A DNA stretch of 64,000 nt from an uncultured Planctomycetaceae bacterium (GTDB taxonomy: Bacteria > Planctomycetota > Planctomycetia > Pirellulales > Pirellulaceae): NCBI GenBank assembly GCA_963803365.1, contig CAWDMH010000011.1, forward strand, positions 198,539 through 262,538, in the 5' to 3' direction. Below are positions 1 through 64,000 of this stretch, in pieces. How positions within the stretch are numbered: the first letter of the stretch is position 1; every line of letters starts with the position of its first letter. Both the position numbers and the translations under genes were made by a program. A model generated the notes under the pieces. That model was not told the DNA's origin, did no database searches, and saw only the letters and a program-made list of their open reading frames with translations.

Positions 1-1068
1 CGGTACTGTGTGACAAGTTGGTTATGACCGAAGGGTCGGGACTTGTATCTAGCCGGTCCGGCTTTGGTGAAGAGCGCCATCGGACAGGAAGCCTCCAGCG
101 AGGAACTCGGCGGCGCCCAGATGCACGCCAGTATCAGCGGTACAATCGATTTTCACGAACCCGACGACGCCGCTGCAATCAAACGAGTTCGATCGCTAGT
201 GGGCCTGCTTCCCGAAGATTGCCGCTGCAGCCGGTTTCGCCAAAGCTCTTGGAGCGAACCGGACGTCGATCCCATCGACATCTACAATGTCGTACCCATC
301 GATCCTCAACAAAGGTATGAAGTCCGGGATTTGATTCGTTTTCTGGTCGATCCGGATTCGTTCAACGAGTACAAGGCGGAATACGGTCAAACGATTGTTT
401 GTGGTTACGCCAAGATCGGGGGGCATCAAGTCGGCCTGGTCGCCAATCAAAGAACCACCGTGATGACCCCCAAGGAGGGGATGCAATTCGGCGGCGTGAT
501 TTACCATGACAGCGCCGACAAGGAGGCGCGGTTCATCATGGACTGCAATCAAACCTGGTCGCCGATCGTCTTTTTACAAGATGTGATGGGGTTCATGGTC
601 GGCCGCGACAGCGAACAAGCCGGCATCATCCGGGCCGGAGCCAAGGTGGTCAACGTCATCTCCAACAGCCGCGTCCCCAAGATCACCGTGATCACCGGCG
701 GCAGTTACGGCGCCGGCAACTACGCGATGTGTGGAAAGGCGTTCGATCCGAGGTTGATATTCGCTTGGCCCAATGCCCGTTACGCGGTGATGGGTTCGCG
801 ACAAGCGGCGACGACACTATTGGATATCAACATTGCGGCGATGAAGCGGGCCGGCCAAAAGCCCGACGCGGAGGAACTGGAAGCGCTCCGCGAACAAGTA
901 TCTACGGCCTATGAGAACTCGACCGATATCCGCTACGCCGCGGCGCGATTGTGGGTCGACGGAATTATCAACCCGGCCGACACACGCGAGACGCTGATTC
1001 GCTCGCTGGAAATCGTCACCCGCCACGCCGAGGACGAACCATTTCGTACCGGCGTGCTGCAAGTCTAG
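1..1068 (+). CDS. acyl-CoA carboxylase carboxyltransferase (beta) subunit, methylcrotonoyl-/propionyl-CoA carboxylase type; 5' end lies outside the window; frame break near nt 45
   Basis: ORF 43..1068 carries YLAGPALVKSAIGQEASSEELGGAQMH and GGSYGAGNYAMCGKAFDPRLIFAWPNARYAVMG, the conserved carboxyltransferase core. Frame 3 of nt 3-44 (VLCDKLVMTEGSGL) continues the family sequence upstream, so the reading frame shifts at about nt 45. Confidence 0.85.
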
Positions 1069-1320
1069 CTGACCGTTGAAAAAGGTCTCGTGATCCCCGC
1101 GAACGCGCGTCATCCCCGCGCCAGTGCGCGGTCATCCCCGCGCCAGCGCGTCATCCCCGCGCGAGCGTCATCCCCGCGCGCGATGCGCGTCATCCCCGCG
1201 CCGATGCGTCATCCCCGCGAAGGCGGGGATCCAGCATTGCAAGAGTTCATTCCCGCTGGATTCCCGCCTTCGCGGGAATGACATGATGGTTGTTGAGGCG
1301 AGTCGTTTTCAACGGGCTGC
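1068..1320. mobile_element. MITE family A, copy A1 (TA-flanked, both termini present) with a 7-fold tandem amplification of its GTCATCCCCGCG half-stem
   Basis: Termini gctgaccgttgaaaaagg... and ...ttttcaacgggctgc match the other A copies. The core gtcatccccgcgaaggcggggatcc...ggattcccgccttcgcgggaatgac forms two hairpins. TA lies at 1066-67 and 1321-22. Half-site copies start at 1090, 1109, 1131, 1150, 1167, 1189 and 1208. Confidence 0.8.
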
Positions 1321-2740
1321 TAGCGTTGGCGGGCGCGACGCGACTGCTTGATGTATCCGAATTGCACCAATAGCAGGTTTTCGTCCTGGACGAGGCCGAT
1401 TCCAGGCGCGTACGTCTTGGTTTCCGAATCGCCCTCCAGCGGATTGTCTTCCCAGACTTTGAGGCACTTGGAGTATTCTCCGGAGGGCGTTTTGATTGTC
1501 GAATCTACGCCGACAATGCGAGCCCGGTCCATCGCTTGCTTGGGAGCGAATTCTTGATAGAACGCCGCGCCCAGCACGCATTCTCCGGGCATCATCATTC
1601 CCGCATGCGCGCCCTTCCGGCCGTGCTGCCAGGCGCCTTCGTGCGCGACAACCTCCCCGTTCCGATAGACGTCGACGTCTTCGCCAAAGTAAAACACGCT
1701 TCCGGTCGATTTGCAAATCGCATAGAAGTTTCGTGAAACTTCCGTAAGTTCACCGTCAACCGACTCGCGTTCTTCAACGACTCGCGTATCGATTCCTCCG
1801 ACTTCTCTCGTTTCATCTAAAACCGTGATTTCCAATCGGGCATCGCGATCGCCGTCCTTGCCCCCCAACACCAATTGGTAACCGGGTTCCAGAATAAAAA
1901 ACCGGTTTTGGCCGGTCGTCGACAGTTCGCGATGCTCCAAGTCAAAACTGTTTTGAAAATCGCCGCCGTCGTCATTATTGCTGTTCGACTTTTCTTTTGC
2001 TTCGTCGTCCCCGTCCTGGCTACGCCGTTTTGTAGTGGCGTTTGAATTGTCGTCGCGGTCGGCCTTTTCGTGCTCGCCGTCCTCGTCACCTTCCTCCTCT
2101 TCGCTCTCCTCTTGGCCTTTCATTTTCTTTTGAGAGTGCTCGTTGTCACGGTCGGCCTTTTCGTCGCCTCGTCGCCTTCCTCCTCTTCGCTCTCCTCTCG
2201 ATCTTTCATTTTCTTTTGAGAGTGCTCGCTGTCCTGGTCGGCCTTTTCGTGCTCGTCGCCCTCGTCGCCTTCTTCCTCTTCGCGCTCCTCTCGGCCCTTC
2301 ATTTTCTTTTGAGAGTGCTCGTCGTCACGGTCGGCCTTTTCGTGTTCGTCGCCCTCGTCACCTTCCTCCTCTTCGCGTTCCTCTCGGCTTTTCATTTTCT
2401 TGGGCGATGCACGTTCATCATCGCTGTTGTTTTGGCGTTGTTCGGAAACTTTGCCTTCGAGACTTTTACCGATCACTTTTCCGTTGGCGTCAAATGTCAC
2501 GTCGATCTCTTGTCCGTCGCGATGCATTTCGATTTCGTAAGTCTTTTTGCCATTCGCAGTGATTTCGCCAATGTCGATGAGTTTACCGTCGGCCACCGTC
2601 TTTTTGATTGCCTTTCGAACGCTTGCGGGGACCTGATCGATACCCACCTTTTTCTCATTTTCCTGCGCTTGGGCTGTGTTGATTGCAATCGTTCCGGCGA
2701 CCGCAAGGATCACCAGCAGGCATTGAATCATCGTTTTCAT
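1320..2740 (-). CDS. secreted PepSY-like domain protein with acidic 31-aa tandem repeats and an uncharacterised C-terminal domain; split into ORFs 2120..2740 and 1320..2123 by a frame break inside the repeats
   Basis: There is a signal peptide (MKTMIQCLLVILAVAGTIAINTAQA). A PepSY-like segment follows (VPASVRKAIKKTVADGKLIDIGEITANGKKTYEIEMHRDGQEIDVTFDANGKVI). Repeats of the form HSQKKMKxREEREEEEGDEGDEHEKADRDD continue across the ORF boundary (MKGQEESEEEEGDEDGEHEKADRDD). Confidence 0.65.
2049..2410. repeat. 93-bp coding tandem repeat (about 4 units); one unit is 7 nt short
   Basis: Unit starts (cattttcttttgagagtgctcg) are at 2121, 2207, 2300 and 2393, giving spacings of 86, 93 and 93 nt. Confidence 0.9.
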
Positions 2741-2888
2741 TTCGCACCTATTTTTTACTGATTGTTAGAAACTGTTTTCCTTGTCGAATTCAAACTCTTC
2801 GGCTAGGGAGACGAACATTGTAGCGGCTCAAGCATTAGACGACGATGAGAATCAAGTAAGGATCGCACGAAATGATACTTCGCTCTAC

Positions 2889-2987
2889 GGATCGCACGCA
2901 AAATAACTTCCGGGTTTTGTCGACCCTCTCCCTAAGCCTCTCCCGTGAGGGCGAGGATTTACGGCGAAGTTATTTTGCGTCCGATCC
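2889..2987. mobile_element. MITE family B, copy B1 (~99 bp; termini GGATCGCACGCAAAATAACTTC / GAAGTTATTTTGCGTxCGATCC)
   Basis: It is near-identical to the copies at 15007, 21428, 48722, 61765 and 63896. The flanks are tac / taa. Confidence 0.85.
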
Positions 2988-2996
2988 TAACAGCAT

Positions 2997-3100
2997 GTAG
3001 CGGAACGGCGCGAGCCGTCCGGTTGCATTGGCATCCACACGGCGAATTACCGGGCGGCTCGCGCCGCTCCGCTTCAATAAACATTTGTGCACACATTTGT
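2997..3100. repeat. Repeat family C, copy C1 (long hairpin GCGGAACGGCGCGAGCCGTCCGG...CCGGGCGGCTCGCGCCGCTCCGC)
   Basis: The same ~100-bp unit recurs at 7730-7829 and 55096-55195. Confidence 0.8.
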
Positions 3101-4571
3101 CAGTGTGGCTGTGGTTCGGCCTGGCTGACTTGGCGAGCCTGGGCGGCCGCGGTCGGTGAGCAGGGCAGCTCGACGGTGATCGAGATTCTATGGTCGGGGC
3201 TCAACGTGGCGGCGATGTTTCCACCCAACAGCTTTATCAACGATTGGCAAATCGAAAGTCCCAAGCCACTATGTCGGCCCGTTTCGGAACGCATGGTATC
3301 TTTGCACAAAATCGATCGAATAGCTTGGGCAGGTCGTTTGATTGCAAGTCCATCGTTTGATTGGTGATTTGAATCGAACAGCTGGCCTGCGAATATCTGA
3401 TTTTTGCATCCACCATCGAGCTTTGGGGAGCGTACGCGATCGAATTGTCGAACAGATTTCGCAGGACGATGAGTAGCTTCTCGCGATCCGACATGATCGT
3501 ACCTTCGTCATCGGTTTCCAGTTGAAAATCAAGTCCCCGTCCCGCGATATCCAACTCGAATTCGGATCGAACTTGTTCGATCAACTGGAGCAGTTGAACC
3601 GGTTCGCGACGGATGGTCGCCCGGTCGCCGTCGAGCCGTGCGGCGGTCGCCAGGTTGTCGATGGTCCTTTGCGTTTGCAGGCAAATTGTTTGACACTTGC
3701 TGAGGACCGCTTGATATTCGGGGGCAGCTCAGTTGCGCCGGAGAGCAACTTCGATCGCGGAGCGCAATCCGGATAACGGCGTGCGAAGTTCGTGGGCGAT
3801 GTTGGCAGAGAATTCTCGCTCGCGGTGAATCAAGCCGTCGATTCGGATCAAGAGTCGGTTCAGTTGATCGACAATCGGCGCGATTTCCGCCGGGGCGTTT
3901 GGTATCACAATCGCGGTGGTAAGGTTCGATCCGTCAACCTTCGAAATAGCCTTTGCCGTCGAATTCAAGGGTGCCAGGCCGATACGTGCGGCCCAGGACG
4001 CGGACAACAGACCCGCTGCGATGGCGACCATGGTAATCCAAACGATCAGCCAGCCGATGTGGCTTAGTGTGCGGTCCAGATCCAACGTGTCCCGGCCGAC
4101 GACCAAACTTAGCGGCGTCGAAATGCCAGGCTCGGCGGACGCCACGACCGCTTCCGGGTCGACAAGCGGGGAAAACTCAACCGAGACTACCCGTCCGCGT
4201 CGGCCATCCGGCAGCACTACACTTCGGCAAGTTCCCGACTGGGTCAGGCGCCGATCATACGACAGCGAATGCGGACCCATGCGAGCCGACTTTTCCAACG
4301 AAGTGCCGTCTGCGTCATAGACTTGATAGTAATCCGGCCGGCTGACTCGAGAGAATAGAGGAAATTCTTTCTCGGCCATTTCCGTTTCGATCGATCGCCC
4401 GTTGGTTTCGATCATGGCCTCCAGCGAAATCGCAATATGCGTCAGCGAGTCATCAAACTCTTTCACCAAGGCGTGGCGGACCGCCGTGTATAAGGCGATC
4501 CCCGAAATCACGGAAAGCGTCAAGACAACCAACCCGACGGCGAACACGATTCTGCGATTCAGCGAGTTCAC
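3100..4571 (-). CDS. sensor histidine kinase (two TM segments, HAMP, HisKA, HATPase); three ORF pieces joined by frame breaks near 3730 and 3305
   Basis: The H-box FSANIAHELRTPLSGL is in ORF 3729..4571. LFDNSIAYAP and DLPKLFDRF are in 3237..3584, and GLGLSICQSLIKLLGG is in 3100..3309. The unlisted frame between 3584 and 3729 reads PEYQAVLSKCQTICLQTQRTIDNLATAARLDGDRATIRREPVQLLQLIEQV. The GTG start overlaps the regulator's stop (GTGA). Confidence 0.85.
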
Positions 4572-5246
4572 GTCGCCTCCTCGGCCAACAAGTAACCCAA
4601 ACCGCGCCGGGTGTGAATCAGTTTTGGCAAGCGATCGTCCTCAATCTTTTTTCGCAAATAGCCGATGTAAACGTCCACAACGTTGCTCTGCGATTCGTCC
4701 TCAAACTCATACAGATGTTCCCAGATGTCGGTTCGCGACACGACCTGGCCGGCTCGGACTGCCAGGTACTCCAATAACGAGTACTCGCGAGCGGTCAGCT
4801 CGATCCGCTTCGATTCTCTACGGACCGACTTTCGCGCACGTGTCGATTTCCAAGTCGCCGATTTGTATGATCGAGTCAGGCACGTCATAACGTCGGCGCA
4901 CCAGCGACTGAACTCGCGCCAACAATTCGGCAAACGCGAACGGCTTCACGAGGTAGTCGTCTGCCCCTTCATTCAATCCGGCGACGCGATCTTCGATTTC
5001 ACTGCGGGCCGAGAGCATCAGAATCCCGGTGCGCGCTCCGCGCTGTCGGATCGCTCGTAAAATGGTGAGCCCGTCGACCAACGGCAACATCCAATCGAGG
5101 ACGGCAACGTCATAGTCGTTCGATTGGGCCAACCACAAACCGTCTTCTCCGCTGGCCGCCTCGTCCACCGCGAAACCGGCTTCTCGCAGCCCTTGTGAGA
5201 CCGATTCCCGGATCGGCGGATAGTCTTCGACCACCAGAACTCGCAT
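4568..5246 (-). CDS. OmpR/PhoB-family response regulator; frame break near 4840
   Basis: The receiver domain (MRVLVVEDYPPIRES...DVAVLDWMLP...DDYLVKPF) is in ORF 4818..5246. The winged-helix output (IELTAREYSLLEYL...HTRRGLGYLL) is in ORF 4568..4933. Confidence 0.9.
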
Positions 5247-5558
5247 ACTCGACCTTGCTTGACAGCAACAAAAACAGTCCTAGCTTCCATTGTAAATGGT
5301 CCGGATGAGAATCGCATGAGATTGAATCGCGGCCGTCACAACTCCGAAATAGAAGAATGGTTGCCCGTGTTCCGCGTCACATAACTGTTGAGTGCCGAAC
5401 GATTCACTGGTCGGCAAAATCGAAATGCGATTTTTTTCCGAAAGAATTTGCGGTACTTCGGTCACCAAAGCTTGAGATTGCCGCCCAAACAGCGTAATTT
5501 GATGAATCGCTCTTTCGCCGTCCTTTCAGTTGATTTCTCTTTGTCTTGGGAACCCCAC

Positions 5559-6476
5559 ATGAATTTGACCAAGCTTATTCTCCGATTTGCGTTCGCCGCC
5601 ACCGTTTCCGTTCTGATGTGCGGGTCGCTACTTGCCGACCTGCTGGTTTCGGACTACGGAGGCAACGCGGTGTTTCGCTTTAACCAAACTACTGGGGCGC
5701 TGATCGGCAGCGGTCCTTTTATTGCGGCTGGTTCGGGCGGCCTGAGTGGCCCGGTTGGATTGCGATTGGACGTCAATGGCGACCTGTTAGTGGCCAATCA
5801 AAACACCGATCAGATCTTGCGGTTCAACGCGAACACCGGATCGTTTTTGGGCGTTTATGGCTCGACCGGCTCGGGTCCCGCGGACATCCGATTTCACGGC
5901 AGCAATCTGTTCGTCGCCGATTTCTTTGGCAGTTCGGTCGACATCGTCACCAGCGGCTCGGTAACGCCGTTTACCAACGGCGGTCCGGGAATTGCCGGTA
6001 CCTCGTCGTTTGCATTCGGTCCGAACGGCGATCTGTACGTCGGCAGTTTCAATTCCGGAGATATCCAGGTTTTTGACGGCATGTCGGGAACTTACTTGAA
6101 TACGTTTGCAAGCGGTTTGCCCGCGCACTCCGGCTTGTTGTTTGAAGGCAGTGATTTGTGGGTTGCGAGTCTGTTCACCGGAGACATCTCTCGGTTTGAC
6201 TCCAGTGGAAATCTGATCGACAGCTTTTCGACAGGAACGACGTCGTTTCCGTCACATATCATCGTCAATCCAAACAACAGTAGTGAACTGCTGATCGCGT
6301 TGACGGGTGCTGGTGGCGTGTATCGCTTTTCCAAGTCGGGAACGCCGCTCGGTTTGTTCGCCGGCGGCATGACCATCCCAGGACAGATGTTGCTGGTTTC
6401 GTCGGTACCCGAACCCACTGCTGGCATCGTGCTGTCCGCCTTGGTGTGTGGATTGCTGTTTCGTCGGCGGCGCTAG
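5559..6476 (+). CDS. secreted beta-propeller (NHL-like repeat) protein with a C-terminal PEP-CTERM sorting signal
   Basis: A signal peptide follows the ATG at 5559 (MNLTKLILRFAFAATVSVLMCG). The body has repeated G-rich beta-strand motifs. The C-terminus VPEPTAGIVLSALVCGLLFRRRR gives PEP, then a TM segment, then an Arg cluster. Confidence 0.75.
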   Translation: MNLTKLILRFAFAATVSVLMCGSLLADLLVSDYGGNAVFRFNQTTGALIGSGPFIAAGSGGLSGPVGLRLDVNGDLLVANQNTDQILRFNANTGSFLGVYGSTGSGPADIRFHGSNLFVADFFGSSVDIVTSGSVTPFTNGGPGIAGTSSFAFGPNGDLYVGSFNSGDIQVFDGMSGTYLNTFASGLPAHSGLLFEGSDLWVASLFTGDISRFDSSGNLIDSFSTGTTSFPSHIIVNPNNSSELLIALTGAGGVYRFSKSGTPLGLFAGGMTIPGQMLLVSSVPEPTAGIVLSALVCGLLFRRRR

Positions 6477-6497
6477 ATAATGAGTGCGTGAATCGTT

Positions 6498-6582
6498 AAT
6501 GGGCCGTTGAAATACGTCTCGTCATCCCCGCGAAGGGCGGGGATCCAACATTGCGAGAGTTTATGTCCGCTGGATTCCCTTT
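6498..6582. mobile_element. MITE family A, partial copy A2
   Basis: The sequence gggccgttgaaatacgtctcgtcatccccgcgaagggcggggatccaacattgcgagag...gctggattccc matches one arm of family A. Confidence 0.65.
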
Positions 6583-6604
6583 CACTGATTGAGATGGTGA
6601 CACG

Positions 6605-7652
6605 ATGGACGCGCAGCACCGAAAAAACCGCATCGGATTCACGCTGATCGAGTTGCTGGTCGTGATCGCGATTATCGGCATCTTGATTGGGTTGCTGTTG
6701 CCCGCGGTTCAAGCGGTTCGCGAATCGGCTCGGCGAACCGGTTGTTTAAACAACATTCGACAATTGGCGATTGCGGCCCAGAATTTCGAGAGCAGCTTTC
6801 AACGATTTCCAGTCGGTGCGGATTCAAAGCCCTATCCGTCGAACCCCACTTATCCGTACAACTTTTTTCGTTGGTCGGTTCTGGCACATTTGACTCCGTA
6901 TATGGAACAGACCAACGTGCACGACACCATCGACTTCAATATCCCGCTGTTTGCGCCGCCTGGTTTCACAATCGACCCACATAATGTCACGGCGGCGACA
7001 ACAGAGATTCCGTTATTCTTATGTCCCAGTGATGTCGCCAAGCCGGTATCGGAAGGCTTCGGAGCCGGAGTTCTGGCCCCGACCAATTACGCAGGATGCG
7101 CTGGGACCGGTGCCGGTGGAGGGACACCGTTTGCCGACGAAGGGGCGGACGGAACATTCTACATTAACTCGAAAGTCCGCCCCCGCGATTTTGTCGACGG
7201 TCTGAGCAATACCGTTGTGTTCTCCGAAAGCACGCTGGGAACCGGAAACGAGAGTACTTCGAACCCAATGTTCGTACAACAATCGCCGGGAACCGTCTAT
7301 CGTTACGTGGGGACAGCGCCATTGACCGATGCACTCGCAACGGGCGCCTCGCTATGGAACGTCACGAACCGGCGTGGTTTCATGTGGGTTGACGGCGAAT
7401 TCCGGTGTACCCTGTACAACCACTACTACGGGCCCAATAGCCCGACGCCAGACTGCGTGGGCCACAGTTTCAATCCGGACCCGGCGAAACGATTTACCGG
7501 TTATGGGTGGCGGGCCGCGCAGCAAACACCCTGGTGGCGTCAATGTCGCATTGGCGGATGGATCCGTTCGGTTTATTGCCCAGACCATTGCGCTGGACCT
7601 TTGGCGCGGTCTGGCAACACCCCAGGGCCATGAAGTCCCTGCTGAATACTAA
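6605..7652 (+). CDS. DUF1559 / H-X9-DG protein with a type IV pilin-like N-terminal methylation motif; frame break near 7515
   Basis: The N-terminus is [34 protein letters not shown]. The C-terminal motif [17 protein letters not shown] (H-X9-DG) sits in overlapping ORF 7329..7652. Confidence 0.85.
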
Positions 7653-7729
7653 TGGTGGACGGCGTCTGGCTGGTTCTTCGGGCGCACTGTCACCTCGTTG
7701 TGCAAAGAGTCTCGCGTCCGCCTGAAAAA

Positions 7730-7829
7730 GTAGCGGAACGGCGCGAGCCGTCCGGTGGCGTGCGAGCCGTCCGGTGGCGTTGGCATCCACATGGCGCATT
7801 ACCGGGCGACTCGCGCCGCTTGCATGTAG
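7730..7829. repeat. Repeat family C, copy C2, with an internal 19-nt duplication (gcgagccgtccggtggcgt x2)
   Basis: It aligns with C1 and C3. The duplication is read directly at 7744-7781. Confidence 0.8.
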
Positions 7830-7988
7830 AGGTTCGTCGCCTGTTTGGAGCGGTCGACGTAGTGGCGACCCGATTCCCGTTGTTGACGCTGTAAATCGTC
7901 CACGATCTGATCGAGGTCGTTATTGAACTTGGCCGCAAGGTGATTGGCGGGCATCTCGGATTTGCTGTGTGATTGGATCTGTCATCAT
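7799..7988 (-). CDS. small hypothetical protein (~63 aa), apparently with one frame break; its last ~10 codons lie inside repeat C2
   Basis: An unlisted ORF at 7799..7954 reads MPANHLAAKFNNDLDQIVDDLQRQQRESGRHYVDRSKQATNLYMQAARVAR. Upstream, ATGATG at 7988 reads MMTDPITQQIRDAR in a neighbouring frame. The sequence looks protein-like but I do not recognise a family. Confidence 0.3.
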
Positions 7989-8503
7989 TATCCCCCGGGG
8001 ATTTCGGGCGGCGAACAAATAATTGGAGGCGCAAAACCTGCGTCACGGCAAGTCTGCCCTATCTTGGATCGCATTGTCACGTTGACAATGTGCTTGTACT
8101 CCTAAAAGGGGGCTAAATCGCAAAAAAGAGCTGCGTCCCCTTTTCTGGTCTTTCACTCAAGCCGGATAACGAATTGCGATTTATCCGTGTTGTGGATGCA
8201 AGATTGTACCGTCGGTCAGGTTGTGCCGGCAACTCGGATGGATCGTGCGTTGAGCTTTGTTGCCGAAAAGAAGGACCATCCGTAACGATCGTCCCAAATG
8301 GCTATGCGAATTCAATCGAGCACAGCCCTATTTGTATATCCGCTGCTGGGAACGATGCTATTGGAAGGCCACCGCTTGGACATCGATTATCAGGCGAAAA
8401 CGGTCGAACTCACGTAAGTCGGCGAACGACAAAGATCACGGGGCCGGAGGAGTTGATTTGCCATTTGAAACCGACTGCGCCGACGGCTTATTGTTTCGCC
8501 AAC

Positions 8504-8689
8504 TTACGGTGCTGGTATGCCCAAGTCTCGGCAGATCTTGCGCACGAGGAATTCATTGATTTCTCGATGGCGCGGCACTGCGGACGTTTGATTATTGCTT
8601 GGATTGAAGTATAGGCTATGCTTTCTACCTTCGCGGAGCAATTCGCAACCGTGAGATTCCAGGTGCCGAATGAGTTCGCGTCGCTTCAT
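8504..8689 (-). CDS. hicA: HicA-family mRNA interferase toxin
   Basis: MKRRELIRHLESHGCELLREGRKHSLYFNPSNNQTSAVPRHREINEFLVRKICRDLGI fits the HicA pattern. It overlaps the upstream antitoxin gene by 4 nt. Confidence 0.85.
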   Translation of the reverse strand: MKRRELIRHLESHGCELLREGRKHSLYFNPSNNQTSAVPRHREINEFLVRKICRDLGIPAP

Positions 8690-8904
8690 TGCGCCGTCAG
8701 ATCGAACGGTTCTCTGGTGACGTCCTTACCAGCAACGGACTTCGCCGCAAGTTCTCGGTTGGCGTCCAATACCATTTGGACAGCCTCTTTGAGGTTTTCC
8801 CTGGTTTCGTCAAGCGTCGATCCTTGCGTATTGGCTGCCGGAAGTTCCTCGACGAACGCAATGTATCCCTCTGGAACGGGCATGAAGACGGCGGTCAGTT
8901 TCAT
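8686..8904 (-). CDS. hicB: HicB-family antitoxin (short, UPF0150-type)
   Basis: MKLTAVFMPVPEGYIAFVEELPAANTQGSTLDETRENLKEAVQMVLD fits the HicB N-terminal fold motif. The likely start is the ATG at 8904; the ORF is open back to 8925. Confidence 0.8.
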   Translation of the reverse strand: MKLTAVFMPVPEGYIAFVEELPAANTQGSTLDETRENLKEAVQMVLDANRELAAKSVAGKDVTREPFDLTAQ

Positions 8905-9340
8905 TTTAAGGTTCCTTGAACTCACTCCATTCTAGTTTGATGCGTTGCTCAGGGAAATGCAAAACGAGCGCTACCAGCGGCGTTTCGATGGCCTGGGTCA
9001 CCTCTCCGAATCTGGGCGACCACTAACGGCGCGGCCTGCAACTCAATCGCTGTTGGGCCAAGTAAGGACTGCATCATTCGGCCTCGCGTGTTCGACCAGT
9101 GAAAGCAGCGATGTCTAAAATCACCCGGTCGCGACGAGAGATTCTCCATTGTCAAAACGCCCGACTTCGCGACTCGTGTGCATTTTTTTGTTCAAGTAAG
9201 CCGCTGGGGCGGCGAGAGGGTGAGGACATTATAGTGGAGAGTGATTGGGTGAATCAAACAATTCGCGCATCCTGGATGCCTGGTGCGCCGCACAGCGTGT
9301 GCGGTCGACGATGGCTTTTTCATCTCCAGGAGCTTGCACG

Positions 9341-9560
9341 ATGCCCAGTTACCACAAACCGACTCACTCCAAGTACTTGCATGGTCCGCGCTATCAGCAG
9401 ATGCACGACGACCTGCAACTGACCGGCAAAGCCCCACAAGACAGTCGTTTCGACAAGTTCCGGCTATTGACCCACCCGGCAAACTCGCCAAGCCGAAAGT
9501 CCAACACCCATATCGGGCATCCGGGCCTCATGAACAAAGCCCTTGAACATCGGCTCAATC
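9341..9560 (+). pseudogene. remnant of a tyrosine recombinase/integrase N-terminal (SAM-like) region, frameshifted and truncated
   Basis: MPSYHKPTHSKYLHGPRYQQMHDDLQLTGKAPQ resembles the start of planctomycete/cyanobacterial site-specific integrases (..M.ddLqLrg.aprTq.sY..). Continuation fragments (RQSFRQV..., ..SPSRKS..HI..) sit in other frames. No catalytic domain follows. Confidence 0.4.
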
Positions 9561-10100
9561 TCTCGGCGATTCACCCTCCATCCCTTCGGCCACACAACCC
9601 AGCCCCTTACACTCTCCATCCATTGGCCGCGATGTCAAAGGCTTATTGGTTCTGGCTTCGGTTTCGTGCTCGTGCTCAGCGAAGCGGTGCTCGTGCTCGT
9701 AATCGACCGGCATATCATACTCCGCCAGCGTTTCTGAAACAGTATCGGCTTTCATGACTAATCGCGTGAGCATCGAGACGATTCGCTTGAGCGTCGCCTT
9801 CATCTCGCGATTCGAGTCGTCATTTAGACCGGCCGACGCTGTCAGCACGTCCTGAATCGCGGCACACTCGAATGCCGAGCCGCGTGCAATTTCGAAGTAT
9901 CGTGCGCGATCCTTCGGACTGCGTTTGCCGTTGCCCTCGGCAATATTCAGCGGAATCGATTGAGCTGCTCGCAACCACTGGTCGCGAGCATGACGATGGA
10001 GGCCGCTAAGTTCCTTGGCGACCGAAAATGATTGGGCGGTGTACTGGATTGCAAGACCGTAAACATCCAGCCGATCGTGATCGAAGATTGCATCGGTCAT
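9555..10100 (-). CDS. four-helix-bundle protein (23S rRNA intervening-sequence protein family, TIGR02436-like)
   Basis: FDHDRLDVYGLAIQYTAQSFSVAKELSGLHRHARDQWLRAAQSIPLNIAEGNGKRSPKDRARYFEIARGSAFECAAIQDVL is the family core. The family is about 120-130 aa, so the ORF tail beyond about 9700 (YEHEHRFAEHEHE...) may not be translated. Confidence 0.8.
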   Translation of the reverse strand: MTDAIFDHDRLDVYGLAIQYTAQSFSVAKELSGLHRHARDQWLRAAQSIPLNIAEGNGKRSPKDRARYFEIARGSAFECAAIQDVLTASAGLNDDSNREMKATLKRIVSMLTRLVMKADTVSETLAEYDMPVDYEHEHRFAEHEHETEARTNKPLTSRPMDGECKGLGCVAEGMEGESPRD

Positions 10101-10135
10101 GGCTGCCCCCTTCTTTCGATTACGAGCACGAGCAC
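9687..10135. repeat. perfect 19-bp inverted repeat pair (CGATTACGAGCACGAGCAC) bracketing the four-helix-bundle gene core
   Basis: gtgctcgtgctcgtaatcg at 9687-9705 is the exact reverse complement of cgattacgagcacgagcac at 10117-10135. Confidence 0.95.
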
Positions 10136-10250
10136 GGATGATTCATTGCCGGAACGACTAATACGGCAGACTATCACGGGAAAAACGAGGAAGCAATGGA
10201 AGCGTTACGGTCATCGCGGATAACGCCTCATGGTGATCGGCTACGCAGCC

Positions 10251-10394
10251 TAGCAGCTCATTGAAAAACGATTCCTCTCAACAACCATACCGAATGTCAT
10301 TCGCGCGACGGCAGGAATCCGGCGAAGATTAACGCTCGCATTATTGGATCCCCGCCTTCGCGGGGATGACGAATCCTTTCTCAACGGGCTGCTA
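10251..10394. mobile_element. MITE family A, complete copy A3 (TA-flanked)
   Basis: The left end is TA gcagctcattgaaaaacg and the right end is ctcaacgggctgc TA. Internal hairpins are gaatgtcattcgcgcgacggcaggaatcc and ggatccccgccttcgcggggatgac. Confidence 0.85.
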
Positions 10395-10486
10395 ATAGAG
10401 AAGTTTCAAACGAATGCAGAACTTGAGTCTTTAGCAGAAAGAGTCGCGAAGCCTTGGGGTCGATGGCGGGAAATACCCAAAGCGAT

Positions 10487-11391
10487 TCAGTGCGAGCGAT
10501 CTCGCGATGTCGGTAGCGGCAGCCATTGATTGGCCAGACAGACGAACAAGCCCGCTCCGATCATGTCGGCAGTCGTGCCTGGGTTGCGACGATGGCCGTC
10601 GCTGCGCAGCCAAAAATCCAATGTCGACAAGCCGCGCAGGTATTCCGGGCTCGACGGCGCCGGATGTCGCAGGACTTCTGCCGCCAGGGCCGCTGCTTTG
10701 CAAGCGGTTTCGGCTCCGCATTTTCGGGCGATAAGACTATCCGGGTACCGAGCCATCGTCTGCACATGGGTGTGAATCACACTCTCCGTGAGCGACCAGC
10801 CGCGCTGCAACGACTCGCAAATGGCCGGCGCGACAAAATCAAACACATCGACAAAACTGCGAACGTATTGCGCGGCAATCAAATCGCGATCGGACGCCTC
10901 TTGCATTGCGACCAACAAGTCCTCCGGCGGATCGCCGTGCACATCGTACCGATCGGCCGAGCCCAAACCGCCGGGTGACGCCATTCGAATCGCTTGATAA
11001 ACGTCCGCAGCGTCTTGCCGAGTAAGCTGTTGAAGGCAGGTCGCAACCGCGGCTTTTTCCAAGGGGCCTTTTGGATCGTCCGCGCACGCTTTGGCCAAAG
11101 GCGATAACAACAAGATCAATCCCAGGTTCGTGTTCGTCCCGACCCACACCCGCGTCCGCTCAACCGAATCCCATATCAATCGGCCGACGGGCAGCGAATC
11201 GGCGTTTCGCAGGACTTCGGCGAAGACCTGGCGCTGATAACGAAATCCTCGAAGGAAGTCGACTCGAAGTCGGCGCCGCGATGGACGTTGCCAGGTTTTG
11301 GCACCGTGACTTCCAACAGACACGCCAAAGCGGCGCAGGAAGAGATCGACAGGGCGCCGTCGCCGAAACTCGACTTGTTAGGTTGGTTCAA
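10487..11391 (-). CDS. triphosphoribosyl-dephospho-CoA synthase (CitG/MdcB)-like protein; frame break near 11230
   Basis: ACLLEVTVPKPGNVHRGADFESTSFEDFVISA is in ORF 11176..11391. It continues as VFAEVLRNADSLPVGRLIWDSVERTRVWVGTNTNLGLILLLSPLA in ORF 10487..11323. One extra C in the cc run would join the two frames. The TTG start overlaps the upstream stop (TTGA). Confidence 0.7.
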
Positions 11392-12327
11392 TTCTTTTTA
11401 ACTTCCAACGGATGCCGCTGGACAAACGATTCAATGGCGCCGATGACGTCGTCCGGAGCGTCTTCCAGCACGTAATGCCCAGCCTCGGCAAGTTCGATCG
11501 ATTCGGCCGACGGCAGCAACATCTGGATTCGCTGCAAACATTCTGGGCGAAAACACCAATCGTTCATGCCCCACACGATCAACGCGGGTCGCGAATCGAA
11601 CTCGGGGACTCGCCGCTCGATTTCTTCCAATCGCTTCCACGTTGCGCTCTTTTTGGACAAAGGAATATCTTGCACAAAACGGTGGACGGCAACTCGATTT
11701 CTCCAGTTGTTATACGGTCGCAGCAGACCCTCTCGCGCTTCGGAGCTCAACCCGCCAACTTGGACTGTTGCCTGGTTTGCCGCGGCCCGACAAAACGCAT
11801 TGAATCCGCGAATCAAAATCGAACCAACAATCGGAGTGCGACAAGCCAGAATCCGCCAGGGGACATATGGGGGCGGAAAGCAACCGGTGTTCAACAGGAC
11901 GAGCCTGCGCGATTCGATCGGGAGTCTCCAACGCCGCGCCCAAGCCGATCGGCCCGCCCCAATCATGGACGAACAAAGTGATTTGTCGCAAATCGAGTCG
12001 CCGAATTAGTTCGCTCAAATTGGCAATGTGCCGGTTCAAGCGATACTCGTACCGCTGCGGTTTGTCGCTGAGCCCACAACCCACGTGATCGACCGCCAGA
12101 CAGCGAAACCGATGGCCGAAGTCTTGAATCACCCGCCGATAGTAGAACGACCAGGTCGGGTTGCCGTGCACCATCAACCAAGTTTCCGGTCCCGCCGCGC
12201 CGCTGACCGCATCGCCAGCACCCACCTCGCCGGCATTCACGCCAACACCTGTGTCGACGTAGTGCATTCGCTGCCCGTCAATGGTGATCCAATGTGACCG
12301 TTCCCGGTCTGGAAACGCCGGTTCCAT
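11388..12327 (-). CDS. alpha/beta hydrolase (haloalkane dehalogenase-like fold); frame break near 11911
   Basis: HGNPTWSFYYRRVI...DHVGCGLSDKP...LFVHDWGGPIGLGAALETPDRI is in ORF 11710..12885. It continues as RRLVLLNTG...IVWGMNDWCF...AGHYVLEDAPDDV in ORF 11388..11966. Confidence 0.8.
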
Positions 12328-13309
12328 TACTTGGTAACTCCCGGCGACACGCCTGCTAACTGACAAGTTTCCTGCCAGTTTCTCGCGCCTTGGCTCGCCG
12401 AGCGCCGTGACGCTCCAGGACCCTGCCGCCGCGGCGACCTTGACCGCTTGCTCGTTGGGTAAGCCCCGCACAAGAGCCGCGATGAATCCAGCAACGAAAG
12501 CATCTCCGGCACCCGTCGAATCGACGATCGGCAACGGCGGACAAATCGCCGGTACGCGAACGTACTCCCCAGGGCTAAAGCTCACCACCGAACCGCAGTC
12601 GCCCAACTTCACACCGACCGTCCCGGCGTGCGCCAACTCGCGATATCGAGCGATCATGGACTCGGGGTCGACACAACCGGTTTGATGACGAGCTTCGTCA
12701 GAGTTGGGCAAGTAAAGGTCGACCAATGGCAGCAGATCCGCCAAAGGGTCCAAGCCTCCACCGCTGCCAGCCGTATCCAACGCAACCCTCAACTTCATAC
12801 GCCGCGCCGCAATAAACAAGTCTGCGCAATCCGCGATCGGTCTCTTCAAACAACGAATAATAGCCGAACAACAGCCACCGGGCATTTGGAAACTCGGTCA
12901 ACGTCGCGGCGATTCGCTCGGTCGGAAGTTGCGCCGCCACACCCGCTGAAAACAGGAAGCTCCGTTGTGAGTCATCTCCCACGAGCACGTTCGATACTGA
13001 AGTTGTCCCGCCCTCAACGACGATTAAGCCGTGACAGTCGATCGACGCGCTTTCCAACTTCTCGCGGAGAAATCGCCCCCAAACATCATCGCCGACGCAG
13101 GTCACCGCCGCCGTGGAGATTCCCAGACGAGCCAACGTCACTCCCGCGTTTGAAACACACCCGCCAGTCGCCAGGTCGATCTGTTGGACCTTGCGCAACA
13201 CGCCAGCGCCGATCGGCTGGTTCAACGGCGACGGCCACGTCAAGATGTCGACGGTTGCCAGACCGCAAACAATGACGTCCGCATCGGAATTGACTTTCGA
13301 TGAGATCAC
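12327..13309 (-). CDS. PfkB-family carbohydrate/ribokinase-like kinase; frame breaks near 12841 and 12400
   Basis: The N-terminal part (VIVCGLATVDIL...ATGGCVSNAGVTLARLG) is in ORF 12698..13309. DTAGSGGG...LPNSDEA...DSTGAGDAFVAGFIAAL is in ORF 11710..12885. The probable C-terminus (..ASQGARNWQETCQLAGVSPGVTK*) is in ORF 12327..12512, whose TAA overlaps the hydrolase ATG (TAATG). Confidence 0.75.
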
Positions 13310-13407
13310 CCGGTTAATCCATCACGCGATCCTTGATCAACGGGCTTAGACACAAGAATTCGGCAATCGCTTTATAGCGGGTGATGCGTGGCGGCTGAAG
13401 GGGTCAG

Positions 13408-13552
13408 TGTAACCATTCACAAGCCGGGGTCTGGCTCATTTTCGGCCGAATTGTTGGTACTCGAATTTCGCATGCACCGCCGAAAATGTTTCTGACCCCT
13501 TAAAACGCGGGCGACGCATTGGCAACCCGTGAACGCTAACGTGAACGCTAAC
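13408..13552. mobile_element. MITE family E, copy E1, flanked by the 8-bp direct repeat GGGGTCAG
   Basis: It aligns in reverse orientation with E3 and E4. ggggtcag occurs at 13400-13407 and 13553-13560. Confidence 0.8.
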
Positions 13553-13658
13553 GGGGTCAGTCGCCGATCCGGGCATTAAAATTCAAATATGGAACGCGAG
13601 GAAGGCAATCGCCAAGTTGGAAGAAGAATCGCGATTGGATGCTGCCGTCGGCCGATTT

Positions 13659-14297
13659 TCAATGAATGGCGTTTTCACTTTCGTTCTGCGCGAGGTGTTC
13701 GACCGGCTGATTGGCAGGATGAGTCCCATCGTCGCTGCCGATCATCGCTTTGATGCGGGCCACGTCATTAGGGTTTTCAAAGCTAAATAGGTCTTTGGAC
13801 TTATCCATTTGCATGAGCATCCCAGCAATCTTCCAGCCGAACTCGCCACGCTTAAGCATCAACGAGAATTCTTGGGTGTCACCGTTTTCGACGACAACGC
13901 ACGGCACAAAGGCCACCTTTTGTTGCGACGTGGCGTATTCGGGCGTTAGATAGCGATACGTCGCATCGGGTCCGCCAGGCGCTGAGAGTTCCAAGTTGCA
14001 CTCTCGGATGTATTGCATCGCCTTTTGCGTCAGCATCTTTTCTGCCTTCAACAGATTGCCATGCTGCAGGCGATCGATAAAGCAATGGCAGACAAGTTCC
14101 GGGGGCGAATCAATCGCCAGTTCGATCCCGCTCACGGCGTCTTTGGAATCATTTGCGATTTGATCGGTAGTCGCCGCTTTCGACGAATGTGGGTCGCCCG
14201 TGTTCGTCGCCCCACCGCCAGAGTTGCCGGATGGTTTGGAAGAGCAACCACAAACTGCTATGAGGCACAGAAACACTAATGGAGCTTGGCACTTCAT
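13659..14297 (-). CDS. lipoprotein, function unknown
   Basis: It has a lipobox (MKCQAPLVFLCLIAVCGCSS) and an intact 212-aa ORF with ordinary composition. Confidence 0.7.
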   Translation of the reverse strand: MKCQAPLVFLCLIAVCGCSSKPSGNSGGGATNTGDPHSSKAATTDQIANDSKDAVSGIELAIDSPPELVCHCFIDRLQHGNLLKAEKMLTQKAMQYIRECNLELSAPGGPDATYRYLTPEYATSQQKVAFVPCVVVENGDTQEFSLMLKRGEFGWKIAGMLMQMDKSKDLFSFENPNDVARIKAMIGSDDGTHPANQPVEHLAQNESENAIH

Positions 14298-14369
14298 CGT
14301 TGACCCTCCGTGGTCATGACAACCTTGGTTGCATTCGTTGTGCGGAAATTTCGGCGCTGCGTGATGCCG

Positions 14370-14567
14370 TTAGCTGCTCGTTGAAAAAAGACTCGACTCA
14401 ACAACCATACCGAATGTCATTGCCGCGACGGTAGGAATCCAGCGGAAATCAACTCTCGCAACACTGGATCCCCGCCTTCGCGGGGATGACGAATCCTTGT
14501 TCAATATTCACAATACCGGATCCCCGCCTTCGCGAGGATGACGTCTCATTAGTTCAACGGGCTGCTG
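14370..14567. mobile_element. MITE family A, copy A4, with a duplicated GGATCCCCGCCTTCGCGxGGATGAC arm
   Basis: The left end is TA gctgctcgttgaaaaaag and the right end is agttcaacgggctgc. The hairpin arm occurs twice (about 14463-14487 and 14519-14542). Confidence 0.8.
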
Positions 14568-14740
14568 GGACGTAGTGTTTCAGAAAACTGGCATTGCGGT
14601 CAATATCGTTTGAGTGGCGTTTTCGTGCTGTTTTCGTGCTGTTTTCGTGCGTCCTTTCATCAATGTACGCGCACTAGTCCCGATCGCACAGACATGCACT
14701 TCTATTGGTTGGCGAACCATATAACCTGCTCGCGGTGCTG

Positions 14741-14845
14741 TAAGCGTTAACGGGTTGCCAATGCGTTGCACACGTTTTTAGGGGGTCAGGCACATTTTCG
14801 GCGGCTCATGCGACATTCTAGTACCAATCATTGGGCCGAAAGGCC
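14741..14845. mobile_element. MITE family E, truncated copy E2
   Basis: taagcgttaacgggttgccaatgcgttgcacacgtttttagggggtcaggcacattttcggcggctcatgcgacattctagtaccaatcattgggccgaaa aligns with E3, but the right third is missing. Confidence 0.75.
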
Positions 14846-14987
14846 CGCGCATCAGGCTGCCAGTTCTTCTTAAAAACGCCCTACGACCCAAACGCCCTTC
14901 TGTTGTTGGTCGAACAAGTGCTGGCCGAATCCGGGAATTGGATGTATGACGGACCTGAATTTGAGTCATGACCCTGCGGCGCGACTA

Positions 14988-15217
14988 CGCGCACTTTCAG
15001 TACTTAGGATCGGACGCAAAATAACTTCGCCGTAAATCCTCGCCCTCACGGGAGAGGCTTACGGAGAAGGTCGACAAAACCGGGAAGTTATTTTCTGTGC
15101 GATCCTTAATTTTGGGGTGCCACTGGCTGTGCCAGTGTACATGAGCGTCGTGCATTGCCGACCCGCACTGGCGAAGCCAGTGGCACACAACCCCAATTCT
15201 AAGACCTGACAAAGCAC
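14988..15217. mobile_element. MITE family D, copy D1 (TA-flanked), interrupted by B2
   Basis: The halves ...gcactttcagtacTTA and TTAattttggggtgccactggc...gacaaagcac join into a full D unit (compare D2, D3 and D5). TA lies at 14986-87 and 15218-19. Confidence 0.8.
15007..15104. mobile_element. MITE family B, copy B2, nested in D1 with a TTA target duplication
   Basis: tta at 15004-15006 and tta at 15105-15107 flank ggatcggacgcaaaataacttc...gaagttattttctgtgcgatcc. Confidence 0.85.
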
Positions 15218-15272
15218 TAGCGGCAGTAGACGAAACCGGCCACGGATGCCGGCGCCTGATTCGTCCCGCGGT

Positions 15273-16773
15273 TTAGGCCAGCAAATCTTTGATCACGTGC
15301 CCGTGAACGTCGGTCAAGCGATAATCGCGACCTTGAAACCGGTACGACAGTCGGTCGTGATCGAAACCGAGCGCATACAGCACCGTCGCTTGCAAGTCGT
15401 GAACGTGCACTGCACCTGGATTCATTTTATCCTTAGTCGGCGCTATCGGTTGTCCGCTGGAATCAGCAATGTTGTATCCGTATTCGTCCGTTTGGCCGTA
15501 CGTCTGGCCGCCTTTGATTCCACCACCGGCCAGCCACATCGAAAAACAACGCGGATGGTGGTCCCGACCATAATCGTTGGCGGTCAAGGTCCCCTGGCAA
15601 TACGAAGTCCGGCCGAATTCACCTCCCCAAATCACCAGCGTTTCGTCGAGCATGCCGCGTTCGCGCAAGTCTTTCACCAACGCTGCCGAAGCCTGGTCGG
15701 TTTCTTGACATTGGCCGCGAATCCCTGCCGGCAAACCGCCGTGTTGATCCCAGCCTTGATGATAAAGTTGAATCATGGGGACGCCGCGCTCGGCCAATCG
15801 CCGTGCCAACAAGCAGTTCGATGCAAACGTCCCCGGTTTGCGCGTCCTCGCCGTATAGCTCGAACGTCGACTCCGGCTCGTCGGACAAATCCGTGACGTC
15901 CGGGACACTCGTTTGCATCCGATAAGCCAACTCGAACTGAGCGATCCGCGATTCGATCTCCGGGTCCAATTCGCTGGCCAACTGTTCGCGGTTCAGTTCG
16001 GCGAGCGAATTCAACATCGCCCGCCGGCCGGATTGGCAGATTCCGTCGGGATTTGACAAGTACAACACCGGGTCCTTGCCGCTGCGAAAACGAACGCCTT
16101 GATAACGAGCGTCCAGGAATCCACTTCCCCAAAGCCGCGAGTACAAGGGCTGATCGCCTTGGCCGGAGGTGACTAACACCACAAACGTGGGCAAATCCAG
16201 CGATACATTTCCCAGGCCATACGAATACCACGAGCCCAGCGAGGGACGCCCCGCGATCTGCGAGCCGGTCTGAAAAAACGTGATCGCGGGATCGTGATTG
16301 ATCGCTTCGGTGAACATCGAGCGCACGATGCAGATTTCGTCCGCGATCTCGGCTGTGTGCGGCAGCAATTCGCTGAGCCATGCTCCACTTTGGCCGTGCT
16401 GCGAGAACTTGAACACCGAACCGGCAATCGGAATCGAAGTCTGATGACTCGACATCCCGGTTAGCCGCTGGTGGCCGCGAACACTCTCCGGAAGTTGCTG
16501 ACCCTGAAGCTTATTCAGCAGCGGCTTGTAATCGAAAAGTTCCTGCTGCGCCGGACCGCCACTTTGAAACAAGTAGATCAGCCGCTTGGCCGTCGGCGGA
16601 TGATGAAAAGGCTCGGCGCCAATCGAGGCAAGGTCGGGGCCGTGAATCCCGCTCGCCACAGCTGGTTTCTGACCTAACAATTGTGCCAAGACGGCGCCGC
16701 CCAACCCGGCGGCGCTGCGGCCGAAAAAATGCCGTCGCGTCAAGTTCGCGAGATATTCCAGACGAATCGACAT
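15273..16773 (-). CDS. DUF1501 (sulfatase-like fold) protein with a twin-arginine signal; frame break near 15840
   Basis: [21 protein letters not shown] is Tat-like. ORF 15619..16773 ends at ..[13 protein letters not shown] 15273..15908 continues [35 protein letters not shown]...[10 protein letters not shown]...GRDHHP. Confidence 0.85.
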
Positions 16774-16800
16774 CGATAAAATCCTCGTCGAATCCGCGTT

Positions 16801-16864
16801 GTGGGCTAATTTGCTTTAGGGTTTGTCCGGCTGGGACAGCCCGACCTACAGCAAACCAGACCAC
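16801..16864. mobile_element. short palindromic element family G, copy G1 (termini GTGGGCTAATTTG / CAAAcCAGaCCAC, central hairpin GTCCGGCTGGGACAGCCCGAC)
   Basis: It is read directly. A second copy lies at 16924-17150, and a related hairpin followed by CTACAG lies at 52588-52612. Confidence 0.6.
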
Positions 16865-16923
16865 TACCCGAGCCTACAACGTCTACCTTAACCCAATCAG
16901 CTTGCTTACGAAAGTGCTCGTAG

Positions 16924-17150
16924 TGGGCTAATTTGACAAAAGCCGACTACATCTAATGCAAATGTTTGTCGGGCTGGTAAGCGTCCACGGGTTGTCAATG
17001 CGCCGCCCACGTTTTCAGGGGGTCAGGCACATTTTCGGCGGCTCATGCAACATTCTCGTACCAAATAATTGGGCCGAAAATGAGCCAGACCCCGGCTCGT
17101 GAACTGTTACATCGGGCTGGGACAGCCCGACAAGCAGCAAATCAGCCCAC
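16924..17150. mobile_element. family G, copy G2, interrupted by E3
   Basis: gtgggctaatttg...tttgtcgggctgg | E3 | (tcgggctgg)gacagcccgacaagcagcaaatcagcccac. Removing E3 and one copy of the duplication restores the G hairpin. Confidence 0.65.
16978..17111. mobile_element. MITE family E, copy E3, nested in G2 with the 9-bp target duplication TCGGGCTGG
   Basis: tcgggctgg occurs at 16969-16977 and 17112-17120. The element body aligns with E1, E2 and E4. Confidence 0.85.
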
Positions 17151-17160
17151 CACCAAGTGC

Positions 17161-17931
17161 TCAATCCGTTTCCTGACGCGGGGCTCGAATCTGGACATGG
17201 TGCCCGGTCAACTCAGCGTGTACCAATCTGGCAAATTCCAGCGAGTCCGCTTGATCTGAATGCAAGCATGCTGTTTCGGCGTTAACGTGAACCGCAGATC
17301 CATCGATGGCTTCGACCGTGCCGGTTTGCAAGATTCGCAACAATCGTCGAGCAGCGTTCGCGGCACCCACGACGACAGCGCCCGCCTCTGAGCGGGAAAC
17401 CAGTGTCCCGTCGCTGAGATAGTGTCGGTCGATAAAGACTTCATTGCATGTGCGCAAACCGACGGCGTTGGCCGCCAGGATCTGTTGGCTTCCCGACAAA
17501 CCGTACAAGATCAGCGAACCGTCAAAAGCGGCGATGGCCGAACACAATCCCGCCGCGACAGCCGAATCTTTGGCCGCCAAATGGTACAACGCTCCGTGCA
17601 GCTTGACGTGCGCCAATTTCGTTCCGGCAGATTCGGCGATTTGAGAGATCCGCTTTAGTTGTTCGGTCACCGACGCGCACATTTGAACGATCGACAGTTG
17701 TAAGTCGCGTCGTCCGAAATGTTCGGGGTCGGCAAATCCGGGGTGGGCTCCGATGGAAATTTGGCATTCAATTGCCGCGTCGATGCATGCACGCATCGTA
17801 CGCTCGCTGCCAGCATGTGCGCCACACGCGATATTGGCCGACGAAATGAAGCGCATCAACTGGCGATCCCGTTCGATCCCGGCGGGACCATCGCCCTCTC
17901 CCAAGTCGCAATTCAGGTCGATCGCCAACAT
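17161..17931 (-). CDS. pxpA: 5-oxoprolinase subunit A (LamB/YcsF family)
   Basis: MLAIDLNCDLGEGDG...FISSANIACGAHAGS...ISIGAHPGFADPEHFGRR is the LamB/YcsF signature. Confidence 0.9.
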   Translation of the reverse strand: MLAIDLNCDLGEGDGPAGIERDRQLMRFISSANIACGAHAGSERTMRACIDAAIECQISIGAHPGFADPEHFGRRDLQLSIVQMCASVTEQLKRISQIAESAGTKLAHVKLHGALYHLAAKDSAVAAGLCSAIAAFDGSLILYGLSGSQQILAANAVGLRTCNEVFIDRHYLSDGTLVSRSEAGAVVVGAANAARRLLRILQTGTVEAIDGSAVHVNAETACLHSDQADSLEFARLVHAELTGHHVQIRAPRQETD

Positions 17932-17934
17932 GAC

Positions 17935-18941
17935 TCACAGTCTAAGTTGAATGCCAACAGCCAGTTTTCGCAGCTCCTGATCGATGCGTGCCGACGCAGC
18001 GTACGCTTCGTTCAAGTTCGTTTGAACGAATTCCAATTCCGTGCCCGGCTTGGCTTGAGCCAACGCGGGCAAGTCGGCAGCAACGACGTAACCGATTTGC
18101 GGGTAACCCCCAGTCGGGGCCGCGTCCGCCATCAGCACCATCGGGCTACCGTCAATCGGCAGTTGAACGGTTCCGGGAGTGGTCGGCATGGAGGGAATTT
18201 CCTCGCGTCGGACGAAACGCAAGGGGGGACCATCGAGGCGAAAGCCAATCCGGCTGCACTTTGGCGTTATGAAAAATCGTTCGCTCAACAACATTTGTTG
18301 GCTTGACTCTGTCAGCCATTCAAAATGAACTCCCTTCAACAGCCGCAGTCGAAGAGGTCTTTTGTGCGTCGCCGCATCCTCAATGGCCGACGACCAATGA
18401 ACGGTCGCAACAGGAGAGTTGACGGTTTGGGAATTGCAAAGCGATTCGATTTGCTTTCCCAAATCGGTCGGCGGACCAATTGCGATTCGGTCGCCGGCCC
18501 GCAAGGCGCGACCTTGAAAACCGCCAAAGCCGCTTTGCAAATGCGTGCCGCAGCCGCCCAAGACGGTTTCCACGTCGAGGCCGCCGCCGCTGGACAGATA
18601 GGCAAAATTGCCCGATCGACTCGGTTGAAAGCGAATGTTCATTTGCGCCGCGAATGCGCACCGGTCGATTCAACGGCACGCGGCCGCCGCCGGCGACTGG
18701 GTGCAAATCCTGCGCCGGTGATGGCGATCAACGTCGGCTCGGAAAAGCTGAGTTCCGTTCCATACAGGGCGATCTCGATGAGCGGCGTTGTCTCAGCGTT
18801 TCCGACTAGGTTGTTGGCAAGTCGGGCGGATAGGCTGTCCATCACGCCCCCAACGCAAACCCCGATGGCTTGATAACCGTGACGACCCAAGTCCTGCACC
18901 GTGGCACAGAAACCGCCTTGTTGAACCTGTAGTTGATTCAC
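17935..18941 (-). CDS. pxpC: 5-oxoprolinase subunit C (allophanate hydrolase subunit 2 / KipA family); frame breaks near 18700 and 18643
   Basis: FCATVQDLGRHGYQAIGVCVGGVMD...LIAITGAGFAP is in ORF 18639..18941. An intermediate frame reads VAGGGRVPLNRPVRIRGA. ORF 17935..18642 then reads NIRFQPSRSGNFAYLSSGGGLDV...GFGGFQGRALRAGDRI...PTGGYPQIG. Confidence 0.85.
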
Positions 18942-19627
18942 GGCTCGGAATAATGGGTCCGGAATTGTTGAAGCGAAATCGGCTGGAATCGCGCGCGGTC
19001 ACCGACGGCGAATAAACTATGCGGAGTTGCAAACGCGTCAAAAAGCTTCAGCGGCGTGCGGCCAATAATCTGCCAGCCACCCGGAGATGCGTTCGGGTAA
19101 ATCCCGGTCTGGCCGGCAGCGATCGCCACCGAACCGGCGGGCACAGACGTTCGCGGCGCGGATCGACGAGGCACATGCAGCAGAGGGTCAAGTCCCGACA
19201 AATAAGGAAAGCCGGGCGAGAAGCCAACCATGCGAACCCTGTATTCGGACCGACTGTGCAAATCGATGACTTGCTGAATTGACAGCCGAGTCGATTCGGC
19301 GACCGACGCCAGGTCCCAGGCGAACTCGACGTCATAACAAACGGGAACTTCGTGACAAACAGGTTCAGCAAACGCAACCTTGCGCGAAGCGTGCAGCGCT
19401 TCGAGAACACGATCCCGCACCCGATCAAAATCAGTCTTTCGGCGATCGAAGTGGACGGCCAATGTATCGATCGCGGGTACCGATTCAATCAAGTCGTCGC
19501 TCGTCGATTGCTCGATCCGGTTCCGACAACGAATCAAAGCCTCGAAGCATTCGGCGTCGGAAGCCGCAGAAACCCGCAGCAGCAACGCCGACTCGCCGAG
19601 CGGAAACATTGAATATTGCGGGGCCAT
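18938..19627 (-). CDS. pxpB: 5-oxoprolinase subunit B (allophanate hydrolase subunit 1 / KipI family)
   Basis: VPVCYD...YRVRMVGFSPGFPYLSGLDPLLHVPRRSAPRTSVPAGSVAIAAGQTGIYPNASPGGWQIIGRTP is the family core. Its stop overlaps the pxpC start (GTGA). Confidence 0.9.
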   Translation of the reverse strand: MAPQYSMFPLGESALLLRVSAASDAECFEALIRCRNRIEQSTSDDLIESVPAIDTLAVHFDRRKTDFDRVRDRVLEALHASRKVAFAEPVCHEVPVCYDVEFAWDLASVAESTRLSIQQVIDLHSRSEYRVRMVGFSPGFPYLSGLDPLLHVPRRSAPRTSVPAGSVAIAAGQTGIYPNASPGGWQIIGRTPLKLFDAFATPHSLFAVGDRARFQPISLQQFRTHYSEP

Positions 19628-19668
19628 TTATCGCTGCGGGATTCGCGTTGACTTCAATCGGAAACTGC

Positions 19669-20454
19669 TCAGCCTCCCAGTCCCAAGGTCGCTTGAAGGT
19701 TCAGCGGTACTTTGATCGTTTCCGACTTTTTGAAATACTTGACTTTCGCCGATTTGACGTTGTCGGCCGCGCCTTTGAATTGAAAGCCCTGGGTGCACGT
19801 CACCTGATTTCCAAAACCGAAGCTACTAGAACCTGCCCGGGACGCTTCGATTTCTTTCCCGTCATTTGTGACGAAGGTGACTGATTGAATCGTCTCAAAC
19901 GACTGGTGAGCTTCAAGCTCAACCCGGACAGATCCCTCATCGAATCCGTCCCCAACCTGAGTGATCTTGGCGTCGATGCCGCCCCATTTGACCGAAGCAG
20001 ACTCCTCCAGCTTTGCCGGAACGGTTTCTTCGGCCGGTTCGCTGCCGCAAACCAATTCGACTTCGGCCACGACTGAAATCGACGTCGCGTCTTTGGCCGG
20101 CAGGTCGCTGGAAGAAAACGGGATGGTCACCGAATGATGATCCTCCGCGATATTCGACATGAACCCAAAGTTGGAAGTGTCCATTTTGAGCTTCTTACCC
20201 GATGAATCCTTCAGCGACACATTAGGCTTGTCTTCATCTGCGATCTTAATGATGTAGTGGTCAGGTTGCAGCACCCGAACATAGACCTGCACGCCGGAAG
20301 GCATTCCTGGTACGATCGACTGTCCAAATTGGTTTGTCTTATCGGGCATGGCTACGGTCAAGCCGACGACGGTCGCTTGGTCCGATTGACCCATCAAGTC
20401 ACCGCACAATCCAGCCACGAAAATTGCCGCAATTACTGCAACACGATTGCTCAT
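19669..20454 (-). CDS. secreted hypothetical protein
   Basis: It has a signal-like N-terminus (MSNRVAVIAAIFVAGLCGDLMGQ). The 261-aa ORF is intact and beta-rich. I recognise no family. Confidence 0.6.
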   Translation of the reverse strand: MSNRVAVIAAIFVAGLCGDLMGQSDQATVVGLTVAMPDKTNQFGQSIVPGMPSGVQVYVRVLQPDHYIIKIADEDKPNVSLKDSSGKKLKMDTSNFGFMSNIAEDHHSVTIPFSSSDLPAKDATSISVVAEVELVCGSEPAEETVPAKLEESASVKWGGIDAKITQVGDGFDEGSVRVELEAHQSFETIQSVTFVTNDGKEIEASRAGSSSFGFGNQVTCTQGFQFKGAADNVKSAKVKYFKKSETIKVPLNLQATLGLGG

Positions 20455-20557
20455 ACGTTCCTCCGGTCATAAGCTAACGACGACTGCCAAAACGATCCGC
20501 CGCATCAATATACCGTCAGACCGGTTCAGTTCCTATGATCTAGCGGACTGTTGAAAA

Positions 20558-21399
20558 ATGATATCGCAAACAAAAACCACCGCTGCCGACGACCGGGAAT
20601 TGGATGTGCGTTTTGAGTACGCACAGGAAATCGTTCGTCAGGCCGGCGATTCAACACTAACCCTTTTTCAAAGCAGCGACTTGCACGTCGACCTAAAGGC
20701 CGATCGTTCGCCCGTAACGGCCGCCGACCGCAACGCTGAACAACTTTTGCGACGGGCAATCGGTCGGCGGTTTCCCGACGACGCCGTGCTGGGAGAAGAA
20801 TTCGGATCGAGCGATGGTAAAAGCGGCTTTCGCTGGGTGCTCGATCCGATTGATGGTACAAAATCGTTTATCTGCGGGGTTCCTTTGTACGGAACGATGG
20901 TCGCGGTCGAATTCGAACAGCGCTCGGTGATCGGCGTGATCTACTTTCCCGCACTGAACGAAATCGTCTATGCCGCCGACGGACGCGGATGCTTTTGGAA
21001 ATCATCCGACCACGGCGTTCGACCGGGACACGTTTCAGCCAAGTCGGTGTTGTCAGATTGCACGTTGGTGACTTCGGACGCCAAGGCCTTCGCCAAACGA
21101 AACGCAAAGAGCGCGTACGCATGCATTGAAGACCGCGTCCGATTGGCTCGCACGTGGGGAGACTGCTTCGGCTATTGCCTGGTCGCCACGGGCGCGCCGA
21201 CATCATGATCGATCCGATGCTCAAAGTCTGGGATGCGGCCGCCGCCATGCCGATCATCGAACAAGCCGGGGGCACGTTTACCGATTGGCAAGGCCACCCC
21301 AGCACCGTAAGCGGCGACGCAGTCGCAGCGAATTGCGAACTCTGGCCTCAAGTGATCGAGATCACTCGAACCGCCCCGCCATATCATTCAACCGAGTAA
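20558..21399 (+). CDS. inositol monophosphatase-family phosphatase (HisN/SuhB-like); frame break near 21193
   Basis: DRSPVTAADRNAE...VLGEEFG...WVLDPIDGTKSFICGVPLYG is in ORF 20558..21208. ..RADIMIDPMLKVWDAAAAMPIIEQAGG is in ORF 21154..21399. Confidence 0.85.
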
Positions 21400-21427
21400 C
21401 CATCGGGGACATCGGACGGTCGCCTTG

Positions 21428-21525
21428 GGATCGCTCGCAAAATAGCTTCCCGATCTTGTTGACCCGCTCATTACCTCTTCCCCAGAGGGCGAGGAATCAT
21501 GGCGAACTTATTTTGCGTGCAATCC
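21428..21525. mobile_element. MITE family B, diverged copy B3, with a TTG target duplication
   Basis: ttg at 21425-27 and ttg at 21526-28 flank ggatcgctcgcaaaatagcttc...gaacttattttgcgtgcaatcc. Confidence 0.75.
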
Positions 21526-21531
21526 TTGGTC

Positions 21532-22020
21532 CTAAAGCGCGTCGTTCCGGTTCGATGCCATTGGTCCCGTCGAACCCGGCGCCAGTTGTGGTTCCCCTAC
21601 GCGGCCGAACGAATCACAATGCCGTCCGCAATACCCGTTGTCGATCCGCACGTTGGGAAGCAGCTTGACATCGGCCAGGCAATCCAACCGCGAAGCGAGG
21701 TGCTGCTCGCATCGTGGTTGCAAAGGGAACGATTCGCGTTCATTGATATGCGAATGGCCGGCCAATGGCCTCGGCCAATAGACGCTGGTCTCTGGATGAC
21801 GTGCGGCAAGTCCGCAGTCGCGGCAGCCAGGCACCCGATCGACGTAGGGCTTTCCGCCGAGCCCTGGGATTCTCCCAAGCCCACAAGGTCCGACGCACGA
21901 AAACGGCCGTTGACAAGTGCCACATCCGGCTTCCGTACCGCGGCCCAATTGTGCTCTGACTTCGCCGGACACGAAGCCAAACGCGATCAACAGGACGCTC
22001 AATCGTATTGCGTGATGCAT
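21532..22020 (-). CDS. secreted Cys-rich hypothetical protein
   Basis: A signal peptide follows the ATG at 22020 (MHHAIRLSVLLIAFGFVSGEVRAQ), and there are many Cys residues. The ORF stops just outside MITE B3. Confidence 0.5.
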   Translation of the reverse strand: MHHAIRLSVLLIAFGFVSGEVRAQLGRGTEAGCGTCQRPFSCVGPCGLGRIPGLGGKPYVDRVPGCRDCGLAARHPETSVYWPRPLAGHSHINERESFPLQPRCEQHLASRLDCLADVKLLPNVRIDNGYCGRHCDSFGRVGEPQLAPGSTGPMASNRNDAL

Positions 22021-22279
22021 CGTGGAAATCGTTGAAGAGTTGCGATCCAAATAGGTGGTCGGCTCGGACCAACCGACCCAGATCATCTGTCTATTTCGAC
22101 GAGCACGCTGTCATGCTTGCGACAGACATGGTCCAATCGATCATTCAAGATCAACCCAGTGAGTGATTCGACGAATCTTCCGAAACGGCAAACTGCCGCG
22201 AGTTTGCTGGTTATTTGCGCGATTTGGAGTACCTTAAGCGGTTGGTGATTTCATTGGACAATCTGCGTGGGAACCAAAG

Positions 22280-23737
22280 ATGAAGTGGGTGTTTGTCGCG
22301 TTTGCGGGTGTGTGTGTCTTTCCGTTCCTTGCCGGATGCCAAAACGATCGTTTTGCTACGGCGGCTTACTTGCTGAAGCTTCGCGAACTGGAGGCGAAGA
22401 TCGAAAAGCAAGACCAGCGTCTGGAACGTATCGAAGCCGAATTGAAGCGAGTGGCTGGACGGTCGTCGGCCGGATCACCTGCGAATACAAATGACAATTC
22501 AGCGGCGTTACCTGGAGCGTCCCAAGTCGCCGAGGCAGGATTGTCCGACGCGGAGAAGACCGCTCAAGCTACGCTGGAGAACGCCGGCGCTTTGCTAGAA
22601 AAGAACGGCAACGGGTTTGTGACGAGCGTCGACCTGTCGGATGCGATCGTCGATGCGGATTGCCTGACGGCGCTGCGGCAACAGAGTCAGCTTCAGAGCA
22701 TCGCGGCCAGCGGCGAAGAGATCGATGACGCACTGGTCGAATGTGTTTCGCAGATTCCAACGCTAGAAGAAATCAGCTTCGAAAAATCGACGTTGACCGG
22801 CGAATCCTTCGACCGGCTCGCCAAGCTTCCACAACTAAAGACGCTGCAACTGTTTCGTTCCAGCGTCAGCGACGACGACTTGGCGACCCTCAGTCGATTT
22901 CCCAGCCTGGAACAAATCCGCGTGGGGCAAACGACGATCGGCGACGACGGACTGTCTCACTTAAAAGACATGCAGAATCTCGCCGCTTTGGACTTGAGCG
23001 ACTGCAACCGCGTTTCCGATGCCGGGCTCGAATACCTGACCGGTTTGTCCAAGCTGAAATTCATCAAGGTTTGGGGGCCGCAGATTTCCGACGCAGGCAT
23101 GGCGACGTTGGCCAAGATTCCTTCGTTAGAGGTGGTCAGCGCTAACGACACGCGGATCACCGACGCCGGCGTACAACATCTAGCCTCCCTCAACAAACTG
23201 AAGGAGTTTTCCGCAACGAGGACGCAGATCGGCGATCCCAGCCTCGCCGTTTTCGGCAGCCTTCCGAATATGTCGATCTTGCGAGTTCGGGACGCCCACA
23301 TTTCCGACGACGGCATCCGCTCGCTTCGGAATTGTCACTTGACTGTCCTCGACCTCAGCGAAACGGGCACGCCGGGAATCGGACCGGACGGCATGGAAAC
23401 ACTTCGCCAGATCGAAAGCTTAAGCGAGCTCAACCTTTGGTCGACGACGGTTGATGACCAATGCATCGAGAAACTGGCCGGCCATCCGGGCCTGTCCTGG
23501 CTCGATCTGGATAATACCAAGATCACCAACGATTGCCTTGCCACCCTGGCCACGCTACCCAAGCTGATTTGGTTGCACGTCGGCTCGACCATCGTCGACG
23601 ACAATGCGATCGACGCGCTGCTGAATCTGCCGCACCTGAAGACCTTGAACATCCGCCAGTCACGGATTTCCGAAGCCGGATTCAAAAAATTGCAAGACGC
23701 TTTCGAAGCTCGTGGCGGGCAAGTGGTTGGGCCGTGA
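22280..23737 (+). CDS. leucine-rich-repeat lipoprotein
   Basis: There is a lipobox (VFPFLAGCQ). About 24-aa LRR units recur (L..L..L.L....I.D.GL..L), for example LKTLQLFRSSVSDDDLATLSRFPSLEQIRVGQTTIGDDGLSHL. Confidence 0.8.
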   Translation: MKWVFVAFAGVCVFPFLAGCQNDRFATAAYLLKLRELEAKIEKQDQRLERIEAELKRVAGRSSAGSPANTNDNSAALPGASQVAEAGLSDAEKTAQATLENAGALLEKNGNGFVTSVDLSDAIVDADCLTALRQQSQLQSIAASGEEIDDALVECVSQIPTLEEISFEKSTLTGESFDRLAKLPQLKTLQLFRSSVSDDDLATLSRFPSLEQIRVGQTTIGDDGLSHLKDMQNLAALDLSDCNRVSDAGLEYLTGLSKLKFIKVWGPQISDAGMATLAKIPSLEVVSANDTRITDAGVQHLASLNKLKEFSATRTQIGDPSLAVFGSLPNMSILRVRDAHISDDGIRSLRNCHLTVLDLSETGTPGIGPDGMETLRQIESLSELNLWSTTVDDQCIEKLAGHPGLSWLDLDNTKITNDCLATLATLPKLIWLHVGSTIVDDNAIDALLNLPHLKTLNIRQSRISEAGFKKLQDAFEARGGQVVGP

Positions 23738-23836
23738 CGGAAGAAGACCTTGATCCGGCGACAATTTACCTGTGGGCTGCCAATGGGTCAGGGCGAGCAA
23801 CGGAAGCCCCGGATCCGTGGGATGACGGCTGGAACT

Positions 23837-24677
23837 ATGAGCTCATTTTCCGCGCGAACATCAGTAGATACGCTTGATGATCCATTGTTGGAGCCCTACC
23901 GTAATCTCAAACGCACCAATCGAACGCGCGATTGTGACTGGTTTGTGGCCGAAGGACGTTGGGTCGTGGAGCGGCTGCTGGAAAGCGATTACGAGGTCCT
24001 CTCGGTGGTCCTTGGCGATCAAGCAGCCAATTCTCTGGCTGCAACCATCCCTGCCCACGTACCAGTGCTGCGACTTTCTCGAACCCTCGTATCGCAGTTG
24101 GTCGGTTTCGACTTTCATTCGGGGATTATCGCCTGTGGTCGCCGCGTTCGACGACACCAAATCAGCTCGATCACACCTCGGCCAAATCAATCGCCGGCCA
24201 CGGTCGTCGTTTGTCCGAACACGGTGTTGCCCGACAATCTCGGTTCGATCGTGCGGCTGTGCTCCGCCTTTGGAGCGACCGCGTTGATCGTCGGCGAACA
24301 AATGCGCCGATCCATTTTCGCGCCGCGTTGTCCGAGTTTCGATGGGAAACATCTTTCGTTTACCGATTGTAGAACCGCCGTCGGTCTCCGATGCACTTCA
24401 CGAGCTCAAGCACGATTACGGATTCCACTTGGTTGCAGCGACCGAGACCGCGACCGAAAATCTACTGCCGATGCCAAGACCGGCTAACCGGCTGGCCATC
24501 GTCGTGGGAAACGAGGCACACGGATTGACCGAGGAATTGTTGGGCCTTTGCGATCGGCGCGTCGCCATCCCGATGTCCGGTGCTACCGACTCGTTGAACG
24601 TCGCTCAAGCCACGGCGGTGTTGTTGTACCAGTTCACTCGTGTCAGCCCGGCATGCCCACCGCTACACCATGAATGA
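23837..24677 (+). CDS. TrmH/SpoU-family RNA 2'-O-methyltransferase; frame break near 24298
   Basis: DDPLLEPYRNLK...FVAEGRWVVERLL...PDNLGSIVRLCSAFGATALIVGE is in ORF 23750..24487. A third frame reads KCADPFSRRVVRVSMGNIFRLPIV and leads into ORF 24342..24677 (..IVVGNEAHGLT...IPMSGATDSLNVAQATAVLLY). Confidence 0.85.
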
Positions 24678-24898
24678 TGAAACGGGCACAAGTGATATAA
24701 ACTGAGAGGATCGGCCCCCGGTTCGATCCAACGACGGCGCGAAATGGTGTTGGACCCTTGACGTTTTATCGCAATCCGATCTCCGTCGGGCTTGACCCGG
24801 CGGGATCACGACTGGTCAGCTACCAGAGGCGGCCCTCAATCAACAAGCCCTTATCTTGAGTGTCGTCCTAAATCGAGTTGCCGCAAAGGCCCGGTTCC

Positions 24899-27800
24899 AT
24901 GAAGTACGCCGAATTATACTGCAAGTCGAACTTCTCCTTTCTCACCGGTGCGTCGCATGCGGACGAATTAGTCGGGCGGGCCGTTGAATTAGGATATTCG
25001 GCGTTGGCAATCACCGACGAGAACAGCCTTGCCGGCGTCGTTCGGGCTTATGCCGCCGCCAGGCAGTCGCCCTTGAAGTTGATCGTTGGGGCGGAAATTC
25101 ATTTGCAAGATGCTCACAGCGTCGTTCTGTGGGCGACCGACCGGCCCTCGTATGGGAGATTGTCTAGATTGCTGACGGTGGGGCGGCGTCGCGCTCCCAA
25201 AGGCGAATCCATCTTGCGATTTGACGACCTGCTCGACGACACCGCTGGTTTATTGGCGGGCATTGTCCCTACGCAGGCAGATTTATCCGGTGCGTCTTTC
25301 GACTCCGAGGACGGCTCCAACAAATTACAGGGGATTTCCGAGTTGCGTGAGGTCTTCGCCGACCGAGCCTACCTGCTGGCGTGTCTGTACCACGAATCGG
25401 ACGACGGATTGCAGTTGGCAAGACTACAACAGCTTTCGCGGCGAGTTGATGTGCCGTTGGTCGCTGCCTGTGACGTCCTGTATCACACGCCCGCCCGCAT
25501 GCCGCTGCACGATGTGTTAACGGCGATCAAGCATCAGACGACGGTCGCCGACGCCGGCCACTTGCTGCAGCCGAACGCACAACGCTACCTGCATTCGATC
25601 GCCGATCGAGTCCGACAGTTTGCCGAAGCGCCGGGCGCCATCGACCGAACCTTGGAAATCGCTGACCGCTGCAATTTTTGCCTCAGCCAATTGCGTTATG
25701 AATACCCGCACGAATTGGCGCCCGCAGGGCAAGCGCCGATCGAATACTTGCGGCATTTGACGTGGACCGGCGCCGAGGGCCGATACCCGGCGGGCGTTCC
25801 GGAAAAGGTCCGACGGCAACTCGAACACGAACTGGCGTTGATCGATGACCTTTGCTACGAAGCTTATTTTCTGACAGTTTGGGATCTGGTGCGGTTTGCG
25901 CGAAGTCGCGAGATACTTTGCCAAGGCCGAGGCTCGGCGGCGAATTCTGCCGTTTGCTACTGCCTGGGCGTGACGTCGGTCGATCCGAACGCCGCCGAAC
26001 TGTTGTTCGAACGATTCATCAGCCGCGAGCGAAATGAGGCTCCCGACATCGACGTCGACTTCGAACACGAGCGGCGCGAAGAGGTCCTGCAGTATCTCTA
26101 CCAGAAGTACGGGCGAGAGCGGGCTGGCCTGACTGCGACAGTCATTACGTATCGCAGCCGCAGTGCGATCCGCGACGTCGGCAAGGCGCTCGGTTTCTCC
26201 CTGGATCGCGTCGATTCGCTGGCCAAGCAGTGCGACGGCTATCACAACGTCGACAACCTGCCGGAACTTTGCCGACTCGGCGGGATCGATCCGCAGGTGC
26301 GTACCGGCTACCACTTTTGCCATTTGGTTAACGAGTTGCTTGGCTTTCCGCGGCATCTTTCACAGCACGTCGGCGGAATGGTCATTACGCGCGGACGGCT
26401 CGACGAACTCGCGCCGATTGAAAACGCGGCGATGGACGAACGCACCGTGATTCAATGGGACAAAAATGACCTGGAAGAGCTGGGGATTCTCAAAGTCGAC
26501 TGTCTCTGCCTGGGCATGCTGAGTGCGATCCGCAAGTGTTTTCAGTTGGTCGAGCGGCATTGGAATCGGCGTCTTTGCCTGGCGAGTATCCCCGGCGAGG
26601 ACACCCAGGTTTACGACATGATCTGCGCGGCCGATACGGTCGGCGTGTTCCAAATCGAAAGCCGCGGCCAAATGAGCATGCTGCCCCGGCTCAAGCCGCG
26701 GACCTGGTACGACCTGGTGATCGAAGTGGCCATCGTCCGCCCCGGTCCGATCCAAGGCAATATGGTTCACCCGTACTTGCGACGGCGAGCCGGGTTGGAG
26801 CCGGAGACTTATCCCAACGAGGAAATCCGCGACGTGTTGCACCGCACCCTCGGCGTGCCGATCTTTCAAGAGCAAGCGATGAAACTGGCGATCGTGGCGG
26901 CCGGATTCACGCCCGGCGAAGCCGATCAGTTGCGGCGGGCCATGGGGGCCTGGCGAAAGACCGGTGTGATCGAAAAGTTCCGCGACAAGCTGATGACGGG
27001 CATGCGGGCCAAGGGCCTCGGCGACGAATTCGCCGAGCAAGTCTTTCGTCAAATCCGCGGCTTCGGCGAGTACGGTTTTCCCGAATCGCACGCGGCGAGC
27101 TTTGCGCTACTGGTTTATGTTTCGGCCTGGCTGAAGTATTACTTTCCGGCGGCCTTCACCGCATCGATCATCAACAGTTTGCCGATGGGCTTCTACGCGC
27201 CGGCCCAACTCGTCGCCGATGTTCGGCGGCACGGAGTCGAAGCGCGGCCAGTCGACGTCAATCACAGCGATTGGGATTGCACGTTGGAAAAAAACGGCGG
27301 CCAATGGGCGCTGCGACTGGGCTTGCGAATGATTTCGGGCTTGCCGTCGGCGGTAGGTCAGTTGATCGTCGCGGCTCGACAAGCGGGGCCCTTTGAGACT
27401 CAAGCCGACTTTGCCCGGCGAACGAAACTGGGACAGGCTCCGCTGACTCGCCTCAGCGACGCCGACGCTTTCGGTTCGCTCGATCAGGATCGACGAGCCG
27501 CTCTCTGGCAAGCTCTAGGGCAAGACAAACAGCCACTCGATCAACCGTTGTTTTCAGAGTTAACGTCGGAAGACGACGACCGCGCGCCGCTCCCCGATTT
27601 GACGCCGATCGAACAAGTCTTTGCCGATTATCGCGCGACCGGTCTCTCGCTCAAAGCTCATCCGCTGTCGTTCTATCGCGAATCCTTGCGGCAAGCCAAA
27701 GTCGTGGCCGCGGCGGAATTATCGAACGTGCCCGACGGCCGTTATACTCGAATCGGCGGATTGGTCATTCTGCGACAACGCCCTAGCACGGCCAAAGGGA

Positions 27801-28021
27801 TCACGTTTGTCACCTTGGAGGATGAATCGGGCACCGCGAATCTCGTGGTCAAGCCGGAGATTTGGCAGCGCTACAAGACCCTCTGTCGCACGAGTGCTGC
27901 TTGGATCGCACACGGCAAATTGGAAAAGCGTAGCGGCGTGATCCACCTCGTCGTCCAGCGCCTGGAAGACCTAGCCCAAGTCCTATCCACCCTCCGCCAA
28001 AAATCGCGCGACTTCCGCTAA
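24899..28021 (+). CDS. dnaE2: error-prone DNA polymerase III alpha-like subunit DnaE2 (ImuC)
   Basis: The N-terminus is MKYAELYCKSNFSFLTGASHADELVGRAVELGYSALAITDENSLAGVVRA. The length is about 1040 aa. It has PHP and polymerase-core motifs (..GRGSAANSAVCYCLGVTSVDP.., ..IDVDFEH..) and a C-terminal OB segment. The ORF is intact. Confidence 0.9.
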   Translation: MKYAELYCKSNFSFLTGASHADELVGRAVELGYSALAITDENSLAGVVRAYAAARQSPLKLIVGAEIHLQDAHSVVLWATDRPSYGRLSRLLTVGRRRAPKGESILRFDDLLDDTAGLLAGIVPTQADLSGASFDSEDGSNKLQGISELREVFADRAYLLACLYHESDDGLQLARLQQLSRRVDVPLVAACDVLYHTPARMPLHDVLTAIKHQTTVADAGHLLQPNAQRYLHSIADRVRQFAEAPGAIDRTLEIADRCNFCLSQLRYEYPHELAPAGQAPIEYLRHLTWTGAEGRYPAGVPEKVRRQLEHELALIDDLCYEAYFLTVWDLVRFARSREILCQGRGSAANSAVCYCLGVTSVDPNAAELLFERFISRERNEAPDIDVDFEHERREEVLQYLYQKYGRERAGLTATVITYRSRSAIRDVGKALGFSLDRVDSLAKQCDGYHNVDNLPELCRLGGIDPQVRTGYHFCHLVNELLGFPRHLSQHVGGMVITRGRLDELAPIENAAMDERTVIQWDKNDLEELGILKVDCLCLGMLSAIRKCFQLVERHWNRRLCLASIPGEDTQVYDMICAADTVGVFQIESRGQMSMLPRLKPRTWYDLVIEVAIVRPGPIQGNMVHPYLRRRAGLEPETYPNEEIRDVLHRTLGVPIFQEQAMKLAIVAAGFTPGEADQLRRAMGAWRKTGVIEKFRDKLMTGMRAKGLGDEFAEQVFRQIRGFGEYGFPESHAASFALLVYVSAWLKYYFPAAFTASIINSLPMGFYAPAQLVADVRRHGVEARPVDVNHSDWDCTLEKNGGQWALRLGLRMISGLPSAVGQLIVAARQAGPFETQADFARRTKLGQAPLTRLSDADAFGSLDQDRRAALWQALGQDKQPLDQPLFSELTSEDDDRAPLPDLTPIEQVFADYRATGLSLKAHPLSFYRESLRQAKVVAAAELSNVPDGRYTRIGGLVILRQRPSTAKGITFVTLEDESGTANLVVKPEIWQRYKTLCRTSAAWIAHGKLEKRSGVIHLVVQRLEDLAQVLSTLRQKSRDFR

Positions 28022-28347
28022 AAGGGGACGCAGCTCTTTTTGATACTGCGGATTGAATCGCTACACCATTATTTGAGCCATGTTTTACCTAGGACATTAT
28101 ATTCCTCCGCGTGATGGCTATGACATGGTTCATTATTATGTGTGTTACGGACGCCTGATAAACGCAGCGTGTTTGACGTACTACGGCTGCATATCGATCC
28201 GAAATTCATATCCATCGGTGCTGAGGAAGAGAATGTCGGCAAGCAGGTAGCATTCATACCTGATTGAGCAGTTTCAAAAAGTATAAGGGCTTGAAGAGAA
28301 GGCGCAACTCCTTTCATACGTTCGATAAAGAGCTGCGTCCCCTTTTA
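28019..28347. mobile_element. AT-rich ~290-bp insert bounded by perfect 21-bp inverted repeats (TAAAAGGGGACGCAGCTCTTT), lying exactly between two convergent stop codons
   Basis: 28019-28039 is the reverse complement of 28327-28347. The dnaE2 TAA (28019-21) and the sulfatase TAA (28345-47, minus strand) lie inside the repeats. The interior is visibly AT-richer than its surroundings and holds only short ORFs (28080..28250 +, 28069..28317 -). Confidence 0.7.
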
Positions 28348-29679
28348 TAGGGCGGGATTGCCGGGTGGGACGGCATCGTCGAGCCATTGAGTTAGGCGAG
28401 ATTGCAGTTCTTTGACTTTGTCGGGACGAGCGTCGGCGACATTGTTGGATTCGCTGATGTCGGCGGCCAGGTTGTAGAGTTCAATGCCGTTGCCGCCGCC
28501 GGCGTTGGCGGCTTTGGGTCTGGCAAGCAGTTTCCAGTCGCCCATCCGAATCGCGGCGGCGTTCGGGGACATACCGGGCAGAAACAGCGCGTCGTGTGGC
28601 GATGGAGCGCCTGCTGTCAACACTGGCCAGATGTCGCATCCGTCCAGTGGCAGGTTGTGGTCGAGCGAGCCGCCCGCCAACTTCACCAGCGTCGGGTACA
28701 TGTCAACGATGTGCAGCGGTTGGTCGATCGTTTTGCCCGAGGGAATGTGGCCTGGCCAGGCAATGCAGGCACACACGCGGATGCCGCCTTCGTAGATCGT
28801 GCCCTTGCCGGCTCGCAGCGGAGCGTTCGACGTGACTTTGCCGAGCGACGGGCCGCCATTGTCGCTGGAGAAGACGATCAGCGTGTTGTCGAAGATGCCC
28901 TGTTCCTTCAACATCGCCACGATCTGCCCGACGCCCTCGTCCATCGCCGCCACCATGCCCGCGTACGTGCGGCGGACTCCGGTGAGCTTGTCGAACGGTT
29001 CGGTGTACCGGTCGGGGACTTGGTGCGGCGCGTGAACCGCGTTGAACGGAACGTACAGAAAAAGCGGCTTGTCGGCTTGCCGCTGGCGAATCAGGCGGCA
29101 AGCTTCGGCCGCCACGAGGTTCGTCGAGTAGCCTTCTTCTTTCAGTGGCTGGTCGTCGCGATGCCAGTCCAGTTTGCCATTTCGCATGTGCGTGAAGTAG
29201 TCGATCGCACCGAACCAATGGCCGTATTGATGATCGAAGCCGCGATGAGTCGGCAAGTAACCAGGTTGAAACTCCCCCAGATGCCACTTGCCACAGATCG
29301 CCGTTTCGTAACCGGCGTCGTGCAGTGCCTGGGCCAACGTTCGCTCGGCCAGCGGCAATCCCCACGGCGCTCCCGGCCGCACCACTTGATAGACTCCGGT
29401 CCGCGTCACGTAACGGCCGGTCATCAGCGACGATCGAGTCGGCGAGCAAACCGGCTGGACATAGAACGACGACAGAACCACACCCGAGCGTGCCAACTTG
29501 TCCAGATTCGGCGTGCGGATTTCCTTGCTGCCCATGAAGCCGGAGTCCTGGTAGCCTTGGTCGTCTGAGAGAATGAAAACGATGTTCGGTTTTGAACGAT
29601 CCACCTGCGCAGCCGCCAGTGTCCCGGTGAAGAGCAACGTCGTACCGACGATCAGCGTACCGAAGTGTTTCGTCATCAT
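28345..29679 (-). CDS. arylsulfatase (formylglycine-dependent sulfatase family)
   Basis: A signal peptide follows the ATG at 29679. The motifs PNIVFILSDDQGYQD and the FGly motif VCSPTRSSLMTGRY are present, and the rest fits the family (..GKWHLG.., ..DNGG..). Confidence 0.9.
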   Translation of the reverse strand: MMTKHFGTLIVGTTLLFTGTLAAAQVDRSKPNIVFILSDDQGYQDSGFMGSKEIRTPNLDKLARSGVVLSSFYVQPVCSPTRSSLMTGRYVTRTGVYQVVRPGAPWGLPLAERTLAQALHDAGYETAICGKWHLGEFQPGYLPTHRGFDHQYGHWFGAIDYFTHMRNGKLDWHRDDQPLKEEGYSTNLVAAEACRLIRQRQADKPLFLYVPFNAVHAPHQVPDRYTEPFDKLTGVRRTYAGMVAAMDEGVGQIVAMLKEQGIFDNTLIVFSSDNGGPSLGKVTSNAPLRAGKGTIYEGGIRVCACIAWPGHIPSGKTIDQPLHIVDMYPTLVKLAGGSLDHNLPLDGCDIWPVLTAGAPSPHDALFLPGMSPNAAAIRMGDWKLLARPKAANAGGGNGIELYNLAADISESNNVADARPDKVKELQSRLTQWLDDAVPPGNPAL

Positions 29680-30222
29680 TGTGCATCCTCCAATGGCCAA
29701 ACCAGTTTGCATCGAGCAAGTCGCGACTTCTTCATTTTCCTGTCCGTGATTTTCCTGTCCACTACACCCGTACACCAGAAAGGGGACGCAGCTCAATTGC
29801 CCAATTGCTCAATGCGTCTCCCCAAGCACTGCCATACCTCCAGTCATCCGCGGTCGTCGACAATCCGACCCGCAGCGGATTTCGTTCCACGTAACGGTGT
29901 ACGGCCAGCAGATGCTCGCGGGTTTTAATCTACAGGCTCGAAAGGACGCAACTCTTTATGCGTTCAAGCGAGAGATGCGTCCGCTGGAAATTTCTTGCAC
30001 GGCGACGACGATCAAGTCGTCCCCATCGGCGCCAGTGCTATGCTCTCGTCAAAACTGGTTTAAGATGCGAAACTGAAGGTGTATAAGGGGGCTCCACACG
30101 GAATGTGCTCAACGCATCAGGTCGAGGTGAACGAAGACCTGCTGGAGTTTTTCAGGTCGTGAGCGGCCCCACAGCTGCTGGTTCGAACCTGATCATCTTT
30201 TCAGCTTTTTGAAGGAGCACCC

Positions 30223-30711
30223 ATGACAACGGTAAGCGATATGTCCGCCGGGCTTGGTATTGAAGCCGTCGACAAGATCTCGCAAGAACTTCGCCAACTA
30301 TTGGCGGACGTCTTCGCGATTTATTTCAAAACGAAGAACTTTCACTGGCATGTCAGCGGTCGGCATTTTCGGGACTATCATCTGCTGCTCGACGAGCAAG
30401 CTGGGCAACTGTTCGCCATGACCGACGATATTGCCGAGCGGGCTCGCAAGATTGGCGGAACGACGTTGCGGTCGATCTCGGACATCACGCGCAACCAACG
30501 CATCAAGGACAACAACGAAGAATCGGTCGCTCCCATTGAGATGCTGGCCGAGCTTGCCGCGGATAATCGAGCGTTGACGCAGTCGCTGCGGGAGACACAT
30601 GAGATTTGCGATGAATACCGCGACGTCGCGACAGCCAGTCTGATCGAGAATTGGATTGACCAGACCGAGCGGCGAGTCTGGTTTCTGGCGCAGATCACAG
30701 AAGGCCATTAG
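30223..30711 (+). CDS. dps: Dps-family DNA-binding ferritin-like protein
   Basis: LRQLLADVFAIYFKTKNFHWHVSGRHFRDYHLLLDEQAGQLFAMTDDIAERARKIGG fits the family. A gaaggag Shine-Dalgarno sequence lies 7 nt upstream of the ATG. Confidence 0.9.
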   Translation: MTTVSDMSAGLGIEAVDKISQELRQLLADVFAIYFKTKNFHWHVSGRHFRDYHLLLDEQAGQLFAMTDDIAERARKIGGTTLRSISDITRNQRIKDNNEESVAPIEMLAELAADNRALTQSLRETHEICDEYRDVATASLIENWIDQTERRVWFLAQITEGH

Positions 30712-30834
30712 TCGACTCTCCCAAAGCGGATCCCGTCGGACACGATTTGTGAACGTTTACGGGTCCATTGATTGTAGCTGAATTCGCAAGGGTTCAGTTT
30801 CCAGCGAGTTAACGAATTTTCGGGAATCCGGCTA

Positions 30835-30960
30835 GTGCTTTGTCAGGTCTTAGAATTGGGGTTGTGTGCCACTGGCTTCGCCAGTGCGGGTCGGCAATAC
30901 ACGACGCTCATGTACACTGGCACAGCCAGTGGCACCCCAAAATTAAACTTGACACGGCAC
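30835..30960. mobile_element. MITE family D, intact copy D2 (TA-flanked, ~40-bp terminal inverted repeats)
   Basis: TA gtgctttgtcaggtcttagaattggggttgtgtgccactggc ... gccagtggcaccccaaaattaaacttgacacggcac TA. Confidence 0.85.
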
Positions 30961-30993
30961 TAGTCGAAAACAAAGCGGTGACAAGGCACTACC

Positions 30994-32061
30994 TCACTCA
31001 CGCGCAGCATCCAACGTGACGCCGGCCGCTTTTGCCGCAGCTTCGACTTCGTTCCAAGTTCCGAAGATCGCGTCGACGTGCTTTTTCAATTCGTTTCGAT
31101 TGGCATCGTCGATTTGACGAATCTTTGCAAACAGTTCGTGCATTTCACCGCGCAGCGAATCGTGCCGCCGTAGAAACTCGATCGATTCCTGCCAAGCATC
31201 CCGGTGTCGCTTGAAAGCGGCGACAAAATCTGTTGGGCATTGGCCAAAATCTAGACAGTCGATTGCCAAAACATAGGCCGCAACTGCAGTCCCCAACGAT
31301 TCGGTCTTAGCCAACAAATCGCGTTGTTTCCCCAGGACCGAATCCATTTGGATAATGCGCTGAATCTCTACCGGCGCGTTAGTTTGATGGCCCAGAACGA
31401 ATTTCCCGTTTTCGTCGGTGATCCCGATAACTGATTTTCCGGTCGAATCGTCTCGAAACTGGACGGTCAAGTGTGCCTGCGGTTTGCCGTCCAATAGGAC
31501 GGTTCCAGCAACCGCATGCTTATTTGTAGTCGAATCCAAGTCGCTCCGCCGCTGACAGGCGAATTGAACCTCGTTCGATTCGCCGTGCCGCTCGATCAAC
31601 ACGAAAATATCCATTCGCTCAGCGTTGACTCGGCGAAACGTCAACCCGTCGAAGAACGCTTCGTTCGCGGTCAACTTGAGCAATGGAAACTCAACCGACT
31701 TGTCCTTGTCCTCCCATCCAACGAGATTCGCGTCAAAGTGTTTGATCCGCAGCCGAAGCGAATCGCCATCGGGAACGATCGAGCAGATTTCGTAGAATCC
31801 AATTCCGTCCTCCTTGACCAATTTGAACATTCCGACCATCGTCCCGCCGCTGGGTGGATTCCAGGTTTCCTCGAAGTGACCACCCAATGCCTCGCCCTGC
31901 CAGCTCCCTGCAATCCAAGCTAAATCGTCAACTTTCGCCGCCGGTCGGCTTGTTACGTCGGACGCCGACAGCAGGTTGGCAAACTGCTGGCGATCGTTTT
32001 GTGCGAACGTCGCGGATGCGGTCAAGGCACCGACGGCGAGCAGGAGAATGCTTCGAAACAT
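30994..32061 (-). CDS. secreted protein with a DUF6265-like N-terminal domain and a carboxypeptidase-regulatory-like middle segment
   Basis: A signal peptide follows the ATG at 32061, which is preceded by an aaagga SD. WIAGSWQGEALGGHFEETWNPPSGGTMVGMF...LRLRIKHFD recalls DUF6265. VAGTVLLDGKPQAHLTVQF...ITDENGKFVL is CarboxypepD_reg-like. The family call is from memory only. Confidence 0.55.
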   Translation of the reverse strand: MFRSILLLAVGALTASATFAQNDRQQFANLLSASDVTSRPAAKVDDLAWIAGSWQGEALGGHFEETWNPPSGGTMVGMFKLVKEDGIGFYEICSIVPDGDSLRLRIKHFDANLVGWEDKDKSVEFPLLKLTANEAFFDGLTFRRVNAERMDIFVLIERHGESNEVQFACQRRSDLDSTTNKHAVAGTVLLDGKPQAHLTVQFRDDSTGKSVIGITDENGKFVLGHQTNAPVEIQRIIQMDSVLGKQRDLLAKTESLGTAVAAYVLAIDCLDFGQCPTDFVAAFKRHRDAWQESIEFLRRHDSLRGEMHELFAKIRQIDDANRNELKKHVDAIFGTWNEVEAAAKAAGVTLDAARE

Positions 32062-32402
32062 GTTCGGCGTTCCTTTCGGATTCATCACGGTTGCTTTGAG
32101 ATCGACGATACTATAGCGGGTGTCCAATCCGACTTCCACTAATGGGTTGCTAAGCGCCAAACCGGGTGACCACCGGAGCGGGTCCGGTGGGGTCGTGGAT
32201 GGAGATGCCGTACGCGCTGACGAGTGCGCAAACCCGATGACCACCGGAGCAGGTCCGGTGGGGGAACCGCATGAACGGACTGCGTAGGGAGATCGCGCGA
32301 GGGGATGGCAAGAGGAGATGGCGCAAGGAGATTGGACAACGAAACTGGGCGGGGAGGTTGCGCAATGGGGTTTGCCAAGGAGTTTGCCCGGGGGTTGTAT
32401 TG

Positions 32403-35400
32403 TTATTGGGCCTTGATGGAGAGGCTTTCGCTGTGGCTACTGAATTCGGGGGCGTACATACATTGAATCTCCGCGAAGCCGGTTTGGTATTCACCGCGCA
32501 GTTGCACGCGTGTCGAGTACTCGAAGACGTACGTCCCGCGTGGCAGATAATCGATGAAAAAGTGACTCGCGGTGTCTCGCGTCGATTGGTAGTACGCCAA
32601 GCCATCTTGATAACGATATTGCGATAGTACCTCGACCGGTTCGGTACCGCTGCCCCGGTAGTCCTTCATGTGCACGAATTCCATATCGCGATCGACCCGA
32701 AGCTCGATCCGCACGACGAGTTCGTCTCCGACAGAAACCGGATCGTTGCCGACCGGGACGAGCGTGGGGCCTTGGTCCGTGTTCTTCTTGACGTAGAGCG
32801 ATTTTTTAAGTTTCAGTGGTGTACCTTCGTACGCCGTGACCTTACTCATGTCCTCCAAGTACTGCCAGTGAAGGCTTCCCCAAGCGATATTGGGATTCGG
32901 ATTGACGACGGTGATTTGAGCCATTTCGGGTTTGATTTCGGCGGCCGGAAAGCGATGCCGATAATATCCCGTCCCGGCTTCGACCTTGTCGGGCGTGACG
33001 GTAACCGAGCCGAGTTTGACTTCGACGAGTTTGTCGGCGGCCAGCCAATTTCGCCCTCGTCCAAGCAATGCGTACACGGCGTCGGCGGTTGCTTTGGTGG
33101 TCTTCCAATCTTGAGTCTGTTTTTGTTTGACCAACCAGATTTGCAGTTCCTCGACCGCAGCCGGATCCGCAGCGACTTCGTCGAAGACTTCGATCATCAG
33201 CGCTTGCGTCTCAATCGGTGCGCGGTACCACCACCATTGCTCTTCGCCTTCGCGCCAGTACATTCCCATCTCATCGTCTTGAAGGCTGCGTTCGCGAAGC
33301 GACTTGACGATTTCTTTGGGTGTTTCTAAATCGCCGAATCGTTTGAGAGCAATCGCCAGGTGGCCTTGCGGCATGCGATCGCCAAGTTTGGGCCAGAACT
33401 GTTTGGCCTGTCCCAAGAAGTAGTCCACGGCGGTCTTGGCGGCTGGGTCGATCGCTTGGTCTTTTAAGAAGAAGCTGCGGCCATAGAGATAAAAACAAAT
33501 CGTTGGCGACAAATGGTTGGCTTCCGGATGACCGTGGTGCAGAATCTCTTGATAGGTCTCGTCGATCCACTTGTCGAGTTCCGCCAGCGACTTGACGGCC
33601 GGACTGATATCGACGTCGACGCCGAGGTGCCGCAATCGTCCGAAGCCGGTGGTGATATACAGCGTGATGAATTCGTTGGCGCGGCCACCGGGAAACCAGG
33701 ACCAGGTGCCGTCGACATATTGGTTAGCGACCAGTTTCTGCATCGCAATGCGGATTTCGCTGTTCATGCGATTCTCTTCGAACAGAATTCCGACGTTGCG
33801 ACGAGCCTGGCTTTCCTGTTTGGCCTCCAGCAGCCAGGGGGTCTCCTGAATCATGATGGACTTCAAGTCTTCGTTTTTCTCTAGCGGGCTGTCCAATGCG
33901 TCCGTGCCGCGCCATTGATCGAAAATCTTGCGGACCTTTGGATCGCTGTTGGCGATATGTTGCGCCAGTGCGTTGGCGTAAAGTCGATTAAACGTCTGCT
34001 CGTTGCACTCGTATGGATATTCCATCAAGTAGGGCAGGGCGAGCACGGCGTACCAGGCCGGGTTGCTCGTGACCTGTACGGTCAAGCTTTCCTGAACCAA
34101 CGATTCGGACTTGACCGCCTCGGCCATGCGTTGAAAGTCGAACTTGCGAGTCTGATTGCCGCGGATTGGCAGCGGCAGCGATTCCTGGACCAGGACGCGT
34201 TTGGTGAGTACGGGCAAGAAGCTTTCCTCGCCGTCGGACAATCGATCGGTCGCCCCAACGACTTTGTAAGTGACGACTCTTGCGCCGTCGGGAACCGTTA
34301 ACTTCCAAGCAATCGTCTGCGATTGTCCGGCGGGAATGTCGAATGTCTGGTCGGCTTGCGAATTGCCGAACAACGAATCGAGTGGCTCGGAATTTGACGC
34401 ATCAGTCAAAGAAAGTCGCCGTTCCGGATTGAGCCGTCGCGGATTGATTGCTGACCTTGGCGGTGAACTCGACTATGTCGCCCTCACGCAGAAAGCGCGG
34501 TGGGTTGGGTTGGACCATCAAATCTTTTTTCGTGACCACCTTGCCCGTCAACAAACCTGCGCAGAGGTCTCGGTTGTGGGCAAAGCCGAGGAACTTCCAT
34601 TCAGTGAGTGCCTCGGGCATCGTGAACTCGATAGAAACAACGCCGTCTTTATCGGCAATCAAGCTCGGGAAGAAAAACGCCGTTTCGTTCAAATTTCTTC
34701 GCGCGCTGACTTGGCTGAGATCGGGACCAGGAGGAGGAGCCCCCGCAGGTCCATCGGCGGGTTTTTCGATGCCGAGGTTAGCCGTTTTGGTCGCCAGCCC
34801 GTCAAAACCTCCCAGATCTTTCCCGCCCTGTACGCCAGACTCCGCCGCCGATGATGGAAGCGCCGAATTAAAATCGGCGGTCCGATCAAACATGCTCTCG
34901 TTTCTTAACCTCCCACCCATCCCTTGCGGTCGAGCGTAGTACCCAAATTGTGCGACGATGTCCGGTGAAAAATACCGATACGTCCAAGATTCGTCCTGCA
35001 AATCAGTCCGCCAGCCCCAGTACAAGTAGTTCAAGGTCTTGAGTTGGTTTTCGAATTGGAAGCTGAAACGCGAATTGTCAATTCGAAAGACATTAAATCC
35101 CGTTGGCCAATCGTGTGGCAGAAACGCATCCAGCGAAGCGTCGTACAGCGCTGCCACCATTTCCATCGCGCGATCGGCCGCCTCGGGCCCAGTGATCGAC
35201 ACGGACCATTTTTCCTTCGCTCCCGGTTCGAGCTTGGAAACAAAGTGTTCCCATTTGACCTTCAGTTCCTTGTTGCTCCAGGGAACGTCGACTCGAAAGG
35301 ACGTCAGGTAAGCGCGGTTCTCCTGAACATGCGTCACGTGAACGACGAATCCGCCGCGCATCGACTCGCTGACCGGAACGCGAATCATCTGTTGCGTCTT

Positions 35401-38400
35401 GTTGTCGCCGGTCCAATACGAATCGATCATCTTGCCGCGGTGTTCGATCTCTACGAACGCGCGTCCGGATTCGTAACCGGTGCCCCAAAGCCCGACAAAT
35501 TCTTGGCCGACTTCGACCGTCGCCTTTTCGGCTCGAAAAACGTCGGGCAGCTTGATGGCGAATCGATCGGCGTTGGGAGTCAGCACTTCGACTACTTTCT
35601 CGTCGCTAACCGAGTTTCCAAAGCGATCTTGAGACTCGACGACTACTTTGTAGACGCCGCCGCCTAGCTCGAAGGATTCGGTCGCTTTGCCTTCCGCGTC
35701 GGTGGTAACCTTTTGGGAGGTAACTTGTTCGCCAATGGGCCAGGTCTTGATATCCGACCAATCGGGAGGAACATCGGGAAGCTTGTCGAGAGTCGGATTT
35801 GGCCGGAAGTAGTACCAGCGCGGACTCAACTTGACTCGCGATACCGATTCGGGCGACTGAAGCCGGTAAACGTTGATGGTCGCGTCGGCCGACTGCGGCT
35901 TGCCGTCCAAGGTTGTCGTGGCGACGTTGACCGCGACCGGTTTGGATTCGGTTTGCCACTCGTCGATGGCGACCGCGGCGTTTAGTGCCGTATACCCGAC
36001 GGTGATCGTGACCGAATTACTGCGGGTTTCCCCAGTCGTATCGGTGACGTCGGCGTAGATGGTGTAGCTGAATTTTGGTTCGCTGAGTTTGGGAACGGTG
36101 CGATCCGGCACGGCCGTGAATTCGATGTCGAATGTGCCATCCAATTTGGTCGTTGCGGCGCCGTGCGCGATCTCTTGCGTTTCTGTATTGATCGGCCACC
36201 ACCAGCAACGCCAATACCACCACGGAGCGATTTGCACGCCGCGAACCACGCGGTACGCAACGCTTGCGCCGTCGATGGGGGCGGAGGTGTATGAAGTCGC
36301 TGTGCCGGTGACGGTGACTTTGTCGTCTAAGCGAGCAGCGATCTTGGGAGGTTCGACCTCGACATAGAACTTGGGACGTTTGTACTCTTCGACGTTGAAA
36401 TTCGTTGTGCCAGTTGATCCCGATGTAACTCGAATCGACATTTGCCCGGTCCCTCGGTCGCGGGGCGCGGTGAAACTTCCGCTGATCGATCCGAAGCGAT
36501 TCGAAGTCAGCTTGAGTTCTTCGATTTGCTGATTGTTGTAGTCGAACAAAGCAACCGTGATCGAACGATCGGGGATCACGTGATAGACATCTGCCGACTG
36601 ATTCTGGTCAAGCACCACTCCTTTGAACTGGATCGTTTGGCCGGGTCGGTAGATCGAGCGGTCGGTGAAAAAGACGGTCGTTTGTTGGTTGCTATCCCAT
36701 TGATGACCATCGTAGACGTAGCCGCCTTGTGCCGATGCGAGCATCTGGTCACCGTTGATTGCCCGAACCATATAGCGAAACTGTTTATCGCATTCCTTGC
36801 GGTAAATACCGTTTTGATCGGTGTGGAGCACCTCCGGCAGGGTGAATCGTTCACGGCGCTGGCGGTCGTTGACAACCCACAATTCAACTTTTGCGTCGGC
36901 CACCGGTTTTCCGCTGATTGCGTCCAGCACCATGCCTTCGATCACCCGGTCGTATCGGGTTCGCTGAATGAGCGCCAGCGTACTGACCCACACTTCGCAA
37001 AACGACAGGTTGTTATCGTTCTTGCCAAAGTCCTCGCGGTGGCTGGAGATCAAGTAATAGGAACCCGGTTTTAAGTCTTGCGGGATCGCGATTTTTTCAA
37101 CTCGTTCGCGAAAGTCCGTGGTGGGTGGCAGATTTGCCGACCAGGTTCGCGTCGGTTTTTCGAGGAGCAATTTCTCCCGCGCGTCTTGACCGATGTTCTC
37201 CGGCGACCAGTCTCCGGACGCAGTCCAGGTCGCAAAATCAAACGGCACCAGACGAAAGAATGCTTGGTTCACGTTGCGATACGTAATATCGATCGTCGGC
37301 AACGGCTGATTCCAAACTCGCTCGGTCGTGATGGAGACCGAGGGCGCTGCGATGTTCTTGATGATGTTTCGGCAGCGGTTGGCCAGGGGTCCGTCGGTGT
37401 GGCGGGCGATCGCCTTTTGGCAAACTTCGCGTGCCTCGACCGGCTTGTCTTGCGATTGCAGCAATCTCGCCCACTCGGCCGACGCGGCACACATCAACTC
37501 GTGATCTCCGGCGGACTCGATGAATTGCGCGAGGGCCGCTGAAAACCTCGCGTCTTTTTCCGGCCCGAAGGCTTCATCGTGTCCGTAAAGCAGTCGCTGC
37601 AAGTCGAGATCCATTCGCGCCGACGGATCATCGTCCCGGGCATGAAATTGCATCAAGTCTTGAAACAGCCGGAGCATTTGACGATCGGCGACGAATTGTC
37701 CGCGGGCAGTTTCCAAGCGAGAAAGTCATCGGTCGGGCCGAATATCGCGGTGCCGGCCGACAAATCGAAAGCGTCTTGGGGCCGCACTCGCTGTTCGGCC
37801 AGGCTGTAGAAGGTGATGGCGTCTTGCGCCATGAAGTCAAACAAGGTCGGCCGATACTTGTCCGGCGCGGTCCCTGCCACCAGCAACGCTGAGTACTTTT
37901 CGACGGGGATTTGTTTGAGTGTATCCGGGTCGGCCAGCGACCCGGTGAACAGCTTTTCGGCCTCGGCAAGAATCCGCGTCAAGTCCCACGTTTCAAAGTC
38001 ATCGCCGGGAGCTTGCACCGTCTGTGTTCGCTGTTGAAACTGCCAACGGTTTTGCTGATAGTAGTTCCAATACCAATTCGCCAAGATCGCTTTTAGGACC
38101 GGCTTCATTTCGTCGGGGTATTGGTCCAGGTCGGATTGCAGCAACTTGATGGCAACGGCCTGACTGCCGCCTTCGATTTGTGCGGTGATGACGTACTTGC
38201 GGCAGACCGCGTGGATGGCGTCGTCGAATGCTCGATCTTTTTTTGCCGAAGCGATGATCTTGTCGAGTTCCTCGATCGCCGTTTTGGGCAATGCTTTTCC
38301 CAACGCCTGTTCAACTTTTTTCCACATCGCTGTCCTGTCGTCGTCTGAGTGGATCGCGACTCGATACGTCGCGGCCGCAAAAACTATGAAACCTGTTACG

Positions 38401-38420
38401 GCCAGCAAAACAATGGCCAA
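32403..38420 (-). CDS. bacterial alpha-2-macroglobulin family protein (~2000 aa) with a CNEQ thioester motif; frame breaks near 37708 and 34408
   Basis: Three consecutive ORFs (37653..38420, 34402..37716, 32403..34409) read on from one another. The N-terminal TM is MAIVLLAVTGFIVFAAA. MG-type beta-sandwich segments follow. LMEYPYECNEQTFNRLYANAL is the thioester region. The C-terminal receptor-binding-like domain is also present. Confidence 0.85.
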
Positions 38421-38724
38421 TCGCCACGGGTCATTTGTTGTTATCCTATTTGATTGTTCCAGACGACGTCAGCGTTCGCAGCACATGTTGAGAAAAAGCG
38501 GACGCTAGAAAAAACGGAGGCTGCCACCGTCAACTTGAACGTTGGACAGTTTACCGCGAAGGCAAGTTCCACATAAGTTGCCCTTTTTTCAATCTGATAA
38601 TGGCCGACGCCAGCTTCACGATTCGCGGCGCCAAGAGATCGACAACATGTCCCATGCTGTCATGACGAACGAAGAACCCAAGTGTTACGCCGGCACCTTC
38701 TAAAAGGACAGACATCCGAAAAAA

Positions 38725-39402
38725 ATGACCGTTGACTCGCAGCCCCACTGGGAAGAAACGAAGGCTCAGCGACTCAAACTCGTTGAACTTCTCCGCAAAC
38801 AGGGCATCGGCGATGATCGCGTACTGAAGGCGATCGCCACGACACCCGAGAAATCTTCGTGCCGACGGCGACTCCGACCGAAGGCTTACCGGAACACGGC
38901 GCTGCCCATCGGGTTTGGCCAGACGATCTCTCAGCCCTTGGTGGTAGCCATGATGTTACAAGCGGCGTCGCCGCGGGCTACCGATCGGGTATTGGAAGTC
39001 GGGGCCGGCTCCGGTTATGTGGCAGCGTTGACTGGAGCGATGGCAGCGGATGTTTTCGCCATAGAACGCGACGCGAGGTTTGTTCGCCGGGCTCGCGCAG
39101 AATCAGTTGCCTCGGACGCAAGAACATACATATCATCCACGCCAACGGTTTCGACGGATGGCCCGCGCAGGCTCCATTTGACGCAATCATCGTGTCCGCT
39201 TGCCCCGGCGATTCCGCCGGCACTGAAGGCTCAGCTGAAAATCGGCGGCCGGATGGTGATCCCGTTGGGAAATGAGCGCGAAACGCAGCAATTGGTATTG
39301 CTCACGCATCCTGGAAAAGACGTATATTCCCAAATGGACATCGCGGCGGTAAGGTTTGTTCCTTTGGTCGACGAGTTTCCTGCGAAATCCGAGTCCGATT
39401 GA
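38725..39402 (+). CDS. pcm: protein-L-isoaspartate O-methyltransferase; four frame breaks (about 38847, 38870, 39110 and 39206)
   Basis: Frame 1 reads AYRNTALPIGFGQTISQPLVVAMMLQ...DRVLEVGAGSGYVAALT and IPPALKAQLKIGGRMVIPLG. ORF 38859..39275 (the other frame) supplies REIFVP and NIHIIHANGFDGWPAQAPFDAIIVSACP. Confidence 0.8.
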   Translation: MTVDSQPHWEETKAQRLKLVELLRKQGIGDDRVLKAIATTPEKSSCRRRLRPKAYRNTALPIGFGQTISQPLVVAMMLQAASPRATDRVLEVGAGSGYVAALTGAMAADVFAIERDARFVRRARAESVASDARTYISSTPTVSTDGPRRLHLTQSSCPLAPAIPPALKAQLKIGGRMVIPLGNERETQQLVLLTHPGKDVYSQMDIAAVRFVPLVDEFPAKSESD

Positions 39403-39603
39403 CGATTCCCGGCGACGCGGACCGTTGTTGGACGTCAATCAATACTAACGTGGTGTACCAGTGTATCTGAGAGTATCTCGAACGACCTTGCTCCCATTGA
39501 GTTCATTCCAGGGTTCGCCACCGTGACTGTTGTTCCACCCGGTTTTATGAGACGATAATAACTGCGGCCCGCCACGGAACGAGAACTCGAATTTGGATTG
39601 AAA

Positions 39604-40676
39604 ATGTCACTGTTGTTAACCGTAACGAATGGCCCGTTGGTCGGCAAAAAAATCTGGGTCAACAGCGGCCAGACGTTACAAGTCGGCCGCACCGAATTGG
39701 CCGACCTACAAATCGAACCCGACAAATTGATGTCGCGGTTACATTTCGCGATTGATTGCGAGCCGGACTCCAGCCGCATCCGGGACTTGGGCAGCCGCAA
39801 TGGGACGTTTGTCAACGGTTCGTTGGTCAAAGTGGCCCCGCTGTCCAACGGTGACCGCGTCTTGGCCGGGGAGACAGAATTCTCCATTTCGGTCAAATCA
39901 CCCGGCGCCGGCCCGGCCACTGGCACCGCCCGCAAATCGTGGACGAAAGACCGTTTGGACAAGAAGACCGCCACGGGAGCCGCGGCTCCGCCGCAAAACA
40001 CAAGCCCCATCGTGTTGGACGAAGCGCAGCGGTTGGCGGTGCAAACCTTTGTCATGGGCCCACCTGGCTCCGCTGTTACGAACATTGACGAACTGACGAT
40101 GACGGTGCCGATGAAATTCTTCGAAGCGTCCCGGGGGCGCCGCCAAAACCAGCACAACCGCCACCCAAGCCACACGGCGCGCGCGGCTTGCGATTTATTG
40201 CACCGCCGGCCGGTGCGACTCGGCCGCTGGACTTGGCTCGCGTTCTGTCGCCGCGGCCGGACTTTTATTTGCTGATCAATCTCCAGAACATGGAGAGCGA
40301 AGCTCGCAGTTATTTTCTCAGCCCGATTCAAGGCAAGCGGTTTACGCACATCAACGAATCGATGGTGTTGGTATCCACGCGAGATGACGTCGATTGTTTC
40401 GAGTTGTTTCGCCGAGCTTGGGGACGCGACGCGATGATCGGGATCATCAGCCGGACGGCCAAAGAGAGGTTCGTGGCAACCATTCGCAGCTTTGAGAATT
40501 CCTATCGGCATCCCACCACGCTCCGCAAGGAAATCGACAAGGCTCCCCCGGAAGGAATCGCCCTGATGTTTACCGGAATCGATGCCGTGCTCGTGGAAAG
40601 CGAATCGGTTGACGGCTGGTCTTTGATCGTCAATCAAGCCGTCGAATTGAATCTGAAAGACTTGGGAATCACCTAG
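39604..40676 (+). CDS. FHA-domain protein with a Pro-rich linker and an unassigned ~160-aa C-terminal domain; frame break at the G5 run 40133-40137
   Basis: The FHA core is LQVGRTELADLQIEPDKLMSRLHFAIDCEPDSSRIRDLGSRNGTFVNGSLV...GDRVLAGETEFSI. The frame of ORF 40188..40676 is open from 40089 and reads ..VPGAPPKPAQPPPKPHGARGLRFIAPP.. as a natural continuation. Confidence 0.8.
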
Positions 40677-40684
40677 CCGCCCAT

Positions 40685-40795
40685 TGACAAACGACTCAGC
40701 TCTGCGACCCTCCCGAATGTCATTCCCGCGAAGGCGGGAATCCAGTGGAATGCAACTCTCGCAGTGTTGGATCCCCGCCTTCGCGGGGATGACGA
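40685..40795. mobile_element. MITE family A, copy A5 (termini degraded)
   Basis: gaatgtcattcccgcgaaggcgggaatccagtggaatgcaactctcgcagtgttggatccccgccttcgcggggatgac. Confidence 0.75.
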
Positions 40796-40818
40796 GCCGT
40801 TTTCTTAAAGGATTGCTC

Positions 40819-40945
40819 GTGCTTTGTTAGGTCTTAGAATTGGGGTTGTGTGCCACTGGCTTTGCCAGTGCGGGTCGGCAATACACGACGCTCATGTACA
40901 CTGGCACAGCCAGTGGCACCCCAAAATTAAGACTTGACATGGCAC
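40819..40945. mobile_element. MITE family D, copy D3
   Basis: gtgctttgttaggtcttagaattggggttgtgtgccactggc...cagtggcaccccaaaattaagacttgacatggcac TA. The left TA has degraded to tc. Confidence 0.8.
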
Positions 40946-41170
40946 TAGTCTGGACGCCGGATGATGATGTTGTGAGCGTTCCGAGTTCCACCGTCGTTGT
41001 CAATCGCCGAGAAACGCTGCGCCGACGTCGAGCGTGTGGAACGCTTGATTCATTCGATCGACTAATAGAGAATTGACGGTCGACGAACCGGTCACAAGCG
41101 GCGGCGTCCGCGCACGGCCGGAACGGTGCTTCATCTCGATCCATTTCTTGGCCACGATCTCGAGTCTGAC

Positions 41171-44100
41171 ATGTCACGACCTGTTGTTTCCAGCAAGAAC
41201 TGGCGATATCGGCGACAAGCGAAACCGGCTGGCCGCGGGCCCGCGATCGTCATGCTGATTCTTATCGGACTGTTGGTGACCTGGTTCGTTTTGTCCTTGT
41301 GGAAGGCGCCGCGAGCGGCGCCTTTCGTCCGCGTCCTTTGTGTCGAACGGTACACGAACGAACCGCAGTTGCCGTTTTTGAAGAACGACCTGGACGCGCT
41401 GGCTTCGGCATTCTCGGTGGCCGTGGATCAATCCCAAAAAGGCGTCTCGCCATCAGCCGGTGTCGGCAGCTTTGATATCCACAGTCAAATCTCAGAGACC
41501 ACTTTGGTTGATTTCGCGCCGTACCTGAGTCAGTTCAACAACGCCAAATCCAAAGACATCGCAATTCTTTACATTGCCGCCCAAGGCGTGGCGATTGACG
41601 AGAAGCCGTATTTGTTGGGCACGCCTCGCAACTGATTGATTTGCGGCGATCATGTCCGGTGGAGGGAATTCTGCAGCAAGTGCACAATCTCCCGGCCAAG
41701 ACCAAGCTCATCCTGTTAGACGCGGGCAACATCCAAACGGCGCTGCGGGCCGGGATGCCCATCAACCAGTTCGTCTTCCGCCTGCACGAACAGGTCAAGG
41801 CGCTCGACGACGAGAATCTGTGGGTGATTTGTTCGAATTCGATGGGCGAAGTCTCGAACGCCTCACTCGCCAAGAAACGCTCGATCTTTTCTTGGGCGCT
41901 GGTCGACGCGTTTGGCAAACTTAAGCGAGATACCCCGTCGGGACCGATCAGTCTCTACGATTTCTACGACTTCGTCTTGCGGCATTGCACGACCGCCACG
42001 AAAACCAGCGGCGGGGCGCTCCAAGTCCCGCTGCTGATGCGAGGCAAGACGGGCGTGATCCTCGATTTGCAATTGACGGATTCACTGAAGGAAACACTGA
42101 AGAAGCAAGTCGTTTTCTACCGCGACAAGGTCAAGATCGTGCAACCGGAAAAGCCCGCAGCGGCAGACGGCGCCGCAAAGAAAACCGCGTTCCTTCCACG
42201 CATGCTTCGACTAGAGTCTTTGACCGCGACCGTCATGGCGCCAAGTTTTGCCTGGACCGGGAGCCCGGCGCTCGAAAGCGGGGGATCGTCACCGCAGGAC
42301 CCGGATCGCGCGTCAACACAGCCATCGGAGAAGCCCGCCGCGTCGCCGGCCGCCTCAGCACCTCAGCAACCAGAACCGGCGCCGTCGTCAGCCGGAGATG
42401 GCGCGCAGGAGAAAACGGCGCAGACAAACCCGTATGTCGAGATCCTCAAGAGCCTGGACGAAAACCCGACGAGTCTGGACCAGGCGCTGTGGCAGAATTG
42501 GCAGCTCGTCGATTTACTTCAAAATCGTGAACGGTTTCTCTGGAGCCCCGTAGATTTCTCGCCCAATGTTTGGCGCATGTTGTTGGAAAGCCTGGTTGAA
42601 ACCGATCAGCAAGCCCGGTACGGCTGCCTGGGCGACAGCGATGGCGCGATGACGAGGATGCGGCAAATCAAGACGCAACTCCGATTGTTGCTCGACAGCA
42701 TGGAGGGAAATCGACCGATCGACAAATCGGCGATAACCGATACCAAACGCTTGGAAGACAGGCTGTTGGCCGCGTGGAATGGATTCGTACCGGCGGTCGA
42801 CGACGTCAATCGCCAATTGGCCCCATTGACGGCGGATCAAAAACAGATCGCCAGCAATTGCCTCACGTACGAATGCAAATTTCGAGATCGCGTGTTCCGC
42901 GCGGGTCAATACGTGCACTGGTTTGCCTTCGACAGCCGGATCGATCCGACCGGCGCCGTTTCGCCGATAGATCGTCTGTTGAATCAGATCCGCATGGAAA
43001 ATCGGACGGATGTCTATGCGAAACCGAACATCAAGTTGATCGCCGCGGCGGCCAATGAAATGGTCGAGTCCGACCGTCGACTGCGCAGCGCGGAGGAGCA
43101 GGTGTTTGAATTCTTTCTGAAACAACTGGATTTTGCGGTGGCGTCAAATCGCGACAATTTTGAACGGCAAGAGTTGCTCAATGGTTTGTTGCGGTTGACG
43201 GTGTTGCGGCCGGAGACTTCGCTTTTTCCGAGCGGAGACCGAGACAAACGGCTCAACCGAAAGCACATCCTGGAGACTCTCAATGACGCCATCAACCGCC
43301 AGAATCCAGATTTCAACCTCATCGAACAGAACTGGCCAAGCCGAATCATCTCCAACCAGGGCATCTCGGCTGCGACGAGCCAGTTTCAATTGGTTGCCGA
43401 GTTAGCCGGGTTGGCTGACACAACCCCGGCTCACGACAATCTCGCCATTCAACCGCTGACCGATGACGATCGACAGTCGGACGAAATGTTGCAGCAATGC
43501 AGCCAAGTGGGCGCGGCGCTCAGCGATCGATTGAAACAGTTCGACTTGGAAACGACTCCATCCGGTAGCGTGTGGCTGCAAGCGTCGCTCGGCGATTCAT
43601 ACGATCTACGCATTGGTTTGCAATTGGTGGACGCAAGCTACGCAGCCAACCTGCCGAAACTCGTGCCGGAAGAAGTCCTTGAACGAATCCGGTTTGACGA
43701 GCTCCCGATCGAGGTCAATCTCGACGGCGAGAGCAGCGCTACATTTACGGTGTACGTCGAAGGCGACAAGCGGAGCGCCCTTCCGATTCGAGTTCAAATG
43801 AGTGAGGCGGATCAGGCGAAAATCATCTGCCAGACATTGGAGGGACAACCCGCCGACTTGTTATCGGTCCCCGTCCGCGACGGGCGTGCCATATTTGACC
43901 TGAAGTTTATCGCCAGACAGACCAGCAACTCAGACGAGGACTTTGCCACCGTCGAATTGTCGGTCGATCAAATGCCTGAAAAGAAGCGGTCGGTGCGAAT
44001 CAGCCTCCCGCGCCCCGATTCGATCTGGTTGCTTGCAAAACAACAGTATTGGCTAAAGAACCCCAACGACTATCACTTGTCCGATCAAATCGACCCGAAT

Positions 44101-46017
44101 CAGTCGGCACTCGCCATGAAGTTGCTACCGTTTTCCAACTTTGACAGCTCCTTCAAGTTTGACTTGGAAAACCATTCTGGTCGAACGAAAAAAATCGTTG
44201 CCGAGTTTTATGCGGTGCAATTGGTGAAGCAACTTCGTCCCTCGTTTTTCGACTCGTTTCCGCCGGGGCGAAATTCGAAATCGGGAAAAGTTGATGCGGA
44301 GTTGCGGAAAGCGTTGGAGCAGGCCGTCATCGACGGACAATTGACCCCATTTTTCACCGCCCCGGAAATCGAGTTGACGCCGGCGGGTCAAACCGACTCG
44401 CGCAAGTCGATCTCGTTCAAACCGGCGCCGCCTCCCGCCGAACCGAAAGATGGAGCCGCTCAGCCGCCAGCCCCACCTCCCAACGCCGAATTCGATCTCA
44501 ATCACGGCTTCATCGTTCATGCCATCGTCGATGACGCGGGGATCAAAACGAATCGCTTTTATTGGATCGAATTTTCGCGCGTCACGAGCGATCGGCTCGT
44601 GACGGGAGATCCGAAGGGAACGTTTGACAAGAACGATGGTACGTTTCGGCTTCCGCTATCGGCCAACGTCGACGTCTTCGATTTCCGGCAAAAGATTCCG
44701 CTCAAATGTGAAGCGGCGGCGCCGTACGCGACACCCAGTCCGCGATGGGTGGCAGATCCTCCCAGTGTTCTCAACGGCGAAATCACGGTTCAAGTCCCCG
44801 AGGAAGCGATACGGACGATCAACGACACCAATGACGTTTTCGCCAATCAGATTTGTATCTCGGTCAACGATGAGCCACGCTGCTTCGTCTTTCTGATCAG
44901 TCCGCGCGACTTGGGGACCGAACGAGGCAACGTGCGGCCCGGATTAACCCAGGTTCGAGTCACCGGCGTCACCGGGATCGACGCCGATGGAAAGCCGATG
45001 CCCGGCATTCCCATGGGAGACCAATGGGTGTTTCGATCATCGCCGAGTATGCATGCAACGATCGCAGCCGATTGGCCATTCATCACAGAAAACGAAAGTG
45101 AACTGCTGCTTTCGGTGCAGAGGCCAAAAACGAGCCGCGCGGTTCCAGAACCGACACGATTCACCGATCGGCAAGTCCGATATATGGGGCACATTGCCGA
45201 TGGTGAGTTTCTGATCCAGGCCCATGTCTCCGATCACGTCCTCGACGTTGATACGGTGGGTGAAGGAGCATTCGAAATCCAGGCTGGCATGAAGATCGGC
45301 GAAGTTGTCGCAACCGGGGCCAACGCGGGTGCTCGACAAACGGTCATCTTCGATCAAACTCCGCCCACCGGGGATTTATTATTTTCCGATTTGACGACCG
45401 TGTCTTCGGCCTACGTCAACTCGGACGTCCGATTTCGCGTCGACGCTCAAGATGAGTTGACCCAAGTCACACGCGTACAGTTGGTTCGAGACACGCAACC
45501 CAACGGCAAAGTTGATGCCGAGGACAAACCCGTTCCCAAGCCATTCGAACTCCAAAATGGTGTCTGGGGACTCGAACTCAAATTCACCGAGCCCACCGCC
45601 GACGCAATGCATTTTTTTGCGACCGCCGAGGACACCGCGGGCAACTCCGCGAGTTTTGGCCCAGTCCAATTAGTCGTCGAAGCGGCCCCGACCAAACCCG
45701 CCGATGGCTCGCCCGGCACGAAGCCCACGCCGCCGGCAAAAAAGTACCGAGTTGTCGTGAACGTCGCGCTTGTATCAAAGCCTTTAGACAGCGATGCCAC
45801 CCTGGACACCATCGAACTCACGGGTTCGGGCGTCAAAGGAGTCCGGTCGGATGCCCGCGTCGGGTTCGACGGCGTCGTCGCCGGCACCTACAAGCTCGTG
45901 CTCAAAGGGTACTCGGCCACCCGCAAAAAAATCGCTGCGGAAAAAGAGATCATCATCACCGACAATGGAGAAAAGGGCGACAAGACTTTCTCCGTCAAAA
46001 TGGACTATGAAAAGTAA
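41171..46017 (+). CDS. membrane-anchored giant protein (~1600 aa) with an N-terminal caspase-like (peptidase C14 fold) domain that lacks both catalytic residues; frame break near 41625
   Basis: The TM segment is IVMLILIGLLVTWFVLSLW. The C14-like motifs are VRVLCVERYTNEPQLPFLKNDLDALASAF, DIAILYIAAQGVAIDEKPYLLGTP and TKLILLDAGNIQ, with SIFSWALVDAF...ISLYDFYDFV...QVPLL after them. The first two are in ORF 41126..41635 and the rest in ORF 41641..46017. The C-terminal segment YRVVVNVALV...GTYKLVLKG is CarboxypepD_reg-like. Confidence 0.7.
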
Positions 46018-46424
46018 ATAGGAAATGAATTGTCTAGCTCGGCGTCCCCAACGGGCTACAGCAACCGTTTGGACAGGAGGAATCGGCGAGGAAGAAATTG
46101 AAACAGTTGTGCCATCTCTCGGCCGGCGGCAAGAACTCAACTGCTGCTCTGTTTCAACGGTTGACTCCTGTTCGTTCCGGATCCGAATTGGGTCTCGGCC
46201 AGCCGCTTTTGGCGTGCTGAGCAATCTTGTCAAAAAAGTCGCGCGTGAGGGAGTGCCGCAGGTGCGATTGCGCTTTTTGAGCAGATTTTATCGCCGGATG
46301 ATATTGGAGAAGATGATGAACATCGGAAATCCGATAATAACGAACGTCTGCGTTTGCAGGACTGTAAACATTTGCAATCAACTGACGGCCGAAACGGCCA
46401 CTACGGTTGTTCGGGGGGAATCAA

Positions 46425-47798
46425 ATGAATCGTCGAAATCTGGTATCGATTCTGACGTTGTTTACGTGCCTTATTGCTTTCAGCCTGGGCTGTGTCGGTC
46501 CCACTCAGCCGGTGACCACTTTGGGCCAGAAGCTGGGCATTCCTCAGGCTTTCTTGTTGCTGCGCGACAATTTCACCAATCGCAAAGGGAACAAACCGCA
46601 ATGCGAGCGTAAACCGCCCTTGCTGCGAATTGCCGACCCCGCGAACTTGGCATCGCCCAACGATGCGATCAAGGCCGCAGCTCAGGTCAAGGCTGAAGAG
46701 GATCTGGCGCCGCAAAAGATCAAGGCGTTGAAGTTCCTGGCCGGAATCGGATGCGGATGCTACGACGAAGACGGCAAGGTCAAGAACGCCATCCTCGCCG
46801 GCTTGGCCGACTGCACGCCCGCGGTTCGGATGGCGGCGATTCAATTGATCGAAGCGACCCTTGCTTACTGCGACGACAAGAACACAGACACCAAAGCCAA
46901 GCGGTGCCCGCACTGTGGCGGCCGAGGCTGCCCGCTGTGTCAGTCCGATCGACGCGCTCAAAAGAAGAAGGACAAAGAACTCGCGGCGCTCCAGAAAAAG
47001 AAGAAGACACCACTCTGCCAACGTTGCCACGGCGCCGGCTGCTCTAGCTGCTGCGGAAGCTGCTGCTCGTGCAACTCCGCGGGCTGCTGCGGAAAAGACG
47101 TTCAGAAAAAGTTGAACGATATGGCGTACGGCATGGATGAAACTACCGGTTGCTACAAAGAGCCCGTTCCTGCCATTCGAGCAGCGGCGCAACGCGTCTT
47201 AGAGATGTGCCCCTGCGTGATGGAACCCGCCGCAGCGACGACCGAGGAACAAAAGCCAAAGGGCGATGTTCCGGAAGGTGGCCAAAAAAAGCAAGAAGGC
47301 GATAAGACCGAAGGCGGCGACAACCAAAACGGCGACCAGTCCAACCCGCAAACCACCTCCACCTACCCCGGAGAGTATGGGCCGGACGACGTCGATACGG
47401 TTCGCATCATCACGCCAAATGAATCGACGATGCACAATACGACGTATCGGCCCGCCAATTCCCAGAACGGCGATCCGACCTCGGGCATCGACATCCCAGT
47501 TTCCAGCCGTCGAACCAAGTCCGATTTTATCAATCAAACGATGACCACCAGCAACGACATGGTCGTTGCGGCTGTGGAAAACATTGATGCTTCGACCTCA
47601 CAAGTGGCTATCATCTTTTCCAACGAGTTGATGATTCCCGTGGGTCAAATGTTGCTGATTCAAACGACGACTGGCGAAGCGCAGTGCCGCGTGGTCAACT
47701 CAATGCCGGGCCGGTTGTACGCCACGGTCTTGAGCCACAATTACACTTCGACTCCACAGTCTGGCGAAATGGTTCGCTTCGGCGTGCTCTCTCAGTAA
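46425..47798 (+). CDS. Cys-rich lipoprotein with a HEAT-like segment and two DnaJ-type CxxCxGxG zinc-finger motifs
   Basis: The lipobox is LIAFSLGCVG. A HEAT-like segment reads KALKFLAGIGCGCYDEDGKVKNAILAGLADCTPAVRMAAIQLIE. The finger motifs are CPHCGGRGCPLC and CQRCHGAGCSSCCGSCCSC. The 457-aa ORF is intact. Confidence 0.7.
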   Translation: MNRRNLVSILTLFTCLIAFSLGCVGPTQPVTTLGQKLGIPQAFLLLRDNFTNRKGNKPQCERKPPLLRIADPANLASPNDAIKAAAQVKAEEDLAPQKIKALKFLAGIGCGCYDEDGKVKNAILAGLADCTPAVRMAAIQLIEATLAYCDDKNTDTKAKRCPHCGGRGCPLCQSDRRAQKKKDKELAALQKKKKTPLCQRCHGAGCSSCCGSCCSCNSAGCCGKDVQKKLNDMAYGMDETTGCYKEPVPAIRAAAQRVLEMCPCVMEPAAATTEEQKPKGDVPEGGQKKQEGDKTEGGDNQNGDQSNPQTTSTYPGEYGPDDVDTVRIITPNESTMHNTTYRPANSQNGDPTSGIDIPVSSRRTKSDFINQTMTTSNDMVVAAVENIDASTSQVAIIFSNELMIPVGQMLLIQTTTGEAQCRVVNSMPGRLYATVLSHNYTSTPQSGEMVRFGVLSQ

Positions 47799-47799
47799 C

Positions 47800-47833
47800 G
47801 TCCGCGCGGCAAACGAAATGAATGCCCGCGGAC
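47800..47833 (+). terminator. possible stem-loop terminator after the lipoprotein gene (no U-tract)
   Basis: gtccgcgcggca - aacgaaatgaa - tgcccgcggac begins 2 nt after the TAA at 47796-98 and gives a near-perfect 11-bp stem. Confidence 0.3.
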
Positions 47834-47959
47834 CCAAGCCGTGGAGGTCGTCCGCCCATTCGATTTAAGGTGGGAGGACGGGGATTCGCTCTCGTGAGTC
47901 TCGCGGTTTGCCGTGGTGCCGCAGGCGAGAGTGAGTGGCGCCTGGGTCATTCCGGCGCG

Positions 47960-48700
47960 TCAGTCGGTCCGTCGCTTGGCCAACTCGTCTCTCAGTTCGG
48001 CTGCCAATTCATACTGTTCGGTGGCAATCGCGTCGGCCAGTTGTTCTTGGAGCGTGCGGTCGATCGAGTACTTCGCCCGGATGTTGTCACGAAATTCGGT
48101 GAGTCGGCGCACCAACTCGTCCTCGTCAAACTTCTCTTCGACCTCGTATTCGACGAACACGATTCGCAAAGCTTCGAGGCCACGGTTGATTTCCTCGATC
48201 GCGCGCTCGGCATCCTGCTCCTCCTCAAGCAGTCGCAGCGCCATCGCCTTCGTCCGGTGATAGAGCACGAAGGGGCGATACTGTTCATGGGAAATGGTCC
48301 ATTCGTCGTCGGGTGAATGGCGTTTGCAGAAATCCATCAACTGCAGCGTGTGGTCGGCGTCGTGGACGGCGTTGGCGAATTGTTGCAGCTGCAGCCACGC
48401 GACTCGACGATGGTAATATTGAACGAATTCCCGGTCGACTTCCATGCACATCGGCGCATCGAGCCGAAAGTCGCCGCCGTTGCTGGCCGCTTTGGCGGCC
48501 AGCCATTCCAGGCAAGTGGGGAATCCCTCGACCTGTAGGCCGTCGGGGCGGCCGCCGACTTCCAACTGCAATACGCCCAAATCGACCCGCATTTGGATCA
48601 CCTGGCGCTCCGGCAGTTTCAACAGCCGGACTTTGATTTCGCCTGGCTCAAACGGCCATTCAGACAAGATGTGATCGATATTCTGCTTCTTCTTTGTCAT
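47960..48700 (-). CDS. UVR (UvrB/UvrC motif) domain-containing protein
   Basis: The C-terminus is LQEQLADAIATEQYELAAELRDELAKRR. The likely start is the ATG at 48700 (MTKKKQNIDHILSEW). The longer ORF upstream runs into MITE B4. Confidence 0.7.
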   Translation of the reverse strand: MTKKKQNIDHILSEWPFEPGEIKVRLLKLPERQVIQMRVDLGVLQLEVGGRPDGLQVEGFPTCLEWLAAKAASNGGDFRLDAPMCMEVDREFVQYYHRRVAWLQLQQFANAVHDADHTLQLMDFCKRHSPDDEWTISHEQYRPFVLYHRTKAMALRLLEEEQDAERAIEEINRGLEALRIVFVEYEVEEKFDEDELVRRLTEFRDNIRAKYSIDRTLQEQLADAIATEQYELAAELRDELAKRRTD

Positions 48701-48721
48701 CGCGCACCAAGATTGCAGTAC

Positions 48722-48824
48722 GGATCGCCCGATAAATAACATCCCGATTTTGCTAACCCTCACCTGACCACTCCCGCGAGGGCGAGGGCGAGGACTTCGG
48801 GCGAAGTTGTGTTGCGTGCGATCC
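48722..48824. mobile_element. MITE family B, diverged copy B4
   Basis: ggatcgcccgataaataacatcccgatttt...gagggcgagggcgaggacttcgggcgaagttgtgttgcgtgcgatcc. The flanks are tac / tta. Confidence 0.65.
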
Positions 48825-49032
48825 TTAACCGGTCGCCCAATTATAACCGACGGACTGCGTCAGCGAACCCGACTCGCTGGAGCCACCGCGGCATGCCGCG
48901 TTGGCACGAGGAACGGTCCGGGATCTAACGCAGGACCTGCTTTCAGCGTTCCTGGCACATCGGTGCGATATCTTGACTGCGATATTTCGACAAGGCCTTT
49001 CCGTCTGGTCGTCGCGACGAAGTCTGGCACAC

Positions 49033-49455
49033 TCACACATCGTCCTTGGGACGCCGCCGAGATTGCTTGGTTTCGGATCGACGCTTCTTTTCTTGCAACC
49101 GTCGCCGGTTCGACGCCAAGGTCTTCCGCGTCGGACGTCGCCGTCGAGGAGCGTGCTCGACGACCGCCAGCATCGCCCGGAGTTTCTCCAGGCAATCATC
49201 GACGTTCTTCCGTTGATCGCGGAATCGATGACTCGCAATCGAAAACTCTCCCAACTTGTTGATTCGGTTGCGGTAGGCCTGTTGAAAGCGACGCTTGATG
49301 CCCTCGGTCAAGCTGGGGCTGATCAAGAATGACCAAGTCAGAATTGCCTTCGAGTTAACTTTGTTGACGTTTTGGCCGCCGGGCCCTGGGCTGCGGACAA
49401 ACGTAAAACGAAACTCGTCGGTCGGTATTGTCAGTTGAGGCGAAACTCGAAGCAT
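49033..49455 (-). CDS. arfB: alternative ribosome-rescue factor ArfB (peptidyl-tRNA hydrolase, GGQ domain plus basic tail)
   Basis: FTFVRSPGPGGQNVNKVNSKA fits the GGQ domain, and the Arg/Lys-rich C-terminal tail is RRRRPTRKTLASNRRRLQEKKRRSETKQSRRR. Confidence 0.85.
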   Translation of the reverse strand: MLRVSPQLTIPTDEFRFTFVRSPGPGGQNVNKVNSKAILTWSFLISPSLTEGIKRRFQQAYRNRINKLGEFSIASHRFRDQRKNVDDCLEKLRAMLAVVEHAPRRRRPTRKTLASNRRRLQEKKRRSETKQSRRRPKDDV

Positions 49456-49615
49456 GTCGATTCGTGTCCGCGCAGGGCGCTCGCTCTGCTTGGGGCTCGA
49501 AAAACTGCGGACGATGCATGACGCAAGCGTGCCGTGGCGGGCGAGCTTTGAACTCGACTATCGCACGGGATACGTTGCCAACGTCCGACCTGAGTCCAAG
49601 CGACGGTCGTCCCGG

Positions 49616-50494
49616 TTACGAATCCGAAAAACCTTCCGGAGTTTTGCGTGCCAGACCCCACATCCCGTGCACCGAGGGCTTCAGGTCGACTCCAAACTGT
49701 CGTGGCATGTCCTGCACCAGTCGGTCCAGCGTCTCAAACGGATTGACATCGTAAAACTCAGTTCCGAACAACTCGACTTCATAAAGTCCGTGGTATCCAC
49801 GCGATTCGAAAAAGTGATTCCAATCCGCCAGTTGTAACGACCCGCTGCCTGGCAAGCACCGATCTCCGGTCAAACCGCCATCGCCAAGCGATTGGTCAGC
49901 CAATTGCACAAGTGCCACGCGATCGAAGTTTTCGGCGAGTACCGCTTTGGCCTGCTGCGACGCGCCAAAATGAAACAGGTCGAACACAATCCCCAGTTCA
50001 TCGGCCGGATAGCCGCGACAAAACGCCAAAGCCAATTCGATACTGTCGAGATATGTAAACGTTTGGGCCCAACCCGGCTGCATCGGCTCCAACGCCAAAC
50101 GGACTCCGAAGTCATGGGCGACGGGGACCAGTTGTTCCAATGCCGTCGCCAACAATCGATACGCGTGATTCCGAGTGTGTCCGTTGGTCGCGCCGGGATG
50201 AATAATGACGCACCCAGTGTTCACGATCGACCCCAAACGAATCGCGGATTCCGCATCATCGACAGCTTCGTCAAAGCTCAGCCCTTCGCTGCCCGTAAAG
50301 CCTCCGGCCCATTGCAGGCTGGACACCTGGAGTCCCTGATGGCGGAGATGCCCGGCAATCGCCTGTTCGCAGTAATCGCTCAGCTTGTGCCGCCAGAGCC
50401 CGATCCCGCCAAAGCCGTATGTGCGGTAGCGAGCCACATCCTCTTCAAAACTCCAGTGAAACGTCGTGACTTCATTGATGGAAAACCGTTTCAT
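49616..50494 (-). CDS. sugar phosphate isomerase/epimerase (xylose isomerase-like TIM barrel)
   Basis: The start is MKRFSINEVTTFHWSFEEDV at 50494. Family-typical segments are ..IIHPG.., ..LALEPM.. and ..DLFHF... Confidence 0.7.
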   Translation of the reverse strand: MKRFSINEVTTFHWSFEEDVARYRTYGFGGIGLWRHKLSDYCEQAIAGHLRHQGLQVSSLQWAGGFTGSEGLSFDEAVDDAESAIRLGSIVNTGCVIIHPGATNGHTRNHAYRLLATALEQLVPVAHDFGVRLALEPMQPGWAQTFTYLDSIELALAFCRGYPADELGIVFDLFHFGASQQAKAVLAENFDRVALVQLADQSLGDGGLTGDRCLPGSGSLQLADWNHFFESRGYHGLYEVELFGTEFYDVNPFETLDRLVQDMPRQFGVDLKPSVHGMWGLARKTPEGFSDS

Positions 50495-51161
50495 GTTGTC
50501 CAGGCAAGTTCGAGTGGCGGATGCGACGAAATGAAGTTCGCACAGTATGCACCTTGAGGCGATTGATGTAAACCTGATTTTGGCCAATGCGCTGTTAATT
50601 TTCCGCGATGCAATTAACCATGCATCCATGGGCCCCGAGGACTGTTGGTCACCGCCGTTTTTCCAACCACATGGTGCTCCGTCGCCGTCAAAAGTTCGAG
50701 CAGCAATGACTCGCCGATGGGCACTGGCCCCAGTTGTTCGCTGCTGAACCGGGGCGAGTGCCCTGCGGCTGATCCGAAAACCAAGTTGTGACGGCGTACT
50801 CGCATCCAATGCTCGGCAACACCGCCGTTGCAAAGTGCTTGCACTGTAGTTTCAAAAAAAACGAATTTACCTATGGTCAATCGCAACAAAATCCATATCA
50901 TTTACGTAGAAGCTGAGATTCGAATGGGTTCTGTTTTGGTGAGTTGCGTCGATCAACGAGTCATCCGCGGTAACCATTGGCAGCTCGACGGCGAGCGGTT
51001 TCTTGAGCGACAATCATTGGGAATTACTGGACTCCGGCATCACCATGCGGAGTCCACTGACGATAGTGTGGCAGATTCTGCACAACTTTCTGGTCTTTTG
51101 ATTCTTTCGGGACCCGTCAAATTCGGTTAGCGGTCATTCAATGGTCGCCAAGGAGGAAACG

Positions 51162-51470
51162 ATGAGTGGATCGACGGTCACGCATCCAGGATTCGGGCAG
51201 CCGACGCAGGTTGAATACACTGATTGCGATCTAGCCCAACGAGTCCGTTGCTTTCTGAACAGCCGGCATTTTCCGGCTTTTCGCAGATTGGAGGTCAACG
51301 TCGCCAATGGATCGGTGTTCGTCCGCGGGCACGTCGGCTCCTTTTACGAAAAGCAAGTCGCTTTAAACAGTTGCCGCCGCGTGGCTGGTGTGATATCGCT
51401 GATCGACGAAATCGATGTCGAACACCCGGAAATCGGCCAGCGGGTGGCCGCCGAAGTTAAGCCTCGATAG
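51162..51470 (+). CDS. BON-domain protein
   Basis: LAQRVRCFLNSRHFPAFRRLEVNVANGSVFVRGHVGSFYEKQVALNSCRRVAGVISLIDEIDV fits the BON domain. An aaggagg SD lies 5 nt before the ATG at 51162; the ORF is open from 51141. Confidence 0.75.
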   Translation: MSGSTVTHPGFGQPTQVEYTDCDLAQRVRCFLNSRHFPAFRRLEVNVANGSVFVRGHVGSFYEKQVALNSCRRVAGVISLIDEIDVEHPEIGQRVAAEVKPR

Positions 51471-51484
51471 CGGACGGCGAATTT

Positions 51485-52390
51485 CTATTGGATTCGCAAA
51501 TTCCAGGCTTCGTACCAAATTCGTCCGCCACGTCGGAACTTGAAGTCGTCAATCAAATGCTGCTGCATGTCGGGCATGTGACCGGCCCCAAAAAAAATCC
51601 CGATCTTTTGTTTGCCCGCGTCGATCTGCTTCTGCAGAATCCGCAACACTTTGGCATTTCGATGAGTGATAATCGTCGAGCCGTTTCTGCCCTCGAAGAT
51701 CACCATCCCGCTTTCCATGTCTCGCATTTGATCGGCCATCAATCGCCGAATCTTGACGACCGGGTCGTTGGACATCAAGGACAATAGCACGTCGACGTTG
51801 TTGATATTGCTCGAATTCTGCATGGCGATGCTCTGGCCGATGGCGCGAAGAAACATCTTGCCAAAGCTCTCGTCGTTGCTTTTCATGCTCTCCAGAAATT
51901 CATCCGGAGTCATATCGGCGTGCGTCAAATTCTCTTTCGTGTAATCGATGTGATCCAGTTGGAATTCGAGCTGCAACATCGTCTTCATTCCGTTTTGCAG
52001 AGCCGCTATCGGGTTGAGTCCTTCATCGACGCGGCCCCCCTTCGGAATTCGAGTCCCTTCCGGCGCCACCAACTCGTACAAAATGACGTCGTAACCCGTA
52101 AACAACTCGTTCAACTGTTCGTAGTATGCCTTCTCGCCGATGTGAACGACGCCGATCAAGTCCACGGAAATCGGCTGGCCCGTCCCATTCTTACCTTCAA
52201 ACCGCGTGATCGACGTTTCCAGGGCGACGGGCGACTGCTGGCGGTCTTTTCGAATGCGGATAAAGCCGTCCAAATCCGCTTGCGTCACTTTTTTCGATTT
52301 GGATTCCGGCGCCTGTTGTCCGAAAATCGCCATCGACCCAAAGGTCATCACAAACAGGATCAACAAAACCCGAATGATTTTGACTGGCAT
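51485..52390 (-). CDS. TraB/GumN-family protein (secreted)
   Basis: A signal peptide follows the ATG at 52390. LIGVVHIGEKAYYEQLNELF and IGIFFGAGHMPDM match the two conserved family blocks as I recall them. Confidence 0.6.
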   Translation of the reverse strand: MPVKIIRVLLILFVMTFGSMAIFGQQAPESKSKKVTQADLDGFIRIRKDRQQSPVALETSITRFEGKNGTGQPISVDLIGVVHIGEKAYYEQLNELFTGYDVILYELVAPEGTRIPKGGRVDEGLNPIAALQNGMKTMLQLEFQLDHIDYTKENLTHADMTPDEFLESMKSNDESFGKMFLRAIGQSIAMQNSSNINNVDVLLSLMSNDPVVKIRRLMADQMRDMESGMVIFEGRNGSTIITHRNAKVLRILQKQIDAGKQKIGIFFGAGHMPDMQQHLIDDFKFRRGGRIWYEAWNLRIQ

Positions 52391-52627
52391 TGGGCACCTA
52401 TCTATAGGGTCGAGGGCTCGGCAAATATGGACTCTCTGTCTTGAGACTCCTTGTGGTTCAAGTGTAACGCCTGCCCACCACAGCGGCAACCAAACACGCT
52501 GGACGGTAGACGCGCCAGTTCCAGGTAGGACGCCATCCCTGGCCGTCATGGGCCAGGCCAGGAGGCCCGAACTACAGCGCACAATTGGTCGGGCAGAGAC
52601 TGCCCGACCTACAGAAAGTGATGATTT

Positions 52628-53803
52628 TCAGCGCCGGTGACGCTGATTCCATTTCGCGATCGCCGTTTGGCGACTCGCCGGATCGTCGAATCCCATTTGC
52701 CGGTATGAATCGGCAGACAAATCTTGGTCAAAGTCCGGCTCGACAAACCCGTAATCCGCTGGCTGTTCGCCCGAGGACAGGATTAAGACGGCCAGCACGA
52801 CGTCCGACACCTTGACCTGATACGCCTTGGATTCGTCCCGGTTTTCGGCGTAGACGATCGTCGAGTCGTTCAGCAGCGGCTGAACTAGCCGTTCCAAGGA
52901 CGGATCGCGCGCTATCAACAAATGAATCGCAGCGCGAGATCGGATCGAACCGGCTTGAACGCCGGAACCAAGGACCTTGCGGCTCACTGTTCCCAACGAT
53001 TCGCCGATGTCCCAAATCTCGGCGATCGTCAAGGCGCTACCCAAGGATACGTCGGTCAAGGATTGACGGTCCACCCACGACGCGACCAGGTGACGCAGGC
53101 ATCGTTCCTTGATACCGCCCGACAATCGCTCGACGAAATCCGGCCTCCCCAGTAGTTGGTCGATCCGAATCCTCAGCGAGTTGGGAACCCAAAACGACCA
53201 CGAATCATCCTGGACCTCGCACGCCAATAGCAGACACACAACGGCCTGATCGACGACGTCGAATTCCCAGTCGGCTGCGTCCGTAAAATCGACGGCCAAC
53301 ACCGAATCGATCAACGTTCCAATGCAGGATTCGCGCAGACGGCGGTCGCGCGAAAACGCCGAAAGTTCTACCGGATAGTCCCGCAACAACTGCACAAAGT
53401 ACTCCCGAAGTTCGGCCGAATCTCCCAAGAGCGCTCGAAACGCCGACCAGCCGGGCAAGTCCGCCGCGGTCGCTTCGGGCTGGTTGGACAAAAATCGCGA
53501 AATCTTCTGGTCGAGTTCGCGGCTACGAATGGCGGCCAACACTCGTTCTGATCGCAATTGCGATTCCAATGCGCCGTCTCGTCAAAGCGCTTCCAGCCGA
53601 TCCACCGCTGGCAATCCGATCTCCACCAGCCGTTTCGCGGCCGCTTGGGAAACCGAAAAATCATCCGCACAAAGTTGTTCGATCAGGCGAGTGATGTCTC
53701 CATCCGGCGTCTGACCAAACGCCGATAACGACAGGACCACAACCGTCAGCGCCAGGATAAACCGACGGATCGCTCCCCACCAATCTCTTGCTCCCCACAT
53801 CAT
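52628..53803 (-). CDS. secreted hypothetical protein (HEAT-like N-terminal helices) interrupted by an in-frame TGA at 53582-53584
   Basis: ORFs 53582..53803 and 52628..53569 are in the same frame. The sequence reads ..AAKRLVEIGLPAVDRLEAL * RDGALESQLRSERVLAAIRS.. straight across the stop. Confidence 0.6.
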
Positions 53804-55038
53804 TCGTCAGCCTTCCTGGCTTCGTGCGCAATCAAACCGACTGGAATGGCCATGATCATGAACAAGTGTCGCCAATGGACCGTGTCGATTGAAAAGCTGT
53901 TCGACATCACTCCCAAGAAAATGGCCATCGAAACAATGTAAATGTATTGATCGTCCGCTTTGCGGCGAACGCCCCGCCACGTATCCGTCACCCAGGCAAA
54001 CAGAAAACACAGCAAGCCGATCATCCCCAAATGACCATGTTCGACCCACGTCCGCAAGAACAGACTGTGGACGTCGTGCAAATAGTTGTGCAGATTCCAG
54101 CTACCGGGGCCGATCCCCACCGGGTCTTGTCCAATCGTCTGCAGAATGTGTTGTTGGTTTTCGAAGCGAACGTCGTCGTACGATTGATACGCGAACCGAT
54201 TAACGAAGAATTCGGTTAAATCGGTCTCATGCAGCACAAACACCCCTGCCAGCACGATCAACACCCCGACGGGAATGAGTCGAATGATCAACGTCTCCGA
54301 AGCTCTGCGGAAATGCGGCTGCAGCCAGAACATCCCCGCCAACGAACCGAAGGTGACTATTCCCGCCAAATACGCGCCGCGCGAATATGTCATCAAGATC
54401 GCGACCGAGTAAATCGTTAGACAAACCACTTGCCACAACTTCAATTTCTTGCGGACGAAGGCGTCTGCAACCAACATCGCGCACGCCGCCACCAAGTACG
54501 GCCCCAAAACGTTGGAGTCCTTAAACGTGCTGCGAATCCGCTCACCCTTTTCCGTCAGCATGAACTCGTTCCAGTTGGGTAATACGTGCAACCCCGCCAG
54601 GATGCCGATGGTGGACGTAATCAACGCCCCAATCTGAAACGATCCGTTGAGCACGCGGTAGACCGCAGAACCATAACGCGCCACCAATGAAACAACTAAC
54701 AAAAAGTACAACAACAAGTAGACCGTGATCATGTAATAGCGCAACGACACCAAGACCTCGTACGCGACCGCCAGCGAGATCGTGTTCAACGCGAAAAACA
54801 AAAAGATGCCGAAATAGAGCAGTGGATTTGCCGGCCGAACCAATGCGAAACGGCCTGTGATCAGCATCAACGGCGCCACTAGCACAAACGCCAAATCGCA
54901 CGGCGCCGGCTCGCGAATGACGTAACTGCTAGTCGCCGTCATGAGAAAGAGACTCAGGAATACGTCCCACGGCAAGCCAAAGATCTTCTTCGAAGACCCA
55001 GTAGTCGCAATGCCTGCTGTACGAACGACCGATGCCAT
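53800..55038 (-). CDS. O-antigen ligase/polymerase (Wzy-type) family membrane protein
   Basis: It has about 10 TM segments. ..LMTYSRGAYLAGIV.. is followed by a large loop containing HNYLHDVHSLFLRTWVEHGHLGMIGLL. Its stop overlaps the next gene's start (ATGA). Confidence 0.75.
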   Translation of the reverse strand: MASVVRTAGIATTGSSKKIFGLPWDVFLSLFLMTATSSYVIREPAPCDLAFVLVAPLMLITGRFALVRPANPLLYFGIFLFFALNTISLAVAYEVLVSLRYYMITVYLLLYFLLVVSLVARYGSAVYRVLNGSFQIGALITSTIGILAGLHVLPNWNEFMLTEKGERIRSTFKDSNVLGPYLVAACAMLVADAFVRKKLKLWQVVCLTIYSVAILMTYSRGAYLAGIVTFGSLAGMFWLQPHFRRASETLIIRLIPVGVLIVLAGVFVLHETDLTEFFVNRFAYQSYDDVRFENQQHILQTIGQDPVGIGPGSWNLHNYLHDVHSLFLRTWVEHGHLGMIGLLCFLFAWVTDTWRGVRRKADDQYIYIVSMAIFLGVMSNSFSIDTVHWRHLFMIMAIPVGLIAHEARKADE

Positions 55039-55095
55039 GAGGATTTCGCTGTCCGACTCGGATTGGGGAAGGTTTCTTAGCAGCCCGTTAAACAG

Positions 55096-55195
55096 GTAGC
55101 GGAACGGCGCGAGCCGTCCGGTTGCGTTGGCAAACACATGGCGAATTGCCGGGCGGCTTGCGCCGCTTCGGTTCAATTAGCATTTGTGCCCATAT
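55096..55195. repeat. Repeat family C, copy C3, between the glycosyltransferase and Wzy-like genes
   Basis: gtagcggaacggcgcgagccgtccggttgcgttggcaaacacatggcgaattgccgggcggcttgcgccgcttcggttcaattagcatttgtgcc. Confidence 0.8.
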
Positions 55196-55218
55196 TCTCA
55201 ACAGGCTGTTAGGCGGAT

Positions 55219-56429
55219 CTAAACGAATGCCGAATTCCGGCGCGCCACCTTCCAATATAACTCCAGCGTCCCTAGGACCATCCTTTCCACGGCGAACTGG
55301 CGACTTTTTTCCCTGGCGGCCGCCGAGAAATCGGCCCTCATTTGAGAATTGTCGACGAGACCTTGGATGGCTTGTGCCAACTCCTCGGCCTCGCCCGGGG
55401 CAACCAGCAAACCGTTGCGGCGGTGATCCACGCTCAAACTTGCTCCGCCCACCCGCGTCGCCACCGTCGGTATCCCCAACGAAACGGCCTCCATCAGCAC
55501 ATACGGCATGCCTTCGTATTGGCTGGGCATTACGAAGATGTCGAACGCCGGCATGATCTGCGCCGCCGTCTTGTATCCGAGCCAATCGATGCGGTCAAAC
55601 ACTCCGCGCCGAACCGCCAATCGCCGAACCGCCGATTCCAATGGACCCGTCCCGACCAATGCCAGCCGGGATGCGCCGCCGCGTAACCGCGAAAACGCCT
55701 CGATCATTAGTAACGGGTTCTTTTGAGTCGCCAATCGACCTAGGAAGCCAATCACGACGTGCTCATCCGAATAGCCAAACGCCTGCCGCACCTGCCGCCG
55801 GTCCGGCCAATCGACTTGACGCAGTCCGTTCGGAATCACGTGAACCCGATCCACCGGAAATCCAATCTGCAACATATGCTGTTGCTCTTCAGGTGAAACA
55901 GCGATAACCGCGGCCGAGCGGTTCGCCAACGTCCGCTCGACCGCTCTGACTGCGAACCTCATCCACCTCCCAAGCGTGGGGTTCATCGTGAAGATACCGT
56001 TCGGCGTATACACCGTGGGAACTCCTTGAGCGACTCGTGCAAGTGCGTCAACCCGCCAGCTTTTGTGCTGTGGCCGTGCAGAATATCAAACGGTCCGTTT
56101 TGTCGAAGATAGCGACGAATGGCCCCGGCGGCGCGCCAATCGGACCAATGCGGCCAACGGTGCATCGGCAGGGAATGTCGCCCCGCGATCGCCAAGTGTC
56201 TCAACCGTTGGGCAAACGAATCATCCATCCGGCGATCGGAATAGATCAAGTGCGATTCACATCCGGCTTCGGTGAGCCCTTTCGCCAAATCCAAGACATG
56301 CCCCCCCACGCCGGCACAGGAAGCTTCGGTGACAAGCAGGACGCGCAGGGTCGGCTTCCGCTCGACGTCGGCCGAAATACGGTGCGGCGACGATAATTCG
56401 ATCGACGGAGGTTGAGGCAAAATGTCCAC
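55219..56429 (-). CDS. glycosyltransferase family 4 (GT-B); frame break near 56048; start uncertain
   Basis: RVLLVTEASCAGVGGHVLDLAKGL...ILHGHSTKAGGL is in ORF 55983..56606. A third frame reads ALARVAQGVPTVYTPNG and leads into ORF 55219..56013 (..FLGRLATQKNP...FVMPSQYEGMPYVLMEAVSLGIPTVAT..). The GTG at 56429 is the first start after the upstream stop. Confidence 0.8.
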
Positions 56430-56439
56430 GAATCCAACT

Positions 56440-57955
56440 TCATTCACGGATGGGCTTGGGTTTGGGTGTTCGATGAATGACAAACCGAACGAGTTCCCAC
56501 AGAAAGGACAACGAAAAGTCGGCTTCGGGCCGGATTCCGACTTTCCAACGGACGACCAGGTATTGACCGAGTCGAGAAACCAAAATGGAACAGGCGACCA
56601 CTGCAACCATTCCGACGACTCCCATGGTTTGAACCGCCCAGGGACCCGCGAATAGGATGGGCGCTGCCACCAAAAAACAAACGAACGCCGCCAGTTGATG
56701 GCCCGTCATGATCAGGATCGTATCGCACGGCCCGGCCCAGTTTCTCACGAGTTGTACGACACACAGCAACGCCAACGCCGCCGCGCCGCTGGCAAATGAT
56801 TGACGATAAACCGTCGCCAAAACGGGACCCCCGAAAACTGCCAGCGCGAGCAGCGGCCCGATCGTCACCAACGTGCTGACGGTACTGACGCCGCGACATA
56901 GCTTCTCCAGACGGCCACGGTTTCCCGTAAACCAAAATTCGGCCATTGTCGACGCCGCCGCCAATCCGAGCATCGTCAATGGAACAACGCCGATTAACGC
57001 CAAACGCCAACTCGCCTCGAAGACGCTCACGTCGATGGCGCGGCCCGTACCGTTGTGAAATGAGTTGTCCAGATTGGTCGAACGCCAACGCGACGAGGTT
57101 GACCAGCATGATCGGTACGGCCGATCGAAGGAGGACGGATGCCGCCAGCAGCTTGCCTTCGTCGAACAGCGAACCACCTTGACCACCGTCGCGCCTGGGC
57201 CATGCAGCCGCCAGCCACGAAAGCCCTCCCAGTGTCGGAACGACGAAAGACAAGGCCGCAGCCTTGACGACGTTGTCCAACTGCAATTGGCCGGTTGCGT
57301 GCAGCGTAATGACCGCGGCCAACAATTGAATGTTGGCAACCAAGCCGCCTGATATCCCTGCCAACATTCCGGCAGCGAACAAACGATGAATTCCCCTGAA
57401 GGCTTCGGCGACGATCTGACTGAGCGCCAACAAGAAGATCCAAACGCTGATCCATCCACGCAAGTCGATCAGGTCTGGACACAAGAAAGTTCCAGCCAAC
57501 CAAGGCGCCGACCACCAGAATACGACTGCTACACCGCCCGCCGCGCCTCCCCCGATGAATCCGATTTTGCGAGCCATTTTCTCGGCCGTCGTCGAACGAT
57601 CCAACGCCAATAACGCCGCGACGTTGCGACATACCAAATGGTTCAAACCCAGCGATCCGACAACACCCAATAACGTCACCACAGCCGCGGTAAAAATGTA
57701 AGCTGCAAATTGCTGCGTGCCCGGCAACCATTTCGCCAATAACGCCCCAGTCAAAAAGACTGTCGCCATACCAAGCGAGCGGCCAACAAAAATCCAGGCG
57801 CCTCCATATCGCAGTCGACGCGACACGTCGTTGGCATACAACCTCGACTCGCTAGCCCGAAGTGGACCTCGCGGCACTTCACGAAGTGTCGGATCGATCT
57901 GTCCACCTTCGATTTGTCTACTTTCGATTTGTCGAATGTCCGATGTCAGATCCAT
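56440..57955 (-). CDS. polysaccharide flippase (Wzx / MOP-superfamily) ; frame break near 57055
   Basis: Multiple TM segments run across ORF 56444..58132 (N-terminal two-thirds, from the ATG at 57955) and ORF 56440..57459 (C-terminal third, ..VFEASWRLALIGVVPLTMLGLAAAS..). Confidence 0.7.
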
Positions 57956-58065
57956 GCGTTCCTTTTCCCGATGACTTTCGCCGCTGTTGCATCTGGGTTT
58001 GTTTAGCGATTTCCCCATCCACGCTGGGCCGACCCGTCGTCGTCCATGCGCCACGGTACCCAGCG

Positions 58066-59442
58066 TCAAAAGGCGCCATCTCCCGAAATGACGACCTTGG
58101 CGGTCTTGGCCAACAAATAAAGGTCGTACCACGGCGACCAGTTTTGTACGTAGTAGCTGACAAGCGCCAACCGCTGTTCATAGGGAATCCGATTTCGGCC
58201 CGATACCTGCCACAAACCCGTCATGCCAGGCAGCATCCGGCAGAACGATTGCAGGTGCGAACCATATTTCTCCGGTTCGTCCAACAAGATCGGGCGCGGT
58301 CCGACCAAGCTCATGCGACCCTGCAACACGTCCAACAACTGCGGCAATTCATCCAGACTGGTGCGCCGTAGAAACCAACCGATCGCGGTGACACGTGGAT
58401 CGTTTTTGAGTTTCTGTTGCGTCTCCCATTCTTCTCGCCGCTCGGGATGCTGATCCAGGTAACCTGCCAAAAACGGCTCGGCGTCGACACGCATCGTCCG
58501 AAACTTTGTCATCATGAATTCCCGGTTTCCCGTGCCGATACGAGGGCTCTTATAAAAAACGGGCCCCTTGGACGAAAGCTTGACCAGGATTGCAATCAAA
58601 GCGACGGCGGGCAACGCCACCAGGCCAATCAGCGTGCCAAACAACAAGTCGGTCGCTCGTTTGGCCAGACGGTTGTGGGGCAGCAGCAAACGGTCGCATT
58701 GATGAAAAAAGCCTTCGCCATCGATAAGCACCAAGCCTTCCCAAATCGAAACTGGCGGAGTCAACGGGCTGGGCCGCGGGTACAGACGGTGCGGAATCGA
58801 CGCGAGTGCGGCAGGTAATCGCGGGTCGTTCCGGACCGATTCGGCGCCGTCAATGATTACCCAGTAGACCTTATTCTCACGTACGAATTCACCAATTTCG
58901 CCAATGTCTCCCAGGAATTGGTTGCTGACCGAGGCGTCCTCCAGCCACTGGTGCCGCGCGTCGCCAAAGTAGCCACTCAATCGAAATCCTGCGTTTCGAT
59001 GGCGGGCGACCAGATCCGCCAATTCCTCGTAACGGTCGGCGCCCCCGACAACAACGACGGGTTGGGTCCACCAATCGAACCGCTTGACGGCGCTGCGCAC
59101 GAGTGATCGTAGCGTCGGTGCAGCGATGGACCAAACGACAAACAGCACCGCCGCGGCGATTTGCCCGGTGCGCATGCCAAGTGGTCCGATCATCGATGAG
59201 ACACCGAAGGAACTGCACAAGACGCCAACGATCAACAGTTGGCGCTTCATTTCCTGCGCCGGATGAATCCCCACCGCCGGATACATCCCAAACGCCATGA
59301 GGCCTGTCACGTAACCGACCGCGCAAAACACGTACGCAAAACCAGGGGACCATCCCAAGATCGACATTCTTAGGACTGCGACGGAGAGAACCGCGACGGC
59401 GGTCGCCGAAATGTCTGCAGCCAACAATGGCATAGTCGTCAA
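58066..59442 (-). CDS. undecaprenyl-phosphate sugar phosphotransferase (WbaP/EpsL-type bacterial sugar transferase)
   Basis: KRATDLLFGTLIGLVALPAVALIAILVKLSSKGPVFYKSPRIGTGNREFMMTKFRTM...DPRVTAIGWFLRRTSLDELPQLLDVLQGRMSLVGPRP is the family core. The ORF is intact. Confidence 0.9.
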   Translation of the reverse strand: MTTMPLLAADISATAVAVLSVAVLRMSILGWSPGFAYVFCAVGYVTGLMAFGMYPAVGIHPAQEMKRQLLIVGVLCSSFGVSSMIGPLGMRTGQIAAAVLFVVWSIAAPTLRSLVRSAVKRFDWWTQPVVVVGGADRYEELADLVARHRNAGFRLSGYFGDARHQWLEDASVSNQFLGDIGEIGEFVRENKVYWVIIDGAESVRNDPRLPAALASIPHRLYPRPSPLTPPVSIWEGLVLIDGEGFFHQCDRLLLPHNRLAKRATDLLFGTLIGLVALPAVALIAILVKLSSKGPVFYKSPRIGTGNREFMMTKFRTMRVDAEPFLAGYLDQHPERREEWETQQKLKNDPRVTAIGWFLRRTSLDELPQLLDVLQGRMSLVGPRPILLDEPEKYGSHLQSFCRMLPGMTGLWQVSGRNRIPYEQRLALVSYYVQNWSPWYDLYLLAKTAKVVISGDGAF

Positions 59443-59610
59443 CGCGGCACGCCATAGGTAATGGGCGCCAGCCGGTTGGATGGGGCTGTACGTTGCTCCT
59501 GGAACTTGCGACGCAGCGCAAGCCCTTCTTGCAAAAGGGGCGGCGAAACTTGGGTCATGAACGGTGGCTAAAGGATTTCCGACGACAATGGGTCATTGTC
59601 TTGGCTTACT

Positions 59611-61128
59611 CTAACGCGGGTTTCTAGCGACGAGTTCTTCAATGTGGCGACGCTCCGCCTCGGGACGTTCGATGTGGTTCACCGTCGTGGGCGATCGACG
59701 AGTGCGTTGCCGGAACGAACGTGCCTCAGCCATCAATGCGGTCAGGCCGCCGAGAAAAACACCCAGCACCAGGCCAAGCGATAGGTTCAAAGGGATGATC
59801 GGAAACACCGGCATGTAATCCAGAGTCGCCGGTTGCGTGACGGCAATATTGGTCAGCTTCAACTGCTCGAGTTGGCTGTCGACCCGGGCTCGCTCGGCGT
59901 CAACCGAGTACTGCTGGTAGTTGCTGGAGAGAATGCCCACGTCGCGAGTCAACTGATCGACACGCAATTCGTCGTTGTTCAGCTTGTCCAACGCTGTTTC
60001 TTCGCCATTGAGCAATTGTTTGAGACTGTCGATCCGCTGGACGATCGCATCAAGTTCAGCGTCTTCCGCACGACCGCCAAGTTCGTTTCGTCGTACGATG
60101 TGCTGCGTCCCGTGAGGATTTGCTGCCGCGAAGCCTGTTCTGCCTCGAACATCCGCTTCGACTCGGCGATCGCGTTCTTGAGTTGGCGTACTTGGACGTG
60201 ATCCTCGGAGTACTTCTGCATCAATTCCTTGAGCCGCGTTTCCATGTCAAACAATTTGGCCTTCATCGTATCGATCGCGGCATTTCCCGGACCGGTCAAT
60301 TCCGATGCGACCTGCGTCTCCGACATCCCCGACAGCGAAGCCTGCAATGTGGCCACTTCAGCATCCAAGCCCCGCGCTGCGATTGGGCGTCCATCAAATC
60401 GGACTTCAGTTTGGAAATCCGGCCCACGAGTGCACTGCGCTGCTCGGCTGGCGCGATCAATCCGGATTCGCCGCGAAACCGCTCCAGCTGACTTTCTTTG
60501 TTCTCCAACCGATGTCGCGCTGCATCGAGTTCGGAAGCGAGAAACTGATAAGAACCCGCGGTCCGGTAGTTTTGTGAGTGTTCAACCAGGTACGTGTCGA
60601 CAAATGCCTGAACGATTTTTTGCGAGCGGATTGGATCCGGGCTGTCGTACGTCACACGGATGACGCTCGAGCCGTCCAAAGCTTTGATCCGCAACTTCTT
60701 TTGCAACTCGTAGATGGCGCGATCCCGCTCGCCCAATGCATAGTAGGGAAACAGCCATCCTCCAACCGCCTGGATGATTTTGTCCTTGGTCGAATGTTCC
60801 TTATCGAGGATCGAGTCATACCCCACGAGATCGACAACGCGCTCGGCGAGCGTCCGCGACTTCATCACATTGGTCATCGAGTTGATTTCGTTTTGCGCGT
60901 GTCCACCATGTTAACGCCGGCCTTTTCGGCCAGGGCCGCCGTCGCGTCCACCCCCAGGTTTTCACGTCCCAATCGAATGAGTAACAGAGATTCCGAGCGG
61001 TACTTCGGTTTCAGCACGGCGGAAACCGCAGCGGCCAATCCGACACACGCCAGTACCGCAAACAGGAGCAGATACCAACGGCGGCGTAACACCTGAAAAA
61101 TGTCCCAGACAGTGATCTCGGCGTACAT
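59611..61128 (-). CDS. polysaccharide chain-length determinant (Wzz/GumC-type, no kinase domain); frame breaks near 60892, 60371 and 60080
   Basis: There is an N-terminal TM (RRRWYLLLFAVLACVGLAAAV), then coiled-coil segments, then a C-terminal TM (IIPLNLSLGLVLGVFLGGLTAL). Four ORFs (60874..61146, 60296..60877, 59979..60368, 59611..60015) read on from one another. The breaks at 60892 and 60371 lie in AAAA and GGGG runs. Confidence 0.75.
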
Positions 61129-61699
61129 GAAAGACTCCGGCGGCACGGCAGTTCAATGGGGCAATGCCCGTTGGGTCAGCGAGGTAGGTCGAATCGACGT
61201 GAGGCGTCGATGCACGTTGCAGAGGCGAATCCGGGTCCGATTCCACATTGGGTCGACTCTAGTTGCGTTATCGCGCAACCCCACATGAACCGGGTGGGCA
61301 TGGGGAAGTGCATTATAGTTGGGGACTCATCGGCTTCAACGGCAGCCCAGCGGTCACCGCCAACCGTTCTTTCTCGACCGAGGTTGGTATCGGAAAACAC
61401 ACACCCGTTGGCGATTTGAACATCGTCCGATTGTTGGATGCACTGACGGCAGGTCCAACGATAAAATCGAGAGTTTTGCCGAGTCCTGACCTGGTCCGCA
61501 ACCCTGTTCGACAATGTCGCACAACACAAATTCCGTGTCGCTCGTTGTCGTCATTCGAAGATTTCAACTAATCTTAATAGGCCCACACAACATCCCTTTA
61601 AGCGTCCTCGCATCAGAGGTAGGTGTTCACGGGTTGCTAATGCGCCGCCCACGTTTTCAGGGGGTCAGGCACATTTTCGGCGGCTCATGCGACATTCAA

Positions 61700-61928
61700 G
61701 TGCTTTGTCAAGTCTTAGAATTGGGGTTGTGTGCCACTGGCTTCGCCAGTGCGGGTCGGCAATAGGATCGCACGCAAAATAACTTCGCCCCTAATTCCTC
61801 GCCCTTACGGGAGAGGTTAAGGAGAGGGTCGACAAAACCGGGAAGTTATTTTGCGTGCGATCCATACACGACGCTCATTTACAATGGCACAGCCAATGGC
61901 ACCCCAAGATTAAGTACTGAAAGTGCAC
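61700..61928. mobile_element. MITE family D, copy D5, inserted into E4 at a TA and itself interrupted by B5
   Basis: An uninterrupted E reads acattcTAgta. Here it reads acattcAA[gtgctttgtcaag...aaagtgcac]TAgta. Confidence 0.85.
61765..61863. mobile_element. MITE family B, copy B5, inserted into D5 with an ATA target duplication
   Basis: An uninterrupted D reads ggcaatacacgac. Here it reads ggcaATA[ggatcgcacg...gtgcgatcc]ATAcacgac. Confidence 0.9.
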
Positions 61929-62012
61929 TAGTATCAATATTGGGCCGAAAATGAGCCAGACCCCGGCTCGTGAACAGTTACCATCAGAGGATCAGAGAAT
62001 AGCCTTGCCGAA

Positions 62013-63050
62013 ATGAACGTGGTCCACGAACCCTCATCGATTCCCAAATCGGACAACCGGACAGACAAAACCAGTCGGCCCCTCGCCAGCATTTCGCTGG
62101 ACTTGGACGACAAGTGGACTTATCTCAAGACCCACGGCGACCCGTGGGAAGCGTTTCCGAGTTATCTAGAGCTCGTCGTGCCTCGGATTCTCGAATTCCT
62201 CGAGAAATCCACGCTCCGGATCACGTTTTTTATCGTGGGCCAAGACGCCGAATTCGCTCGGCATCACGCCACGCTGCAGTCCATCGCCGACGCGGGGCAC
62301 GAAGTCGGCAACCACTCGTTTCGCCACGAGCCCTGGCTGCACGATTACACGCAGCAAGAAGTCCAACAAGAGATCGAACGCGCCGAAGAGGCAATACAGT
62401 CGGCCACCGGACAGCGGCCCATTGGTTTTCGAGGACCCGGTTTCAGCATGTCACAAACCGTCTTGCAGATCCTCAGCGATCGCGGCTATCGATACGACGC
62501 ATCGACGTTCCCCACGTTTTTGGGTCCGGCGGCCCGAGCCTATTACTTTTTGAAGTCCCGACTCACCGGACAACAAAGGAAACAACGCCGGGCGCTGTTT
62601 GGCCGTCTGCGCGACGGCCTGCAATCGAACCGGCCTTTCCTGTGGAACACACGGAATCCGTTAGTCGAAATCCCGGTGACGACGATGCCGTTCGTGAAGC
62701 TGCCGATGCACATGAGTTATCTCAACTATCTCTCGGCGTACAGTCGCATCGCCGCCAAACTCTATGCGTGGAAGTCGCAAACTCTGTGTCGACTTGTGTC
62801 GTTGGGCCCGTCGCTGCTGCTACACCCGCTGGATTTCTTGGGACCCGAGGACGAGAGCGACTTGTCGTTCTTTCCCGGCATGAACCTTTCCGCCGCTAAG
62901 AAAATCGATCTGTTGATCGGCGTGGTTCGTTCGATGCGAAAGTCGTTCGACCTGGTGACGATGGCACAACAAGCTAGCCGCCTCGCCACAGGTCGGCTTC
63001 GCCTTCGAAATCTAAACACGGCCCTACCCGGCCGCCCAATAGCGCGTTGA
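62013..63050 (+). CDS. polysaccharide deacetylase (NodB-homology / CE4) family protein
   Basis: ISLDLDDKW...LRITFFIVGQDAEF...IADAGHEVGNHSFRHEPW...GQRPIGFRGPGFS fits the family. The ORF is intact. Confidence 0.8.
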   Translation: MNVVHEPSSIPKSDNRTDKTSRPLASISLDLDDKWTYLKTHGDPWEAFPSYLELVVPRILEFLEKSTLRITFFIVGQDAEFARHHATLQSIADAGHEVGNHSFRHEPWLHDYTQQEVQQEIERAEEAIQSATGQRPIGFRGPGFSMSQTVLQILSDRGYRYDASTFPTFLGPAARAYYFLKSRLTGQQRKQRRALFGRLRDGLQSNRPFLWNTRNPLVEIPVTTMPFVKLPMHMSYLNYLSAYSRIAAKLYAWKSQTLCRLVSLGPSLLLHPLDFLGPEDESDLSFFPGMNLSAAKKIDLLIGVVRSMRKSFDLVTMAQQASRLATGRLRLRNLNTALPGRPIAR

Positions 63051-63240
63051 ACGACGTTCTGTCATCCCCGCGCAGGCGGCGATCCAGCCAGTTTCTGTCA
63101 TCCTCGCGCAGGCGGGGATCCAGCATTGCGGAAGTCAATCCCCGCTGGATTCCTGCCTCCCACCTTCGCTGGGGACAGGCTTCGCGGGAATGACGTTCAG
63201 CCCGGTTGTTGAGATGAGTCGTTTTTCAACACGCTGCCAG
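63046..63240. mobile_element. MITE family A, copy A6, with a duplicated arm
   Basis: TA gcgcgttgaacgacgttctgtcatccccgcgcaggcggcgatcc...gtcatcctcgcgcaggcggggatccagcattgcg...cgcgggaatgac...cgtttttcaacacgctgc. Confidence 0.75.
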
Positions 63241-63299
63241 ACTGACGTTCAGGCAATAGAACTCCGCTCAATCCACACGCAACTCTAGCGATTGATACT

Positions 63300-63848
63300 C
63301 TAGCGATTGATGATTCGCGGAAGGATTCGCGGGAACGGCAACGGCTCGCGCGGCGGAAGCCGCAGACCGGTCTCCCGTTGCCATTGAACTCGCTCGGAAC
63401 CGTCGGCGTAATACCGCAACCAAGTCTCCTCTTCCACTTGCGGATCGATGCATTGCCAGTGAAGGTAAGTCTGCGGCAGCAATACTTGCTTTTCGTATTC
63501 GGGCAAGATACTGCGGGCAATCAAGCAGTAGAGTTGCCGATCGGACAAGTGTCCCGTGTATTCCAACACGATATGCTTGTCAAACAGCTTGGCCATCGTC
63601 TGGTGGAGCAGCCGCATCAACTGTTGATCGTCGAGCGTTTCGGGGCGGGGCAAAGTCAACTCCGGGTCAAACCAGCGGCCGATCGGCACCACCGGAGCGC
63701 GTTCCCACGCCAACAACGATTCCAAATACTCGTTCTCGACCCCTGTCGTCATCTGTTGCGTGTCGACGACGGTCATCGATTCATCGGCGTACCGCTCCAA
63801 TTCATTTCGCAATTGAGCGTTGTGCAACAGTTGATCGACGTCTTGCAT
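63300..63848 (-). CDS. conserved hypothetical protein
   Basis: The likely start is the ATG at 63848 (MQDVDQLLHNAQLRNELERYADES). The first 30 codons of the track ORF are a translation of MITE B6. A 15-bp direct repeat (ctctagcgattgat x2) straddles the stop. Confidence 0.55.
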   Translation of the reverse strand: MQDVDQLLHNAQLRNELERYADESMTVVDTQQMTTGVENEYLESLLAWERAPVVPIGRWFDPELTLPRPETLDDQQLMRLLHQTMAKLFDKHIVLEYTGHLSDRQLYCLIARSILPEYEKQVLLPQTYLHWQCIDPQVEEETWLRYYADGSERVQWQRETGLRLPPREPLPFPRILPRIINR

Positions 63849-63895
63849 GGTTCGGTTGACGGTGCTCAAAGTATCTGGCCTCGCGAGTCGCGTTA

Positions 63896-63993
63896 GGATC
63901 GGACGTAAAATAATTTCGCCGTAAATCCTCGCCCTCACGGGAGAGGCTTAGGGAGAGGGTCGACAAAACCGGGAAGTTATTTTGCGTGCGATG
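63896..63993. mobile_element. MITE family B, copy B6, with a TTA target duplication
   Basis: tta at 63893-95 and tta at 63994-96 flank ggatcggacgtaaaataatttc...gaagttattttgcgtgcgatgc. Confidence 0.85.
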
Positions 63994-64000
63994 CTTAGCT

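What the first reader, a model, noticed from the sequence alone, without database searches (positions are those of the whole stretch)
41171..46017. Membrane-anchored ~1600-aa protein whose caspase-like domain has lost both catalytic residues
After a basic N-terminus and one TM helix (IVMLILIGLLVTWFVLSLW), the sequence follows the peptidase C14 / bacterial caspase pattern block by block:
- VRVLCVERYTNEPQLPFLKNDLDALASAF (strand 1 plus the NDa..la helix)
- DIAILYIAAQGVAIDEKPYLLGTP (the family's ..lfYfsGHGv..dg..yLlp.D block)
- TKLILLDAGNIQ (the ..lliLDaCrSG block)
- SIFSWALVDAF...ISLYDFYDFV...QVPLL (the g.Ft.aLl..L...itl.eLy.yv...Q.P block)

The catalytic His position reads Gln (AAQG), and the catalytic Cys position reads Gly (DAGN). 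A protease-dead caspase scaffold is therefore fused to more than 1300 aa. That extension comprises a P/A/S-rich linker, a long helical region, several beta-rich modules and a CarboxypepD_reg-like end.

The gene sits on the same strand directly after an FHA-domain gene and before a Cys-rich zinc-finger lipoprotein. FHA/caspase combinations are typical of bacterial signalling and conflict systems. This exact architecture is not one I can name.

The domain is split between ORFs 41126..41635 and 41641..46017 by a frame change near 41625.
Basis: partly seen in the sequence, partly recalled or inferred. Interest (0 to 1): 0.72.

Follow-up and report, generated by a model that had tools for sequence, protein, structure and literature searches.

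The report
Giant membrane protein with dead caspase domain
The gene encodes a 1615-residue planctomycete envelope protein whose caspase-like domain cannot cut proteins; it belongs to a large unnamed family, some of whose members sit inside type VI secretion gene clusters, and the break in its reading frame is most likely an assembly error.

Summary
Window 41171..46017 (+) is one gene, broken by a single missing base at 41621-41623. Once repaired, it lines up without gaps against a 1596-aa Pirellulaceae protein.

Residues 50-295 have a caspase (clan CD) fold. This rests on an NCBIfam caspase model (E=8e-6), Foldseek hits that are all caspases, MALT1 or legumain, and a family profile that hits a genuine PF00656 domain. 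Pfam PF00656 itself gives no hit.

The catalytic His position is Gln138 and the catalytic Cys position is Gly186. This is a family trait, not decay. Among 109 relatives the Cys position is Gly in 88, and the His position is His in 80 and Gln in 19.

The family is large and unnamed. It has at least 301 clusters at E<=1e-30, mostly 1400-1900 aa, and the annotated members are all from Planctomycetota. The architecture is a basic tail, one TM helix, the pseudo-caspase domain, a linker, a helical domain and about eight beta-sandwich domains.

The FHA gene / giant gene / Cys-rich lipoprotein trio recurs in distant relatives. There it sits inside type VI secretion clusters, after vgrG and next to Ser/Thr kinases. 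No such genes were found among the roughly 35 window ORFs scanned.

At least eight genes in the window are disrupted, so the frame change is probably an assembly artefact.

The parts
41171..46017 (+). Whole gene: a 1615-aa giant type-II membrane protein once the one-base gap is repaired.
   Evidence: ORFs. The repair is colinear with P0001.
41171..41242 (+). Basic cytoplasmic tail, residues 1-24, carrying the family's W-R motif (here KNWRYR).
   Evidence: K/R counts before and after the TM helix, with 76 of 86 members N-in. The conserved [S/T]-W-[R/K/Q] motif is seen.
41243..41299 (+). The single transmembrane helix, residues 25-43.
   Evidence: Hydrophobicity scan. AlphaFold helix 22-43. No second TM segment was found.
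41318..42054 (+). Caspase-fold pseudo-protease domain, residues about 50-295. It spans the frame change.
   Evidence: NF047832 at E=8e-6. Foldseek top 50 are all clan CD. The family HMM hits the PF00656 domain of P0162.
41582..41584 (+). Codon CAA = Gln138, at the catalytic His position.
   Evidence: Alignments A1 and A5. The column is H 80, Q 19, N 3, Y 3. L001 has CAC here.
41621..41623 (+). Site of the one-base gap that shifts the frame by -1.
   Evidence: Nucleotide alignment with L001: GGCA-CGCC against GGCAGTGCC.
41725..41727 (+). Codon GGC = Gly186, at the catalytic Cys position.
   Evidence: Column is G in 88 of 109. Rare members carry DAC[HR] (P0010, P0049). P0162 has DVCR.
42157..42459 (+). 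Pro/Ala/Ser-rich linker, residues about 330-430.
   Evidence: Sequence. Poorly aligned and variable in length across relatives.
42475..43620 (+). All-helical domain, residues about 436-817.
   Evidence: AlphaFold model, pLDDT mostly above 90 in its first 150 residues.
43657..46008 (+). Array of about eight beta-sandwich domains, residues about 830-1613. The last one (45742-46008) is CarboxypepD_reg/transthyretin-like.
   Evidence: AlphaFold. Foldseek matches to MG/Ig arrays. PDB sequence hits to NOMO2, SdrD and Bap. PF13620 in homologues.
39604..40676 (+). Upstream FHA-domain gene, also frameshifted (near 40125). It has an N-terminal FHA domain and a C-terminal domain of unknown family.
   Evidence: Pfam FHA at 4e-14. 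Split over two frames relative to the 356-aa L001 orthologue. The FHA part is 33-35% identical to the FHA-DUF6931 genes of T6SS clusters.
46425..47798 (+). Downstream Cys-rich, HEAT-like lipoprotein, with two CxxCxGxGC motifs.
   Evidence: Lipobox in the sequence. It shares a conserved core with the lipoproteins that follow the giant gene in L002, L003 and L011, and with one in L006.

Best explanation
This is a single, functional gene. Its apparent split is an assembly error. It encodes a giant type-II inner-membrane protein with a short basic tail in the cytoplasm, one TM helix, and about 1570 residues in the periplasm.

The membrane-proximal domain has the caspase fold but is non-catalytic. 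Gly sits at the nucleophile position and Gln at the general-base position. The residues around the former active site remain strongly conserved, so the domain most likely serves as a binding or oligomerisation module rather than a protease.

Beyond it, a flexible linker, a helical domain and a rod of about eight beta-sandwich domains project across the periplasm. The protein is functionally coupled to the cytoplasmic FHA protein encoded upstream, which presumably acts through the conserved tail. It is also coupled to the Cys-rich lipoprotein encoded downstream. Together they would form a trans-envelope scaffold or signalling module. In other planctomycete lineages this module is encoded inside type VI secretion clusters next to Ser/Thr kinases.

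Shown: the gene structure, the fold, the loss of the dyad, the family, and the conserved neighbours. Inferred: the topology, the non-catalytic binding role, the physical interaction among the three proteins, and any link of this particular copy to type VI secretion.
For: **One gene with a one-base gap**
- Searches show the repair is colinear with P0001.
- Frame B stays open for 1458 codons.
- At least eight other disrupted genes lie in the same 64 kb. The alpha-2-macroglobulin gene is in three pieces. The FHA gene is shifted at a CCCGGGGG run. A sensor kinase has an in-frame TGA. DUF1501, CT_A_B and GT4 genes are truncated.

**Caspase fold**
- Supported.

**Dyad lost as a selected family trait**
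- Gly is at the Cys position in 88 of 109 members, an 80% conserved residue.
- The Gly of the 'HG' motif is 95% conserved.
- The most conserved block of the domain is residues 191-200, directly after the lost-Cys strand.

**Topology**
- Members average 6.1 K/R before the TM helix and 1.3 after it. 76 of 86 are N-in, and there is only one TM segment.

**Architecture**
- (pLDDT 82).

**Coupling to the FHA protein and the lipoprotein**
- The same order of FHA gene, giant gene and lipoprotein gene occurs in L002, L003 and L011, where the giant protein is only about 21% identical.
- A lipoprotein homologue lies 2.5 kb from another family member in L006.

**Type VI context in relatives**
- L011 has ImpE, two Hcp genes, TssC, TssB, TssA, VgrG, FHA-DUF6931, the giant gene, the lipoprotein, a second giant paralogue with a VWA domain, and two Ser/Thr kinases.
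- L003 has VgrG directly upstream.
- L005 has TssK next door.
- DUF6931 is reported downstream of vgrG in Pseudovibrio (bioRxiv 10.64898/2026.06.19.733351).
Against: - No type VI secretion gene was found among the roughly 35 larger window ORFs scanned with Pfam. Not every ORF was scanned.
- The relatives closest in sequence after P0001 are P0009 and P0012 (25-27% identity over the full length). They have neither an FHA gene nor the lipoprotein gene within 10 kb. P0010 and P0159 lack them too.
- The FHA protein of the window shares only the FHA domain with the T6SS-cluster proteins. Its C-terminal domain is unrelated to DUF6931.
- Intergenic gaps of 494 and 407 bp make a single operon uncertain.
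- The window tail has Asn, not Ser or Thr, before the conserved Trp.
- The N-terminal AlphaFold model has low confidence (pLDDT 57). Foldseek gave no residue-level mapping, so the dyad assignment rests on sequence alignment.
- No similarity to TssJ, TssL or TssM was found.
- That the frameshift is technical is inferred from its neighbours, not shown from reads.
Confidence: 0.62

Rival explanations
1. The gene is a genuine pseudogene. The missing base is real, only a 154-aa stub is made, and Gln at the His position is part of the decay.
For: The frameshift is present in the deposited assembly (P0004). The neighbouring FHA gene is also broken. A sensor-kinase gene in the window carries an in-frame TGA, which is a substitution rather than an indel.
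Against: After the shift, 1458 codons stay open with no further stop. The sequence remains alignable over its full length to P0001. Gln at that position occurs in 19 of 109 intact relatives. Disruptions are spread over unrelated genes, including a 2000-aa alpha-2-macroglobulin gene and glycosyltransferases. That pattern fits an error-prone assembly better than decay of one locus. The FHA shift lies in a C/G homopolymer run.
Confidence: 0.13
2. The trio is a dedicated part of a planctomycete type VI secretion apparatus. It would either replace or extend the TssJLM membrane complex, or act as a surface-sensing phosphorylation switch like TagQRST-PpkA-Fha1. The window copy would serve a type VI system encoded elsewhere in the genome.
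For: In L011, L003 and L002 the trio lies right after vgrG. In L011 it sits between the sheath/tube genes and two Ser/Thr kinases. L005 has tssK adjacent. The FHA proteins there carry DUF6931, a domain reported in type VI loci. Rhodopirellula baltica, of the same family, has many type VI genes (PMC5394234; PMC2660368). The family tail carries a conserved [S/T]-W-R motif that could be a kinase/FHA target.
Against: Only three or four of about ten examined loci show type VI genes. None were found in the scanned ORFs of the 64-kb window, nor in L001, L007, L009 or L010. The family has at least 301 clusters, which suggests several paralogues per genome with broader roles. No fold or sequence similarity to TssJ, TssL or TssM was found. 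It is unknown whether those clusters lack TssJLM.
Confidence: 0.25
3. The domain is still an active peptidase that uses non-canonical catalytic residues.
For: His is retained in 80 of 109 members. The region around the old active site is the most conserved part of the domain. A few members carry DAC[HR] or DC[NS]H motifs.
Against: The window protein has neither His nor Cys at the dyad positions. Gly cannot act as a nucleophile. The His column also holds Q, N, Y, A, L and T. No other Cys or Ser is invariant in the domain.
Confidence: 0.04
4. It is a stand-alone envelope tether or adhesin-like stalk protein, and its neighbours are irrelevant. The adjacency in window and L001 would reflect ordinary genome synteny.
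For: Window and L001 are syntenic over more than 20 kb, including unrelated housekeeping genes. The C-terminal domains resemble adhesin and NOMO-type Ig or transthyretin-like modules. The relatives P0009, P0012 and P0010 stand without these partners.
Against: The same gene order recurs in lineages where the giant protein is about 21% identical and all other neighbours differ. The lipoprotein family is otherwise unannotated and was found here only next to family members.
Confidence: 0.15

Closest known systems
Peptidase family C14 (caspases, metacaspases, orthocaspases; Pfam PF00656, clan CD)
   Same: It has the same alpha/beta fold and the same order of motif blocks, with a strand ending in (H)G and the next parallel strand ending in D-x-(C). 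A family profile matches a genuine PF00656 domain.
   Different: There is no PF00656 hit on the protein itself. Both dyad residues are replaced, by Gln and Gly. The domain is periplasmic, membrane-anchored, and fused to 1300 aa of structural modules.
Bacterial pseudo-orthocaspases (Klemencic et al. 2019, PMC6426788)
   Same: They are prokaryotic caspase homologues that have lost the His-Cys dyad and are presumed to be non-catalytic (abstract).
   Different: Those proteins carry Tyr and Ser in place of His and Cys, and that paper links them to photosynthesis. Here the substitutions are (His/Gln) and Gly, and the family is planctomycetal, giant and envelope-located.
NCBIfam NF047832, caspase of the EACC1-associated type
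   Same: It is the best-scoring curated model, matched over almost its whole length by the window protein and by every relative tested.
   Different: Scores of 22-50 bits fall far below the 140-bit cut-off. No EACC1 partner was seen.
Type VI secretion threonine-phosphorylation pathway and membrane complex (Fha1/TagH, PpkA with its periplasmic VWA domain, TagQRST; TssJLM) - from established knowledge of Pseudomonas aeruginosa and Agrobacterium systems
   Same: In relatives, an FHA protein, membrane-spanning proteins, a lipoprotein, a VWA-domain protein and Ser/Thr kinases cluster with vgrG, hcp, tssB and tssC.
   Different: There is no sequence or fold similarity to TssJ, TssL, TssM or the TagQRST proteins. 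The FHA protein scores 31.5 bits against a cut-off of 120 for TagH. The window has no type VI genes among the ORFs scanned.
Pseudo-caspase and scaffold paradigms in eukaryotes (cFLIP; the scaffold role of MALT1) - from general knowledge
   Same: A caspase fold is used as an interaction platform. MALT1 is among the best structural matches.
   Different: The domain context and cell biology are unrelated, and no death-fold or Ig partners of that kind are present.

Membership tests
Peptidase C14 (Pfam PF00656) | A significant match to the PF00656 profile. | tested here: not met
   No Pfam family at E<=10 for the repaired N-terminal 352 aa. The relative P0049 reaches only E=0.0034, 17.5 bits.
Peptidase C14 (Pfam PF00656) | The caspase/haemoglobinase fold (clan CD). 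| tested here: met
   The Foldseek top 50 are all caspase-4/6/7/8/9/11, Dronc, MALT1 or legumain, with best E=3e-6 and TM 0.33-0.55. The model has low confidence (pLDDT 57, pTM 0.61).
Peptidase C14 (Pfam PF00656) | Homology to a bona fide member at profile level. | tested here: met
   The family N-terminal HMM hits P0162 at 236-460 (63.8 bits). That region is the protein's PF00656 domain at 237-466 (55.2 bits, above the cut-off).
Peptidase C14 (Pfam PF00656) | The catalytic His-Cys dyad. | tested here: not met
   Gln138 and Gly186 occupy those positions. Family columns are H80/Q19/other 10 and G88/A6/C2/other 13.
NF047832 caspase, EACC1-associated type | A score at or above the curated cut-off of 140 bits. 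| tested here: not met
   25.5 bits for the window protein, and 22-50 bits for relatives.
Pseudo-orthocaspases (PMC6426788) | Tyr and Ser in place of the His-Cys dyad in a p20 domain. | tested here: not met
   The substitutions here are Gln (or His retained) and Gly. The definition is taken from the paper's abstract.
Type VI secretion system component | Encoded in a cluster with core tss, hcp or vgrG genes. | tested here: not met
   None were found among about 35 larger ORFs of the 64-kb window. The feature is met for relatives L011, L003 and L005.
Type VI secretion system component | Similarity to a known membrane-complex protein (TssJ, TssL or TssM), or an FHA partner that qualifies as TagH (TIGR03354). 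| tested here: not met
   No such Pfam, NCBIfam, PDB-sequence or Foldseek match for the giant protein. The FHA protein scores 31.5 bits against a cut-off of 120.25.
Type VI secretion system component | Required for Hcp/VgrG secretion or sheath assembly. | not testable with these tools
   This needs genetics in a tractable planctomycete.
Known anti-phage defence systems (PADLOC) | A match of any trio protein to a PADLOC model. | tested here: not met
   No hit at E<=0.01 for the five protein segments tested.

The most novel reading that the evidence does not exclude
The FHA protein, the giant periplasmic pseudo-caspase and the Cys-rich lipoprotein form a planctomycete-specific trans-envelope module. 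This module anchors or switches on the type VI secretion apparatus across the unusually wide planctomycetal periplasm. It would be a lineage-specific counterpart of TssJLM or of the TagQRST-PpkA-Fha1 switch, with the dead caspase domain as its periplasmic docking platform and the conserved [S/T]-W-R tail as the phospho-dependent FHA docking site. The window holds a copy that acts on a type VI system encoded elsewhere, or one that has been co-opted for another envelope task.
Probability: 0.22. Interest if true: 0.8.

Novelty: new variant of a known kind. Interest (0 to 1): 0.55.

Why it matters
Catalytically dead caspase homologues are already known in bacteria. This result defines something further: a large family with no name or Pfam model, where annotated always from Planctomycetota. 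In it, the nucleophile has been replaced by a conserved glycine, and the domain is built into a 1400-1900-aa periplasm-spanning protein.

The conserved pairing with an FHA protein and an unannotated lipoprotein, and its position inside type VI secretion clusters in some lineages, gives a concrete candidate to test. That candidate could explain how planctomycetes, with their atypical envelope, anchor or regulate a contractile secretion machine.

There is also a practical warning. The region comes from an assembly with frequent frame errors, so split genes here should not be read as pseudogenes.

Tried and rejected
- **Pfam on the repaired N-terminus and on the 1458-aa ORF:** no family at all.
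- **PDB sequence search with a five-sequence N-terminal profile:** only chance antibody hits.
- **Word-indexed protein searches:** only 3, 2 and 9 proteins were returned, which wrongly suggested a very rare family. The exhaustive HMMER search corrected this.
- **Scans of genome and metagenome collections by conserved peptides:** each returned one locus only.
- **Exact look-ups of the window lipoprotein and of P0004:** nothing was found, so the source record of the window could not be read.
- **hhalign of the window FHA C-terminal domain against DUF6931:** no relationship.
- **PADLOC:** no defence-system match.
- **Rfam and the promoter/terminator scan around the gene:** nothing above background.
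- **Foldseek and PDB sequence search of the C-terminal 1185 aa:** only generic tandem beta-sandwich arrays (complement C3/C5, alpha-2-macroglobulin, NOMO2, SdrD). There was no TssM-like match, and global TM-scores were about 0.1.
- **Programmed -1 frameshifting:** rejected, because there is no slippery heptamer at 41612-41630 and all relatives encode the protein in one frame.
- **Another copy of the family in the window:** none.

Full report
**Gene structure**

The second frame is open from 41599. A nucleotide alignment with the orthologous gene of a Pirellulaceae metagenome-assembled genome (L001, JBGSLW010000162.1) shows one missing base in the window. The window reads GGCA-CGCC where the relative reads GGCAGTGCC, at 41621-41623.

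Joining the frames there gives a 1615-aa protein starting at ATG 41171. It aligns with the 1596-aa protein P0001 over its whole length at 40% identity, with no gap at the junction. There is no slippery sequence at the site, and all relatives use one frame, so programmed frameshifting is not indicated. The deposited assembly already carries the break, because the 154-aa frame-A product is on record (P0004, contig of 330,716 bp).

**Is the break real?**

The window is full of similar damage:
- The upstream FHA gene is split over two frames relative to its 356-aa orthologue. The shift lies at a CCCGGGGG run.
- An alpha-2-macroglobulin-family gene of about 2000 aa is cut into three overlapping ORFs (32403-38468, minus strand).
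- A sensor kinase has an in-frame TGA inside its HisKA domain (3729-3731).
- DUF1501, CT_A_B and GT4 genes are truncated within their domains.

With at least eight disruptions in 64 kb, and 1458 uninterrupted codons after the shift, an error-prone assembly is the most economical explanation. This is an inference. Only reads or resequencing can settle it.

**The caspase-like domain**

Pfam finds nothing in the protein, not even PF00656 at E<=10. Three independent lines still support the caspase relationship:
- The NCBIfam model NF047832 (caspase, EACC1-associated type) matches residues 58-272 over positions 8-207 of its 211, at E=8e-6. Five relatives and a paralogue match the same model at 7e-5 to 4e-13. 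All of these fall far below the 140-bit membership cut-off.
- An AlphaFold model of residues 1-325 was made from only five sequences (pLDDT 57, pTM 0.61). It shows the expected alternation of strands and helices. Its Foldseek PDB hits are exclusively caspases, MALT1 paracaspase and legumain in the top 50, with best E=3e-6 and TM 0.33-0.55.
- A profile of the family's N-terminal domain hits residues 236-460 of P0162, a TPR protein, at 63.8 bits. That region is exactly its Pfam Peptidase_C14 domain (237-466, 55.2 bits).

**The dyad**

In the model, strand 130-136 (DIAILYI) is followed by A-Q138-G, and strand 178-184 (TKLILLD) by A-G186-N. These are the places where C14 enzymes carry H-G and D-x-C.

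In an alignment of 109 family representatives, the His column reads H 80, Q 19, N 3, Y 3, A 2, L 1, T 1. The Cys column reads G 88, A 6, N 3, D 3, C 2, and others. Only five members have a Cys at either of the two positions after the Asp, among them P0010 (LVDACH) and P0049 (LLDACR). P0162 has DVCR at the corresponding place. HMMER's own alignment is offset there by one residue, so the Gly-to-Cys equivalence rests on the motif and on those rare DAC members.

Loss of the Cys is a nearly universal and conserved feature of the family, with Gly186 at 80% and the Gly of 'HG' at 95%. Gln at the His position is a common variant rather than a sign of decay or a sequencing error. The most conserved ten-residue block of the domain is 191-200, just after the lost-Cys strand. 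This fits a retained binding groove (inference).

**The family**

The word-indexed searches returned almost nothing. An exhaustive HMMER search of 1.84 billion cluster representatives with the N-terminal profile found 7988 proteins at E<=1e-3, 1828 at E<=1e-10 and 301 at E<=1e-30. The best 150 are mostly 1400-1900 aa, with the domain at the N-terminus. The weakest tier probably includes ordinary C14 peptidases. Where sources name members, they are 'hypothetical protein' from Planctomycetota.

**Architecture and topology**

There is one hydrophobic segment. Members average 6.1 Lys/Arg in the 25 residues before it and 1.3 after it, and 76 of 86 are N-in. The pseudo-caspase domain and everything after it are therefore predicted to be periplasmic.

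The tail carries a conserved [S/T]-W-[R/K/Q] motif, which in the window reads KNWRYR.

A second AlphaFold model covers residues 431-1615, built from 63 sequences (pLDDT 82). It shows a helical domain (about 436-817) followed by about eight beta-sandwich domains (about 830-1613). Foldseek finds only generic tandem MG/Ig arrays, with global TM about 0.1. A PDB sequence search matches only the last domains, to NOMO2, SdrD and Bap. Pfam CarboxypepD_reg is seen in homologues but not in the window protein.

**Neighbourhood**

Window and L001 are syntenic for more than 20 kb, so their shared FHA / giant / lipoprotein order is uninformative on its own.

The same order also occurs in L002, L003 and L011, where the giant protein is only about 21% identical. 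Upstream there is an FHA-like protein, 33-35% identical in the FHA part but carrying a DUF6931 C-terminus. Downstream is a lipoprotein with the same conserved core, PP.L..DPANL...QKI.AL..GC.CY...DC..VR. L006 has the lipoprotein 2.5 kb from another family member.

L011 is a type VI secretion cluster. It contains ImpE, two Hcp genes, TssC, TssB and TssA on one strand. On the other strand it has VgrG, FHA-DUF6931, the giant protein, the lipoprotein, and a second 1747-aa paralogue with an intact HG/DC motif and a VWA domain. Two Ser/Thr kinases follow on the opposite strand. L003 has VgrG directly upstream, and L005 has TssK adjacent. DUF6931 has been noted downstream of vgrG in Pseudovibrio.

Against a general link:
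- The roughly 35 window ORFs scanned with Pfam include no type VI gene.
- The loci of P0009, P0012, P0010 and P0159 have neither the FHA gene nor the lipoprotein gene.
- The window FHA protein's C-terminal domain is unrelated to DUF6931.
- No PADLOC model matches the trio.

**Interpretation**

The best-supported reading is a non-catalytic caspase-fold module at the base of an inner-membrane-anchored, periplasm-spanning structural protein. This protein works with a cytoplasmic FHA protein and a lipoprotein. A role in anchoring or switching type VI secretion is supported for some relatives and remains a hypothesis for this copy.

Known bacterial pseudo-orthocaspases (PMC6426788) show that dead caspase homologues are not new in kind. 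The substitution pattern, the size, the location and the gene context are new.

I rate this a new variant of a known kind, with moderate interest. It would rise to high interest if the trio proves to be a planctomycete-specific envelope module of the type VI machine.

Noticed in passing
window 32403-38468 (-): An alpha-2-macroglobulin-family gene of about 2000 aa (MG2, A2M_BRD, A2M and bMG10 domains) is cut into three overlapping ORFs by two frame changes, near 34402-34472 and 37653-37725.
   Followed up: partly
window 39604-40676 (+): The FHA gene next to the finding is itself frameshifted at a CCCGGGGG run near 40125. Its 160-aa C-terminal domain is 68% identical to the L001 orthologue, has no Pfam family, and is unrelated to DUF6931.
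   Followed up: yes
window 3237-4640 (-): A sensor histidine kinase (2CSK_N, HAMP, HisKA) carries an in-frame TGA at 3729-3731, in the middle of the HisKA domain (…ALRRN*AAPEYQ…). This is a substitution-type disruption, not an indel.
   Followed up: partly
window 11710-12897, 15619-16815, 17935-18998, 55219-56606 (all -): There are further truncated or chimeric reading frames. One ORF holds the C-terminal half of PfkB followed by an alpha/beta hydrolase. DUF1501 is cut at profile position 225 of 390. CT_A_B lacks its first 70 positions. A GT4 glycosyltransferase lacks its N-terminal half. Together they point to an assembly with frequent errors.
   Followed up: partly
window 41201-41209 (tail of the giant protein) and family alignment A5: The cytoplasmic tail of the family carries a conserved [S/T]-W-[R/K/Q] motif 15-25 residues before the TM helix. 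It is a candidate docking or phosphorylation site. The window has Asn in place of the Ser/Thr.
   Followed up: partly
window 46425-47798 (+): The lipoprotein shares a strongly conserved core with lipoproteins in type VI clusters, and that core has no Pfam family. Only the window and L001 versions carry an insertion with two CxxCxGxGC motifs resembling DnaJ-type zinc fingers. The type VI cluster versions instead carry a C-terminal PPIase (Rotamase_2) domain.
   Followed up: partly
L011 17712-22955 and L002 8568-10145: In the type VI clusters a second giant paralogue follows the lipoprotein. It has a TM helix, a caspase-like domain with an intact-looking HG / VDCAR motif, and a VWA domain. It is flanked by two Ser/Thr kinases, one of them fused to WD40 repeats. 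P0010 (LVDACH) is related to this paralogue.
   Followed up: partly
window 40677-41170 and 46018-46424: The intergenic gaps on either side of the giant gene are unusually long (494 and 407 bp, against 96 and 354 bp in L001). There is no Rfam match and no promoter or terminator signal above background.
   Followed up: partly
window 53800-63050: A cluster of the exopolysaccharide or O-antigen type lies here, with Wzy_C ligase/polymerase, a GT4 glycosyltransferase, a Bac_transf priming transferase, a GNVR chain-length determinant fragment and a polysaccharide deacetylase.
   Followed up: no
L005 2405-6200: Another family member, next to tssK, is itself fragmented over several frames in a 'contig_' type assembly. 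It has Asn and Gly at the dyad positions (YLTCNC…, LDSG).
   Followed up: partly

Follow-up and report, generated by a model that had tools for sequence, protein, structure and literature searches.

Known bacterial MITEs include Nezha and other cyanobacterial MITEs, the NEMIS/Correia elements, RUP and ERIC/YPAL. IS630 inserts at CTAG and duplicates TA; the IS1031/IS427-type members of the IS5 family produce 3-bp TNA duplications, and the eukaryotic PIF/Harbinger elements produce TWA duplications. Nested ('Russian doll') insertions are recognised in the annotation of prokaryotic transposable elements (PMC3852290), and the ISBst12 group of the IS66 family has single-ORF members (ISBst12 and ISDge4) with GTAAC.. 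ends (PMC12898284). Here we analyse a three-level nest of short repeats, from families designated E, D and B, in an uncultured Pirellulaceae lineage. Like the bacterial MITEs named above, the three are non-coding elements of 99–133 bp with inverted ends and family-specific duplications, which occur in hundreds of copies between genes and insert into one another. Unlike those MITEs, the three families were undescribed, and the B end is essentially confined to one species. They are new families of a known phenomenon and reveal no new kind of mobile element and no new mechanism; the nesting is real and cleanly legible, yet it is an ordinary event in a genome with about 800 such elements. What the analysis adds is a putative tie between E and an IS66-like element, the finding that nests are common and occur in several orders, and a distribution of B and E that looks like a lineage-specific burst.

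Anatomy and setting of the nest

The window, meaning the whole 64,000-nucleotide stretch that was analysed (C11:198539-262538), belongs to a 330-kb contig of a draft assembly that comprises 5.08 Mb in 34 contigs and is rated 73% complete. The composite and its parts lie in the window as follows.

61611-61990: composite of E, D and B, about 380 bp, with the nesting legible base for base
61611..61619, no strand: left duplication of E, CATCAGAGG; its final G is possibly the first base of E, and the 9-mer is repeated at 61982-61990
61620-61981, + strand: whole span of E4 including its inserts; restored E matches uninterrupted copies
61620..61697, + strand: left arm of E4, to ..ACATTC; nhmmer model positions 1-84, family end GTAAGCGTTCACGGG
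61698..61699, no strand: AA, degenerate left copy of the TA duplication of D; CTA directly before D is expected from the four parallel D-in-E sites
61700-61928, + strand: whole span of D5, GTGC...GCAC; family D, 127 bp without its insert
61700..61761, + strand: left arm of D5; subfamily with the right end ..TACTGAAAGTGCAC
61762..61764, no strand: ATA, left duplication of B5 and also D sequence; preceded by ..GGCA (uninterrupted D reads GGCAATACACG at this site, with one ATA, in 58/80 copies)
61765..61863, + strand: MITE B5, GGATC...GATCC; family of 98-99 bp, 100% self match, about 300 full copies; terminal inverted repeats of ~22-24 bp, GGATCGCACGCAAAATAACTTCG, with a single long hairpin fold
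61864..61866, no strand: ATA, right duplication of B5; from the sequence and the single ATA of uninterrupted D
61867..61928, + strand: right arm of D5, ending ..GAAAGTGCAC; family D matches
61929..61930, no strand: TA, right duplication of D (the TA of E's CTAG); from D flanks and from empty and filled E sites
61931..61981, + strand: right arm of E4, ending ..CGTGAACAGTTAC; family E alignment
61982..61990, no strand: right duplication of E, CATCAGAGG, read from the sequence
62013..63050, + strand: polysaccharide deacetylase (CE4-type) gene; Pfam Polysacc_deac_1, E = 1e-23

The first-pass annotation had read this stretch as B inside D inside E, with a duplication around each element, and we confirmed every coordinate of that arrangement: the same 9-mer stands on both sides of E4, D5 has AA on its left and TA on its right, and B5 has ATA on both sides. 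Its claim that removing each insert together with one copy of the duplication restores the host was also borne out. D without B5 and one ATA is 127 bp long and 90–97% identical to 45 near-full uninterrupted copies, and the restored E likewise matches its uninterrupted copies. The locus is a clean teaching example, in which the insertion order and the transposase footprints (9, 2 and 3 bp) can be read from 380 bp.

The composite lies in a polysaccharide-synthesis locus, within an 866-bp intergenic region between a Wzz/GumC-like gene and the divergently oriented CE4 deacetylase gene. The deacetylase ATG is 22 bp downstream, a position from which the composite may influence expression of that gene; a scan for consensus promoters and terminators found none inside the composite. 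The sole ORF that touches it is an 83-aa frame (61514..61765), which starts outside and crosses the E–D junction into D. B, D and E had no match in Rfam. An orthologous empty site was sought in same-genus genomes, where the flank could be aligned only in its coding part, at 67–73% identity. Elsewhere in the window, a 1.94-kb segment at 43705-45645 (C11:242243-244183) is 97.5% identical to C34:50394-52327 and may represent either a gene duplication or a mobile element.

We counted loci of each family with blastn and nhmmer against the whole assembly, merging strands.

Family B: 391 loci, 313 full, 98-99 bp
Family E: 312 loci, 241 full, 133 bp
Family D: 130 loci, 80 full, 127 bp

Together the families amount to about 800–830 loci and about 87 kb, dispersed across the contigs; near-duplicate ends on a few contigs make these figures slightly too high. 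Genome-wide, each family proved to be independent of the others and to have flanks of its own kind, as the first-pass annotation had proposed to check. All three are short and non-coding, and all have terminal inverted repeats, a duplication of fixed length and a high, dispersed copy number. Hairpin folding exceeded that of shuffled controls in every family (z = -8.4 for B, and -3.1 and -4.2 for the other two). About 800 MITE copies, many of them beside or within genes, have to be masked when this genome is annotated. End overlaps of 4–11 kb at 95–99% identity join contigs C14/C30, C14/C17, C17/C8/C31, C18/C32 and C3/C32, a sign of either strain heterogeneity or duplications that the draft has not resolved.

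Target duplications and empty sites

We examined the flanks of each family across its copies. E ends in GTAAGCGTTCACG paired with CGTGAAC(A/T)GTTAC and also occurs as a subfamily with a deletion of about 100 bp. Its two flanks agreed in a 9-bp register, with at most one mismatch, in 149 of the 241 full copies (110 of them exactly), compared with 0.7 under shuffled pairing. An 8-bp register was seen in 16–18 copies (~7%) and a 10-bp register in none. The duplicated 9-mers vary from copy to copy, which is the behaviour expected of a true target duplication. The E consensus begins GTAAGCG, and the first G of E4 is either absent or identical with the last G of the left CATCAGAGG; should that G belong to E4, the duplication at this locus is possibly 8 bp rather than 9.

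Among 300 copies of B, the flanks read TAA/TAA in 78 and TTA/TTA in 77, with only about 10 mixed pairs, and the two flanks were identical in 175 of 313 copies, where shuffled pairing gave 82. On both sides the bases are T (86–88%), A or T (46/46%) and A (88–89%), so that about 90% of copies carry T-(A/T)-A. Since the middle base co-varies between the two sides, 3 bp are duplicated. Family B thus resembles the IS5 family and Harbinger-like elements in its 3-bp TNA/TWA duplication. The ATA of B5 departs from the TAA/TTA rule and was used by 1 of 313 copies, another point of difference from those systems. At the insertion point of B5, 58 of the 80 full D copies read GGGTCGGCAATACACGACG and have ATA once, so the two ATAs around B5 are a duplication.

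The ends of D are GTGCTTTGTCAGG with ..CTGAAAGTGCAC, or with ..CTTGACACGGCAC in a second subfamily. Of 45 copies, 29 had CTA before the element and TAG after it; C was present at −3 in 100%, TA in 89–93% and G at +3 in 93%. Because this flank is invariant, flank statistics on their own (56 identical pairs against 55.6 after shuffling) cannot separate a duplicated TA from CTA and TAG as parts of the element. The empty sites can. At the position where D inserts, CTAG is the commonest reading in uninterrupted E (73 of 197 copies with the region; others read CACG, CAAG or CTGG), and the filled sites (n = 5) have the sequence TTCTA–D–TAGTACC, mutated at no more than one base per site. One CTAG in empty E against two around D indicates that D duplicated TA, and D's own ends (G... 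...C) regenerate CTAG at both junctions. This agreement of a TA duplication with a preference for CTAG, one site becoming two, is that of IS630/Tc1-mariner MITEs. Several D copies directly abut another GTGCTTTGT.. element. The pairs of empty and filled sites that the first-pass annotation had called for were therefore obtained for both internal insertions.

Candidate transposase sources

We searched for the 30-bp ends of each family outside the known MITE loci. For E, this gave three identical orphan ends leading into a 1596-bp repeat, with full copies at C8:740855-742450 and C8:737788-739382 that are 98.3% identical, lie in the same orientation 1.47 kb apart and are accompanied by a fragment at C3:1267601-1267731. 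The ends of the repeat, GTAACCGTTCACGGG(T/G), and those of E, GTAAGCGTTCACGGGT, are identical at 14 of 15 terminal bases (through ..CACGGG), and similarity between the two is limited to the terminal 15–16 bases. Both full copies are flanked by 9-bp duplications, GCCAGCACT and ACTGCCCGA. One copy has an intact 493-aa ORF, which is broken in the other; the ORF matches the Pfam domains DDE_Tnp_IS66 (PF03050, 1.9e-30), zf-IS66 (PF13005, 3e-6) and DUF6444.

Judged by its sequence, the 1596-bp element corresponds to a single-ORF member of the IS66 family of the ISBst12-like kind with GTAAC ends. It resembles the ISBst12 group in having one ORF, about 490 aa long, that carries DDE_Tnp_IS66 and zf-IS66 domains; its ends open with GTAAC, against GTAAG in E, so that GTAA is common to E and a single-ORF DDE_Tnp_IS66 element. 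Unlike the IS66 family, in which 8 bp are typical, both IS copies and most E copies have duplications of 9 bp, the modal length for E. The 9-bp stagger is a variant within the IS66 family and, as that family usually duplicates 8 bp, its presence in both the IS and E forms an additional specific link. These resemblances strongly suggest that the 1596-bp element is the autonomous partner that mobilises E, and the proposal of the first-pass annotation that an IS making 9-bp duplications lies behind E has found its candidate. The pairing of a MITE of about 300 copies with a single-ORF IS66-type element would offer a testable handle on a poorly characterised group of transposases. Beyond this genome, E gave weak partial matches in congeners and was absent from 36 more distant relatives.

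For D, the first-pass annotation had suggested an IS630/Tc1-like source. The CTAG target and the TA duplication agree with this, but we found no autonomous partner, and D differs from IS630 systems in that no transposase gene bearing D-like ends was found. The sole DDE_3 (PF13358) gene of the assembly, on C27, has unrelated ends (AAATCACCGTGCG). Around five DDE_3 loci of three same-genus genomes there were no paired D-like ends; a weak D-like end at one congener locus (L063) was set aside as it had no matching second end. A public scan of metagenome contigs returned two matches to the D end, with no autonomous partner found at either: full examination placed the first in an unrelated, transposase-free context, and a check of the second for another D-type end found none. 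Three congeners, and one genome from another family, have copies of D at 72–81% identity, and D is older and more widespread than B and E. D contains two internal palindromes, at positions 28-54 and 79-107 and of the type GCCACTGGC-loop-GCCAGTGGC. Both are found without D ends, at 93–100% identity, in four distant Pirellulales genomes, G013, G015, G016 and G035 (loci L053-L056), and they may represent a widespread hairpin motif that is independent of D.

The suggestion of an IS5-group source for B fared similarly: the 3-bp T-W-A flank statistics support it, but an autonomous partner, and with it the transposase that IS5/Harbinger systems possess, was not found. No B end lay within 2.5 kb of the 16 DDE_Tnp_1 (PF01609) loci; among other IS5-type domains, PF13359 (DDE_Tnp_4) had no match in the assembly and PF13586 had one weak match. 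In public genome contigs, the B end was found only in TAA/TTA-flanked MITEs of 82–100 bp or as a solo end, in other Pirellulales MAGs, and a public scan of metagenome contigs gave no match. The end occurs 616 times in this genome; two same-genus genomes have none, and of 148 other genomes sampled from the family two have it, with a single occurrence apiece. B's 22–24-bp end (GGATCGCACGCAAAATAACTTC) is also found in at least three further short repeat families, around unrelated interiors (for example at C3:1216861, C3:898216 and C3:13953). An end common to different interiors is the pattern expected if a single transposase recognises it, which suggests that one transposase serves a superfamily of MITEs with B-type ends. 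Three same-orientation B-type ends at C3:201146, 201211 and 201276, spaced by exactly 65 bp, may be a tandem array of half-elements.

Inverted ends paired 300–6000 bp apart, taken as possible autonomous partners, enclosed ordinary genes in all candidates, and none of 13 repeated 1–2-kb elements identified by self-megablast had ends resembling B or D. No autonomous partner of B or D was thus found in the 73%-complete assembly, in relatives or in the public contig scans.

Order of insertion, rival readings and the wider genome

Successive entry of E, of D into E and of B into D very probably accounts for the locus. E (133 bp, non-coding, with the ends of an ISBst12-like IS) would have entered intergenic DNA and duplicated 9 bp, possibly 8. 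D (127 bp, with IS630/Tc1-type behaviour) would then have entered E's CTAG and duplicated TA, the left copy of which would later have mutated to AA. B (99 bp, hairpin-like) would finally have entered D and duplicated ATA, its family duplication (3 bp, usually TAA/TTA) being of the kind made by IS5-family or Harbinger-type transposases. The elements would have reached the locus one at a time, each of them non-autonomous and dependent for its movement on a transposase supplied in trans and specific for its terminal inverted repeats. The first-pass annotation had inferred three transposition chemistries from the footprints. Three transposases with different staggered cuts are indeed indicated, and this is the better wording, since the putative transposase of E is a DDE enzyme and the flanks of B and D likewise point to families of the DDE type.

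The sequence E, D, B applies to this locus and does not rank the families by age: the genome has about 16 other nests, with several orders of host and insert. E lies inside B at three to four loci, once in the end of B with the duplication GGTAAGGAT, and B in E, B in B, D in B and E in E also occur, as do several inserts from other families. A four-deep nest at C24:53759-54291 has E (duplication CCCACCGCC) in X, X in B, and D in the CTAG of E; family X is about 155 bp long, and about 50 uninterrupted matches at 69–75% identity span the point where E inserted. These varied orders imply that E→D→B is a local history and that the activity periods of the families overlapped. Identity to the family consensus is 93.2% for E4, 96.1% for D5 and 94.9% for B5; dating by consensus divergence was rejected, because such short elements from such subdivided families give no usable order.

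We considered whether the composite, or a part of it (E+D or D+B), is itself the transposing unit, so that the nesting formed elsewhere and was copied here and the local order does not record events at this locus. We regard this as improbable. E+D occurs at five loci with D at the same position of E, the other four being C13:25600, C24:53904, C3:947991 and C3:1159358; C13:25600 and C24:53904 agree in D subfamily and orientation; and the 226-bp D+B and 362-bp E+D+B units keep intact outer ends and could be mobilised. Yet the five loci involve two D subfamilies, both orientations and a separate 9-bp duplication for each E, which makes at least four of the five independent. No D–B or B–D junction in the arrangement of the composite exists elsewhere in the assembly, nor does a second copy of D+B or E+D+B, and a 380-bp query matched end to end at the locus itself only. 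The three-level composite is unique, and the case that the first-pass annotation had named as fatal to nesting, a composite repeated as a unit, was not seen. Copying is also unneeded to explain five D-in-E events, which are not far above the 2.5 expected under uniform CTAG targeting (P = 0.11); their recurrence follows from the CTAG specificity of D. On the same figures, and with CTAG five-fold depleted genome-wide, we rejected a privileged role of E's CTAG as a landing site for D.

That a short-read assembler threaded three abundant repeats into a chimeric nest is very improbable, even though the draft has 34 contigs, is 73% complete and has near-duplicate contig ends. Every junction coincides exactly with the terminus of an element and shows the duplication length of its family (9, 2 or 3 bp), and removing each insert restores the host consensus; a mis-join in the assembly graph is expected inside shared k-mers rather than at element termini. 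The nest lies on a contig of 330 kb, and the roughly 16 other nests follow the same rules. We give still less credence to REP/REPIN-like or structured palindromes spread by a tyrosine (RAYT/IS200-IS605-type) transposase or by recombination. REP families have been reported in Planctomycetes (PMC3733652), all three families form hairpins better than shuffled sequence does, and D's internal palindromes are found in distant Pirellulales independently of D ends. REP/REPIN elements are, however, palindromes tagged with GTAG or CGTC and lack a target duplication (PMC3733652). Here no GTAG or CGTC tag stands at the element ends. IS200/IS605-type movement makes no target duplication, whereas each family here has its own, shown by 9-mers that differ between E copies, by a middle base that co-varies in the flanks of B and by one CTAG against two for D; moreover, the ends of E are shared with a DDE element of the IS66 family. 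Chance agreement of the flanks is unlikely in view of the excess over shuffled pairs for both E (149/241 against 0.7) and B (175/313 against 82). We therefore retain stepwise nesting as the reading of the locus.

On a wider scale, we tentatively raise the possibility of a recent, species-specific burst of several unrelated MITE families in this Pirellulaceae lineage. Consistent with a burst, B, D and E contribute about 830 loci and about 87 kb, to which the ~155-bp family X and at least three further families with B's ends are added; the B end and E are virtually absent from same-genus genomes; and the families insert into one another up to four deep. If such a burst took place, this genome would be among the most MITE-dense of planctomycetes and would let a family of about 300 MITE copies be studied in nature together with the single-ORF IS66 element, of 9-bp stagger, that drives it.

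The genome holds other features beside these families. CTAG occurs at 0.20 of its expected frequency genome-wide (3920 sites), and TTAA, TAA and TTA occur at about 0.47 of expectation. A repeat of about 1957 bp, with at least nine copies that are 98–99.8% identical (for example C11:31291-33247) and ends unlike those of B, D and E, is probably an active insertion sequence. A further repeat of about 1470 bp, with ends GGTGCCATCCA, has at least seven copies.
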